Notes under the pieces: model-generated
Seen by the model: only the letters and a program-made list of their open reading frames with translations
What the model was told of the DNA's origin: nothing
Database searches by the model: none
From: Elsinoe ampelina
Taxonomy: Eukaryota
Assembly (NCBI GenBank): GCA_010093995.1
Contig: ML992504.1
Coordinates: 1,492,360 to 1,556,359 of the forward strand
Reading direction: 5' to 3'
Length of the DNA stretch: 64,000 nucleotides
Made by a program: the position numbers and the translations under genes
Shown here: positions 1 to 64,000 of the stretch, piece by piece
How positions within the stretch are numbered: position 1 is the first letter of the stretch
How the letters are laid out: the number at the start of each line of letters is the position of its first letter

Positions 1-200
1 TAAGCTATATATACTATAAGCCTCTATATAGTAAGTAAAGAGCTAGGTAGGGGAGAATAATAGAGTTTTACTAGTAAACCTACTAGGCTAGATCTAGCAT
101 TTCTTACTATAAATCTTATATTACTAGATAGAGCTCTTTTAGACGAATCTAACGATATATAAATCTTCTATATCTAGTGCCTAATTAGCGTACTATCGCT
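1..200. mobile_element. RIP-degraded repeat/transposon relic (edge of an AT-rich block)
   Basis: Very AT-rich, saturated with TpA (tag/cta/tata) and depleted of CpA/TpG, no ORF; abrupt change to normal composition near 200. This is the signature of repeat-induced point mutation. Confidence 0.7.
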
Positions 201-605
201 AATATAAAACCGGGTAGCAAATCCCCCCCCGGGCCCCCCCCCTCCGCAAAAAGTCGTGAGACCTTTTTTTGGTTCCGCGCCAAGGCTGGGGTGGCCGGCT
301 TGAATCCGAAACAGCTGTACTGCGCCTCCGTAAAAGTTCGTATACACTGGCAATAGTCATATAGACAAGATGGATAGCTTCTTCATTCAACGGTCGCCGG
401 GACGCCACCGACTCAGCCTGGCAGGCCTAACCTCAAACCAAAGTGACTCAGCTGAGATGCTGCGCCGCTGTTCATCTCCATTCAACCATGGATAGCATAT
501 AAACAGCCGGCACCCGTCCCAGCGCCGGCTTCCTTTGATACTATCACGAGAAAAAGACATCCGACGAACAAGACTTCGGCAGTCTTGTGTAGCTTCGGTG
601 GCAAT

Positions 606-3600
606 ATGGCTGTAATCAAGCTTGACACGTACCGCATCCAAGATCTGGAGCGGGAACGGGTCAAGGAGCTGGTCACTTACCTCAATGATTTGCGGGCCAG
701 CGTCCGAGGCAATCACACTGCCATCCTTCGGTCATTAATCGAAGCCTGCGAACAAGATCTGATTACATCACATACCTTCAGCATTTTCATTCCCTGGGCA
801 AAGTCTCCTGATGTCCTCGCTGTATGCTTGAAGCATGAATCGGAAACATCCATACGGCAAGCGGCTATTAAGGAACTCGGCAAACAGCTCAGGCGACCAC
901 AGAGATTCGACTGGGAAAGCGCCTGGAGGGCTCTGGGAGAAACCGAAGGATTGGTGAAGATATTTGGTAGGACCTCTGTGATTGACATCAAGTACTTGGC
1001 AGCCAGCATTGGACGAAGCGGTGCCGGCAAGCGGAATGATAGACGAGAGCAATGTGTCGAGGATCTGTTGCGGGCTTTACTTCCAGATGTCTACACTGCC
1101 AGCAAAATACGGAGCAAGGAGATGCGCCCAGTCCAGCATCACTACGCAAGAATGCTAGGCGCCTGCTCACAGAGCTTCGTCAACGACATCCTGAACGCTC
1201 GCAACGACACCAATCCTTTGTACCGACAGCGTGACATGAGGAGACTGCTAAAGAGCCATCGGACGCTACTGAGGGAACGAGCTATTAACCATCTCTTCAG
1301 CAAGGGTCCGGAGGATCAAGACGTTCCGCAGTACCTTCAAGAATTCCTGCAGGGTGACAGAGACTTCGCACTCATGGCACTGCAAGGACGTCTTGACGGC
1401 ACGGTCACAGATCAACGGTGGGGTAGGAACGCAGAACTAGATGTATTGATACCCATCATCAAACGCCTTTCCAGATACCGGCGAGCTCCTGTCGAGCAGA
1501 AGCGTCAGGTTCACGATCTGGTCAAGCTGGGCCTGGACCTACTGTGGACGGACAAAAGCCGGACAAAGGCTGGATCTAAGGACCTTTGGGCGATGACGTT
1601 CTCACGTTGGCAGGTCAAGCCGGATGAGTATGAAGATGTATTGAGACTTGGCTTCAAACTAGGACTTGCCAAACTACCACACCAGGATTTTGGTAGCTAC
1701 TCAGCGGTACTACGGCGTCTGGATGCAGCTCCCAGAAAGCGATTACTGCAACTCTGCTACCTCGATATCCCGGACAAGGGATTGGATCTGTTCTCCGCCG
1801 AGGACTACTCGGCCTTCGTCAATGAGATCTGGCCTTTAGACCTGATCCGTCTGTTGACCAAAGACGACCAGATCCGACTATTGAGGAAGCTGTCTCAATT
1901 AAACCCAGAATACAGCTTTCTGCAGACGTCGAATGCCAATTCCATAATTCCTGACCGCAAGGCTGGATCGAGCAAGAATTTCAATGTCGACTTGTGCCTG
2001 ACAATGCTTCAGCGTGATGATCAGAAGGTACAAGAGGATGCTCGACAGGCGATCGACAGATTCCGCAAGAAGGCTGCCACATCTAGGGAGCCGGCTGATA
2101 GAGCCAAATTCGCGAAAGCAGCAGCAGCTTGTGCTATCGCCACCGGGAATCTGGACACCTACGGCGAGACGGTCACATGGCAACAACGTTTTGTTAGGGA
2201 TCCTCTCGCGGTAAAGACGCTTTTCAGTCGGAACGTCGTTCATACTGAGGAGGGTGTCGAGCTTCTGACTGGAATCGACGAAATTGAGAGACTATCTTCA
2301 ATCTCAAAGGGTGACACCACACTACTACCAGAGGTAGTGGCACATGGGATCGACAAAGCGGATGCCATGCTCAGAACCTTCCAAGAGTCGTACCTGACTG
2401 CGAAGCTGGAGCCGTCATTCCAAGAGTATGATTGGACCCACGTCAAAGCCTTATTTGCTACGGTCTTCAGTGCACGTGTGCTACGTGCTGAGATCACACA
2501 AAAACGTTTCGCTGTCCCACAAAGCAAAGTCTTTCTGGTAGTGTGGAGAGCCTGGCTAGCATCGCTTGAGTGGCTGGACAGCCAATTCCTCTCAAACCTC
2601 ACGGTACCAATCCATGGCTTGCTTGGCAGGTTGACGCCTACTATGCTCGCCGACTGTACGAGATCGTTGCTCACCCTTGGCACCGAGAGCCGAAAGAGGC
2701 GGGAGGCTGAGGGTAGAAAGAAGGCAGGCTCGACAGATGATATTCTTGAGCAACTCTCGTACTATGCTCTGTCACGGTTGGCAAGTAGCGACAGGCCTGC
2801 CCTTGCATCGCCACTGATTCTGCAAACAATTCTCGATCGGCCAGATGCCAGTTCGTGGCACAGGATCTTGCTGTCAATCGGGTTCTTGAAACGACTACAA
2901 GCTGCAGAGGCCCACGATTTGCTGCTCAAGCTAGCGCTGGGGATTGGTGAGAAGCTGGAAGAGCAATCCTACGTGAGAGTAGGGGAGGTGGAAGTGCCAA
3001 AGCACGTACCGTCGCAGCCTGCTGTCAAAGTCACGACAGTGAAATATCTGGCTCAGCTTCTGAACGACGCTGATTTTCTGCCTAACGATGCGGCCGTCGA
3101 AATATTGATCGAACTCTTCAGAGCGGCACAGCATAGAGACATTCGTCTCGCAGCACTCGATAGTCTTCTGAGCCTACTGGACAGCCTCTGCAGTGGGACA
3201 CAGGATCAGTTGAAGACGAACCCGGCCGTGCTTGATATCATGGACGCCTTGGGGACGATCGTACCAGTGGCTGGCAGTATCAATGAGCGGAAACCATTGC
3301 AGGACACAGATTGGACGGAGGCGGAGGCAACGTCAATCCTACCAGAGCTCTCCGATCTCGGCTCAGACGACTTGCCTCCTTTGATGGCGGCGCTCGTTAG
3401 TGCTATCAACGGCACATCCCACCGTGGTCTTAAGAAGCTGGAGGACAGCTATGTGCAGGATCTGATCATTCCTGTGTTGGAGAGATGCCAGAAGGAACAT
3501 ACCAAATGGATCGATATGTTCCTTGCCAAACACGAAGCTACGACCTTGAGAGATGACGTTCCGGAGACCCCACTCGCACCTCGTCTCTGGACGGTCATAC

Positions 3601-4526
3601 TACGCAACCATTATCTCGCCATTCCCAAGAAGCATCTCGAAGCATTCAGCAAGTATGCTTTGCACTGCATCAAGCCAGCGGCAGCAGTCAAAGCGTTCAA
3701 CGCAAGGCTACGGACGGATTTAGAGCTTCGAAAGAATCCAGAGGTTCAGCACTGGCTAAAGATCTATGACCGAAGTCCGGTTGGATTCTTCGCCTCGGAG
3801 ACCAACACGCTGCTGGTAGTCTTGCATCAAGTACGAAATCTGCCGGACGAACGTGTCATATTGCTCGACATGATCATGCAGCACGCAGAACTCTATCTCG
3901 AGGACTACGAAAAATCTCCGGATACCTGGGACACTTTCTTGACATATCTTGCGCCGTCTGCCAGCTTCATCAGCGATCCGGGCCAGTTCGAGGAATACTC
4001 CAATACTCGTCGGCACCTGACCGAGCAGTTCGTCAAGCTGGTCAAGAAGAGACGACAATCAGGCCAGCGTCTCGTTCTACCTACATCGACCAAGACAGAA
4101 TTCTGGCTCCTCCACACCTTGACCTGGTACAAAGACGACGACAACTGCGAGGCTTTTACTATGAGGCTTGAAAATACCCTGAGACACATGCTACAAGAGG
4201 ACGATACGACCATCCTACGCTGGCGCAAGATCGCACGCGAAGCATGCGAGGTGATTTCGGCGGTTCTCCGCACGGATGAGGAGCGATTGAGGGTCGCGAA
4301 CCATCTTGGCAAGCTCGAGCGGCGCGAACAAACCAAGGGAGAGAGTCGTCAAGACAGTTTGACAGTCGATCTGGTGAAATTGGGAGTGGCTCTGAAACTT
4401 ATCGAGCAGTGCAAGGACAAGAAGCAGGCTAATGAGCTGATGAAGGATCGCGTGGAGGAGTGGCAGAACCATGATTCTGATGCTGTAAGGGCGAGGGTAT
4501 TTCACTGGCAGAAGAAGCGATCATGA
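606..4526 (+). CDS. Large intronless hypothetical protein (~1306 aa), Leu/Ala-rich, probably alpha-solenoid
   Basis: Uninterrupted ORF 585..4526; first ATG at 606 (MAVIKLD). Helical repeat-like segments such as DIRLAALDSLLSLLDSL; no motif I can name. Confidence 0.8.
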   Translation: MAVIKLDTYRIQDLERERVKELVTYLNDLRASVRGNHTAILRSLIEACEQDLITSHTFSIFIPWAKSPDVLAVCLKHESETSIRQAAIKELGKQLRRPQRFDWESAWRALGETEGLVKIFGRTSVIDIKYLAASIGRSGAGKRNDRREQCVEDLLRALLPDVYTASKIRSKEMRPVQHHYARMLGACSQSFVNDILNARNDTNPLYRQRDMRRLLKSHRTLLRERAINHLFSKGPEDQDVPQYLQEFLQGDRDFALMALQGRLDGTVTDQRWGRNAELDVLIPIIKRLSRYRRAPVEQKRQVHDLVKLGLDLLWTDKSRTKAGSKDLWAMTFSRWQVKPDEYEDVLRLGFKLGLAKLPHQDFGSYSAVLRRLDAAPRKRLLQLCYLDIPDKGLDLFSAEDYSAFVNEIWPLDLIRLLTKDDQIRLLRKLSQLNPEYSFLQTSNANSIIPDRKAGSSKNFNVDLCLTMLQRDDQKVQEDARQAIDRFRKKAATSREPADRAKFAKAAAACAIATGNLDTYGETVTWQQRFVRDPLAVKTLFSRNVVHTEEGVELLTGIDEIERLSSISKGDTTLLPEVVAHGIDKADAMLRTFQESYLTAKLEPSFQEYDWTHVKALFATVFSARVLRAEITQKRFAVPQSKVFLVVWRAWLASLEWLDSQFLSNLTVPIHGLLGRLTPTMLADCTRSLLTLGTESRKRREAEGRKKAGSTDDILEQLSYYALSRLASSDRPALASPLILQTILDRPDASSWHRILLSIGFLKRLQAAEAHDLLLKLALGIGEKLEEQSYVRVGEVEVPKHVPSQPAVKVTTVKYLAQLLNDADFLPNDAAVEILIELFRAAQHRDIRLAALDSLLSLLDSLCSGTQDQLKTNPAVLDIMDALGTIVPVAGSINERKPLQDTDWTEAEATSILPELSDLGSDDLPPLMAALVSAINGTSHRGLKKLEDSYVQDLIIPVLERCQKEHTKWIDMFLAKHEATTLRDDVPETPLAPRLWTVILRNHYLAIPKKHLEAFSKYALHCIKPAAAVKAFNARLRTDLELRKNPEVQHWLKIYDRSPVGFFASETNTLLVVLHQVRNLPDERVILLDMIMQHAELYLEDYEKSPDTWDTFLTYLAPSASFISDPGQFEEYSNTRRHLTEQFVKLVKKRRQSGQRLVLPTSTKTEFWLLHTLTWYKDDDNCEAFTMRLENTLRHMLQEDDTTILRWRKIAREACEVISAVLRTDEERLRVANHLGKLERREQTKGESRQDSLTVDLVKLGVALKLIEQCKDKKQANELMKDRVEEWQNHDSDAVRARVFHWQKKRS

Positions 4527-4935
4527 TGTCGGTTGTACGTATGGATATGATTAATCGGCGGCTGTTCGATGCGATTGGTCGTTAGAGTAGAGAGAGTATG
4601 ATCACGTGATGAAATTGGATTTCGACTTCTGACTTCTGACTCCCGACCAGCGGCTAAATGCCATTCTCTGCACTCGGTTCAGTCAGTCCTCTTCAGATAC
4701 CCAACGTACCGTGTGATTCCTCACTTTCGGCCTTGCCAGATTGTCTCAAATCCATCAAAGCTCGCCGCGGTGCCTCCCGGTTCCTTATTGGCTGGGCCAT
4801 CAGCCGCAATGCACGCGGTGAGATGTGGCGCATCCAACAGACACGGGAACACGACAAACCGCTGATTTGCCTTGATGTCTTCAACACTCATCACAGGATG
4901 CTCAAAGGATTCATCCCAGCATCTCCGATGTTTAC

Positions 4936-7900
4936 ATGGCTCGGGCGTTGCGCTTCGAGGATTACACGATAGCATGGATAGCAGTCCTGCGGATCGAAGC
5001 ACAAGCGGCTGTTCGGGTGCTGGATGTGTTACATGAAGGCCAGTTCCCCTTGTCTCCTAACGATGACTACATCTTCATCGGTGGCGAAATCAACAACCAC
5101 AATGTAGTTATCGCAACCTTTCCTAAGGGACAGACAAACGGCACCAACTCCGCTGCGGCTTTAGCAGGACATATCAAGGCACGCTTCCCGAATCTGTGGT
5201 TTTCATTGCTGGTAGGAGTCGCGGCTGGGGTACCTAATTTGCAGGCCTCGGATCCAACTCAGCGACGAGACATTCGGCTCGGAGACGTATTAGTGTGCGT
5301 GCCTGAAAGGAATAGCACAGGCGTAATCCAATACGATCAAGGAGTCTATGTTTCGAGCGACCAAGGTGCTGGTTTCGTATTGAAAGGCAGACAAGCTGAG
5401 ACGATTGCTGTTGTTCGCAGCGCCATAGGATATATTAGTCTCACAAAGAGGAATCCTTTCAAGCATGGTCAGCCCTTTGCCACCTGGTTAGAGGAAGTAC
5501 AAGCCGATCATGAAGATAGCTTGTTCGACTGTCCACCTCAAGTGGAAGATGTCCTGTACTGCACACGAGAGGAAGGTGCCCACGCTTCGACAAGGTTCCC
5601 TTTGGATCGAAAGCCCCGACCTCCTGACCACAGAACTAGGGTCTGGTATGGTAAGATTGGATCCGGCAACGGTCTTATCATAAGTGCGAGAAAGCGAGAT
5701 ATGCTCAGAGATGAACACGACATCATAGGCTTGGAGATGGAGGCAGCTGGAGTCATGAATGTCCTACAAGCTGGCGTGATACGCGGCGTATGTGACTATG
5801 CCGACGGTCAGAAGGATAAAAGATGGCAGCCATATGCAGCTGCGGTAGCTGCGGTCTATGCAAAGGGAATCCTATCAAGCATTGATCGGCGGAACGAAGA
5901 GAGAGTGACTAAGGTCTCTACCATCGTCCTGAGCTCCAAGCGCAGCAAGTCTGCTACACGAGATCGGTCGCAAAGTGCATCGAAGAGATCAAGAAGCAGA
6001 AGTGCTGGACGGCGGGTGACATTCGCTGAGGAGAACACTTACTATCAGCTATCGCCTACCGACTCCGCTATTGATGCTTTGGACAGATCGATCAACTCCG
6101 CTAGCTTGGAGTCCGAGCAAGCAGATCACAATGACTATTTCGCCAGTCATCACGATCGGACCGGCAAAGTTGGCGCATCCTCGATGTTCGCAGATCCGCT
6201 AGAGAATACAGACCACGATTCGATTGCCTCGGCCAGACCTTTCAAGCTGGATAACGTCACAGTCATTCATCATCCACTGAATGGACTACCGGACTCAGGT
6301 CGGCGTCCTGGTAGCCAGACTCTGGCTCATTGGTGCGAGACAGAGTCGCCGGCGCTCATGTCGGCCTGCTCCGGCATCTGCGACTCTCTCAACCATCTTG
6401 CTCTGAACATCGACACAGTAGAGACCGCAGCGGGCCTCTTATCTGGCCTCGCAAATGACCTACTTCTCATCCTTCACGATATTGAAGCCATAGCAAAGCG
6501 AAGAACGATCGAGAGGCGGGACGACCCTTCTGTCAGGAAACTCAATGCACCAGATCGGCTATTCACGAACTCCCAGATATGCAGCCAGGTACTTCCACAG
6601 ATGGGGAGAGCTATTGAAAGCATGGTCGCTGAAGACTGTCACCAAATTTGGCTTCAGCACACGGTGGATGCTCTAAGTGATGTGGGTCGAGATCAGACGC
6701 TGTGGTATTTGCGACATTGCCTCGAGGTCATGCTAGGTCTGATGCAAAGCGCATTGGATGGGTTACAGTCGACTTACTACCAGACATCTGTGGCCATACC
6801 ATACCAGGATCAACAGCGCCAGCTTTCCCCTGATTCGGAGCCACGAGTAGCGATCAGTGCGCCTGTCAGACAGCCCTCGCCGTCCTACCTTTCCTCGACG
6901 TTGCCTGCTGTGCACAAGCGTAGGGCGAGATCGTCAAATGTCATGACTTCGGAATCGGCAGAGATTCGGCTGGGGGCCGTAAGACAGATCCTGGCGCCTC
7001 GAACACCCGAGAAGCCAGCAAGTCTGTACGACGAGCAGTGGCCACCTTCCAATAACCCTCATGTCCCAGATCTGCCCGGTAATTCTTGGGCGAAAGGCTC
7101 AGAGGCGCCCGCAGAGGCTCAGTCTGACAGGACGAGCGGCGAACCTGCTTACGCAGCTCAGCATCCGCCCACTACTTCCTCGCAGGATTGGATGCAATAT
7201 TATGCAGATGCGCAACAAACGATCGACCAAGCTTCAGCCTCTGCATCCCACGGATTCGACAATCCCTACTCCCCCCGTAGTCAATCAGCAATTTTCGGCC
7301 CAGTTCAAGCAATGCATAGCGGCTCACTGCATTATGATCCCACAATGATGGCTTGGCGGCGAAAGTCGACCAGAGGCCCGCCACTGAGCCCCCAATGGGG
7401 AAGCACACCGCTGGCTAGCTCTCCTACCGCACCAACTCAGGTTGCCACTAAAGAATTACAGCCGTATCAACCTCGGGTGTATCAGGCGTACAGGCCACCA
7501 GCACATGTGGACGCTTCCTCGCTTTACCCTGTTGAATCTTCCCTACCAACCGCTTCTCGTCCTTCGCCGCTCGTGAATCTGGAAACTCCAAGCTTCCCAC
7601 AAGACAACGACAGAGCTCGCCACAACAGCATAGTCACTGCCAGGTGGTCCTCGACCCAGATCCTCCAGCCGTTGCAAAATCTGCGACATGTCCTCGAAAG
7701 CACCTTGAAGTCTTCCATCGCAAAAGACTGGCATGCAGATTGTCTATCGAAAACGCTTCTAGCATCAGTCATCTCACTATGCACACTAATCGAGACATTT
7801 CGATCCGTCATGCTGACCTTGGAGCGCCAGAAGTGGCGCTGGACCTGGGACGAATCGGCTCTGCAGCTAGTGTTACAAGAGATGAATGCCCGCACAACCA

Positions 7901-8385
7901 AGCTCATGGGCTGGGATGTGGATGTCCGGGAATTAGCGACAGACAGGAGCAGCCCAGAATGGCTCGGTCGACCGCGCGAGGAAGCTGTCTTGGACATGAT
8001 GAAAGGTGTGCAATTGCCAATCATCACGGAGCTGGAACATCTTCTGGCCGATACGAAGAACCAGATTCACACAGCCATGAATATCTTCGACGTCACGCAA
8101 GAAGAACGTGCGGGTGGCATGGATGAGCTGGTGCAGGCTGTCGCTACACTTGGCTTCGGCGAAGACCAAGCTAGAGAAGCGCTGAGGTTCACGAGATCCG
8201 CAGACGGCTATCATATGGACAAAGCGGTGAAGTTCCTGGCGGGAATGTCGAAGAGGGGTCTGAGTCTGATTGAGGAAGGGAAGGCGGTTTTGAGGCAGAA
8301 GCAGGATCGCTTGCCGGTGGGGCAGGGCGTCATGATGTATGCCAGTCTGGCGGAGGCGACTGGCGGGTTGAGACCGCCTGATTGA
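4936..8385 (+). CDS. PNP_UDP_1 (nucleoside phosphorylase) domain protein with helical domains and a C-terminal UBA-like domain
   Basis: N-terminal ~320 aa carries fungal PNP_UDP motifs: YTIAWIAVL.IE, LLVGVAAGVP, DIRLGDVLV, YGKIGSGN, GLEMEAAG, IRGVCDYAD, WQPYAAAVAAVYAK. C-terminus LVQAVATLGFGEDQAREAL...MDKAVKFL resembles UBA. Confidence 0.85.
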   Translation: MARALRFEDYTIAWIAVLRIEAQAAVRVLDVLHEGQFPLSPNDDYIFIGGEINNHNVVIATFPKGQTNGTNSAAALAGHIKARFPNLWFSLLVGVAAGVPNLQASDPTQRRDIRLGDVLVCVPERNSTGVIQYDQGVYVSSDQGAGFVLKGRQAETIAVVRSAIGYISLTKRNPFKHGQPFATWLEEVQADHEDSLFDCPPQVEDVLYCTREEGAHASTRFPLDRKPRPPDHRTRVWYGKIGSGNGLIISARKRDMLRDEHDIIGLEMEAAGVMNVLQAGVIRGVCDYADGQKDKRWQPYAAAVAAVYAKGILSSIDRRNEERVTKVSTIVLSSKRSKSATRDRSQSASKRSRSRSAGRRVTFAEENTYYQLSPTDSAIDALDRSINSASLESEQADHNDYFASHHDRTGKVGASSMFADPLENTDHDSIASARPFKLDNVTVIHHPLNGLPDSGRRPGSQTLAHWCETESPALMSACSGICDSLNHLALNIDTVETAAGLLSGLANDLLLILHDIEAIAKRRTIERRDDPSVRKLNAPDRLFTNSQICSQVLPQMGRAIESMVAEDCHQIWLQHTVDALSDVGRDQTLWYLRHCLEVMLGLMQSALDGLQSTYYQTSVAIPYQDQQRQLSPDSEPRVAISAPVRQPSPSYLSSTLPAVHKRRARSSNVMTSESAEIRLGAVRQILAPRTPEKPASLYDEQWPPSNNPHVPDLPGNSWAKGSEAPAEAQSDRTSGEPAYAAQHPPTTSSQDWMQYYADAQQTIDQASASASHGFDNPYSPRSQSAIFGPVQAMHSGSLHYDPTMMAWRRKSTRGPPLSPQWGSTPLASSPTAPTQVATKELQPYQPRVYQAYRPPAHVDASSLYPVESSLPTASRPSPLVNLETPSFPQDNDRARHNSIVTARWSSTQILQPLQNLRHVLESTLKSSIAKDWHADCLSKTLLASVISLCTLIETFRSVMLTLERQKWRWTWDESALQLVLQEMNARTTKLMGWDVDVRELATDRSSPEWLGRPREEAVLDMMKGVQLPIITELEHLLADTKNQIHTAMNIFDVTQEERAGGMDELVQAVATLGFGEDQAREALRFTRSADGYHMDKAVKFLAGMSKRGLSLIEEGKAVLRQKQDRLPVGQGVMMYASLAEATGGLRPPD

Positions 8386-8665
8386 GACACAAGATCGCTC
8401 AGTATATAGAATTACTGTCCTAATGATGCGAAACGACCAGCCGGCGGTTTCTTCATCGATATGCAGGGCAATATCGGTGGGTAGATCTCATTGGCCACAT
8501 GCTCAGCCGCAGATGCGCCTTAGGAAGGCAAGAGTGGGGTGGCCCTCCAACCTCCCTCATCTTCTCTTCCACTTCCTACCTCTCATATTACATTGTTGCA
8601 CAAGAGTATAGCAATGCGACATCCTTAAGCCATGGCGGAGATCCGCCGAGACTACCGACCAAGCC

Positions 8666-11125
8666 ATGGCAACGCTCCTCCGGTACGAAGACTACACGAT
8701 TGCGTGGATCGCTGTACTACCAGTCGAAGCCGAGGCGGCGGTGGGCATGCTCGATCGTCGCCACGAAGGACGCTTTCCAATGGGACCTGGGAATAAGAAT
8801 CTGTTCATCGGCGGCGAAATCTACGGACACAACGTCGTTATCGCGACCTGGCCTCGAGGTCAGACCTACGGTATCGGTGCTGCGGCTGAGCTCGCCACAG
8901 ACGTCAAACGGCGCTTTCGCAAGATCTGGTTTGCACTTCTCGTAGGTGTTGCAGCTGGCATACCTCACCTGGACGCTGGTGAACAGACGAAAGACATTCG
9001 CCTTGGTGACGTGCTTGTCTGCGTCCCAGATCAAGTCAACAGCGGCATCGTTCAGTATGATTACGGTAAATGGCTGTCGAGCGACAGCGGTGTCAAGTTT
9101 GTACCTAATGGCCGGCAAGCTGAGACTGAGAGCGTTATCAGAACAGCTATCAGCTATATAGACCTGACGACACCATCGCCATTCGAGGACGGCAATGAAT
9201 CTGCAGAGCACCTTAGGATCTTCCAGGCTAGGCAAACAACATCCAAATTCATCTGCCCGTCACAAGATGACGATATTCTGCTCGCCACCAGAGGTAGCGA
9301 CTCTACCGGCGTCGTGAGTGTACCTATCGAGCGCACGAGGCGCGCCGAGTCTCACCGCACGTACGTCTGGTACGGAAGGATGGGTTCTGGTAATGCACTG
9401 GTCAAGAGCGCTCGGAAACGCGATGAGTTGCGCGATGAGCACGGCATTATCGGTCTGGAAATGGAGGCCGCCGGGACCATGAACATTCTACCCGCTGGGG
9501 TCATCCGCGGCGTGTGTGACTACGCAGATCGGCAGAAGGACAAGCGTTGGCAACCCTATGCAGCGGCCACGGCCGCCGCGTATGCTAAGAGCATACTCAA
9601 AAACACTCCCTTGATACAAACAAAGACAGCAACCCGCTCATCACGGACACCCAGACCATCGCCGGTGACCGTTGTCACCAGACAGCGGCGTCATCATCAT
9701 CGTGGCCGAGGTATCCCGCAGTCAATCCGAGAACGTCTTGAAAGTATACCGAGCGATGACAAGACTGGTGATGCCGATGCAGAGGAGAGTGTGATATCTT
9801 ACAATCATGATACTATGCAACCAACAAAGAGCGCATCGTCGCTGTCGACCTCCACCCTTCCTTCCAGAGCCCTACACGGCTCAACCAAACCAAAGGACAT
9901 TGATGTCTTGCCCGAGGACTCACCCCTGGTGAAATTTGCTCGGTCCTACCAGCTTCACTCTTCTTTCAGAACCTCTCCTCCCAGAGAGTTTCCTTCCGGG
10001 AATGCATCAAGTTCTGTATCAGCACATTGTGATGCACAGTCTGCAAACAAGAGAAGCAAATATCAATCCCCAACCGTTGAGGATGAAACACCTTCTGCCC
10101 CCGCAGCAATAGAGCCCAAGAAGGAACAGCAAAGCCTGGTAGTGCCAGATGGTACCATCGATGCTGTCTCTCCTCTTGATCTACAACCTACGTCACAAGA
10201 GACGCCCGATCAATATAGTGTGAAAAACGTTCGCGAGGTTGACCCTCAGTATGAGCGAGCTCGGACAACCGATCCAGCTCGTGCAGATACTGATGAACGT
10301 CGGAAGGAACCTCGAGCGTCCACCATTCGCGCGAAGCAAGTAGTGGCTGATCATCGATTCGTCCTGGCAACGTTTGATCGATACTCTCCAGGTCCCGGCA
10401 TTGGGACTCTTCCTGACGATTTTCCGAAACCGGATATGTCATGGCAGCTCCCGCCAAAAGCTATGGACGATACTGAAGAGATCGATACTGCGCAAGATTG
10501 CGAAGTTGTATCGCTTCATTCAACATCGTCAGCGGGTAGCGTCCCAAGCGGCTTTGAGTATAGCGATACAGGAGCTGTAAGGTCCATGAACATGAAAGAT
10601 GATTCCTATCACGAACGGAAACCCCAGACGGACGTTCCCGATCACGACAAGATCAGCAGCCGTCGACATAGAGCGCGTTGGAGATCGGACAATGCTCGTT
10701 GGTACGCAGTCTATGACTGGCGACAAGCTGTTTCGAACGCAGAGCATGAGCCGTCATGCCAACCTCCACCCCGAATACCGCCCTCAAGCCCTCATGCGTC
10801 CCTGGATCCTTATGCATCTCCGGCCAAGTATACGCCTCGAGACTCTTATGCCTCTCCAGCCCCTTGCCCGCCTCCAGATCCTTATGCGCGACCGACCCGG
10901 AGCGGATGGGATTCTCTCCGGGGCTACCATGGCGACCCGGGAAGAGTCGAAGCACATACGTACCCCTACTCGCAAACGAGACCGACCGAGCCATATGATC
11001 CATACTACGGATATGGTAGATCTAGGGCTCATGAGTCATACCACTCACCCCCGCCTTCTCCGAACGCGTGCGAAGAATTCGAGCGATTTTTCGGACCTAA
11101 GGCATCGCAGTATGGGGAGACCTGA
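8666..11125 (+). CDS. Second PNP_UDP_1 domain protein (tandem paralogue) with a disordered Ser/Pro/Tyr-rich tail
   Basis: Same motif set (YTIAWIAVLPVE, LLVGVAAGIP, DIRLGDVLV, GLEMEAAG, IRGVCDYAD, WQPYAAATAAAYAK); 819-aa intronless ORF. Confidence 0.85.
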   Translation: MATLLRYEDYTIAWIAVLPVEAEAAVGMLDRRHEGRFPMGPGNKNLFIGGEIYGHNVVIATWPRGQTYGIGAAAELATDVKRRFRKIWFALLVGVAAGIPHLDAGEQTKDIRLGDVLVCVPDQVNSGIVQYDYGKWLSSDSGVKFVPNGRQAETESVIRTAISYIDLTTPSPFEDGNESAEHLRIFQARQTTSKFICPSQDDDILLATRGSDSTGVVSVPIERTRRAESHRTYVWYGRMGSGNALVKSARKRDELRDEHGIIGLEMEAAGTMNILPAGVIRGVCDYADRQKDKRWQPYAAATAAAYAKSILKNTPLIQTKTATRSSRTPRPSPVTVVTRQRRHHHRGRGIPQSIRERLESIPSDDKTGDADAEESVISYNHDTMQPTKSASSLSTSTLPSRALHGSTKPKDIDVLPEDSPLVKFARSYQLHSSFRTSPPREFPSGNASSSVSAHCDAQSANKRSKYQSPTVEDETPSAPAAIEPKKEQQSLVVPDGTIDAVSPLDLQPTSQETPDQYSVKNVREVDPQYERARTTDPARADTDERRKEPRASTIRAKQVVADHRFVLATFDRYSPGPGIGTLPDDFPKPDMSWQLPPKAMDDTEEIDTAQDCEVVSLHSTSSAGSVPSGFEYSDTGAVRSMNMKDDSYHERKPQTDVPDHDKISSRRHRARWRSDNARWYAVYDWRQAVSNAEHEPSCQPPPRIPPSSPHASLDPYASPAKYTPRDSYASPAPCPPPDPYARPTRSGWDSLRGYHGDPGRVEAHTYPYSQTRPTEPYDPYYGYGRSRAHESYHSPPPSPNACEEFERFFGPKASQYGET

Positions 11126-11134
11126 GCTGTGAGG

Positions 11135-11410
11135 ACAAGTTTGACCATATACCGTGTTCTGCTGGTCCCATTGTACACGTGAAGTGTACGCCGCTAGCCC
11201 ACACTCGGTACTATTCGCAACTTCGACCACCTCGCTCTCATCGGTGAATGACTTCGCTACCACTATCGGACCGAAGAAATCTTCCTGCAAGTCATCCGCA
11301 TCCTCGCTGGGTGCCCAGACAACAAGGTTGGTTTGACAGAGCGACCCTTGCCGGTCTTCGCACCGCCAGTCGACAGCTGTGCCTCTGTCTTTCCCTTGTC
11401 CAAACATTCG
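11135..11410 (-). pseudogene. Frameshifted aldehyde dehydrogenase fragment
   Basis: Minus strand reads DKGKTEAQLSTGGAKTGKGRSVKPTL in one frame, then QEDFFGPIVVAKSFTDESEVVEVANSTECGLAAY in another. These match the ALDH consensus GK.EA.L.TGG...G.FV.PT and EEIFGPV....F..E.E....AN...YGLAA. No N-terminus or full ORF. Confidence 0.7.
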
Positions 11411-11868
11411 ATATGATGGTTCCCGAGGCGGACGGAATAGGCATGTCAGTCTCATCATGCTCAGGAGGGTGGGGAGAGGTTGTATCCTCTTATATAGCTG
11501 TCTATGTCGCTGGGGAGGTAGCTGGTGACGCCGGAGGAGGCGGCATATAGAATTGTTTATTCATAGAGTGAGGACTCGCCGAATGGTTTCGGTCAACACG
11601 TTCGGGTTGGTAAAGGGATACATTGAGTGTGAGAAGTATTGCCACTCTTCGAACACGAATGTTGTGCCGTCCATTGAGTGTTCCGAGAACCTCGTGGTGA
11701 ATAGTATAGGCTGGCAGATATATTGTTACGTAAGGAATGAAAGAAACACATGAACCATTGATGCTCCGGTGGGGCAAGCCTGGCACAGCCACACCTAGAT
11801 ACCCATCCTACTCCTACTACTTACCTCAATCTTCACTATCCTTCCTGCATCAGTTCGGCATATTTGCG

Positions 11869-12927
11869 ATGGCAGACAAAGAAGAATGTGAGGGTTCAGA
11901 AGACGAGACAGCAAAACATGATGACGGCCGCATTGTGCGAATCGAGGAGTTGCGGGGTACCAGGTTCGTGATCGACATAGATCGAGCTCACCTCCAGAAT
12001 ACCCGATTCATGGCGGAGTATGATATAGCGACCAGACAGGTCTCCGAATACGTCAACGGCATTGTCAACAAAGGATGGCCAGCAGAGGAGATGTGGGAGA
12101 GCATACGGGATCCTGCACAAGTCATTCGCGATGAGTGCGAGGATGTCTTCTCGAAGCTGGCTTTGGGGAGCGACGATTACCAGGGTCGTCCATTCTCTGA
12201 TCTCTGTCGGATGCGGACGTATCACATCGACTTTGAGAAGAGGGAGGCAGGGTGGCTAGATGTGATAGTGCGCGATGGAAAGGTGTACGCGCCTGGCTTC
12301 GGGATACGACCTCTTCCGACGACAGAGCTGCCGGCATCTTGTAAAGATGTGAAGCAGATTGAAGCATCCCAAGTGATGATCATGGAGTCAGAAGGATATC
12401 CTGCTCATGGAAAGGTCGAGGTCGATGGCGTCGTGCGCTGGCTCAAGCCCAGATCATACGAATCGGTCGACTTTGACAGAGAGCTGCCGATACTTGTTCA
12501 GGTACAACAGCTGCGACAGCAGGGCAGCCGGATGAGAGTTTCGAATCTTGCTGGTCTGGTACTTTGCGAGCAGACCGTGGTAGCAATGCTGCTGGATAAC
12601 ATTATACCATCAGCCGAGGGCGGGCAGCTCCTGGACGAGGGCTTGTGGGAGCTGCATGACAGACATGCACAATGGGAGTCGCAAGTGAGACGGTCTGTCG
12701 AAGAGCTCCATTCGCACGACATTGTCTGGGGCGATGTCAATGCCGGCAATGTGTTCATCGACAAGGAATATAATGCCTGGGTCATTGACTTTGGCGGAAT
12801 GAACAACCCAGACTTTGTCGACGATGACAAGCGAGAAACCAAGGAAGGTGACTGGCAAGGTGTGCAGAGAATGTTTGGGGAATGGTTGCCAGAGAGGTAT
12901 GCTGAAATCCGACAAGCCAAAGGGTGA
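11869..12927 (+). CDS. Atypical fungal protein kinase-like protein
   Basis: LHSHDIVWGDVNAGNVFID (catalytic loop variant) and VIDFGG (DFG). Likely start MADKEE at 11869 within ORF 11737..12927. Confidence 0.75.
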   Translation: MADKEECEGSEDETAKHDDGRIVRIEELRGTRFVIDIDRAHLQNTRFMAEYDIATRQVSEYVNGIVNKGWPAEEMWESIRDPAQVIRDECEDVFSKLALGSDDYQGRPFSDLCRMRTYHIDFEKREAGWLDVIVRDGKVYAPGFGIRPLPTTELPASCKDVKQIEASQVMIMESEGYPAHGKVEVDGVVRWLKPRSYESVDFDRELPILVQVQQLRQQGSRMRVSNLAGLVLCEQTVVAMLLDNIIPSAEGGQLLDEGLWELHDRHAQWESQVRRSVEELHSHDIVWGDVNAGNVFIDKEYNAWVIDFGGMNNPDFVDDDKRETKEGDWQGVQRMFGEWLPERYAEIRQAKG

Positions 12928-14830
12928 AACTGCTCAGAGTACGGCACGTGACTATCGGCAGACAGGACCACTTTGGTGATGGAGTGATGGGTCCAACGTC
13001 GCCATTGAAGTTTGGGGATTCAGTCGTCGTGTTGAACGGGGCGCGTCACAAGTCTCAACGTTTGTCGGGGAATTTGAGGCGGTGAAATCCAGCCTGTCTC
13101 AGACTAACACCAGTATATGATGGAATTGGCCATGTTGTCTTTAATTGGAGCAAGTATCGTCGTTCGGAAGCCATTGAGGTTACAAACGAGGAAGGAGACT
13201 CATCTGACTGACGGATGATCTCTTGGAAAGTCTCGTCCTTGGTCGAATCATTTGTTAATGCCGTGAATAGCGCGTGGCATTGGCGGGCTGTCGCGGGCTG
13301 GAGAGTGAGACATTGTGAGCATCTCTACGAATTCGTGGCGAAGTAGAGCTCTGGATTCCATCAAGTGGCGCTCTGATCCTGCTCGATAGCGTGCGGGGCT
13401 AGATGATTTCCACGTGGCCAGCCGCAGGAGTTAGCAGGAAAAAGTCTGCAGAGACACGACCATTCGTCATGCTGCTAGTATGGTGCGGCGACGGTGTCAA
13501 AGGGGGTTTTTGCGATGGGTGTGCAGGGAGGGATGCCATGAGGAAACGAATCGTTGGCAGGCGAACATGATTGGCGTGCCTGATCTGCAGAAGTCTATCG
13601 TGCATGTGCATGTCAGTCTTGAAGGTGTCGGCACGCGAGGGGCAGAATGGTCGAGGATTGCAAGGATGAGAGATTTCTCACATGTGTTGAGAGAGTGCGA
13701 TTGGCGGACGAGAGCATGAATTTAGGCTCCCCACGATCCTGCCCGCTCTCGCGTCCGCTCTCGTGTCCGGTGTGATGCGTGGCAGCCATGCACATCAGGC
13801 GGCGCTTACAGGATTACTGGCTTGAGGGAGACACACTCTTTTGTGCCGTGTCGACCAGGTTTGACACTCCAGGTCGCCATGTCTATCTATCTATGAGAGG
13901 GCTAGCCCTGAAAGAAGTGAGAGGATGGTGTGTCAATTAGTGAAACCCTGCAGATTCATGCCATGAGCGCCACTGACGTGACCGAGAGCTTGCAAGTCGT
14001 CGTCTGTGCCTCGATGAATTGTATCGTGTCCTTGTGCGACCATGGACAAACATCAGAGAATCAGAGCAGAGGAATCGTGCAAGATTTTGCTGGTGTTCAA
14101 AGGATTGCCATAATATTTGGAGGAGGATTCGAAGGAAGCAGGAAGGATAGAGTTGGGTTTGACACTTTGCTCTTGCAGAGTAGTCTAAATATCACACCGT
14201 GTCTTGTTTAAATATCACACATTTGCCCACCGACTCGGTGCAAAATGGAATGCCGCGCGGAGCCTTCTGTTCTGCGACACCCAGCCCCTCGATTCCCTTG
14301 ATTCGGCCTCGTCGTACAAAAGATAGCAATAGTTGTGTTTGTTTCTTCAAGAGTCAAGATTGAATAAAACAAAAAACAAATTCCCCATCGTCAGATCCAC
14401 TCTCTTGTCAAGCAGAGAAGGTCCGAAACGGGATCAGCAGGCAATCTGAAACCGGCAGAGCGTCCCAACTCTCTCGTCCTCACTCTGAGCCTTTCAGCCT
14501 CTGAAGAGCGAGACAAGAGACAGAGACAGGGATACTTGACAAGGAGCGGCACCGGACTCGCGCGTCGACTATTATATCTCCACCGTCTCTCTCTCTCTGA
14601 TTTACAAAGTGTAATAAACGATCATCATCATCCAACCGTCTCGACAAGTCCCCGACTCGCACCGTTTTTTCAGCTCCAGCGTGCTCTCCAGCGTGCGCCT
14701 CCTGAAAATCCTCTGTCTTCGTCCAAGATCACCTGCTCATCGTTCCCAATCGACCCCCATCGACCCGCCGCTCCCTCCAAACCGAAACACAACCGTCTTC
14801 TGGTCCCTCACTACTCTGTACTTGGTCAAA

Positions 14831-15395
14831 ATGGTAAGCTAGCCCCTCTCAGAAACCTGCCTTGGCTCTTTTCTGCATTCCTCGTCACCGTCTATCTTCC
14901 TACACTCACGACCGTTGCTTTTTCCCGTCTCTCCCGCAACCTCGTCGACTCCACCTAACAACCTCTCTCCAGTCCTCCACCACCACCACAACTGCCAATC
15001 GCACCTCTGTCCGCTTCAGCACTTACTCCGGCGCACCTTCTCTCCATCCATCCATCGCACCCACCATGGACTCCAACTCGTCCCAGCCCGTCGACAGCGC
15101 CCGCAACACTATGATCAAGATCGAAGACAAGGTCGCCCGCAGCCCATCCACAGCTTCATCCCAAGACGCCCGCTCCGCCGAACTCAAGTCGTGGGCTGCC
15201 ACCTTCGAACGCATGTCCGACCAGCGTCTCGAGAAGCAACGCTTTGTCCCATCCGACAAGAAGGACGACGAGATTTCCACAAACGCCCTCGGTGCCAAGC
15301 TCGAGAGGGCCCTCGGGAGGAGAATGTCCGGTCAAGACGCCGTCTTCAAGAGCAGGGTCATGAACGAAAAGGCTGTCGAGATTGCTGCCTCATGA
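14831..15395 (+). CDS. Small hypothetical protein, join(14831..14833,14973..15395)
   Basis: ATG followed directly by GTAAGC donor; CTAAC branch at 14955 and CAG acceptor at 14972 join in frame to SSTTTT...ALGAKLERALGRRMSGQDAVF. Strong C-ending codon bias. Alternative start at 15066. Confidence 0.7.
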
Positions 15396-15725
15396 GTCGC
15401 TTTCTGTCTGCACTTCAACCACGAATGACGGCCAGATACCCCCGATAGACCGGCTGGACGACGAATGCCGCTTCTCTCTGTACGATTGTCGACTTTACCC
15501 CCCAACATATCTTTTGATTGTTTCCATCACGGCGGACGATCGATACCTCTCTTTGCTACTGGATCATGTCTTTCTACAAAGGAGCAGACGGTGTTAATGG
15601 TGTCAACTTGTCCCACAGTAGAAGTTCCGACTTTCATGTCTTTGTACCATATACATTACGCTAGCGATCTGAATTCTACTTTCACCTCATCCTCGCTCCC
15701 CCATCCCTGCCGCTCCACCTCCCAT

Positions 15726-18271
15726 CTACGCAATCGAATCCGTCTGATACAACGGATCATTCGGATCATAGGGAAACTTCCTAATCACCACATCCCCCCT
15801 ATACCCCTCCAACCCCTCGGGCACCTTCTCATACTCCAACTTACACGTCCCATCCCCAGCCCCCTGCCCAAACCTCTGCACACTACTCACATTCCCGCCC
15901 CCGTAATCAATCCTCACCTGCTGCACCGTCTGCTTCCCCGTGTCCCCCTCGAAATAATTCAACGGCATAAACTTGATCCCACTATGCGCCGTGGTAAACA
16001 CGGTATTGGGCAAATCCCCCGTGTGCGGGACATGATGCATGCCCAGATTCAACCACACGACCAAATCCTGCTGATCCAAACTCTCGCCGTCGAAGAACCT
16101 GTCGAAATCGATCGGGGGATCGTTCACGTCCTGGGAATTGTACGGGTGCGCGGCCCGCGGCTCGTGGTCGTGCTGCCGCGTGACCTGCACGTCGTGCGAG
16201 GCCCAGTTGGCCGACCGGCGGAGGCTGGAGCTGTTCTGCACCGTGAGGTGGGCCGTGGGCGCCGAGGGCAGGATGCGGTACCCCCTGGGGTTGCCGTATT
16301 TGTTGGGCGCGTCCCGGTTCACGACGACGTATTCGGTGGCGCCGTTGGGGCCCCAGAAGAGGCGCGACGAGGCTTCGGACTCGACGTAGGATCGGACGAG
16401 TTGCATTGTGTTGCGCGGCGTCGGGGACCACGAGAAGGACCGCGTGATGGGGATTTGCTCCTGGATGAGCAGCGAGTTGTCCGTCCCCAGGATGTCGAAG
16501 TCGGCTTTGTAGTTGAGAACGTGGTCGTGCATGCTGCCGGACAGGGCGTCGTGGATTTGCCAGCCGAAATCCGCGTTGTACGACGCGCCGTAGGTCGATT
16601 GGATGTAGCCTGATGCGCGTACTTCCATGCCGATCGTGCCGTCTTGGGAGAAGGTGTAGGAGAAGGCGTAGTCGTAGTTGCCCACCGTGGAGACGGACCG
16701 CACCGTGAGGTAGACGTTCTTGCGGACCGACACGTACGACGAGGTGGAGTGGCGTTGCATGGGGTAGTCGGCGTCGTATTCGAAGAGGCAGATGCTGTTC
16801 AAGTGGGTGCGGGTCTGCTCGGAGACGTAGAAGGTGGAGTTGAGGTACGTGGCGTAGGACGGGCAGTCGTAGCCGTTGACGAGCTCGAAGGCGTAAGGGC
16901 CAAAGCCGTAGTAGCTGTCGAGGTAGGCGGTGCCCGACTGAAATGGATCGTTGGAGGCGTAGTGGGCGAGAGCCTCTTGGAGACCGAGCTCGTAAAGGAT
17001 ACGTTGGCCTTTATATTTGACTGAGAAATTGTTATCTCTGATACTTTCAAAAGTCAAGGCCCTGCCACTTACTGTCGTAAAGAGCCATTCCCCGGTCCCT
17101 CGTAAAGCCAATGTAGAAAGACCAGTCCATATACTCGACGTACTTGCGCTCGACGTCGACAGCATATCGAGGTCCAGACGGAGCGACCATGACCGGGGGT
17201 GATTCGTCGTCGAAAGGCAGTACTGGACCGGCTTGATCAGTTTGAGCCCAAGTGCCATCGACATTAGGTGGTAGTCGGACGAAACCGGGAGAGTTGAAAG
17301 CTGCTCGGAACTCATCAGTCGTCTCGTAGAAGATGTCGTTGTACAGCCAGCCCTCAAATTTCCATTGAGCTGGGTCTCGACCAGTCACATCGGACTTGAA
17401 GTACAAGCCTAGTGGCAGGAGGGTGATGGCATCAAATTCGCTTTCAGGGTAGTTCCAGAAGGCATCCCAACGAATGATGCGTCCATCATCTTGCCACAGC
17501 GGGTCGATGCCCCAAATATCGATGGTGTCATTCTCCCCGCCAGTGACAGTCTTGCCCCAAAGAGCTTGAGTGATGTCGGAGATGTTGCTAGCAATCTTCA
17601 TAACCCACTCTGCACGCAAGGTGTCGGCATCAGCGTCCAGGTTCCGAACTCTGCCTTGAGTCTTGCGGGTCAAGGGATACTCGAGAGGCTCCCACTTGGT
17701 AGTCCCGTTGACGATGGGTAGAGGCCCGACGAGAATGTCTGCATAGACTGGTTCTTCTGTGGCTCTTTCGCTTATCACGACATGAGCGTAGCGCGCTGGA
17801 GCAGGGCCGCCGCCATCAATGTGAGAAAGCACATCGGTCTTGTTTGGGTGGTTGAGCTCGATGAGGAGGCTGTGTTCAGTCAGTACTGCGCAGCCATATG
17901 GCTTGATCAACCTACACGGTATTGTCCCACTCGCCAGCCTCTTCCGCCACTGTCAAGTTCAAGTCAGGCTGGGAGAATAGCCAGCTTGCAACAGCAGCGG
18001 ACTCGTCGTTGGTCAGAGCTCCCCATACATTGTCTGACGGAGCGGTCGTCGTCTTGAAGGTGGCACATCCGCCATCAGCTTCGACTGGCGGATTGTGAGT
18101 CTCGTTGTCCCCTCTGCGACCAAGGGCGCCGCTCTTCAGGAGCAGCTTCTTTGCTCTCTCAGCTTGATGTTGGCGAACCCATGGTGCCTTGGGCTTCGGT
18201 GCAGCAAGAGCAGTAGGAAGTGAAGAGAGCACCAAAAGAGAAGACGCGAACAAAGGAAGGGAGAACTTCAT
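15726..18271 (-). CDS. Secreted copper amine oxidase, complement(join(15726..17020,17073..17869,17916..18271))
   Basis: Signal peptide MKFSLPLFASSLLVLSSLPTALA; TVGNYDY topaquinone motif; HDH and HHVPH copper ligands; two GT-AG introns (46 and 52 nt) restore a frame of 2448 nt. Confidence 0.92.
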
Positions 18272-19039
18272 GGTGAAAGCAGTCCAGGGCAGAAGAGCTC
18301 CAAACGACTCGCAAGCCTTCGCTCCAACCAGATGGAAGATACCTACTTATACCCATACTCATTTGCCGCGGCCAGGCAGGTCAATGGCACTACAAAAACT
18401 TTTCAATGTAACGCCGCAATCCCAAGATCAGCGACGCAGGTACTTTAGCCCCAAGTGCTCATCTCCGCTTCATAGCGTCGGTGGCAAAGTTGAGGAGGCG
18501 AAATCGCAGTGCCTAGGGTTCGTCGGACACACGCGGCAGAAGTCGTCAATGGCTTATCTGCTGTGATCCACGGCTGGTTGAGGAAATCATTTGCAAGGCG
18601 TCAATCAGCTCAACTCTATTCCGCTGTCGATATGATAGGGAGAAAGCTTCGTCGGTCACGTTTCTCCAGATCGACAGCCATGTGTATAGTATCTCCGACT
18701 TTGTTGACTTTGGTAGAGTTGTTGATTGATAGACCGTGGACCCTTATCAGTGGGCCCGGTATGCGACCTCGTAGCCACGCTATCTCTGGAAAGGGTAAGA
18801 GAATGCGTAGACCTGCAGCCCTGCAAGACCCACGGGAGTCCAAATTGGCGCCAGCGAAGCCGGTGATGAATGTAAAATCAATGTTGCATTGGTGCATTGG
18901 CATGAGATGGATTGATTTCGTCGGTTGGTGGAAGACGGAGTCACGGACAGTTCCCTGAAGTCCACCCGGCCAAAGCTTTGGGGGTTCTTGACTTTAAATC
19001 TACAGTCAAAGCTGGTTATACCGTTAGGCTTCGTGAACT

Positions 19040-19360
19040 AGGCTTTAAACGGTAGAGAGAGATTATCGGTATAAGGTGACCAGGCTTGGCGTTTTCCTTC
19101 GCGAGATCGGCTAGAATAGGCCTAGTTTCGGACAAAAACGCCAGGTAATGCGGCTCTTACGAACTTTCTGCAAAGCTTCTTGCCTAAGCGGGCTAGCTGA
19201 CTTCCTAATTCGGTATAGACTGAACGGTAGCCAGGGTCGAAATCGTAAACGTAACGGTATAGAGAGAGATATTAGTTTTTGTATGGGAAAATGAACGGTG
19301 ACACACGAGTTGAACGGTACAGAGAGATTAACGGTAAGGACAGCTAACGGTATAGCCAGC
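19040..19360. repeat. Cluster of AACGGT(A) direct repeats, three followed by AGAGAGAT; TpA-enriched, probable transposon relic
   Basis: AACGGT occurs near 19048, 19223, 19253, 19294, 19313, 19330 and 19346; AGAGAGAT follows the copies near 19048, 19253 and 19313. Confidence 0.55.
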
Positions 19361-19596
19361 TTTGACTGTATTCAACCAAGCAAACCAAGCATCGAAATAA
19401 GAGATGGCGATCCGAGTATCAGCCGATATGGCGAGATCGGATGTTCGCAAGTCATGGTACGAAATTGTCTCGACACAACAGTAAGCTCTAGAAAGAATAA
19501 AGTTATAGCAGTGAGGTTCCACAGCTGTGCCACATGACGAATGTGAACATGCGAATCACGTGGAGAGATTGAGGCACACTAAACGTCAATGTAGCA

Positions 19597-20908
19597 TCAG
19601 GCCTGAAGACCCTGTAGGCGCTCCCCAAGCAGATCGACGTCCTCGTTCTCGATCCCACGCAATGCAATGCCGTCACATGTGCCTTCCCCGTCAAAGGTCG
19701 CACCAATTAATTTTGAGCATACCCATTCCGCAGTTTGAGCATGCAGGTCAGGCGGCTGCAACGCCTCTGTATCGCCTTGGATATCCCCTCCGTATATCTT
19801 ACTCCTTCCATCAGCAAGTGACTGGAATATCACTAGTTGGTCTCGCATGTGCTTGTCAACGTAAGCTCCTGATGCCCATTGGCGGGCGAGGTCTTCTACG
19901 ACGCCTTTGATCATGTCGCCTATAGCTTCTTCGTGAGACCGGAGCTTTCGATCATACAACCAATCCGCTCCGAGCCTGTACTGATAATTTCCAGGGTCGC
20001 TGGGAACAGTTGCAACCAGGATAATATATAGCCGTTTGTCATGGCCGCTATCCTCACACGATATCGATACAAGGCTGGTGGCATCACCAGACGCGATCGT
20101 GAAGGCTTTCTGAATAGCTGGTGTCAAGTCGGTCCGACACTGCTGCATGCACCGTTTGGGTACGATACAAGTTGCCCGTATCTTGGTAGGCTGTCTTGTT
20201 TGAACATCTGGATCCATAGGACACAGGTTGAATACAGGACATGACGCCAATTGCGCAGGCTTGAGCTCCATCGTAAAGTGTCCTATTGTCGCTGGACCGT
20301 GTGTCCAGCCTCTCTCGTGTAATTTGACTGCCATGTCCATCCTCGTGATATGTCGGAGGGTTGGAAGAAGGACTTGATCGACGTATTCGAAAGACAGAGA
20401 TGCTGGCACATTGGTGCCGCCGCTGAAATTGAGTCTGATTGTTGAAGTCTTCGGCACCAGATCAGAGAAAAGAACAAAAGGTAGAATAGCCTGAAGCGCA
20501 AGTGTCGTTGAGCCTGCACTCCCTATGCTCACGTGTGTCTCGATGATTTCCTGACCATTGGAGGCATTGGCTTGTGTCCAGACGGGTTCCAACCCACGCT
20601 TCATCTTTCCTGGGCGGAATTGTAGAGTCTTACTGCCTTTATTGTCGCCGTCGACCTTGGCAGCACATGCTCGCTGCAGCCAGTGCACGCAAGTGAGGTG
20701 TTGACTTCAGAAAGGAAGAGGTCTCGTCAGCATGTGACGGCTATGTGCGATGCATGTGAACTCACGCTTTTAACCCACCTCCGCCAGCCCTGTTGCCTCT
20801 GACATCGTCTATCCTGATGGCTTTGCCGGTCAAGGCAGACAAGCAAATTGCTGTACGCACAAGCTGACCTCCGCCTTCAAATGTCTTGCCATCAAATTGA
20901 ACGACCAT
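19597..20908 (-). CDS. rtcA: RNA 3'-terminal phosphate cyclase (RtcA class), complement(join(19597..20704,20766..20908))
   Basis: DGKTFEGGGQLVR.A..LSALTG, RGNR..GGLKAQHL, AGSTTLALQAILP, GGTNV, VDKHMRDQLVIF and LHAQTA (adenylated His position). One 61-nt intron restores the frame (1251 nt). Confidence 0.88.
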
Positions 20909-21148
20909 GGTCACACGTGATGTACGGAGGTGAATGACAGAAGAATGTTGCACGCCACATATACTTACAGTCAACGGCCTCAATAAAAGCAATCTGATGC
21001 ATAGTTCTTTCTCGACGATGAGTCGACTTGCGGTGACCTGAAAGGCCGAAAGTGATCCAAATTGCCAAGACAACCAAAAGGCAGAGGAGCTTTGACCACT
21101 TCCGCGGCCACGTCACGCGCTGATTGGCTGAAGACCTCGGAGAGCTGT

Positions 21149-21162
21149 AGAAGATTCTGGAC
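21149..21162. promoter_or_regulatory. Heat-shock element-like motif in the shared rtcA/HSP90 promoter
   Basis: aGAAgaTTCtgGAc resembles nGAAnnTTCnnGAAn with one mismatch, ~220 bp upstream of the HSP90 ATG; ATTGG (reverse CCAAT) at ~21123. Confidence 0.5.
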
Positions 21163-21378
21163 ACGTCCTGCAGGAAGCTGAATGGAAAGTCTGAGCTCTG
21201 TACAAATTCTCACCACCGCACCACTTCTCAATTCGCAGCAAACATCTCCACGAATTTGACGAATTAGCATCTCTTGCTTCATCTTCCTTCCATCTCATCA
21301 GTCACGCACTGCTGAAGACTTTCATCTCATCCTACTACTCCTCATCAGAAGAGTCCTTTCACAGTCACAGTCACAATC

Positions 21379-23496
21379 ATGTCGACAGAAACCTTCGAGT
21401 TTCAGGCGGAGATCTCGCAACTCCTGTCCCTCATCATCAACACCGTCTACTCAAACAAGGAGATTTTCCTGCGAGAACTCATCTCCAACGCCTCAGATGC
21501 CCTTGACAAGATCCGCTATGAAGCCCTCTCAGATCCCAGCAAGCTCGACTCTGGCAAAGATCTCAGAATCGATGTCATCCCCGACAAGGAGGGCAAGACT
21601 CTCACAATCCGCGACACGGGTATCGGTATGACCAAGGCTGATCTCGTGAACAACTTGGGTACCATTGCCCGCTCCGGCACCAAGCAGTTCATGGAGGCCT
21701 TGACTGCTGGCGCTGACATTTCCATGATTGGTCAATTCGGTGTCGGTTTCTACTCCGCCTACCTTGTGGCTGACCGTGTCACCGTCATCTCCAAGAACAA
21801 CGACGACGAGCAGTACATCTGGGAGTCGTCCGCTGGTGGTACTTTCACACTCACCACCGACACCGAGGGCGAGCAGCTCGGTCGCGGAACCAAAATCATC
21901 CTTCATCTCAAGGACGAGCAGACCGACTACCTGAACGAGAGCAGGATCAAGGAGGTTGTCAAGAAGCACTCCGAGTTCATCTCCTACCCCATCTACCTCC
22001 ACGTCCTCAAGGAGACCGAGAAGGAGGTGCCTGATGAGGATGCCGAGGAGTCCAAGGTCGAGGAAGATGACGACAAGAAGCCCAAGATCGAGGAGGTAGA
22101 CGATGAGGAGGAAGAAAAGAAGAAGGAGAAGAAGACCAAGAAGGTCAAGGAGAGCAAGATCGAAGAGGAGGAGCTGAACAAGACCAAGCCCATCTGGACT
22201 CGCAACCCTCAAGACATCACCGCCGAGGAGTACGGCTCATTCTACAAGACTCTCTCCAACGACTGGGAGGACCACCTTGCTGTCAAGCACTTCTCCGTTG
22301 AGGGTCAGCTCGAATTCCGCGCCATCCTCTTCGTGCCCAAGCGTGCTCCCTTCGACCTGTTCGAGACCAAGAAGACCAAGAACAACATCAAGCTCTACGT
22401 CCGCCGCGTCTTCATCACCGATGATGCTACCGATCTCGTTCCAGAGTGGCTCAGCTTCGTCAAAGGTGTTGTCGACTCTGAGGATCTCCCTCTCAACTTG
22501 TCCCGTGAGACTCTCCAACAGAACAAGATCATGAAGGTCATCCGCAAGAACATTGTCAAGAAGTCTCTCGAGCTCTTCAACGAGATCGCTGAGGACCGTG
22601 AGAACTTTGACAAGTTCTACACCGCTTTCAGCAAGAACATCAAGCTTGGTATCCACGAGGACTCCCAGAACCGCCAGCAGCTCGCCAAGCTCCTCCGCTA
22701 CAACTCCACCAAATCTGGCGAGGAGACCACCTCCCTCACTGACTATGTCACCCGCATGCCCGAGCACCAGAAGAATATCTACTACATCACTGGCGAGTCC
22801 ACCAAGGCAGTCGTCAAGTCTCCCTTCCTCGACGCGCTCAAGGCCAAGGACTTTGAAGTTCTCTTCCTCGTTGACCCCATTGATGAGTACGCCTGCACTC
22901 AGCTCAAGGAATTCGACGGCAAGAAGCTCGTTGACATCACCAAGGACTTTGAGCTCGAGGAGACTGATGAGGAGAAGAAGGCTCGCGAGGAGGAGGAGAA
23001 GGAGTACGAGAACTTGGCCAAGAGCCTGAAGAACGTCCTCGGCGACAAGGTCGAGAAGGTTGTCGTCTCCCACAAGCTCGTCGGCTCTCCTTGCGCCATC
23101 CGTACCGGCCAGTTCGGTTGGTCCGCCAATATGGAGCGCATCATGAAGGCTCAGGCTCTTCGTGACACCTCCATGTCTTCCTACATGTCCAGCAAGAAGA
23201 CTTTTGAGATCTCCCCCAAGTCTCCCATCATCAAGGAGCTCAAGAAGAAGGTCGAGTCTGATGGCGAGAACGACCGCACTGTCAAGTCGATCACCCAACT
23301 TCTCTACGAGACCTCTCTTCTCGTCTCTGGATTCACCATTGAGGAGCCAGCTCAGTACGCCGAGCGCATCCACAAGCTCGTCTCCCTCGGTCTGAACGTT
23401 GACGAGGACACCGAGACTACCGAGGAGACTGCTGCCGCCGAGGCTGCTCCTGCCGCCGAGGCCACGGGCGAGAGCGCCATGGAGGAGGTCGACTAG
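21379..23496 (+). CDS. HSP90: Cytosolic heat shock protein 90
   Basis: [47 protein letters not shown]-terminal MEEVD; extreme codon bias; intronless 705 aa. Confidence 0.99.
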
Positions 23497-24226
23497 ACGG
23501 TCACATGGAGAAAGAGCTAGGCGTCTGACGATTCACAGCAGAGTTCATGAGCATGGGAACCGCATAATGCATTTTGCTTTCCGCAGTAGATGAGAGGCAT
23601 GCGTAGTCTGTATTTTTAGATGGATATCCTTGTGGATAATCTCGCAGTGGCAGATGGCAAATAAAAGCTAGTCCATTCTACTTGTCCTCAATCTCGTGAA
23701 CACCGTGGTTTTCTGTGGAAAGGCCGGCACGTCCGTGGCAAGCCATCAATTTATTTGACATTCGGTAGGAGCTGATGAAATTTCCCCACCCATGGTTTCG
23801 GAACAGCAGATTCTTCATCTTCTACTTTCATCTTGTACACCATATTGATCGCAGTCATCGCTTAGAGCAAGACGGTAGCATTCGTTCACTTCATGACGCG
23901 ATTAATCCAACTGCCAGTCTCACATCGGTCCCGTGAACAGTTTGACAAATTCGCGCCGCACGCGGCACGAAATATCCGTCGATCGCCCTACCACCAAATT
24001 CCGGATCTAAAAATCGTCATGAAACCAAACTACTCGCAGATCTGCCTTTTGCAACCGAGGCATCCCCAAATCTGCGGAGCAATCCACGATCCAAGCCCCC
24101 AAACCCATCTCATTTTCCCCGTGTCTGTCCAAACCACAAGTAAGCTTCATCTCCTTCCATCCTCCCTACCTTCTCCCGCCCTTCCCTCCTCCTTCCATCC
24201 TTCCCACCCCCACAACCGTCGCAACC

Positions 24227-25138
24227 ATGAAATCCACCCCCCTGCTCCCCACCGCATCCCTCCTCCTCCTCGCCCCCCTCGCCACCGCCCAAGCCAACGT
24301 CCCCATCACCTGCGTCGCAGGCCTCCACCTCATCATCGCCCGCGCCTCCAACGAGCCCCCGGGGTTCGGCACCCTCGCCCCCGTCAAAGACGCCATCCTC
24401 TCCCGCGTGCCCCAGTCCGACGCCATTTGGGTGCCCTACCCAGCCACCATCACAAACCCGCCCTACACGGAGTCGCAACCACAAGGCGTGGGGAACATCT
24501 CGGCGCTCATCAAGGCGTACGGGGACGCGTGCCCGACGGGCCGCATGGCGTTGCTGGGGTACAGCCAGGGGGCGCACGTCATCGGGGACGCGCTGATCGG
24601 GGGCGACTACGCGAGGTTTCCCGCGTTCGTGAACGGGACCGGCGTCGGGCAGAAGTACCTCGACCAGATCGCCGCGGTGGTCATGATGGGCGACCCGGCG
24701 AACGTGGCGGGGGAGAGTTTCTTGGTGGGCAACTCGACGAGGGATGGCTATTTCCCGAGGAATAACACGGAGAGTTGGGAGAGCACGGGCGTCGGGTATA
24801 AGATGCAGAGTTACTGTGACGCCGAGGATACGTATTGTGATTCGGGGACGTTGGGGAATGCGAGTTTGTTGGTGCATATTGGGTACGTGAGGGAGTACGG
24901 GAGTGTGGCTGCGGATTATGTGGTTGCGAGGGCGCCGAGGACGAGTGGGGGTGGGAATGCCCCGAATGGGACTGCTACTGCGTCGGGCGGGTCGGCGACG
25001 GTGGGGCCTACTGGGACGGGAGCGTCGAGTTCGTCGGGCGTGGCGACGCAGACGGGGAATGCTGCGGTGAAGGTGGTGGGGCTGGCTGGGCCGGCGGTGT
25101 TGGGTGCCATGGGGGCGGCTTTTGCTATGGCTTTGTAG
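24227..25138 (+). CDS. Secreted CE5 esterase (acetylxylan esterase/cutinase family), probably GPI-anchored
   Basis: Signal peptide, ARASNEP, CP...LLGYSQGA nucleophile motif, MGDP, SYCD..D.YC, catalytic-type His in VHIGY; Ser/Thr/Gly linker and hydrophobic C-terminus. Confidence 0.88.
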   Translation: MKSTPLLPTASLLLLAPLATAQANVPITCVAGLHLIIARASNEPPGFGTLAPVKDAILSRVPQSDAIWVPYPATITNPPYTESQPQGVGNISALIKAYGDACPTGRMALLGYSQGAHVIGDALIGGDYARFPAFVNGTGVGQKYLDQIAAVVMMGDPANVAGESFLVGNSTRDGYFPRNNTESWESTGVGYKMQSYCDAEDTYCDSGTLGNASLLVHIGYVREYGSVAADYVVARAPRTSGGGNAPNGTATASGGSATVGPTGTGASSSSGVATQTGNAAVKVVGLAGPAVLGAMGAAFAMAL

Positions 25139-26583
25139 CTTGATTACGTGTTACTCGATGGTAATGCAAAGAAATAACGTTCTTGAAAGAGAGGTATGCT
25201 TCATGTTCTACTTGTGGGTCGAGTGCTCACGCACAGCTTGGCTGAAGTTGTTCGAAATGGGTCCTTGAGTGGAAGCTCCAGATTTTGGCAGTTCTGCAGT
25301 GCTATCACTTTGGAAATGCGCCGGGTTGTGCATGGCTTGAAAAGGACGAACAGGGTACATTCATTCTCAAGAGAGGAGCCGAGATGCGCATATACTGAGA
25401 CGCAGCCTGATTGAGGTACAGACCTGTGTGCAAGGACGAGAGAAGGACCAAGCTCGGTAAGTCAGTCGAGTACCAAGAGCATGCAGTGAGCCCTGCAGCA
25501 TGCCGGCGCCGGTTGACGTGGCGTGATAATGGGCGGGCCTGTTGGAACCCACCAGACTCCTGACTCCATGACACGAATGGACACGGTGATTGCAGCGCGG
25601 CTTATATCCGAAACACCACCTTTCGCGAGTCAAGGTCACGTAAGCGCACGAAGGAGTCCTCAAAAAAGGCATACCGTTTTGGTCGGTGTCAGAGGTGAGG
25701 TCCAGATCGCGTCGTCAGGGCTGCTTCGGTATGCTCGTTTCGAGCTCGATTGGGAAGTATTTGGCGGCGGCAACGGCCGGCGTAGTGCTGTCTGCATGGG
25801 AAGTTTCGTGAGAGGCACGGCTGAGATGGAAGTGATAGTTGGAACGGTCTGTGGTCGTAACTGCTCATGCATGACGCAGGGTCATTGGTGGCTTGTCATG
25901 TGTGACTCGGCTCTACTTTATACGCCCGATTCGACGACGAGGTCGGACAAGGCGCATAGAAGCCACACCGTAGATTTTGTGGCTTGCGAAGGGATGGTTG
26001 AGTATTGACAGTCGAGGAGCAAAAAGTCGATGGAATGAGAAAGCGAAATGGTTGTCGGTACTCGTAGCGATTCGAGGCACCGGCGCGTCCCAGACCGTGC
26101 TTGTACGGTATAGGCCACCCGCAAATAAAGATAGAAATAGGCGCAAGAAATAGGGAAGTGGTAGGAAGGGCTCGGAGAAACGCGGTGCGGTGTTGGATAA
26201 GGTTTCGATGGCGGGGTGTGATTGGGTCGTTGAGATCGAAACGAAAAAGACGTCAAGAGCTGTTGAAACACGGTGCACAATAATCACATGCAGGATAAGC
26301 ATAGGCCGCCCACAATTCTCCTCTCTTTGCAGTGCACAGTCCCCATATACACCCACCGTAGGGCTCGCTTGAGCTCCTGTAGGGTGATGCTCTAGTCCTC
26401 ACGTTGAGAGTCGAAACTCTGAAGTCGATATCTTGATCGCTATCTTCCACCATGGTCATTCACATTCCACGCCGTTAGCTTCAAACGCCGCTACCTCGGT
26501 CTCGCCATTTTCATCCTTCTCCTTGTCATGATTCTTCCCCACGTCGTTAATCGCACCGCGTATGGAAGAAGACACATCTCAGC

Positions 26584-29428
26584 ATGACCCGCGTGAAGCC
26601 TGGAGAAAGGAAAAGGACATATAATCCGAAAGTCAAGACTGGATGTGCTTTGTGCAAGTAAGTATTCATGGGGACCGGCTAGTCGTTAGGGACGGCTCTG
26701 ACAGTGACCAGGAGTGAGCATTTCAAGCTCCGGTCAACCAGGAAAGTAGACTGATGACAATGTGATAGCTCGAAGATTGAAATGCGATGAAGCCAAGCCG
26801 GCATGCATGAGATGTATGTAGCCCTCCTCTGCCACGCCACGAACCTCCACTCTGATCCCCCGCAGGTGTTCGCACCGGCCGAGAGTGTCCCGGCTATGAG
26901 CCTACAGACGTCGCTACCTCTACTCCTTCTACATCTCTGAGACAACGATCTGCATCAGTCACCCCTTCTGTGACCCAAGGAGTCTGGCAAACAGAAACGG
27001 AGTGGCGTGCATTCCAGTACTTCCGCGAATGTACGGCGCACCAATTCCAATCATTCTGGCCGGAGGACATCTGGACAGACTCGATCTCACAGGTAGCTCA
27101 CCAAGAGCCTGGCATTCGCTATGCTTTGCTTGCTCTCGCTGGGTTTCATGAGCGCTATGAGAGAAATGATGGAGTATCGACATTGCCGAATACCATTGCA
27201 TCCAAACACGACTGGGCACTCATTCAATACAATAATGCCATAGGTAGCTTTCTCACTCCTAGGCATGACGGGCCGGTCGATATCAACGTCTATCTCCTCA
27301 GTTGCGTCATTTTCACAGCAATCGAGGTACGTTGCTCTTGCGCGTGAACGCAACACCTTCTAATTCGGCCAGTCAATGCGAGGAAATTCTGCATCCGCCA
27401 TACATCTTGTCAGACAGGGAGTACGTATGCTCAATGAAGCAAAAGCCACTCGTCAAAATGCAGGCGCGCAGAAGTCCCAAGAGTCATCGATCCCATTGAA
27501 AGCCATTGAGAACATCTTCCTGCGATGGGAGATACAAATTCAAGAGGTGAAATGACGCGAATACTAGCTTTCTTTTGAGCTCATACTGACGCGTTTTACA
27601 GCTGATGAGCGACTTGTTTGGCGATAAAGGCTACGATTACAGCTACCAGATCAAAGATGCTGCCAAAGGTCTACCTGGGGCAATCTCCGACCTACCAGAC
27701 ACGAATGAGCAATTACATTTTGGCACTGTACGCGAGGCTCGAGAGGTTCAAGATAGATACTGGCATGGCCTAATCACTCACCTGAATCAGCTGGACCTTC
27801 GGGAAGACGATCAGGTCAATGAAGACCGAGCGAAGGTCTTGGGCGCATACTTTCACATTTCTACAAATCTGGACGTAGCTTTCCAAGATCTTGCGGACAG
27901 GACCTCAGCTTCGGATGCCTCTCCTGCCGATATTCGCGGCATCCAAGTCATGAAAATGTGGCGTCTGGTCTTCCAAGCCAGCCTTGCCAACCCCGACGAG
28001 GAATCTGCACAGTCGCCAGTCGACGCAGACGCTGCGACCACGCTATCACCTCAAGATCAACTCTTTGAAGAGATAGTGGATCTCGCAGAGTCATTACTTC
28101 TCAGCGCATCGCAGACGACGTACAAAAGTGCTGTGCCTCCACCGCCGATCGTGCCGAGCAAGAAGTGGGCATCACTGGCGACTGAAGCGAACAGCCCACC
28201 AAAACATGAGGATCAGACACGGAACGATAGCATTTCAACAACGGACTTGCCAGAGTCTAGGCACGATTCATTGGCTTCTGACACGTCCCGCGCATGCTCG
28301 ACTTCTGCTGATTCCACGCCAGAGGCTTTGTCCACTCCACGACCAAGTCTTCGCCGCCAGCGCTCTAGTCGACAGGCATCCGCGCCTCAATACTTGCCAG
28401 CTACATTTTCACCAGATATCGCTATGCTACCAACACTTTTCGGATCTTTCCTGCGTGGTACTGATGCGGCACTGCGACGGCGTGTCATCAACATCCTCAA
28501 GACATGCCGAAGACAAGAGGGACTCTGGGACTCACGCCTTTTTGCGCGTATATGTGAGCGAATACTCGAGCTTGAAGCAGAGACCGCAGCAGACCGAGCT
28601 GCTGAGCATGCCTCACGAGTCAGCACGACAAATTCGTCCCGAGAGGTCAGTGCCGACGCGGAGGTGCGGGCTGGTGCAGACGTAAACGACGCCAACCCTT
28701 TCCAGACTGTTGATCAGCCAGACCATGACATCGAAATGTACAACGACAGCTTCAATCGCGAAGGTAATGCTTGGTATGAGGATCCGATCAGCCCTGGCCA
28801 CCAACAGACACAACACCGCGGTCTAGGTCTAGACATCCTTTCGGATGACGAAGACGCAATTGACCGTAACAATGCTCCAGACTCGCCAGCCACACCAGAA
28901 GGGGCAATCCCAAACCTCCGAGCCCTAGGTGTCTTCCGCCTTGATCCTCCTGACGTGAGCCCAGCACTTACCGATTCGCCCGATCCCTCACAGCCCATGC
29001 CAAACATGCGCGCTCTCGGCAGCTACAGCCTGGTACCAGACGAAATCGATGAGGATAAGGGTGGTCGAAAGACTAGAAAATCGAAGAGCAGGGAAGCGAG
29101 TCAGGAAGCTGACTTCGGTAACCCGCAGACTGCTCAGTCGTCCACAAACAAGCAGACACGACAGGATTCGCTTGCAATCCGCGCACGCGATGGGGCAAAG
29201 GAAGGCGGGGAGTCGACGCCAACACAAAAGAAGCCACGTCCTGCAGGCTGGGGCAAACGGAACGGAGGCAAGAAAGTCACCGGCGTCAAGATCGGTCTTG
29301 GTGCCGAAGGACTAGGCAGGCAAAGACTACGGATCGGCTTCATCTTTGACGGCGGCAGAGGAGTGAGAGAAGAAGGTCTCGAGGTGACGGAAAATGGAGA
29401 TTGGGTGCTCTCCGGCAAGGAAGAGTAA
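26584..29428 (+). CDS. Zn(II)2Cys6 transcription factor, join(26584..26657,26712..26713,26769..26813,26866..27326,27373..27546,27602..29428)
   Basis: Spliced N-terminus KVKTGCALCKTRRLKCDEAKPACMRCVRTGRECPGY (CX2CX6CX6CX2CX6C); middle region EWRAFQYF...EPGIRYALLALAGFHE and RRQEGLWDS typical of fungal-specific TFs; five 46-55 nt introns with canonical ends. Confidence 0.85.
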
Positions 29429-30089
29429 TTACGGCATCGACATGGCACAGAAGAAATATACGGCGCCCGGGCCAGCTATGCCAGGGCATCAGCGTGTAAG
29501 AGACACAGAGGGAGAGCACAGCATCACGAGCACGACCGCCATTCTACACGACAGCACAGGCGTACCAGCAGGCCAACAGCATGAAAGAGAAAGGGAGAAG
29601 GCATATCATATTACACATCGCATGTCACATTAGCGAACTATTCGACTTCTCTTCTAGCTATGAATTATACACACATACACACTTGATTCTCCAAAGAAAC
29701 CTCGCCCATCTCCACCACCCGCAGTCCTACCAACCACAGCCCTACTACACCCCCCAGCCCCCACCATCCTCACGCAAGGCCCCCCCGAAACACACGATCC
29801 ACAAGCCAAACCTGCACCCGTTGTACGTCGGTTGGGCGCGAAGTAGTTTAACCGTAAACACAACCTCGCAAGGTGTTTCGATCTCAACGGCCGCGTCGTC
29901 AGGGGGGGGAAATCCGAAGCTTCCATCGTCCGGGGACGTTGCGAGGTGGCCTTCCAACAGCAAAAGCAAACACCATGTCGGTCCGGACAAGTTACGCGCG
30001 TATTGGTGTTATCCGGACCGGCGCTGGATGAATAAGAGACTGGGGGTAACTTTTGGGGGAGACTTGTACATGGCGAGATGGGGACGGGG

Positions 30090-30179
30090 NNNNNNNNNNN
30101 NNNNNNNNNNNNNNNNNNNNNNNNNNNNNNNNNNNNNNNNNNNNNNNNNNNNNNNNNNNNNNNNNNNNNNNNNNNNNNN
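30090..30179. other. Assembly gap (90 N)
   Basis: Run of N in the sequence. Confidence 1.
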
Positions 30180-30328
30180 AGGACAGAGGTAGTGTGGCGG
30201 GAGTATTACTATTAGTGGTCACTCTGTACAAGACTTGACTCTGGCTGCCAAAGCACGTTTTGCTTCTCCAATGTTCTGTCTCATGTATATCCGGGACAAA
30301 AGAAATTGCTTCTCTTCCTTCTTGAGGC

Positions 30329-32560
30329 TCAAGTAGATGTGCTCAGTGTCCAAGACACACAATTACTCTGCGTCGCGGGCGAAGCGTAGAGCACACCGGG
30401 TGTGTCGCTGACTCCGGAGCAGGTCATCAAGCTCAATGCCGTGCCTGCGTCGTTGGTGCTAGTCAGTCTGCCGTTCGCGTTGGCGAAGTTTGGCGTCGAG
30501 TAGTACGACAGGTCCGAGGTGTAGAAGTACAGGATGGACTTGGGGTACGAAGTCGAGTAGGGGATTGTCAGGGCCAAGTTGTTGTTGTTGTCTCCCAGTA
30601 GTAAGTTGTTGTTGGTGTTGTCGATCTGGAACGTGCTGGCTGCTGCTTTGTTGGTGACTATGCTGAGGTAGTAGTAGGTGTAGCCACTGGAGGCGGCGAG
30701 AGTGCGAGAGAGGTAGGTGCCGTTGTAAGCGTTGCCAGAGACGCCAGTGAGTTGGACGTAGAAGGGAGAGGAAGTCGGTGCAGCGCTGGCAGTTGCTGCA
30801 GTTGTGGAAGAGGCGGTTCGTGAGGCAGTAGTGGTACTTGATGAGGAGGAAGCGGATCCGGGAGGAGTATAGGCGGATGGCAGCCAGGCGAGATCGACAT
30901 TGGCGTTCGAGTTTGGTGCAGTGGTGACACCTGTGAGGTTCTTGAAGTAGCAGACCTTGGCTGATGGAACGTAGGCGAAACCTTGGCAGCCTCGGATCAC
31001 ATCGCAGTTGGTGAAGCAATCCGAGTATGCGTTGACTGCCATGTTGGCAATATCGCCAACGTTGAGGAGGTCTGTCGCACAGCGGACATTATAGACTATG
31101 TTGTTCAGGTCCGTGTACTGCTGCCCGCCGAGCGATGTGCATGACTGGGACGACGGGGTGGCAGCCACGGGTGATCTGGTGGTGGTGGAAGCGGTAGTGG
31201 TCAAGGAAGCGGCGGTCGCGCTTGTCGACGCTCTTGAGATCGAGACAGACGAGGTAGAGGCAGCAGCAGAAGAGGCAGATGAACTACCAGAGCCACTGCT
31301 GGTGCCAATAATTCCACTGTCCACAGTATTCAATGCGTACCCGTAGGAGTACGAGATGTCATAGTTGACACCGTTGTACCTCGAGGTATAGAGAGTGGCG
31401 TACGAAGCAACATCGGCAGTAGTGTACAGGGCACAGTAAGTACCTTGAGCTACACCGCTGACAGACAGAATGGCAGAGTTGACATAGTTGCAGGCGGCGT
31501 ATGTAGTGTTGCCAGCAGCCTGAGCAGCGAGCTTGTTAGCGCTGGTAAGACTGGCGCAGAGAGTCGAACACTGGCTCGGATCGTAAGCGCCAGGGTAGTA
31601 TCCGGTGCCAGCGACGACGTTCTTGCCATTCAGTGTGTTGACATTAACAAGACCAGCAAGGGCATTGGGGCCAGTATACCCGGAGATGGCAGCTGGCGGA
31701 GTGTTCTTCCAGTAGCCATTCGACCCAGAGATGACGACCATGAAGTCAGTGCGCCACTCGCCAATATTCCTAGCTTGGCTGACGGTGATCTGAGAACCCC
31801 AAAGGGCGCAACGGACGGAGACCGCAGCTGTTGGGTTGGGACACTGAACAGGTGCTGGGTTGAGAATAGGATCACGCTCAAAGTACAGGTTGAAGCTCCT
31901 GCATGCCGAGACGCTATCACAGATGGCTGCGCATGCAGATGGGGTGTAGCTGGAGAGCTGGTAGTACCCAAGATAATTGCTTGAGAACATAGAGCCAAGC
32001 TGTCCAGTGAAGTTTGTGGTATAGCCTGCTGGTGCGAGTGCGCTCGTGGCCTGGTTGGCCACAGTAGTGTCTACCAGAAACCCATTGGGCGTGTTTGGAG
32101 TGGGAGTGTAGTTGTAGAGGACCTGTTGTGTTGCGCACGCAGGGCCAGCCGTGCTCGTGCCGGAAGCGACTGCTTGACGTCTTTGATTCTTGGGCTTGCC
32201 AGTAGCCTTGGGCTTGTTAACCTTCCTCGTCTTCTTGCCCTTCTTCGTGGTAGTCTTGGGCTTGTTCTTCTTTGTGGTCTTCTTGGTCGATCCAGCTGTG
32301 GGCTTGACAGATGTCTCCATGGTAGTGGTTGCGAGGACGGAGGTCTGTAGTGATGAGGCACCAGACACGCTGGGTTTCTTCGATTCCATTTCTTTGATGA
32401 CAGAAGATGCCGACGCCTGGCGATCCACCTCGGAAGTGGTCGTTGGCTGAGCATTCTTCAAGGCCGGTTGAGCTTCGAAGATGGCAGGAAAGTCAAGGCC
32501 TTGTGCAGCGACTGCAGCCACACCCGCGAGGATGGGCAAGGTGATGCTTGTAACACGCAT
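30329..32560 (-). CDS. Secreted Cys-patterned, Ser/Thr-rich protein with PAN/Apple-like carbohydrate-binding modules
   Basis: Signal peptide MRVTSITLPILAGVAAVAA; CAAICDSVSACRSFNLYFERDP; DCFTNCDVIRGCQGFAYVPSAKVCYFK (PAN/Apple-like); Ser/Thr linkers; 743-aa intronless ORF. Confidence 0.8.
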   Translation of the reverse strand: MRVTSITLPILAGVAAVAAQGLDFPAIFEAQPALKNAQPTTTSEVDRQASASSVIKEMESKKPSVSGASSLQTSVLATTTMETSVKPTAGSTKKTTKKNKPKTTTKKGKKTRKVNKPKATGKPKNQRRQAVASGTSTAGPACATQQVLYNYTPTPNTPNGFLVDTTVANQATSALAPAGYTTNFTGQLGSMFSSNYLGYYQLSSYTPSACAAICDSVSACRSFNLYFERDPILNPAPVQCPNPTAAVSVRCALWGSQITVSQARNIGEWRTDFMVVISGSNGYWKNTPPAAISGYTGPNALAGLVNVNTLNGKNVVAGTGYYPGAYDPSQCSTLCASLTSANKLAAQAAGNTTYAACNYVNSAILSVSGVAQGTYCALYTTADVASYATLYTSRYNGVNYDISYSYGYALNTVDSGIIGTSSGSGSSSASSAAASTSSVSISRASTSATAASLTTTASTTTRSPVAATPSSQSCTSLGGQQYTDLNNIVYNVRCATDLLNVGDIANMAVNAYSDCFTNCDVIRGCQGFAYVPSAKVCYFKNLTGVTTAPNSNANVDLAWLPSAYTPPGSASSSSSTTTASRTASSTTAATASAAPTSSPFYVQLTGVSGNAYNGTYLSRTLAASSGYTYYYLSIVTNKAAASTFQIDNTNNNLLLGDNNNNLALTIPYSTSYPKSILYFYTSDLSYYSTPNFANANGRLTSTNDAGTALSLMTCSGVSDTPGVLYASPATQSNCVSWTLSTST

Positions 32561-35129
32561 TTTGGCTGATGTCCAGGTGTTTCTTTTGAGACGGAGGTGC
32601 TGATAGGGAAAGCAGGTAATAGAGAGAACACTCCAGTCTCTTATATCATAAGAGATCTGCAGAAGCTATAGAGATAACCTCACAACGTATAGTCTTATTT
32701 CAGCCATTCATGTTCACGGCTTGGTGTCGTTGCGATCGCCGAGCAACGGTAGAGGTGACCAGACCGTAGGGCTGCTCGATTCTATCGTGAGATTTCAATA
32801 CAACATATGGATGGTGTTCGAAATTGGCAAGAAGACGGTTGCTGAACGGCCGTTGACCTGGTTGTCCCCTCCCAGCGGCCAGCGGTATGCGGAGAAGACC
32901 AGCAATCTAGACGCTACCGACATATCGAATTCGTCGAGCATCTCTCGCCGGTTGGTGTCCAGACCCATTGAGGTACAAGGCCAAGTAAGACCCAGCGTAG
33001 GTTACACAGCACTGCCCGTCCTGTACGAGCTCGAACTGCTCGCATCATCTTCGGTGCCCCACCACAGATCCTGCCAATAGCTATGATGACAGACAGATGC
33101 CAACGTCACTTTGTACCAGACCAGTGTATCTGGTAGTTGCCACCATCCTCACAGAGAATGGGGACCGTGCCTATGGTCCAGCAGATCAGTGCCGCTGATC
33201 ATCGCATGAAGCAGGTGGTGTTCAAAGATACGCCAGCGTGTCTCGTTGCTTGAGGGGCACCGTCTTCGGAGAGAAGCAGTGCGGCTCGGCTGGACCGTTT
33301 GCCGTAGCCTTTGTAATTATCTGTTGCTCAGTAATTTTGCGAAGCGTTCACCGTTGAAGACGCCAAATCACAAATTGAGTGGCGGTTATTGGAGTGTGCC
33401 ATGCTCAAGAGAACAGTGATCTTCCAACTGCTCTGCATACAGATCTCTGCGTAGTGGGTTCGCAGCCTGGAACGCAATACATGCGGTTGGATGTGATCGC
33501 AGCCATTCTGATAGGATTGGAGTGACCTAACCTCGAATTCCTCATCTTTGGTTCACCCCAACAACGTTTGGGCAAAAGTCCGATTAAGTCGTGCTCCCAC
33601 CTGTGGTTTAGTCTGAGACAGTCGATCGTCCACGGTGTGTCCAGCAGGTGCATACGAAGGGCTGGAAATGTCCACGACACTTTGACTGTCATCATGCGGT
33701 GCTCAGCACAGGACTTACTTTCCAGGTCCGTCCGGAATAGGAAGGACGTCCAGTATGCAAACTTTTCGAGCTGGTCGGATGGCAGCTATGTTGTGGTAGT
33801 TCGGCGAAGGATAGTAGGCAGCTGACAGGGTCAAGCGAGGGTTCTGAATCTATGCCCAACATGCCCCCACCCCGAGCGTCAGGTCACTTTGCATTATTCG
33901 ATCGTGAGGGCACAGTCAAGGGACTGATGCGCGGTGTCCGGCCGTGGTTTTCGCCATGAAGATGGAGAGGAGCGCGATAGGGCCTCGGATGTGAGAATGC
34001 TGACTCAGCTGGTTTGTTTTGAGTCCAACCTCAAGACCCGCGCACTTTTTACTACCTCACTACCACTGCGACACCGTCCGGCAATGTTCACGCGCATCGC
34101 AATCCGCATGATTGATATGGATCTCCGCAGACTATGAAGAATGCTCAACGAGACTCAGCTCCTGCTGGGTGTTGATGGCCATCTCCCGATCATCCGCCGC
34201 TCAGCATGAGCAAACACAAGCAATTTGCTTCATTTCAACCTCTCACAAGTTCCGACTGATGTAGGAAGGTGTTACATCTTACGTACTAGATCTCCTCTAC
34301 GGACAATTGGCATGGGGGTCGTTGCACCTAGCGACGCTGGACGTTGGAACGTGGAGGGAATGCCGCTTGCCGACTACCTGATCTGTCTGATCTCGTGCTT
34401 TGCACATGGGCGACGAGGTTTGTACCATACGATCGTGCCTCTCTACATTGGTTCCGAAACTGTAATGTTGCCAACGACCGGCATCTTTCTGTGTGAAAGT
34501 CCACTAGGCGATGCTACCAGGGTAGTGAGCATGTATTAGCCTAAGCTCTCTGAACGGTTCATTTTTTAAAGGAATCCAGATCCACGATCAACCACCTCTG
34601 GACAAGTGAGAGGGATGGAACATGCCGAGAACCAACCAAAGCACTGACAATCAGGATCCCCCATATCTACTACCAGACCGTCGGGACAACCAGCACCAGG
34701 ACCACTGACTCAGAAATGGCATTGCAAACCGAACAGGTTGTCAGCCACCTGGGATTCCTCCAGACCGCTGCATTCCGCTCAATACAGTCGATTATAGATA
34801 CGCCAAACCGAAGCTTCAGAACCAATGAGATCGAAATTGGTGCGAACGATGCGTCTCGACACTCTTAGTCTAACGTTCAATACCGTTCTCGCGACGTCAG
34901 CTAAGTACACTGAACCGTTTCTTCGTAAGGATGGTAGAGGCTTCGGTTAATGTCTAAGTCCCCCTTGTGCCGAGTACCTGAATTGCCCGTCAAAACCTTT
35001 GCTGAACCTCGCCAACTCTGATTCGGATTCCTCACCGGAGGTGGATGTAGTGATACGCAAGTAGAGTGAGCGAATCGTCATCATAATTGGCGGTAGTTGA
35101 AAGGGACAACCACTGTCGACGAATTCAAG

Positions 35130-36186
35130 ATGGGCATAGAGTTCGCCAACTATGACGTGGAGGTCATGTTTATCGTGGCAGTAGTCTTCCTGGCTCTGCC
35201 ATGGATAGCACTCCTTTTACGCCTCTACGTCCGGACCTTTATGATCAAAAGCTTTGGCTGGGACGACGGCCTCATGGTAGCATCAATGGTAAGCCAGTCC
35301 CTCATATTTGCCACGTTCCAACCACTTATTCTACCAGCTCACCTTCACCGTGGATTGCGCCCTCGTCATGGTCATCGGCCTCCAACCCAAATCTCTCGCC
35401 TTCACCGAACTCGACCGCATGACCATCCAAATCCTCATATCCTGCAACTTCTACCTCGCGACATCCATCCTCTTCAAAATCTCCCTCGCCGTCTTCTTCC
35501 TCCGCTTCCTGCAAGAACGCTGGCAACGCCTCACCATCATCATCAGCACAACCCTCTACTCCGTCCTCGGCCTCGGCTTCATCATCCTCCTCAACCGCCA
35601 ATGCGGCGACCCCTCGAGCATGTTCTCCTCGCAAATCTCCAACCACTGCGGTCCCTGGCGCATCCTCCGGCCCCTCAACTACACCTACGCCACCCTCAAC
35701 GCCGTCACGGACTGGACCTTTGTGCTCATCCCCATCTTCACGATCCGCAACATGAACATGCCCCGCCGCGCCCGCATCTCCGCCAGCATCCTCCTCGCCC
35801 TGGGCGCGGTGAGCAGCATCGTCTCCCTCGTCCGCATGAAATACATCGAGGGTCTCAACGTGAACGTCTCCCTCTTCCCCTCGCCCGCCATCGCCGTGAC
35901 GTCCTGCATCGAGATGGGGCTGGGCATGACGGCGGCGAGTGCCGCGACGCTGCGCCCGCTGTTCAAGACGTGGATGGAGAGGGCGAAGAGTACGTTGCAG
36001 AGAGCGAATGGGACGCTGGGGGAGACGATGCGGAGTGCGGTGCCCGAGACGGAGAAGGAGACCAAGGTGTCGCAGGGGACGTTTGCTAGTTATGGGGTTG
36101 GGAAGGGGATGTTGGAGAGTTTTGTGGAGGTGGAGGATAGGGATGGGGTGGTGGAGAGGAGGCAGGGGACAGGGGGACTTGTGTAG
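35130..36186 (+). CDS. Pth11-like (fungal rhodopsin-domain) integral membrane protein, join(35130..35288,35338..36186)
   Basis: LRLYVR..IKSFGWDDGLM, KISLAVFFLR, N.VTDW...LIP, IEMGLGMTAASAATLRPLF; about seven hydrophobic segments; one 49-nt intron; no CFEM domain seen. Confidence 0.85.
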
Positions 36187-36359
36187 GGCCCTGTCGGGAT
36201 GCAGTAGATCTTGGTGAGGAGGGGCATTTGTATGGCGTTGGATGGATATACCCTGCTTGGTACTACCAGCCGCTGCTTTCGAATTGTAATCGTAGTCACA
36301 TCACGACAAGCATTTGTTGTTCTTGTTCATGACTGGCGCTTCTCTTGCGAACAGAGAAG

Positions 36360-36551
36360 CTGGTAGTATGTTGGGACTCTTGTAGTACACTGTGACTCTG
36401 GTAGTATACTGTGATACTTGTAGTACATTGGAACGGTAGTACACTGTAACACTGGTAGGATGTAGTGACACTGTCAAGACTTCTTCTCAGATTGGCCATC
36501 TACATCAACTACTGTCATGACTTCTTCTCAGGTTCGCCATCTACATCAACT
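36360..36551. repeat. Degenerate ~19-bp GTAGTACACTG minisatellite followed by a 41-bp tandem duplication
   Basis: About six GTAGTA(C/T)-type units at 36360-36475; 36470..36510 and 36511..36551 are 41-bp copies with 3 mismatches. Confidence 0.8.
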
Positions 36552-36584
36552 AATCCTAGCTCGTCTCCTTCATACCCTCACTGC

Positions 36585-38338
36585 TTACAGCTCACTTCTC
36601 CTTAAGATCGGGGTAGTCCCAGTGAAGTTGCCAGTCTGGGTCGTGAAAGGACCGGTATCAGACAAAGACTTGATCCGGCCAAGAAGTAACTCGACTGTCC
36701 TATAGGCTGCACCAGGTGCATACCCAGGCAGTTCATGACCAGCGAGCTGTACTCTGTAGAAGGTCAAGCCACGCTCGACACCGTAGCTGCCGAGGTATCC
36801 TGAGCCCGCCAAAGCACCATCGTTGTACTCGGGGTGGTCAGGGGTGTAGAAGGGAATGCCAGGATACTCCTGTAGACCCTGAAGGCCGTTCCATGTCACA
36901 TTCTGGAGGGCGAGGAGAGTACCATTGGTGGGAAGGAGCATGTCGAGGTCACCGGAGCCAATGATCGTGTTGTTGGTGTATTCGATCACGTTCTGCAGGA
37001 CGCCGTTCAGGGCCGGTCCTACGCTCCTATCGCTCAAAGAACGATTGTTTGTGCCCAAACCGAACACGTTCTTGCGCGTACAATGCTGCCAATTGGTTCC
37101 TACTACCGCGTGGAGTGCTTCTTGCACATCTGAGCGATTGAAGTAAACAACCGTATGGGGCGCGACATAATCGCCTGTATTTACGGCTCCTAGGACGGCC
37201 GAGGGAAACGGACACGCGTCTGAGATATGGTATATGTTGAAGCAGGGATTCACTTTTCTATTTCAGTTGGATGTTACGGACCAAAGAGGGTAGACTTACC
37301 TGTCAGGATGGCTGAATAAGCGTCGTCGAAGACGTCACATGAATAGTTGTCACTATTATACGGATCCGGCAACAGCGGCAACGGACCAGGTGGAGGGAAG
37401 GTAAAGTACTTCTCCATGTAGTCGATGTAGCCACATTCTTTAGCCTTGGCTGTGAATGCTTGGATGAAGCTGTCGTTGAGGTACAACATGTTCTGCCAGT
37501 AAGCCGCATATTGAGGGATGACGGTCTGTTGCTGATTTGTCTCGTCACCAAAGATGGGATCGTTGATGGAAATACCCTTCAAGTTGTAGTAGTCCAGGTC
37601 GTTGGCCTTGATGAAAGCGTCGGCGATGTATGGTACGTAGTAGCCAGCGTAGGATTCGCCAGTCAGGTACACGTCCCAACCATGAGCGTCAAAAGTGTCC
37701 ACAAAAGACTTGTAGAAGCCAAGAAACTCTTGTGCGAGCTCAACTTCGTCCGTGATGTTCGGTACACCTTGTGAGTAGCCGACGCCGACAGGCTGCTCTA
37801 CCCACATCATGTTCGTGAGATTCGTCCACGAATACGGGTTCTGTGTGGGAGCGATGGTGCCGTCTTGCCACAGGAATGGCCCGTTCTCTGACAAGAAACC
37901 GCCCAGAGAAGAGCATCCTGGACCCCCGTTGAACCAGATCACAATCTCCTTGTCAGCAGCAGGGTTGGTCGAAGGGAAGTACCAGAAGAAGAGCTCGCGA
38001 GTCTCGTCCGGAGACGAAGAGATGGGCAGAAGCCCAGCATAAGATTCGCCAACGTCGAATGGAACATCAGGAATACCAGTCCCGTTGACGGCGAATTCTG
38101 CGACTGATCAGTTTCTGGTAGGAACGACTGATGACAACTATCAGTACTTACTTGCAGTCTTGTCGGTCAGATACTGGTCGGCACGCTTTTGCAACTTTGG
38201 GTGTGTGAAACCACCTGACGTCGCACGTTCGACTATAGCTTTCTTCGGTCGTTCGGCTTTGCGGAACACCTCTGCTGCATCATATGCGACTGTGACGCCA
38301 AGCAGTGATGAAACTGCTAGGACTTTCGAAAACAACAT
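36585..38338 (-). CDS. Secreted serine carboxypeptidase (peptidase S10), approx. complement(join(36585..37252,37300..38097,38152..38338))
   Basis: Signal peptide; ESYAGLL; IWFNGGPGCSS; EQPVGVGYS; TGESYAG (catalytic Ser); GDLD; AGHELP (His); two GTAAGT introns. Confidence 0.92.
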
Positions 38339-39144
38339 GTTGAAGAATAAGGAGTCGTGCGTACTTCTCTGGGCTCAGGACGTGGGATGGTCAGGCTTTA
38401 AATATTGTCCACTGATCGCCATCAAGGGTAAGATTTTCACACGCGAGCATGGTTGCTCACACTCGACGACCTTTCCTTATCAAGAAAGAAAAAACGATAT
38501 CGTCGACCAACCTGTGCCCTGCCGTCATTCCAATGTGCACGGCCGCAAAGACGTCAGGGTTCACGCTTTCCAGGCCAATGAGATCCGATGGCGTGCAGCT
38601 TCTGGAAGGCGTTGTGGGTACGTCAGAGGGCAAGGAACGGACACAAGTTGAAGAAAATGCTTCATCTGGGCATCTGATGTCGAATGCACTGACGTCCGGG
38701 ATAAGTATACTGAAGATCACTTGCCTGAAGTGGGACCCACCGGAGGTCGTTCTGCGGGGTACTGGTAGGATCTTTTGCTGTCATCATATTCCCTGTCAAA
38801 CGGCCGTGGCACTTCATCGCAGTGCCAATTGTTGTAGGTCTTCGAGCCTCTATCCACAATGCTCGTGACACCAACAAGGCAGATTGCATGGACTGGTGAG
38901 GCTCAGGGCAAGGCGAAGCAATGCCAAAAAGCTTGACAGCGAGCTTGTTGACCTTGACCGACCTTCCCATCTTGGCGTAGGGGTCCGTCTTTTTTTATCG
39001 ACCTGTGATATTGCGATGAGATTAGGGTCGGTATCATCTACTACGCTATGCTTTATCTAGCAGGCCGATCTGGCGAGAGAAAAAAGACGCAATGTTTCTC
39101 AACCAGAAGTCGCTGGCTGAAATGTGGGTCTTGCAGCTATATTA

Positions 39145-39613
39145 ACGTCCGCCATGGGGATCTGACCATCACCTAGAACTGACTATCTACACAAGGGAAG
39201 CCGAGGTTAGGGTATAACCCGGTTGATTTACGAATCATCTTGATAGAGACTGCCAAGCTAGTCACTTCTAGGTGATGGTCAGATCCCTGTGTGGCGGACG
39301 TTACGCTAGATGACGACGACAGAACTCGCCTATACACGGCTATAGGACTCCTCACGCAAGTGATTCGGAGTTCGACTAGGGATCATCAAGTCTGTGTGCC
39401 GGTCAGCCCTAAGTGTCTAGCTATAACTCCGAGGCTATTTGTTGATCGAGATCCTGGTAGCGAGATCCTAGTAATAATAACATCCGCTACGGGGATCTGA
39501 CCATCACCCAGAAGTGACCAGCTTGGCGGTCTCTACCGGGTTGTACCCTAACCTCGGCTTCCCTTGTGTAGGTAGTCAGTTCTAGGTGATGGTCAGATCC
39601 CCATGGCGGACGT
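39145..39613. mobile_element. Non-autonomous TIR element: two inverted MITE copies (39145..39301 and 39480..39613) around a spacer, pogo/Fot1-like ends
   Basis: TA|ACGTCCGCCATGGGGATCTGACCATCACCTAGAA ... TTCTAGGTGATGGTCAGATCCCCATGGCGGACGT|TA. The arms are near reverse complements, each is itself bounded by TIRs and TA, and the substitutions between them are mostly transitions. Confidence 0.88.
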
Positions 39614-41609
39614 TAACAGCTCCAAGCTCATCACTTGGGCTTTCCGACTGCGGAGAACACATTAGGCATGTCTTTGACCTTGGCTGCCGGGCTCTCTATA
39701 ATCGTCGGCTCTAATGCAGGCAGTGTGAATGTCCATAATTGTCTTGGAGTTACTGTGGTCCTTCCACGATATTTTCAGACCTTTGCGGCGCTGCTTCCTT
39801 CGACCATGAACATCCTCCGTGTCGGTCATTCAATCCGTGACACTGGCAACCGGTTTGTAAACGGTGCATTGAGATTCTGTCATGTCAAAGACACCACCTG
39901 AGCGCACAGTGGCAATTGCTCTGATTTGAGCGATGGTGCCCTGGGAATCGCCATCTCACGAAGAGATGGTCTGTAGGTACACACTCACGTGAGACGTCGA
40001 TCTATGACTCAGCTACGAGCACTGTGACAAGCTATGCCAGAGTAGCGGATGCGAGATCGCTGCTGGAAGGGTAATGGATCTGGTAGTAGATGTTGCTATC
40101 CTCTGTGCAAGACCTGCCCGGCAACATGGGTCGGATGGACGTCCTGGAGTTGGTACAGTGTATAGACACGATGCCAGCCAGAATCTCCTTGGGTCCCCAT
40201 CTCATGGGAGGCCGTGGAGATCAGGACACATTGCAATGGGTGGCAACGCCACGAGTGCAGATGACTGCAAGGCAAGGCACTCCCCGGTCTACGTAGATCT
40301 TTCATCGTCTCTATGCTGGGTGGCGAAGTGCTCAAATGGCCCATGTGACTGACAAGCCTAACAGGGTGCGTTGTGCTGAGTCACCAGTGGCTGCTCTTCT
40401 AGTGCCAGTAGTATCACTACCAATATTCGGAAGTCGGGCTTCGCAGACCATTGTGGTCGAGGCTCGCAGCAGATCATCCGTATCGATTGCTAGCTGCACA
40501 GATGTGGCCCGAATCCAAATTGCTAGAGGATGGAACAAGCAGACCAGAAAGATTCCACCTGTAGACTAGACTTTCGAACGCGCAGCCAGCGAAGTAGAGC
40601 CGGGATGCCATGCTATTTCCGCCTAGAATATCAAACGATATCCTACCAGATGGCGCAGACTCAGAATGAACATCGAGGGACTTTGATCGGTGGTGTAGCG
40701 TCTCTGGTGGGAATGAGCAGGCACACCTCAGACTCTACCAGGCCGAGCGTAGCAGTCCCACATATGCCTTCTTCACTGCTGTAGACATGTATGAGGATTG
40801 TCCTCGGTTTGGTGTCCTCGATCGGGGTCGCGCGAGACTTGGACGTATCGACTTCTGGTGAGGCTGAACTTGGCCTGCGTGCCATGGTAGTGATACTAAG
40901 CTTATGATCACCACACAGCGTCTCCAGGTCGAGCTAGCTGTCGATCGTGCTTATCATGATCGCTCTGATCTTTAGCCTGTTGTGGCATTTGTCCGCCCCT
41001 GCTGAGGCCATCCATCACCATTTCTGATACTCCAAATGTCTGCACGAACAATGTATGAAGGTTTCGATATACCAACAAAAGACAAAACCACAAGCGAGAA
41101 GTGGCAGTTCCTCAGGTTGCGCGTCACGGACGGCCTGACCTTGGCAAATTGAAGTGAAGAGTGGAAAATGTCACCCACAGAGTTTTGACGGCTTCTGTCT
41201 AGCTCTGGCCAGTTTTTTAACCAAAAACTGGTCCGTGGCCCCGTCCGTGTTCCCAGTGGGCTGAATTGACAAAATGCAGGGTTCTGGTTCATGCGATTGC
41301 AGGCCTTGCATGATTTTGCCGAGTTTCGTCCTCGACGCCAAACCTCTCTCCTCTCAGTGTACACGCGAATCACACGCCATTTCATCTATTTTCCCGAAAA
41401 GGTGGCTGGCCGGACCAGACACCACCACATCGCAATTTGCCTCACACCAAAGGAGAACCGCTGTCCATTAGCTGTCTTGGGACCTGTCGAGACCCACCAT
41501 CGAGGTTCACTGGGCTGTTCTGGTCTTTTCCCTATCGTTCGTGACTCGTTGGTACACTACAGAGTAAGCGATCTGAGCAGAGCTCTTCGGTCCCTGCACC
41601 GTGCCGTAG

Positions 41610-44021
41610 TTGCTGTTTGATCCACAGGTGAGTGAGGTGAGGTCCTCTCCATTTCCTACTCTCCGCCTTTTCTCAACTGCATTCCACGAGCATTCAGGAT
41701 TTCATGTTGGTAATTTACCTAGTCTGAATTCGAGGACGGATATCACACCATCTGCGAGACCCTGGAGGCGTTGCAGCGAAGCCGCCTGCGAGAGCGGGAT
41801 ATGTATGCACATAGTCGGCCTAACCGGTAGGACGAGCGCGGCTTCGCAAGGTCGCCTGTCAAACCTCGATGGCGGGTCTGTTACAACATCTCAGATCTCA
41901 GATGGTATGGTTCTGACTCTCACAGGCACTCCGTCGACATGGCTCTTCCCTAACACTACCACGTCCGCCCCTACAGGGGTTTTACCCACACCTACAACTT
42001 CGTCCGGATCATGCGCGCCTTGCACATGGATAGCCGTAGGCCCAGCCTACGGAACATGGACGACAAATCCTGCAATACCTCCTTTAGCCACAACACATCT
42101 CACAGTATATCCACCACCCAGTAATGTGACGGAAACGTCGGTCGAGTGCAACACAGATGTCTTCAAATCGTACTGGACATCGATGCCCGCCTTCGGTCCT
42201 TATGGCTACGGACTTGGTAATGGCAGCTGCTCCTTGACTGCTCGAATCCTGAAGATTGCTGATTCTCCTGGGACCATCGCAACAGGCTACGTCACGGCGC
42301 CATCGACATATTTAGACTTGGGAACGAATCTCTACGTCCGTGGAGGTGTGTCTACAACAGCCTCTGACGGTTCGCCGTCTTGCCTACAATCCCAATATGT
42401 CTCGCTCTCTTCTCGTCCACCGCTATACACTGGTCGTATCTTCCCCACGAATGTTACAATGACTGCGGACTTCGGCTCCACGACCAAGACAGTCTCCACG
42501 GAACTGGTATATCGCCTGCCAGACTTGACAGATTACTATCCGGGGCAAGCTGCCGTAGAACAGTGCACCCTCGTCAAATTCGACGCCGTGCCAAACACTT
42601 TTACCGCAGCAAACTACCTCACTACCGTCACCACGGCACGGATAGAGTTCAGTCCGATCAGACAGCCCGATCCGGTGTTTGCTCAACCTCCCCCCTCACC
42701 TGTAACTACATCAGCCATACCGACCGGCAAGCAACCGAGACCAGCGACCGAGAAACCACCTGCAGCAGATCCCGCAAGACCGGCACAGCCGGACATCACC
42801 AAATTGATTCCATCGATCACTGCCATCATCGGCAATGCCAGCCCTGGCGACACTGATCAGAGAGGTGAAGTCGGCACTGGCGGTGCAGGCGGAGACGGCA
42901 ACGCAGGATCTAATGCTGGTAGCAGTAATACGGGAGGTGGTAACACTGGATCTGGCAGCAATGGCGACAGCAACGCCGGAAGTCAAGCTGGATCAGGGAC
43001 CGGCTACAACAATGATGGTGCTGCCGGTGGAGTAAGCAGCAACACTGGTAGTGGGAATGGCCAGACCATCGGAGATATCGTTGGCGGATGGATCGGTGCC
43101 ATCATTGGGGGAGGAGCTACCGGTAATCTTGGAAGCATTTCAGGAGCCGGCAATGGAGGTGGCAATAGCGTGGGCGGTGTTGCGATACCTGCTGCTGGTC
43201 CAGGTGGCTTTGGGTCTTCGAACAACGACGCCTCTGGCGGATCATCTGGCAATGGACCTGTGCGTGGGCCGGCAATGGGTGCTGGATCTTCTGGTTCCGC
43301 GCTGAGCATAGGGCCCAATCGAGTTGTGGCTCCAAATATGGCACCCTTGACCACTCAGCCAGCATTCTACATCAACAATCAGCTCCTCACAGCAGGCGGG
43401 CCGTCGATTATCGTGGACGGAAAGCCACTGGTCTTGGACGCATCGGGCACGACCGCGATATGGAATGGAGTCACGATCCCTCTGGCTCAACTCGCTGCTG
43501 TCATTGGTCCTGCCGCGTCGGTGTCGTCAACATCCCTGCTGGTCTATAACGGTCAGACACTCCTGCCAGGCGGCACTCCTGTTACGGTCGTCAGCGACGG
43601 CATCACGCAAGTCTTGAGCATGGCCGCGCCAACAGCACCTGGAGCTACTCCCAGGGTGGTAGTATTGTCTCAGACCGGTCGCGATTCCGAAGACATTGCA
43701 GCCCTCATCATGCTCGGACTGGAAGTAGCAGGTGCATCGTCGGCATCGGACGTAGATGATGGCCAACAAGGTGTAGACCCACTTGGAGCTGGATGGCGAG
43801 TCAGTGCAGCACTGCAGTCGCAGAAGTCGAAGTCGCAGGTCGCAAAGCTGGCTACTACATTCTTGTCATCTGATGGATCGACTCCGACACCTGATGCTGG
43901 ATCAATGGCAAATTCAGGAGGAGGAAGTTCAGGACCACAAGGCGTTGCATCTCAAGGAAAGGCACCATTAGCGACGGGCGTGTTGTTCTTCTTGTTCGTT
44001 GCGACAACACTATTGATGTAG
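41610..44021 (+). CDS. Thr/Pro- and Gly/Asn/Ser-rich cell-surface protein, probably GPI-anchored (5' end unresolved)
   Basis: Long ORF with a Cys-containing N-terminal region, Gly-rich low-complexity middle, beta-rich repeats (INNQLLTAGGPSIIVDG, YNGQTLLPGGTPVTV) and hydrophobic C-terminus (LATGVLFFLFVATTLLM). Splice-like sites at 41564, 41628, 41803 and 41925 suggest upstream exons. Confidence 0.7.
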   Translation: MLFDPQVSEVRSSPFPTLRLFSTAFHEHSGFHVGNLPSLNSRTDITPSARPWRRCSEAACESGICMHIVGLTGRTSAASQGRLSNLDGGSVTTSQISDGMVLTLTGTPSTWLFPNTTTSAPTGVLPTPTTSSGSCAPCTWIAVGPAYGTWTTNPAIPPLATTHLTVYPPPSNVTETSVECNTDVFKSYWTSMPAFGPYGYGLGNGSCSLTARILKIADSPGTIATGYVTAPSTYLDLGTNLYVRGGVSTTASDGSPSCLQSQYVSLSSRPPLYTGRIFPTNVTMTADFGSTTKTVSTELVYRLPDLTDYYPGQAAVEQCTLVKFDAVPNTFTAANYLTTVTTARIEFSPIRQPDPVFAQPPPSPVTTSAIPTGKQPRPATEKPPAADPARPAQPDITKLIPSITAIIGNASPGDTDQRGEVGTGGAGGDGNAGSNAGSSNTGGGNTGSGSNGDSNAGSQAGSGTGYNNDGAAGGVSSNTGSGNGQTIGDIVGGWIGAIIGGGATGNLGSISGAGNGGGNSVGGVAIPAAGPGGFGSSNNDASGGSSGNGPVRGPAMGAGSSGSALSIGPNRVVAPNMAPLTTQPAFYINNQLLTAGGPSIIVDGKPLVLDASGTTAIWNGVTIPLAQLAAVIGPAASVSSTSLLVYNGQTLLPGGTPVTVVSDGITQVLSMAAPTAPGATPRVVVLSQTGRDSEDIAALIMLGLEVAGASSASDVDDGQQGVDPLGAGWRVSAALQSQKSKSQVAKLATTFLSSDGSTPTPDAGSMANSGGGSSGPQGVASQGKAPLATGVLFFLFVATTLLM

Positions 44022-44354
44022 AGCATTCGGCACGACATGGCATAGCGAGGTTCGGAGACACTGTAGCATATAATAGCTCAAATGATACCAATGTTTTCCC
44101 ATACTTGAAGTCGATCAGCCCCAAAACAGCCACTCAGGGCTCGGAGTTCGGAGATCTTCACAGTTCAGCCCTTTTCTTGGCGCGCCAGGCCGCGTTCCTG
44201 GCCAGCTGTTGTGTCCCAGAAAGTTATCATCAGATGAAGCAACTCAGCCTCTCGACACTCTTCTCTTTCAACATCACGATCATTCCTCCGTCCATTCATC
44301 CAATCGCTCCATACTGATCGCTATCACCCTCGCCGCCAGTCGCGGCGCATCACT

Positions 44355-45186
44355 ATGACCATGAACATCTTCCGCATCCTTGGTACCACCCCCCCCAGCT
44401 CCCAGCCTGCCCTCCACCAGCTAATCCACCTCCCAGCGGACCTCTCGCACCTCGTCTCCATCCTCATCCTCCTCCATAAGATGAAGACCTCCAGCGTACG
44501 CTCCCCTCCTCCCCGTCTCCTCCCCAACTAACCCCCAAAGTCCGCCTCCGGCATCTCCTTCAAATCCCAATTCCTCTACCTCCTCGTCTACATCACCCGC
44601 TACCTCGACCTCCTCTGGACCTCCCCCCTGCACAGTCTCTACAACACCGTCCTCAAAATAACCTTCATCGGCACCTCGGCCTACGTCATCTGGCTCATGA
44701 TGAACGACTACAAACCCACCCACGACCCCAACCTCGACACCTTCAAGGTGCAATACCTCCTCGCCGGGTCAGCCGTCATGGCCATCCTCTTTCCCTACAA
44801 ATACTCGCTGGGCGAAGTGCTCTGGGCCTTTTCCATATGGCTGGAATCGGTCGCGATTCTCCCGCAGCTGTTCATGCTGCAGCGCACCGGCGAGGCGGAG
44901 ACGATCACGACGCACTACCTCTTCGCGTTGGGTGCATATAGGGCATTGTATATCCCGAACTGGGTGTATCGGTACTTTTTCGAGAAGCCGAGGTATTGGG
45001 ATCCAATAGCAGTGGTGGCGGGGATCGTGCAGACGGTCTTGTACTCGGACTTCTTCTATGTTTACTATACCAAGTAAGCCAGCCCATCAGCCCTCCTCAT
45101 TCCCCCCTTTCCCTCGGGATGTCAAAGGCAAGGATACTGACGCGACTAGAGTTTTGCAAGGCCAGAAGTTCAATCTGCCAGTCTAG
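44355..45186 (+). CDS. ERD2: ER lumen protein-retaining (HDEL/KDEL) receptor, join(44355..44382,44437..44495,44541..45073,45150..45186)
   Basis: MNIFRILADLSHL, SGISFKSQFLY, WAFSIWLESVAILPQL, ITTHYLFALGAYRALYIPNW, QTVLYSDFFY, ending KVLQGQKFNLPV; three canonical introns. Confidence 0.95.
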
Positions 45187-45798
45187 ACGACCAGGAGGTG
45201 GTGGGCGAGGAAGTGGAAGAGATGCAAGGCGTGGTGGTCGGGGAGAAAGAAGCAGAAAAGGATGGGCAAGAAGAGAAGGTACATTGACGGCCATCCAGTG
45301 TTTGGGCCCGAGACAAGATGTGAGTAGGAATCCGAACGAGCTCGGATCAGAAAGAAGTGGTACTTGGGCATTCACGAATTGGCGCATATCCAAGCACGTG
45401 AGCTTGAGGAGGAGGAAAAGGCTCGTGGACGTGGCGAGGACAATGCTGAGAGGCTCCATCAGCGACTGAAACGCGATCAAGCGCTGCGGCAGAAAAGGCG
45501 GCGACGGCCACATTGATACCACACTTGACAGCGGCTCATAGACAATGTCAATGAACGAACGAATCATTTATCCATACCGTCTATCATACTGGGGTATCGC
45601 TGCTAATTGTGCTCTGTGCCGTCTTTCTAAAACGTGAAGCCGTGAAGCCATTCCAAAACAATCATCATCAGTCCATACCACCATACTGCATAGTACATGC
45701 CGAATCCATAGGAGAAACCTTGTCTGATGGCCAGCAACCTTTTGTCGAGATGAATGCGTGCCCCCTCCGCCCATTGCCTCGCTCTGGAGCAAAGCAGT

Positions 45799-47241
45799 CT
45801 AAACTTGCGTGCCCTCTTCCAGCGCCGCCATCTCTTCGTTGCGGCGACAGGTATACTCCCAGCAGAGCAGCTTCCAGTTCAGCTCGCTACGCCAGAACAA
45901 GCCGTACCCTAGGCCGCAATCGCCGGACATGCCACCAGACGAGGGCATGCGTTTGCCGAAGACGCAGCGGGCAAAGCGGGAGTGGACGATAGCCATGCTG
46001 CACATGAGGCAGGGTTCGTGGGTCATGTAGACTTCGAGGTCGACGCAGAGATAGCCGTTGGGGATGAGGTTGTCTTCGACAAAGGCCGAGCGCTCGAGAT
46101 CAGTGACGGGAAAGTCGTTCAGAGAGGCGTCGACGCTTTCAGGCGTGTTCTTTGCATGGGCTACGGGCTTGACGAGGAGGTCACCAGCGCTGACATCTGG
46201 GTTCAGACTATCGGTGCTGGAGCTGATAGACGAGTTCTCGCGACGGGTCTTGGGTGTGGCAACGCGGACTCGCTTGCGTGCTACCATTCCGATGGCGCGG
46301 AGGACAGCATGGCAGGCGATGTTGCCACCGCAGGTGGATGGCGGATTAGAAAGACCTTGAACACCAGTATGGCGGGCGTCACCGGCAATGGCAACGATGA
46401 CTGGAGTGCGGTCCGCCTTGCGTTCAACTACGACGCAGCCAGCATTGATGCCGAACCCTTTGGAGGACGTCTCGGCTGCAACCTGGCGTGCAAGGACAAC
46501 ATATTTGCTGGCTTCTCCGCGGATCTCTTCCTCGGAGCGGGTGACAAGAGATGGATGCGGACCGAAGGGGTTGGTCTTGCGGTAGAGACAAGGCCAGTAC
46601 TGACCAGTCCATTGCTGAGCTTGCTCGACCGAAGTAGGAGCCAGCAAAGGAACCGTGATCTCCTTGAGTCGAAGAGGGAAGCCGTCTTGAGCGAAGCAGG
46701 GCTGCTGGAGAAGGATAGCCGACAAGTCCTTGTAGCTCACTATGCTCGAAGGACAAACCAGGAGATGAAGGGTCGTTGCTCCACTATTCCTGCGTCGACG
46801 CATTCTAGATCTCGACCGGGAGGAGGACTTTGAGCCATTACTTCCGTTGCTAGCGGAGGAGTAACGACTGTCGGTGCTGCTTGCTCGACTGCCGGGAGGT
46901 TGAAGGTATGCTGGAAGATGATTGGGCTTAGCAAAGCGACGAAGATGCTGAAGATCAATGGAGTCGCTGTCTGGAACGTGATTCTTGCAGACTCTGAACA
47001 ATGTCAGTGATGCTCAAGTGATGACTGGCGAGACATACATCAAGATGTCATTAGCAGCCTTGATAGGAAGTTCCACGATCCAGACGCGAATGGTCTCTGA
47101 CAATGCTCGGGCCTCTGCCTTTGTCTTTAGGACATTGAGGCGTGAGGTGGACATGTCGTCCGTCATGTGCCCATGGTCACAGGAAAGGTGGGATGAAGAC
47201 CCAGATTCCGAGGATCTGGATCTCCCGCGACGCTCGGTCAT
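45799..47241 (-). CDS. TAD3: tRNA-specific adenosine-34 deaminase subunit Tad3, complement(join(45799..46993,47039..47241))
   Basis: DLQHLRRF, VPLLAPTS..QA..W...YWP, HAV (pseudo-catalytic Val in place of Glu), YLC, THEPCLMCSMAIVHSRF, LNWK; one 45-nt intron; start codon uncertain. Confidence 0.88.
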
Positions 47242-47297
47242 TTCATGGTCGCTCCTTCTCAAATAATGCAAATTTGTGGAAGGAGCAAGCCATGCCC

Positions 47298-47318
47298 GGC
47301 AAACGCGGCAAACGCGGC
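47298..47318. promoter_or_regulatory. Tandem ACGCG (MCB-like) motifs in the short TAD3/ORC5 divergent promoter
   Basis: GGCAAACGC repeated twice, giving two ACGCG cores upstream of a DNA replication gene. Confidence 0.4.
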
Positions 47319-47404
47319 TCATCGACGTGCATCGCCGCTTATACAAGCTCACTTGACCATCTCAGTAGACGGAGCAACATCTTCAAGGACGATGACAAAA
47401 GATC

Positions 47405-48863
47405 ATGGCAGCATTTCACCACCGTCTGATTGGACGTAACAGCCAATTGAAGCAATTGTCCCTTCTCATACCAGCAGCCCCACACAACGACCAAGATGTG
47501 GAGGACGACATACCCAGCCATTCGGTCATTGTCGCCCACGGTCCGGAGGCTACTGGTAAGACAGCGGTGATCTCAGCTCATCTCATAGACTCTCGGGTAC
47601 CACATGTCATCCTTCAATGTAGGGAGTGCATCACAGGTCGCCATCTGTTCGAGCGGGTTATTGCAGAATGCCAGTCTATTACGCACTTCGGCACCAATGG
47701 AGACTCTGGACGTCGTACAGCTTTCGAAAGATGTGAAAGCATCAATGCATTCGTGGTCGCGCTGAGTACCATCTTGGCTGGTGCTGGCCGTTTCGTGATT
47801 GTCTTGGATGGCGTCGACGATCTCCGAGATGCGCCACCTTCAATGGTGCCTGCTCTGGTCAGGCTGGGAGAACAGGTACCGTGATTTGTATCTCCACTGC
47901 TGCGTTCACTAATCCGAGAACAGATCTCAAATCTCACTGTTGTACTGGTCGTGAGATCTCCTGGTCCGCGCCTTCTCAGAGCAGCTGGTGTACCACACAT
48001 TTACTTTCCACCATACAATCGCGAACAAGCATCAGCCATCCTGTCACTAGATCCTCCAAGTATCTATCCGCCAGATCACCAGATGTCGGAGGGATGCACG
48101 GAAGAGGAAGCCCGGGAAGACGATCTTTGGCTCTGGTCTCGGTTCTGTCAGGCTGTCTGGGATGCCCTAGCCAAGGGCGCCGCGAACGACATTGTAGCTT
48201 TCCGAGCACTGTGTAATCGATTATGGCGTCCATTCGTGCAACCCGTGGTAGACGGCACTTTCGGCACGCGAGACTTTAGCCGACTTGTGGTTGCACAGAA
48301 GAAGATCTTGCGGGAAGAGACTTGTCTTGAGGACGAATTGCTGATCGAGACTGACCAAGTCGCAAGCAAGCAGGGTAGGGACTAGGCCTATTATTCCGAT
48401 ACGACATCACTGACCAGTTGTAGTGGTCCACGAGTTTCCCTACTATACCAAATGGCTGCTATGCGCGGCTTACCTCGCATCATACAATCCTGCTCGACTG
48501 GACACTCTTCATTTCATGAAGGCAACAGAACGGAAACGGAGAAAGAAGGGCGGCGGCACTGCAGCGGCACGTCAATCCAAGACACGCAAGATCCCACGGC
48601 ATCTGCTCTCTCCAGCAGCATTCGCATTGGACCGGCTCTTCGCCATCTTGCATGCGATTCTACCTCACGACATGACTTCAAATATCGATATCTACACCCA
48701 ACTTGCGACACTGCACTCACTGAGGTTGCTGGTCCGAAGCGGTATCTACGGATCAGATCCTCTCGACCGAAGTGCAAAATGGCGGGTAAGCTATGACTGG
48801 GACTACACGCAAAAGATTGCTCGAAGTCTTAATTTTGACATTGCCGACTATGTTGCCGAATGA
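47405..48863 (+). CDS. ORC5: Origin recognition complex subunit 5, join(47405..47875,47924..48374,48424..48863)
   Basis: HGPEATGKT Walker A, CRECITGRHL, RCESIN, IVLDGVDDLRD, HIYFPPY, LLCAAYLASYNP..LD..HF, FALDRLFAI; two 48-49 nt introns keep the frame. Confidence 0.92.
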
Positions 48864-48920
48864 TCTTGACAACGGTCGTAGGTATCATACATTTCTATAC
48901 ATCTAGCGCCAGAACTGGGT

Positions 48921-50916
48921 CTACGAGCTACAGCTGCACTGCATGGCTCTGTTGTACTTGGGTACATCACCGCAGAATCGTTCTTCCTCTTCCCGGTCGC
49001 CTCCCCATTCCTCGTCAAAAGGATTAAGACCCATCTTCATGACGTGGTCTAGAATCTTGCGTTCGCCCTTCTTCTCCACGCGGTCAATGAGCTCGTCGAG
49101 GATCCATGAGCGGGGAATGAACTTTGGAATGGGTCAGCGTGAGTCAACAGCATAAGCTCCGTCGACATACCTTCGGATTCACCTTCCTCATCGCGGCCTG
49201 ACGGGCGTCATCATCACCCTCGCCCCAATCTTCGACCACTCGTGCACGCCATTTACCCAGCCAATTACCGATGCGTGTCTTCGCATCACCTTCGGATGGG
49301 ATAGCAGTCGAGCTCAGACCTTCGTGATGGAACAGTGTCGGCGCCCATTCTTTCCGCTTGTCTACGGTGTCCAAAGTAGTGATGGATACATTACTGAGCT
49401 TGCGGAAAGTATGGTTGAAGTCCAGCTCCAACGCCTCCAGGGTATCCAGCAGCTCGGAATAGAGCTCATCAAAGTCGCTGTCCTTGAAAATCTTCAATCC
49501 CAGCCGTGCCGTCATCAGTCGCTTGTATTCTGCCATGAACACAGCTCGGTATTCTTCTCCAGTTTTCATAATGATACCCTCAGCTCTCTCGGTCAATTCG
49601 TCCGACCACTCCTTGGCTACCCCTTCATTCACGAATTGTTCCTCATCACACCTCTTTCCGGCGCCGATGAGCTCGCCCATGGCTTCACCAAATCGGAGCA
49701 GGTTCCACCAGATGATGCTCGGTTGGTTCTTGTAGCTGTATCGGAGCATGTGGTCATCGTGGTTGGGAGTGTAGTTGGGGTCGAAATTATCCAGGAAAGC
49801 AAATGGACCAAAGTCGATCGACAGACCGAAGACGCTGGTGTTGTCCGTGTTCAGTACGCCGTTCGTGAAGGCGTACGCTTGCCAGTGTGCCACCATCTTC
49901 GCATTCCTCCTTACAATCTCCCGGTATAGTCTCGTGTACCTGTTCTCCTCCTCTTTCCCTTCACCTTGTGTCGTCTCCTTACTCACTCCTCTCCCCACAT
50001 TAACCGCCGTCTCTTTTACCTCCCCATCTCCGAGCTTCCCTGGCAATGTCTCCCATCCACCAAACACCTCTTCAGCCACATACTCCGCGGTCTGCCTGAT
50101 CAACCCCCTATCCCCCCTCGAGCGCATGAGATCAAACGTCCCCAACCGCAACCAACTCTCCGCAAACCTCGCCACAATCGCACCAGGCTCCACCCTCTCC
50201 CTCCTCACCTCCGCATCCGGACACAACGTCAGACTCAACGCCCTCGTACTCGGTATCCCCAGCGCATTCAACGCCTCACTAACAATGTACTCCCGGATAC
50301 TACTCCTCAACACGGCCTTCCCGTCCGCGAAACGTGAGTAAGGCGTCCGTCCCGCCCCCTTGAGCTGGACTTCAAACCGCCTCCCGTTGTCGGTCGGGAC
50401 TTCGAAGAGCGATATCGCTCGTCCGTCGCCGAGTTGCCCCGCCCATTGCCCGAACTGGAAGCCGCCGTAGCATTGCGCCCAAGGGTAGATGGTGGACTTG
50501 CGCTGGTCTTGGTCGGATCCTTCGACGGTCGCGGCCGGGTCGAAGGTGAGGATCTCGCTGCCCGAGACGGTGGAGAGGAAGTCGGGTGAGGAAGTGGCTG
50601 TGGGGTCGAGGTGGAGGTCGCGCAGGGCGGCGGGGGAGACGGAGAGGAGTTCTGGGTTGGATGGGGGGTCGGGGCGCACGTAGGTGTAGAGGGCGGATCT
50701 GACAAGGCGGGGGCCGAGGGCGGAGCGTTCGGCGTTGTGTGAGGAATGGGGGGTGGGGTAGGTGGGGTCTGGGGGGAGGAGGGAGGTGAAGTTGTTGGTT
50801 TTGGGGAGGTCGCGGATGGTGTAGGACTTGGAGGCGGCGCCGTTGGTGAGGTGGGATGTCATGGTTGCGAGGCGGCGTTTGGTGGTTTGGCCGGCTTGGG
50901 TGAGGGCTGAGAGCAT
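48921..50916 (-). CDS. FMP40: Selenoprotein O-like protein adenylyltransferase (UPF0061), complement(join(48921..49121,49171..50916))
   Basis: YGGFQFGQWAGQLGDGRA, QLKGAGRTPYSRFADGKAVLRSSIRE, GVLNTDN, IDFGPF, NPKFIPRSW, C-terminal QCSCSS; basic N-terminus resembling a mitochondrial presequence. Confidence 0.93.
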
Positions 50917-51285
50917 AGACTGTGGTGCGTGAGGGAGGCTATGGGGTGAGGTAGCCTTGGGCAGAGTGACGGGGATGGGATGTAGTGACTCGGGATCTCA
51001 TGTCAAGCTCGTCGAAGTTTTGCTCATTCGCCATTTGTGATCGGCCGAAGATGTCATTGTTGCGGGACGGCAGAAATCGAGGGTCTGGAGAACACGCTTC
51101 TTGCCGATCATGTCCGAGCGCCACAACCTTAATTTCCGCGGGCTCCACTATTGAAGGTCTTGAGATAGCCGTTGGCCTGTGGACATATCTTCTTCATCAT
51201 CAAGCAGAAGTCAATTTATTACAAGCAATCCTTCCTCCGCCTACTTCGATAGCATGTGAGAGGGCTCCATAGATCGGGCCTCGCC

Positions 51286-53105
51286 ATGTTGAACGGTCAA
51301 AAGATCCCAGGCTTCTATTGGGGTAATCCTATCATCCACGCTCTACAATCGCCAGCATGCTGATGTTTGTGAAGATCCGGATAGGCAGAAATACTTTCAA
51401 ATTCAACCAAATCATCGAGCACCTCCTGGGCTCAAACATTCTGTGCAGAATGTCCGACGAGAGGAGCAAGCGGCAAAAGTAAGCCAGATCTCGTGCGTCT
51501 CATCCGGAGTCTAACAATTAGCAGAGGCAGAAACTCCAGTACAACTGGGAACAGAAAGTCTATAATGAGACTGCGCGAAAGTCCTCTGTGCTTAAATTTC
51601 ATCATACACAAATCGGTCTTGGCCGAGAACTTGGATTGCAACCTGTTCGACAAGCCGAAGTAGCGAGATCCCGAGCATTCGCATACGAGCTGTCACCAGA
51701 TCACCAGATATGTTTTCAAAAGTGCGAAAATTGCAAGGCTCCTCAGAGGATTGGCGACTTCTCGCTATGGAATGAAGGGAGATCCATAGTAGCTGGCTTG
51801 GGGAATGATGTAAGTTCGATCATCACGATGCATCACGACCTAGACAAGAAGCAGCAGCAGTAGGTCTGCCTCCCTTTTCTCATGATATGGTAAACTCACG
51901 CACACAGTCCGAACACTTTCTTGAGGGGCATCGCAAGCAACGTCAACACGTTACATGTGACCGACGACGACATTATGGTTGCGACATCCACGACTCCAAA
52001 GCGTAAAAACGTGTTCATCGCTCGCCTCGCCCGTGACGACCCACAAATGTATTACCACGATCCAGTAACCCAAATGCAGGTGGGAGGGAAGCAGCATGCA
52101 ATTGAAGACTGTGCTCTTCAACCCGGACCAAACCCCTCACGAGCAGCTATTGGTCTCAACAACGAAAAGTTCGTGGGCCAACTGACGATAATCGATATCG
52201 AACGTGGAAGTCTGATTGGCCAGACAATGCAGTGTAACAGTGAAGTCCGCAGTGTAGACTGGCTCAATCAGAACACGGTCATCGAAGGAATGAGCGGCGG
52301 CAGCGTCATGCTCTATGATGTCCGGGCCCACTCAGACTCACCCCGCTTCAAGCATGGAAGCGCCACTGTCAGCGTCCGCAGCCAAGGCGACGGCCACAGT
52401 ATCTGGGCCGCCTGTCAGGAGTCCATCAATCTCCACGACGTTCGCATGTCCGTAATGCACAAGGGCTCCGATCTCAAGGGCTGGCTACCCCCACAACAGG
52501 ACTTCAAATACGGAGGAGACGTAACCCTTCCGGTCCTCACAATTCCCTTCCACGAGAAGCGCAGCACAGTCAACATGGCCATCTGGCACGGCACCGGCAT
52601 GCTCGCCTACAACTTCAACCACGAGTTTTGCCTGAGACTGCACAGTCTAGCGGACGGCTCGTTCGTGCGGCAGCAAATGGCAGTCAACATAGAAAGCGAG
52701 GTCGACGCACTGAAATACTGGAACAAGAACCTCAAAAGCGGGTACGACGAGAGAGGTGTACCGGTCCTATACTACGCTCACGGCTCGACGATACAATCAC
52801 TTCGGTACGGCAGAGAGAGACTCGTCCAGGACGTAGAAGCATGGGGTGAGAGGGAGTTTGCCGTCGAGAAAAGGGCAATCGGGATCCGGGAGGAGATGGC
52901 CCGGGAGGCGTTGGAGAAGGCGACAGAGGAAAGGAGGAAGGCGAGAGAAGCGGAGGAGGAGCGAGCTAGAGAGAGAGCTCGGGCGCTTCAGGAGCAGAGT
53001 GTCGCGGGTCCAAGTTCACGGCGTCGGCGTGCTGGCCGACGCGCAGGCCGACGTGCAGCGAATCAAGCGCCAGTTTCTGTACCGATCCATTCGACCAATG
53101 TATAA
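51286..53105 (+). CDS. DCAF4/WDR21-like WD40 repeat protein (multi-exon; one junction near 51810-51907 unresolved)
   Basis: Spliced N-terminus MLNGQKIPGFYWDPDRQKYFQIQ (introns 51323..51374 and 51479..51524); WD-type motifs SEVRSVDW, GSVMLYDVR, INLHDVR (DxR boxes). Confidence 0.7.
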
Positions 53106-53290
53106 TCGGATGCAGTATCGAGCGCGGGCGTTCTCACGATGCCAAACATAATATCAGACTTCCATAAGCATGATCATTATTCATTACCATCCGGCATCTA
53201 TATCGCCCGCCCATATGTAAGATCCCATGGGTATCAACCCACCCCAACGCCATGCTTAAAACATCTCCCCTCCTGACCCCAGCCCATCCC

Positions 53291-55645
53291 CTACCCCTTC
53301 GTCAACTTCAAAGTCGCCTTCCACTTCCTCTCCGCCTTCCAACCCGCCACCATCTCCAACGCCGTCCTCGCCCCCTGCACGGGCCCAGTCTGCATCGTCA
53401 ACGGCCACACCACTTCCCCCTCATACTCTCCCACCCCCTTATCCTCGGCCCTCTTCCCGGTCCCCTCCATGACCTTGCCCCAAAGAACAGGCCATCTCTC
53501 CCTCACCTCCCTCAACCCCACCCCTTTGCCCTGGGCGATGACCCCCAAATTCCTCCCCGCCTCGTCCAAAGCCTTGACCCTCAACGCCTCCATCCCCTTG
53601 AATCCCTCCAGGAGCTTCTCCTTGTCCCTCTCCGGCCCTTGCCCCTTCTCCTTCTCCCCACCCCTCCCCTCCTTCTCCCCTCCCCCCGCTCCACCCTTCT
53701 CGCGTTCCCGTTCCCGCTCCTTCTCCTCCCCCCTCCTCTCCCTCTCTTCCCACGCGTAGATCCTCCCGAGGTACACCATCCCCAGTCCCACCACCACCCC
53801 TCTCAGACCGGGCCACCTCGCGCTCGCCCCGTACACGAACCCCCACAACCCATTCATGCTGCCCCACGTCCTGAACGCTCTCGACGCCCCCCCCGCCGTC
53901 GGGGGACGGTAGGCCTGCACCGCCCTATCCTGGGCGTGGAACGCCAGGACAAAGCAGCAGAGCGACTCGATGGCGGTGAGCATACCGTGTTCGGCCTCCC
54001 ATTTGGCGGGGGATTGGAGGAGGCGCATGGATGTGTTTTTCAGGGTGCGGCCGAGGTTGATCAGGCGGTCGTGTTCGGATTGCCACGCTGAAGAGAGTGG
54101 GGTGGAGCGGGAGGTGGGGTGGTGCGTGGAAGGGGCGGCGAGGGAGGAAGTGGAGGTGGGTGTGGGGGCGAGCGGGGAGGCGACGTGTGAGTCGGCCGAG
54201 GGCATGCGGGTCATGCTGTGGGATGTGGGTTTTTTGGAGGAGGGGGTAGTGAGTTTGGTATCGTTTTTCGAGGGGAGGGGGGGTGATTGGAAGGGTGGTT
54301 GTAAGGGGGTTTTGTGGTGCTCTTGGGTGGGTTTGGTGGGGCGGTGTGGCGAGGGGGACCGTGAGGGTTGGCGTCGCTGGGAATCTGCAGGTTGTGGTGG
54401 GTGCTTTGAGCCTCCTCTGGCAGGACGATCGTCACCGTCCTGTGGTAGCCGGATAGATGGGCGGGGTGGGAATCGGAGTAGACGTGCAATATCCTGGCGT
54501 CTAGCCTTCGGAATCTTGAAGATGTAGATGAAGCTCGGGCGAGAAGTACGCTCGGGTCCAGATGTGTCTCCTGCAGCGTTGTCGTCCTGCTCGCGCTTAA
54601 CCTTGATATCACCGCCCTTCTCGACATCCGCCTTGAGAACCTTCGCAGGTCGTTGCTCCTCATCGTCCTGTCTCTTCCGCTTTTTGGGCTCGTCGGCTGT
54701 AGGCTCAACCACAGAACGAACCGAGTCGTGTTTGGAATCCACAGTCCCAGATTGTCCACTCGAAGATTTCGAAGCGTCAGACCTTGCTCTTTTGCGCTCC
54801 TCCCTCCTGTCCAATTCTGCAACGATGTTGGCGGGCAGAGTCGGTGATAGACATTCTGGCAGTGTTGGGCCAATGGGAGACAACCGCTCTGGTATTTGAG
54901 GCGCGAGCGGAGACATTGGTGCAGGAAGCTGAAAGCTGCCCTTTTTGTCCTCCTTACCCTGCTTGTGCCCTCTGTCTGTTGGAGGCGTCTCGGCACGAGA
55001 CTTTCGATTGGATGGAGCACTCTTGCGGTCTGGTTCTTCCTTCTGTGCTGTACGTCTTCGGATCGGATCAGGAGAGTCCACTGGAGGTTCGCGCTCAGGC
55101 GACCTCTTACGCTTTAACTGGGCGGTTTCCGGCTTCGCAAAGTCTCTGGTCGACGAGTCTGGCAGCTTTGGGCGATCACTGTTCGGCTTTCGCTTTTCCT
55201 CTCTTTCTGATTTCTTGTGTGTTCCATTCGGCAATGGCTTCTCCTTTTCCTTCTCTGGCGCCGACTTTGGTGTACCATTCTTCTGGTTCTTGTAGTCGGC
55301 CAATGAAATCTTCTTTTTCGGACCAAGTCTAGGTGTCGCAGTCAAGCTCTTTGCCGCGTCCGAATTGGGTGTTTGATCGTAATGTGTGGGCCGGGAATGT
55401 ACCGCGAGATGTATCAAATCTCGCCCGTGCTCCTGGTAGTAAAACGTCTGGTATTGCAGGTCGGATCTCTCGTCGGGATCGAACGGGGCGTCCTTTCTCC
55501 AAGCATTCGCATGTTCTCTGCTGCGATGATGCCAGCGTGGTTCATCTTGAGGTATTGACTGTATGTATGGCTGTCCGGGTATGTGCTTGCGCATGCGATC
55601 GATGGCGGCGTCGAGCGCATCGAGGTCTGCTTGATTGGGAGGCAT
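53291..55645 (-). CDS. Putative ELL-binding protein Ebp1-like (AF4-related) elongation factor
   Basis: 784-aa ORF; LQYQTF and KKKISLADYKN motifs, long basic/Pro-rich disordered region, helical C-terminal domain (W..E..RL..LGR.LK; AIESLCCFVLAF). Family assigned from memory of the motif pattern. Confidence 0.55.
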   Translation of the reverse strand: MPPNQADLDALDAAIDRMRKHIPGQPYIQSIPQDEPRWHHRSREHANAWRKDAPFDPDERSDLQYQTFYYQEHGRDLIHLAVHSRPTHYDQTPNSDAAKSLTATPRLGPKKKISLADYKNQKNGTPKSAPEKEKEKPLPNGTHKKSEREEKRKPNSDRPKLPDSSTRDFAKPETAQLKRKRSPEREPPVDSPDPIRRRTAQKEEPDRKSAPSNRKSRAETPPTDRGHKQGKEDKKGSFQLPAPMSPLAPQIPERLSPIGPTLPECLSPTLPANIVAELDRREERKRARSDASKSSSGQSGTVDSKHDSVRSVVEPTADEPKKRKRQDDEEQRPAKVLKADVEKGGDIKVKREQDDNAAGDTSGPERTSRPSFIYIFKIPKARRQDIARLLRFPPRPSIRLPQDGDDRPARGGSKHPPQPADSQRRQPSRSPSPHRPTKPTQEHHKTPLQPPFQSPPLPSKNDTKLTTPSSKKPTSHSMTRMPSADSHVASPLAPTPTSTSSLAAPSTHHPTSRSTPLSSAWQSEHDRLINLGRTLKNTSMRLLQSPAKWEAEHGMLTAIESLCCFVLAFHAQDRAVQAYRPPTAGGASRAFRTWGSMNGLWGFVYGASARWPGLRGVVVGLGMVYLGRIYAWEERERRGEEKEREREREKGGAGGGEKEGRGGEKEKGQGPERDKEKLLEGFKGMEALRVKALDEAGRNLGVIAQGKGVGLREVRERWPVLWGKVMEGTGKRAEDKGVGEYEGEVVWPLTMQTGPVQGARTALEMVAGWKAERKWKATLKLTKG

Positions 55646-56384
55646 GTTTCGTCCTCGAGTATTTGGTCACTACTTCATGGCGAGTTGGAGAAGAGTATGC
55701 GCGGCGAGATGAATTTCATCTAGCGTACAAGGCCCGCGAGCAAACAATACGTCTGACCTATAGCAGGACAATGGTGAGACAATGCGTGGGGTGACGTTTG
55801 TTGAGCGCAAGAAGGGTACAGACACTAGCTGTCGGGTGAAGCTAACGATCGTGGTGTGTAGTCTGTACAGTTGATAATTGACTCGACAATAGATAATGTG
55901 TACAATGTGTGTGTTCCAAGCGACAATAGACAACGGAAAGAGGCGGGCAATTGTGAAGCTATCTTGACTCGAGGCCCGAGAGGCCGATCACGTCTATTGA
56001 CCGAAGCCAAATCCACCAGACCCGATCCGGGAAGCGTAAGCGGCTCAGATAAACTCTATCCGCGCAGTCGGGACGGCCAGATCTTGGAACTGCACATGCA
56101 CCACCACATGACAACCATCAACCCTGGCTGGGGCATGGTCATTCAAATATCTCTGCTCACAAGTATTTGAACTGGGCTCACTTGTATCACTGGATCATGT
56201 TAAAAGACCCCGTTTGAAGCATCTTTCATTGACTTGCTGATTAACTTCGCTGTTTCCTATCTACCTCCTGAATCGCTCTCATGCAACTTGAATGCTTTTC
56301 GCAGAAGATCACAAGCTACCACTGTGGCAGCTGCCTGTCGATAGCCCACACATCTCCTGCCCAAGTCCAGTCATACGACGTCCC

Positions 56385-59300
56385 CTAAACAGCTCGCCCC
56401 ATCTCACCAATCCTCTTGCTTAACCCACTGAACTTCCTCAAGATGGGATCATTTACGTCCTTCTCCGCGAACATCATGTACGCACCCTGGATCCTGCTGA
56501 GCAAGACATTCATGATCTTAGGTGCGACTTGGACGATCTCCTGATCCTGCAAATCGGTACTGGACAGAATGTGGTCGAGCCAATTGAGACGTTCTTCGAC
56601 GTTCTGCTCGAACGAGGTACTGACGGCGGCGGAGACGGATAACTTGACGAGCGGCGAGAGCTTCTGAAGGTACTGTGGATTGACGCGGACGAAGAGTTGA
56701 TCGAACAGAAGGGCTTGACGAGGGGATTGCAACCACTGTCATTCGTTAGCGTCTTGATCAAGATCCCGGAATGCATTACTGACCTTGATAGTGGCATCTT
56801 CGAAGATTTGCGCTTGCATCAACTCAGTGATCTCCTCAAGCTCGGGGTCCTGCGGTACCGGGATTGGCGCTCGGGTCGCTGATGCAGTGCTAGGACGGGA
56901 CGACTGGCGCGTGTTCTCTAGCTGGCGTTGCAGGCTGGAGACTTGGTCTTGAAGGGCAGCCTGACTTGTCGTCACGCGCTGCAAAGTCTCGGACAAACCA
57001 AAGATGAGATTCGCCAGGCGATCGAATTTGGCGTCATTGTCGGCACGCTGGCTGGAGAAACGAGCTTCGCTGTCCGACACTGCTCGCTGGACGGATGCAG
57101 TGATGGTCTGAGAAATAGTGGGAGCAATGGTCTTACGGACCACCCCTTCCATTGTTGCCAGGACCTTCTGAGATAGCTCCGCTGATATCGGGCCAGCCAT
57201 GAGCTTGGTAGTCTCCGGATCGCGTAGAGCTGTTGCAAGAGCCGAGGGAAGAGCTTGACGGACCTCGCGTGGGACGACAGTGCCAACAGACTCGTGAAGA
57301 TGCTCAGCCAAGCGACGTTCTGCCATAGCAGCAAAAACGTCAGTGACAGCTGGCAGAACCTCCTGGTGTATGCTTGTCGATACAATTGAGGCCAGGCTTC
57401 TCTCCACATTGTCCGTGAGTGTGGTCGATATCAGCTCAAGCACACCTTGTTGGCGGGTACTTGCAGCGATGTCTTGAACACGCCTATTGTCCTCGATGCG
57501 CTTGTAAAGCGTCTCCAGCTCAGACGTGATCAGCCGGCTGATCTGAGCAGCAGAGTCCGGCCCAATACTATCGCCATTTGGCAGGGACTTCTTTGCGCGA
57601 TCAGGCAAGCTCGTCTGCTTCTCGACAGGAGAAGGCTTTTGCTCTGGAATGACTGCTTCGGGTAGAGACATGCTGGCAGGACGAGGGGCAGCCACGACGT
57701 AAGACTCCGGTGTCAGGATAGGTGGATCAACCGCTAAGGTCGTAGGTGCTGGAATTTCGATCGATTGTTTGATAACTTCAATCGTAGGCTCGGGTGGCGT
57801 GACCTTCGTCTTTGGTTGAGGAGATACCGCGCGCTTCACCGTCTCCTCTTTTGGCGTCAACTTCGTCTTGGCAGGCGTGTCAACCACGGTGGGGGCCGAG
57901 TTCGGATCCGGCATTGGCGAGACAGAGATGAGATCAGCCTCTTCAGCATCCACCGCGCTGAGAATCTTGTTGTCGGGTCCCCAACCTAGGTCTGCTTTCT
58001 TAATGCTCACGCAAGTGACCCCAGTAGAATGCATGGCGTAAAGTTCGAAAAGTGTTTCTTCCTTCTCTGCTTCGGACGCGGCAGGATTGTTAAGCATGTC
58101 GATACTACGAAGCTGACCTTTGGCACCAAATGAGATCTCGCGGACACCTGACATTATCGCGGTGGCCTCGGGCTTGGGCAGTGGATCCTCATTGGCAAGC
58201 TTAGACACATAGGTTGCCTGGTCCATGTTTGGCACCGTGTAACGAGGGGCGGACAGGTGGATGAAGAAGACCGAATTCCTGGTCGGGTGTGCGAGAGCAA
58301 TGATGCCTGTCTTTGGATGATAGTCGATACTGCAAATGGCATCCGCGTCGCTGTCGTGAGGAAAGTGCAACTCCTGAACAGGCCTACCAAGACCAAGATC
58401 CCAGAGTTGTAGCAGATGGTTCTGCTTGAATCCAACAAGTAGATAGCGGAGCGCGACACCCTTGACACATGGTCTCTCCTTGTCCAAGAACATGATCGAA
58501 GTTGGTGAGATCTTCTCCGAAGCCAGAGTCGCGGTGAAGGTGAGAAGTGGGTTCTTCAGCTCGATATTGACCTTCTTGCCATTACGAGCAGCTTCCGAAA
58601 TGTCTTTCATATCCCAGAAGCGAATACGTCCAGCCTTGTCGAGCGATGCGATCGTCGAATCATCCTCGCTGAAAGTAAAGTCCTTGCATGCCTTGCCTGT
58701 AGTGATCTTGAGATTTCTCTCCTGATAGTACTTCTCGATATTAACAATACGAGTCTTTGCATCGGCATACTTGGCAGAACCCGCTATTTCAGGGGTTATG
58801 ATGTGGATGGATTTGCCGCGAGAGATGGCAAAGATGTCGGAATGTCTGTTACTCATCTTTGTCCTGGTCTTGACAGGACTTCCTGATGTGTTTTCTTCTT
58901 GAGCGTTTACCGCTGGAAGAATAAAGCCTTTGGCTTCTAGGTTCTGATCCTCCCATTTGTCGTCCAGAGAGGCATCAACCTTTGTCCAAAACACTGATCC
59001 ATTCACACCGGTGGCCAAAATTGTGTCTGCCGGAGATTTCTCTCTGCTGTCACGAATCTGAATGTGAAAGGTACGTTCCTGGCTGTTCTTGAAGACCTGC
59101 TTGTCGCGGCCAGAGTCCTGACGAATGACTCTGAAACCTCCTGATTTGGACATGGCGTATGCAATATGTGTCTCTGTTGCCGTTGCCAGTGTCCTGTCAA
59201 TTTGGTCAAAGTCTTTCTTCAGGCGGACAATGTCCATGATGATGTCTGATCGAAAAGCAGTGCCAGCTGGTCTTGGACGGAATTTGATGGAGACGAAAGG

Positions 59301-60281
59301 TTTCATAGGAAAGTTGAAAACCTGTACGACACCCGCAGAGTCGGTCGCTGTCTGCCACGAGTCGGGCACGGTATCCTCTTGCTTGATTGCAGGAATGCTT
59401 GGAGCAGCAGGAGCAGGAGCAGTCTCTGGGATATCATCCTTGACCTTCTGTTTCTTGCTACTAGATGGCTCCTGCGGAACTTGCGGCTGGACGGGTGCGG
59501 TAGCAGCAGTGGCGGCAACAGAAGGCACTTGCGGCGCTGCTTCCGGCTTTGGCGTCGATTTCTTCGGTGTAGAGGCTGACAGCGACTCGAATGGATTGAC
59601 GTAAGTGAACATCCCGTTACCCTTCTGACCAGAAGGTATCTCGAATGGGGTGGTTTCGCGTGACTTGGCGGACCCGAAGACTCTAACCGGGGTGGCCTCC
59701 CTCGACGCAGGCTTCTTCGATTCATCGTTGAACGCCAGCGACTGCTCGGCGAGATTGTTCACAAGTTCCGGCTTTCCAGTACCAAGGGGCGTGGGTTGGG
59801 GCGCTTCCAGTGGCGTTGAAGGCTGTTCCGAAGCCTTTCTCGGTTGGTTGAGAAGATTTAGCAAGAAGCTTTGAGGATTGCTGGCGGGAGATGTAGCGCC
59901 ACGTGAAGGCAGCTCGGCTTGTGGAGCAAGACCACCCGCGTGACTCGGTGTATCCATGCTCTTTGACGTGTTTGCAACATTCTGCAGGTCATTGAGTGCG
60001 CTTGGCTGTTGCGATTGTCCGTTGAAACGTAGCAGGTTGAGTAAATTCGCCGCTTTGGCATCCTGACTTGGGGTCTGAAGCTTTGGACTCAGTATTCCTG
60101 AGCCGGCGGGGTTGGGCGTGTGAATTGGTGGTGAAAAGATGGGTGAAGACACAGATGGCTGTTGGTAGCCTGCTTGTAAATGAGAGAACGGTGGTAACGA
60201 CGACTGAGAGCTCTGTGAGTTTTGCTGGTTTGCGCTGCTCGAGCTCTTGAGGCGACTGAATAATTCTTGCAAGTCGGCCAT
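56385..60281 (-). CDS. EDC4/Ge-1-like decapping enhancer (Pdc1-like), complement(join(56385..56735,56784..60281))
   Basis: Disordered N-terminus with NLLNLL/FLLNLL helical motifs, beta-propeller region (RLKKDFDQIDR, GKACKDFTFSEDDS, LWDLGLG), coiled coil, C-terminal LSPLVKLSVSAAVS...ERLNWL domain; one 48-nt intron. Confidence 0.72.
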
Positions 60282-60540
60282 GGTGAATGATTGTGAATGG
60301 GACTGGCGGTGGGAGAGAGAGGATAAGGTTGAATAGAAGAAAGTGATTAGTGTAATCTAGTATACAGAAAGCCTCGAATTACACTCCGCTATGCGCTTGT
60401 GTTGCTGAAACGATGATCGCTTTGAAGAGGCGTCAAGTGGAAGGGTTCAGAAGGAAAGTCCGTGAGTGCCAAGACATTTTAGCTTGATGACCTCACGAGC
60501 TTTCAATGGCAGCTTGCCCAAGGGCCCAAGGCTCAATTTT

Positions 60541-61980
60541 TTTAGTCGTGGCACACCAAGATTCCACCACCAAATTGCACACCTTTATAACACTACCAAT
60601 TTTACTCTAATTACTTTGATTTTTTTCCTAATGAACTTGCCATAGCTAAATTACCTTATTCCAATTTATATATGCTAACTCCGGAGGCTAATTAGAAGTA
60701 TACTAAGGGGCACAAGTAGCCTACTCTAATCTGCGCTAGCTATTACGCCCTTAGAGTAGCACTACTACTACCTAGATGCACTAAATTCCCTATAAGCTAG
60801 ATATTATATATAATAAAGGTTCCTAAGTATTCTATATAGTAGATACTTACTAGATTAGCTTAGAGGCCTAGATCTAAGCGGCCTAGAAGAACCTCTATTA
60901 TTAATAACTATCTACTCTGTCGTATCTAGCGCTTTATTAATAGTAGCTTTAGTAACGCTAAAAAGACTTACTAGTAGCTAGTAGACTTNNNNNNNNNNNN
61001 NNNNNNNNNNNNNNNNNNNNNNNNNNNNNNNNNNNNNNNNNNNNNNNNNNNNNNNNNNNNNNNNNNNNNNNNNNNNNNNNNNNNNNNNNNNNNGACTTCT
61101 AGAAAAGTGTTAGATTTACTAATAAGTCTTATTTTTACTATAACTTAAGAGCTACTACTATAATCTATCGCCGCCGAGGCTAGAGAAACGACCTAAACAA
61201 GATCTAGTTTAAAAAGAAAACTACAAAGACAATAGTATATATCTAGGGGATAGTTAGCTATAGCTTTAAGTTAGAGCTTATATTCTACTCTAATTTGCTA
61301 CTACTAAAGACAATTAACAAGTAAAAGGCTATACTAGAGGCCGACCTTATCGATGTTAACCCTTAGCCTTTAGGGGCTATTCTTAAGACAGAGGAAGCTA
61401 AGTTATGCCTATTAAATAACTTATAGCCTAGCTATAAGCACTAGTATAAAGATAAGGCGAGTTATAAACACGACTACTATAAGAAGTAACCCTTAGTACT
61501 TACTATCGGCGGCAACCTTAATTAGTTTACCTATCTTTATAGTATCTTTATCCTCTATATTAAGAAGTACTAGAATAATATATAGTTTAAGAAGAAAGCC
61601 TTTATACTAGAAGAAGACAATAATAGCGCTTATAGCACTCGATTAACCTATAATCTAGTCAAGCTATATAAAGACTTACTACTAGGCTTCTAATATTATG
61701 CTAATTATGCTAAATTACCTAATATAACTATTATTAAGAACTACTAGTAGAGAGTTAAGTAGTATATTAAGTAATATGCACTAATAACTAATAAAGAGCT
61801 AAAACGCTTCATTTAAGAAGAATAGGAGAATATACTATAGAATTAGATAGATAAGCTAGTAGAGGAGATGCCGGATAGAGTATACTAGCTATAGTAATAT
61901 AATAGTAAAAGCACTAACTATTAAGTACTTACACCTTTAATTTAATAGTATAGCTATTTACCACCTTAATTACAGCTTCA
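60541..61980 (+). mobile_element. RIP-inactivated Tc1/mariner-superfamily (Tc1-like) DNA transposon
   Basis: AT/TpA-rich block. Reversing G>A and C>T changes in a single frame gives FWKSVRFTDESHF (61097-61135), LEEDND..HGTR (61607-61642) and SPDMTIIENCW (61715-61747), the three DDE motifs. Boundaries approximate. Confidence 0.85.
60989..61093. other. Assembly gap (105 N) inside the transposon relic
   Basis: Run of N in the sequence. Confidence 1.
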
Positions 61981-62294
61981 TACAATAAGAATTGAGCGCA
62001 GCCTATGAAGATGTATTGTCTGTATACAAAAAGTGGTAAAGCCGGTACAGCTTGGCGGGCCCGTGCGCCAGGATTTCTGAAAGTGAGCCTTGGCCCGTTT
62101 CAGATCTGGCTCACAACGGCTATCCGGAGTCAATTTTGGGTGCACCAAATATTTGAAGTGGACTGAAGCTAGTTCATTTTCAATCGTAAAAAGCAAGTTC
62201 ATTACGGCATCTCCTCATGATTATGTTCCATGACCATTCATATGCACACCCCCCAGCAAAGCTTTTTGTGATCGTGGGCGGTAATTTGCCTCTA

Positions 62295-64000
62295 TTAGCG
62301 TGGCATGCCCGCAATCTCACGAATCCTCCATCTCCAGGCATGTGTGTCTGGTCTTGGTGCACCGTCCAGGCCAGTGAACCAAGACTCGCAACGACGCCTC
62401 CAGACTACCTCTTCTTCCTTCTGCCTACGAATGAACTCCGGTCCTAGGTCGAACTCCTCCCCGACGAGCCACTCGTCGTTAGCAAGACCACCACCTTGAC
62501 CATGTCCTACTGATGCTCCAGCTCCAGTAGGAGTGGCAGCTGCATTGATGTCTTTGAGATCATCGATGCCGGCGAAAGGGTCCTCGTCGTCCTCATCAAT
62601 CTGAGGTGATGCTTTGGCGCTGGGAGTTCGGTGCTGCTGGTCGGGTTTGACCTTGAGCCAACACATCCTCACAGGGTCGAACACCATGCCTCCGACGACT
62701 TGAATATTTTGTGTGCTGTTGGCAGACATCGGCGCAATGAGAGCTGGCCTGGGTGGCGAAGGCACAGGAGCTGGGTGGTCATAATGACCAAGATAGGAGT
62801 GCGAACGTTGATGTGTGAGCGGAGTCGGAGTTGGGAGAGGAGGAGGGAAGTCGAATACGTTCAAGGTGTTCTCATTGCCTTCCCAACGATGTGTTTGAGG
62901 GTTGTAGATCATGCCTTTTTCGGCTGAGAGAAGGTTAGCGGAGATGAAGGAGGGAAGGGGGATGGAGTTGGGAGAAGGAAAGAAGTCGCGGGGAAGCCAT
63001 ACACTTGACAATGGTTGCATCGCCTGGCTTGATCAGCCCAGGCTGTATGCGTCTGCCCTTGTTCCGAGCTGCACTAGGAGAAGTATGTGGGCTTCTGGCA
63101 GCGATCTGGGCCTTCCAGTTTGTGCTGACGGGCATCAATGGCCCTTCGCTACGTGGGCGTGGGACGTTCGCGAGGCGCGATTCGCGAGCTATACGGCTGG
63201 CTGCAGTGTCGCGGAGGTAGCGCGGAGTATTGGAAGACTCCTGGAAGACCTTGAGAGGACTCCTCGGTGTCTGAGGACCAGGTAGTGGGGTGGACATGCG
63301 GTCTGTCAAAGCTGAGCGAGCGCCAGTGCCGTGCTCCCTGAGATCGAGTCTGCTTGGGATATTACGCAGGGTCTTTGGCGCTGTCCTCATCGATGGCTGC
63401 TTGAGAAACTTGGATTCCTTCGTCACCGATGTTGGCAAGTCATCAAAGACCTCGAGCTCTGAGCCGTCACCAAAGAAACGTTTCTTCTGGGGCTTGGTAA
63501 GGGTACGCTTTGCTGCAGCCTCCCGGAGCAGGTCTTTTGGCGCAAATTCCGTCCTTCTCGAAGTTCTTGATGGCGTGTCCGGCACGTAGGCATTTGACAA
63601 TCGAGAGAACGATCGAGGGGGTGGGGAGAGTCCTCTGTGCGGATCCGAGTCTCTTCGCAAATGCTGTGATGAAGACTTTGCATTGACATGATGCGATTGC
63701 ACTGAAGACCCAGCCGGGAGAAACGGTACGCTTGGCTTCGAGCTGAGGTTGTAATTGCTCTTCATGACTGGCATGGATCGCTTGGAGCGGAGAAGTTGCG
63801 CACTTGTCGTGGTAGGTTGTAAGCGATGTCGAGCTACTGAGGTCGCGCCGGGTTCCATGACAGGCTCCAGACGAGATGAATTCGGCTTGACACTGGGGAC
63901 TGGTCGAGGTATTCTCGTAGATTTCTCGATGAAGGTCACAGTGGTTGCCGGAGCGCGTGTCGGCGGGACCAGATTACTCCTTGAAGACTTTTGCTTGACG
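62295..64000 (-). CDS. byr4: Byr4/Bfa1-like cytokinesis regulator (5' part outside window), intron ~62924..63002
   Basis: FGDGSELEVFDDLPTS, GMIYNPQTHRWEGNE, GGMVFDPVRMCWLK, DEDPFAGIDDL, EEFDLGPEFIRRQ motifs characteristic of Byr4/ByrA. Confidence 0.8.

Follow-up and report, generated by a model that had tools for sequence, protein, structure and literature searches.

The four genes at the left end of the window, that is, of the whole 64,000-nucleotide stretch of Elsinoe ampelina DNA analysed here, probably constitute a mosaic of independently evolving, separately transcribed genes, not one sensor-effector-regulator system. A sequence-only reading had seen in them a defence or allorecognition cassette, with an unrelated set of accessory genes as its alternative; its domain calls hold, its idea of a functional unit does not, and the alternative fits best. 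The functional unit lacks support because gene 1 comes from a broad family found without partners resembling genes 2 or 4 and is itself of Diaporthe-like ancestry, because the counterparts of genes 1 and 3 are on contigs other than that of the gene 2-kinase pair in E. fawcettii and a PNP gene is missing from all 23 other kinase loci, and because the remainder of the window consists of housekeeping genes, without NLR or HET genes.

Layout, transcripts and surroundings of the block

The block consists of four plus-strand open reading frames (606-4526, 4936-8385, 8666-11125 and 11737-12927). The longest contigs of the RNA-like run X3 (its kind was guessed as RNA) span all four in colinear order without a gap or joint (0 of each); GT..AG joints do occur in this run at the adjoining genes (14832/14972 and 17020/17073). 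The four genes are therefore intronless and tightly packed, the ends of their contigs being separated by 86 bp, a 26-bp overlap and 124 bp. The earlier description of four co-oriented, intronless, packed genes is thus borne out, each frame being present and lying on its own unspliced contig. Gene 4 starts at 11869 and not at 11737, as indicated by a contig that begins at 11824 and by the length of the recorded protein P0152 (352 aa). The features are as follows:

1..230, no strand: AT-rich RIP-like relic at the window edge, 230 bp visible
350..4596, + strand: gene 1 transcript-like contig (CDS 606-4526, P0001, 1306 aa)
4682..8620, + strand: gene 2 transcript-like contig (CDS 4936-8385, P0002, 1149 aa)
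4936..5985, + strand: gene 2 PNP_UDP-type nucleosidase domain of the fungal NLR N-terminal type (aa 1-350)
6136..6735, + strand: gene 2 conserved middle block, Leu/Ala-rich, of no known family (aa 401-600)
7636..8385, + strand: gene 2 conserved C-terminal block (aa 901-1149)
8125-8247, + strand: gene 2 UBA-like stretch, a sub-threshold UBA_7 match (aa 1064-1104)
8595..11700, + strand: gene 3 transcript-like contig (CDS 8666-11125, P0003, 819 aa)
8666-9625, + strand: gene 3 PNP domain (aa 1-320)
11824..13561, + strand: gene 4 transcript-like contig (CDS 11869-12927, 352 aa)
12376-12927, + strand: gene 4 kinase-like core (aa 170-352)

To its left the block appears to adjoin a RIP-affected repeat, to its right a run of housekeeping genes. 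Positions 1-230 carry a RIP-like signature (TA/AT 1.74, (CA+TG)/(AC+GT) 0.17, GC 33%), in agreement with the RIP relic proposed at the left of the block. A second AT-rich RIP-like island adjoins core genes at 60.8-61.9 kb, so such islands are not special to the left edge. The relic has no similarity to the remaining window, no tandem repeats were found in the DNA, and no upstream motifs or repeats are common to all four genes beyond the PNP paralogy. Weaker codon bias than in the core genes, another feature ascribed to the block, was not confirmed: the four genes have ENC values of 56-58 and eight of nine neighbours lie at 50-61, HSP90 (ENC 33) being the only biased one.

The rest of the window encodes housekeeping genes, and no NLR, HET or other immune-type domains occur in the scanned window ORFs of at least 130 aa. 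The Walker A motif is absent from all four proteins and from their Elsinoe orthologues, whereas the true NLR controls P0035 and P0037 have it at 374 and 368; NACHT, NB-ARC and repeat families of Pfam gave no match in the four proteins. Accordingly, both PNP proteins were correctly described as lacking a P-loop NTPase and repeats, with no Walker A motif and no Pfam NOD or repeat match.

PNP domains and tails of genes 2 and 3

The N-terminal domains of genes 2 and 3, about 320 aa long, are common to them and to fungal NLRs such as Cladophialophora immunda PV07_11010 (NB-ARC/TPR) and Hyaloscypha variabilis NLRN, with 45-60% identity to the N-termini of NB-ARC/NACHT proteins (E 1e-80 to 1e-112). 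Both match the PADLOC model PDLC00759 (CBASS 'PN-superfamily' effector) with E 3.9e-7 for gene 2 and 1.3e-7 for gene 3, matches as large as those given by a true NLR; Pfam PF01048 itself yielded only E 0.11, and the PDB search with gene 2 retrieved an MTA/SAH nucleosidase at E 0.009. In an alignment of 121 sequences, both copies keep E21, D30, H33, G94-G98 and D112-D117, as well as R225/R228/R233, E267-M268-E269, D287 and D290. The columns of E21, E267/E269 and D287 are 94-98% conserved among these sequences, and the EME and (S/C)D motifs align to the MTA/SAH nucleosidase structure. By comparison with MtnN, E21, E267/E269 and D287 would be the catalytic residues. Homology and conserved motif residues together uphold the assignment of both copies to the NLR-effector type. 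The two genes go back to an old tandem duplication and are 60% identical in the PNP domain, over 315 aa only.

The accessible text of the preprint by Rousset et al. attributes ATP-nucleosidase activity to a fungal NLR PNP domain and includes the H. variabilis NLRN among the proteins tested. The two window proteins differ from fungal NLRs in having neither NACHT/NB-ARC nor Walker A nor ANK/TPR/WD repeats, and their tails are unrelated to those of NLRs; the NOD and repeat parts would have been replaced by other tails, leaving a PNP domain that appears immune-type and Cap17-like. They resemble in this respect the stand-alone PNP_UDP effectors with a C-terminal amyloid motif (PUASM, HRAM/NLR12), which are NOD-less with an NLR-type PNP domain first and, according to the part of Wojciechowski et al. 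(2022, PMC9815663) available to us, are activated by a neighbouring NLR. However, genes 2 and 3 lack a PUASM/PP pattern, their tails measure 500-800 aa against about 25 aa, and the partner NLR of the PUASM effectors has no equivalent among the window ORFs scanned. Searches of P0002, P0003 and their orthologues for PUASM, PP and RHIM-core patterns, made with simple regular expressions rather than profiles, found nothing; translated in six frames, the window yields a single PP-like match, at 42972 and outside the four genes. By their PADLOC matches, the two domains would share the defensive-clade PNP fold of the ATP nucleosidases Cap17 (CBASS) and DtcC (Detocs), but unlike in those systems there is no cyclic-nucleotide sensor or receiver domain here, and the kinase is of eukaryotic type, not a histidine kinase.

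Behind the PNP domain the two proteins diverge. The middle block of gene 2 shows 74-96% identity to E. batatas per 50-aa window and no Pfam match, against linker windows of 32% (aa 351-400) and 40-54% (aa 601-750). The C-terminal block is 82-98% identical to E. batatas and 25% to the E. fawcettii tail; at 82-98%, the tail blocks are more conserved than the gene 2 PNP domain. Matches to UBA_7 remained below the cut-off of 27 bits both for P0002 (E 0.0018, 18.6 bits) and for the E. batatas orthologue (E 0.0029, 17.9 bits), and the E. fawcettii orthologue had none. A likeness of this tail to a 'karyogamy protein' cluster (atlas score 0.82) was at chance level and was discarded. The gene 2 tail may be described as two conserved helical blocks plus a UBA-like module, and that of gene 3 as a putatively disordered Ser/Pro-rich region (composition S13 P12 R9), whose windows at 301-819 are 6-44% identical to the E. 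fawcettii orthologue. One contig contains a minor in-frame joint excising part of the gene 3 PNP domain.

Both proteins are predicted to be cytosolic adenine-nucleotide nucleosidases that would stay inactive until their tails bring the PNP domains together. They could in this way deplete nucleotides, as NLR-fused copies do, but by a route that needs no NOD.

Families of the kinase and of the 1306-aa protein

By its sequence, gene 4 is a small Bud32/RIO-like kinase of a Dothideomycete/Chaetothyriales family, the only two groups among the named matches. Like Bud32, RIO and Kdo kinases it combines Lys and Glu in the N-lobe with an HxxxxWGDxNxxN catalytic loop and a DFG motif (D307-F308-G309), and it ends about 45 aa past the latter, as small kinases of this type do; in contrast to them, it stays below every curated cut-off and has a family-specific N-terminal region of 170 aa. 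Among 34 homologues K193 and E205 are invariant and D289, N294, D307 and F308 at least 90% conserved. The profile matches AMPK/Snf1 kinase domains in the PDB (E 8e-8); in Pfam gene 4 scores 20.3 bits (curated cut-off 31.7), and the homologue P0155 passes with 36.4 bits. The kinase was therefore rightly called atypical, being small and Bud32/RIO-like with a complete catalytic motif set. It shares with the E. fawcettii kinase a long branch that evolves fast and is separate from the E. australis copy. In E. batatas, the gene 1 and gene 2 orthologues are full length, while the kinase model is missing its catalytic half.

Gene 1, as judged from its alignments, is a member of a broad, uncharacterised Pezizomycotina family. 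A word-indexed search retrieved 29 proteins (the query, two from Elsinoe, seven from named Diaporthe species, one from Pseudogymnoascus and 18 unnamed), which made it look like an orphan restricted to these three genera. An exhaustive phmmer search overturned that view with 576 clusters at E<=1e-3 and 310 at E<=1e-30, counted at 50% identity; patchiness from a word-indexed search can be an artefact, as in this case. Named members include Microthyrium, Pyricularia oryzae MGG_05994, Mycoblastus, Loxospora, Meristemomyces and Endocarpon. Uncharacterised Pezizomycotina relatives align over nearly the full length at 33-43% identity. Identity is 54-62% to Diaporthe, 40% to Microthyrium and 33% to the cluster representative that includes Pyricularia; Microthyrium and Elsinoe belong to the same class. 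Gene 1 is a short form, as 89 of 149 relatives among the matches listed have 1600-1799 aa, and the two-block relatives insert about 320-370 extra residues between its residues ~655 and ~710. MGG_05994 appears as 'Unknown' and down-regulated in the one mention found in print (PMC3037901, in the text accessible to us).

As had been proposed, gene 1 encodes a large protein without known domain: it has no Pfam, NCBIfam, PADLOC or PDB match, PDB profile searches returned nothing better than E 0.22 and 0.13, and none of 12 family members tested carries a Pfam domain. A solenoid is not shown: no internal sequence repeats were found (three weak overlapping window matches concern a single region pair) and the HEAT/TPR matches are sub-threshold, with HEAT_2 at E 0.003, below the cut-off, and one homologue marginally matching TPR_TTI1_N (27.0 bits). 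Neither hypervariable repeats as in NLR sensors nor an amyloid signalling motif occur in gene 1. A candidate likeness to bacterial DUF7825 (atlas score 0.89, 146 shared features) was at chance level.

In a careful 18-row tree, Elsinoe and Diaporthe form a clade at 100/100, with the Elsinoe copies nested within Diaporthe at 98/100 and 100/99; a 28-row quick tree agrees with it on gene 1. Because the Elsinoe copies group with and nest inside Diaporthe, the trees suggest horizontal transfer of gene 1 into the Elsinoe lineage from a Diaporthe-like Sordariomycete. Diaporthe monophyly was not quite rejected by the AU test (p 0.058, and p 0.212 in a poorly rooted set), which makes the direction of the transfer tentative.

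Linkage and competing explanations

One E. fawcettii contig carries both the kinase (D9617_5g071100) and the gene 2 orthologue (D9617_5g071120), two locus tags apart, whereas the gene 1 homologue (D9617_1g085210) and the gene 3 orthologue (D9617_47g010770) are on other contigs; linkage of all four genes in a related genome, which a cassette would lead one to expect, is thus limited to the neighbouring genes 2 and 4. Their proteins are 48-54% identical to those of the window, and synteny breaks just upstream: for the gene that precedes the gene 2 orthologue in E. fawcettii, the window contains no homologue. The E. batatas genes are known by the locus tags 005074, 005092 and 005151, given with a contig of one length, and not by positions. 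Clusters of window core proteins contained no E. batatas member (two of ten ORFs had clusters), and no E. batatas orthologue of gene 3 came up among proteins of 631-2011 aa.

Elsewhere, PNP, gene 1 and tail matches were all absent from 23 other (metagenome) kinase loci, which total 171 kb, include seven with at least 4 kb on both sides and represent about 4-5 independent contexts. The neighbours are hexokinase, PGI, ADA2, Cu-ATPase and GH12. The gene 4 family would then normally reside among housekeeping genes, and its adjacency to gene 2 is most simply explained as inherited synteny within Elsinoe. In at least seven named Diaporthe species with gene 1 relatives no gene 2-tail or kinase homologue is listed; this absence, like that outside Elsinoe, comes from the word-indexed search, the type that made gene 1 look falsely patchy.

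The full cassette, with sensing or scaffolding in trans by the 1306-aa protein, execution by the two PNP proteins and regulation by the kinase, accounts for four co-oriented, packed genes adjoining a repeat relic and for the immune-type PNP domains. Its first component fits badly, since gene 1 belongs to a widespread family with relatives in those Diaporthe species, is of different ancestry, is unlinked from the others in E. fawcettii and has neither sensor-like repeats nor an amyloid motif, and we regard this explanation as highly improbable. With gene 1 as a bystander, genes 2-4 might form a NOD-independent effector module whose mini-kinase gates the PNP protein or proteins, for instance by phosphorylation of the Ser-rich tails. 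By analogy with bacterial Detocs, in which a kinase is coupled to and can gate the PNP effector (Rousset et al. preprint, in its accessible text), this would make sense of head-to-tail, nearly touching genes, of a complete kinase motif set on a fast-evolving branch, and of the kinase two locus tags from gene 2 in E. fawcettii at ~50% identity. It seems unlikely nevertheless: adjacency within one genus is expected by common descent, the 0/23 kinase loci have housekeeping neighbours, E. batatas combines a kinase model without its catalytic half with full-length orthologues of genes 1 and 2, the gene 3 orthologue is on a separate contig in E. fawcettii, and neither PNP protein contains a domain that is receiver-like or known for phospho-binding.

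Genes 2 and 3 could also be leftovers of NLR genes minus NOD and repeats, with no function or a dampening or decoy role. The missing parts, the poorly conserved gene 3 tail (6-44% to E. fawcettii), the missing E. batatas orthologue of gene 3 in the size range given above and the joint cutting the gene 3 PNP domain are compatible with decay. Yet both ORFs are long, intact and covered by RNA-like contigs, active-site motif residues persist in both after an old duplication, and the gene 2 tail blocks are conserved above the PNP domain; moreover, no similarity to an NB-ARC remnant follows the PNP domain, NLR matches ending at 25-34% of query coverage. We therefore consider such leftovers quite unlikely. 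The mosaic has its own difficulties, namely the unusually tight packing and co-orientation, the gene 2-kinase neighbourhood kept in E. fawcettii despite 48-54% identity and an upstream synteny break, and the fast-evolving kinase branch of the window and E. fawcettii viewed beside the Detocs precedent (as far as the preprint's accessible text describes it). A very unlikely possibility, argued by analogy, is that gene 2 and the adjacent, fast-evolving mini-kinase, possibly with gene 3, constitute a NOD-independent, phosphorylation- or ubiquitin-gated ATP-nucleosidase death module. If true, Elsinoe would have built, from the effector domain of an NLR and a kinase of housekeeping type, a eukaryotic equivalent of the PNP effector that a kinase controls in Detocs.

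Under the mosaic reading, tight clustering by a repeat relic is insufficient for calling a fungal defence cassette, and the relatives of each of the four genes tell differing stories. For the large Pezizomycotina family of gene 1 (576 clusters at 50% identity) there is neither a domain model nor a known function, and one of its branches appears to have moved between Diaporthe and Elsinoe, a scab fungus, that is, between unrelated plant-pathogen lineages. The NLR-type ATP-nucleosidase domain would occur on a non-NLR chassis too, and the conserved helical and UBA-like tail blocks of gene 2 raise the question of how such an effector may be switched on without a NOD.

Structure and surroundings of the four genes

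The left end of the window carries four genes on the + strand, on which we placed contigs from four public runs, guessed to be RNA (positions 1–18000). GT..AG joints are present at neighbouring genes (14832/14972 and 17020/17073, each in all four runs), hence the runs contain transcript-derived sequence. The open reading frames (ORFs) and the contigs of one run, X3, are as follows:

606–4526, + strand: gene 1, ORF of 1306 aa; X3 contig 350–4596, colinear, no gap or joint
4936–8385, + strand: gene 2, ORF of 1149 aa; X3 contig 4682–8620, colinear, no gap or joint
8666–11125, + strand: gene 3, ORF of 819 aa; X3 contig 8595–11700, colinear, no gap or joint
11737–12927, + strand: gene 4, ORF of 396 aa; X3 contig 11824–13561, colinear, no gap or joint

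Since all four X3 contigs are colinear and uninterrupted, the genes are intronless and very tightly packed, and together with the ORFs this bears out the co-oriented, intronless and packed set described in the sequence-only reading. From gene 1 to gene 4, the contig ends are spaced by 86 bp, a 26-bp overlap and 124 bp, a contig break being no proof of separate transcripts. The gene 4 contig begins at 11824, past the ATG at 11737, and the recorded protein of this genome is 352 aa long, so that the true start of gene 4 is at 11869.

One contig of run X6 omits 52 bases with GT..AG ends at 9089–9142 and carries one extra base, which removes 17 codons net, in frame, from the PNP domain of gene 3 and may represent a minor alternative splice. 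Upstream of gene 1, contigs of X3 and X4 match just ~40 bp (278–319) with unrelated sequence on either side; this could be a short repeat element or a piece of another transcript.

A RIP relic had been proposed at the left edge, and positions 1–230, all that is visible of it, indeed have a clear RIP-like signature (TA/AT 1.74, (CA+TG)/(AC+GT) 0.17, GC 33%). A second RIP-like, AT-rich island lies alongside core genes at 60.8–61.9 kb (GC 28%, TA/AT 1.93). It contains a run of N (assembly gap) and directly adjoins the EDC4-like core gene. The weaker codon bias formerly ascribed to the four genes relative to core genes did not hold: their effective number of codons (ENC), 56–58, falls within the 50–61 of eight of the nine neighbours, strong bias being confined to HSP90 (33). 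Otherwise the window has a housekeeping content and encodes a copper amine oxidase, an RNA cyclase-like gene, HSP90, a cutinase, an S10 carboxypeptidase, a deaminase, ORC5, a KDEL receptor, SelO and an EDC4-like protein. No NACHT, NB-ARC, HET or other immune-type family was found in the scanned window ORFs of at least 130 aa; the window is not a defence island. A spliced transcript-like contig at 14327–15666 (+ strand; intron 14833–14971) is by far the deepest contig in this stretch (1243 in X3, as against 10–68 for its neighbours), and its longest ORF (~140 aa, Ser/Ala/Thr-rich) is without Pfam match.

PNP domains and kinase

Over their first ~320 aa, the proteins of genes 2 and 3 share 60% identity, with no alignment beyond. 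A search with gene 2 recovered 575 proteins at E ≤ 0.001. Among the 120 matches listed, all those from outside Elsinoe cover 25–34% of the query at 43–60% identity, and most bear NB-ARC or NACHT together with TPR, ANK or WD domains. The gene 2 domain is an NLR-type PNP effector domain, since these matches are limited to the N-terminus and come mostly from NB-ARC/NACHT proteins. Pfam PNP_UDP_1 barely matches it (E 0.11); the PADLOC model of the CBASS ‘PN-superfamily’ effector gives E 3.9e-7 and 1.3e-7 for the two copies and fits a true NLR about equally well (1.6e-8). An alignment of 121 domains revealed that both copies keep every strongly conserved residue (E21, D30, H33, G94–G98, D112–D117, R225/R228/R233, E267-M268-E269, D287 and D290), along with lineage-specific changes at otherwise conserved columns, e.g., 17, 135, 139, 145, 195 and 199. 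ATP-nucleosidase activity is reported for bacterial Cap17, DtcC and the PNP domain of a fungal NLR (Rousset et al. preprint).

The domain calls made from the sequence alone were good, including that neither PNP copy carries a P-loop or repeats: both proteins lack a Walker A motif and any repeat match. Known stand-alone PNP effectors described in PMC9815663 are marked by amyloid motifs, whereas a pattern scan found none in the gene 2 and 3 proteins. Compared with the E. batatas orthologue, the gene 2 tail is 74–96% identical over aa 401–600 and 82–98% over aa 901–1149, the linkers 32–62% and the PNP domain 76–92%; this tail is not junk. Its last block contains a UBA-like stretch, below the Pfam cut-off in both orthologues where it was seen, and the tail was matched in Elsinoe alone by a word-indexed search, a type of search that proved misleading with gene 1. 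The tail of gene 3 is Ser/Pro-rich and poorly conserved. A literature search found no publication uniting a nucleoside phosphorylase, a UBA domain and a fungal NLR. Homology and motif conservation suggest that the products of genes 2 and 3 would cleave adenine nucleotides under the control of their tails and independently of a NOD module.

Gene 4 has 81 homologues, those with names belonging to Dothideomycetes and Chaetothyriales. In an alignment of 34 homologues K193, E205, the HxxxxWGDVNxxN loop (D289, N294) and D307-F308-G309 are conserved, and the gene 4 protein ends ~45 aa past DFG. With the family profile, AMPK/Snf1 kinase domains are matched over the stretch that runs from N-lobe to DFG (E 8e-8); the Pfam Pkinase cut-off is passed by one homologue, with the window protein below it. 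The E. batatas kinase model (P0153, KVT40_005074; 294 aa) tracks the family to about alignment column 300 and then diverges; it is devoid of the WGD and DFG motifs, with the catalytic half missing, owing either to a frameshift in the gene or to an error in its model.

Linkage of the four genes

The sequence-only reading had proposed that the genes could form a defence cassette, with gene 1 as sensor or scaffold, genes 2 and 3 as effectors and gene 4 as regulator, or equally an unrelated set of accessory genes. The genes and their domains are real; the functional unit fared less well, and the evidence favours a mosaic over either a PNP–kinase module or the full cassette. The best named relatives of the proteins of genes 1, 2 and 4 are from E. 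batatas (88%, 74% and 80% identity); the three homologues there come from contigs of equal length and bear the tags 005074, 005092 and 005151, and no E. batatas gene 3 orthologue of 631–2011 aa is among the matches listed. E. fawcettii has its kinase (D9617_5g071100) on one contig with the orthologue of gene 2 (D9617_5g071120), two tags apart. The counterparts of gene 3 (D9617_47g010770, 52% over 463 aa) and gene 1 (D9617_1g085210) are on contigs separate from this pair. The gene 2 orthologue occupies residues 849–1967 of a 1967-aa model (P0034), probably two merged genes; the unrelated upstream part, residues 1–848, has no homologue anywhere in the window, which places a synteny break exactly between genes 1 and 2. 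We consider a complete four-gene cassette highly improbable.

That the PNP genes and the kinase alone form one module is unlikely, though several observations speak for a link: the packing is unusually tight, the gene 2–kinase neighbourhood is kept with proteins ~50% identical, the kinases of the window and of E. fawcettii share a long, fast branch that does not include the E. australis copy, and Detocs is a precedent for a kinase-controlled PNP effector. Co-occurrence failed to appear beyond Elsinoe: a metagenome scan with the kinase alignment yielded 23 loci (171 kb in total), none of which matches the PNP domains, the tails or gene 1, seven of them being flanked on each side by 4 kb or more and representing ~4–5 independent contexts. 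The kinase neighbours there are hexokinase, PGI, ADA2, copper ATPase, GH12 and the like. Altogether, the four genes are probably a mosaic of unrelated genes.

In two metagenome loci, the kinase homologue is directly followed by a PAN_4-domain gene (L012:2830–3756 and L021:637–1563). The window has a PAN-domain gene as well, but 17 kb off, at 30329–32665; this is probably a coincidence.

The gene 1 family and its ancestry

Gene 1 yielded nothing significant in Pfam, NCBIfam, PADLOC or two PDB profile searches. A word-indexed search returned 29 proteins (the query, two Elsinoe proteins, seven from named species of Diaporthe, one Pseudogymnoascus protein and 18 unnamed ones), the picture of an extremely patchy orphan, which was overturned by exhaustive phmmer with residues 1–1200: 576 clusters (at 50% identity) were matched at E ≤ 1e-3, of which 310 reached E ≤ 1e-30. 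Named members occur in Microthyrium, Pyricularia oryzae (MGG_05994), Mycoblastus, Loxospora, Meristemomyces and Endocarpon. In PMC3037901, the only mention in print that we found, MGG_05994 is listed as ‘Unknown’ and down-regulated in all treatments. The lengths of 149 listed relatives were checked (all but the 150th, P0027), and 89 of them have 1600–1799 aa; relatives with two matched blocks have ~320–370 additional residues in the interval that corresponds to gene 1 positions ~655 to ~710. Gene 1 is the short form of its family. None of 12 members tested has a Pfam domain, and a Walker A-like string occurs in 1 of the 149 relatives. Gene 1 has no internal sequence repeats that we could find, and therefore the ‘solenoid’ once proposed for it remains a guess.

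Gene 1 identity is 54–62% to Diaporthe (Sordariomycetes), 40% to Microthyrium, which shares its class with Elsinoe, and 33% to the representative of the cluster that includes Pyricularia. A careful tree of 18 rows with its root on Pseudogymnoascus and Microthyrium unites Elsinoe and Diaporthe in a clade (100/100) with Elsinoe placed within Diaporthe at 98/100 and 100/99, and a quick 28-row tree agrees. The AU test of Diaporthe monophyly gave p 0.058 for the 18-row set and p 0.212 for an earlier, poorly rooted 11-row set. These data are best read as a cross-class transfer of gene 1 between the lineages of Elsinoe and Diaporthe, both plant pathogens, the direction from Diaporthe to Elsinoe being favoured but not proven; judged by title and the start of the abstract, no paper found deals with such a horizontal transfer of this gene. 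The gene 1 family of Pezizomycotina is a candidate for a new family definition.
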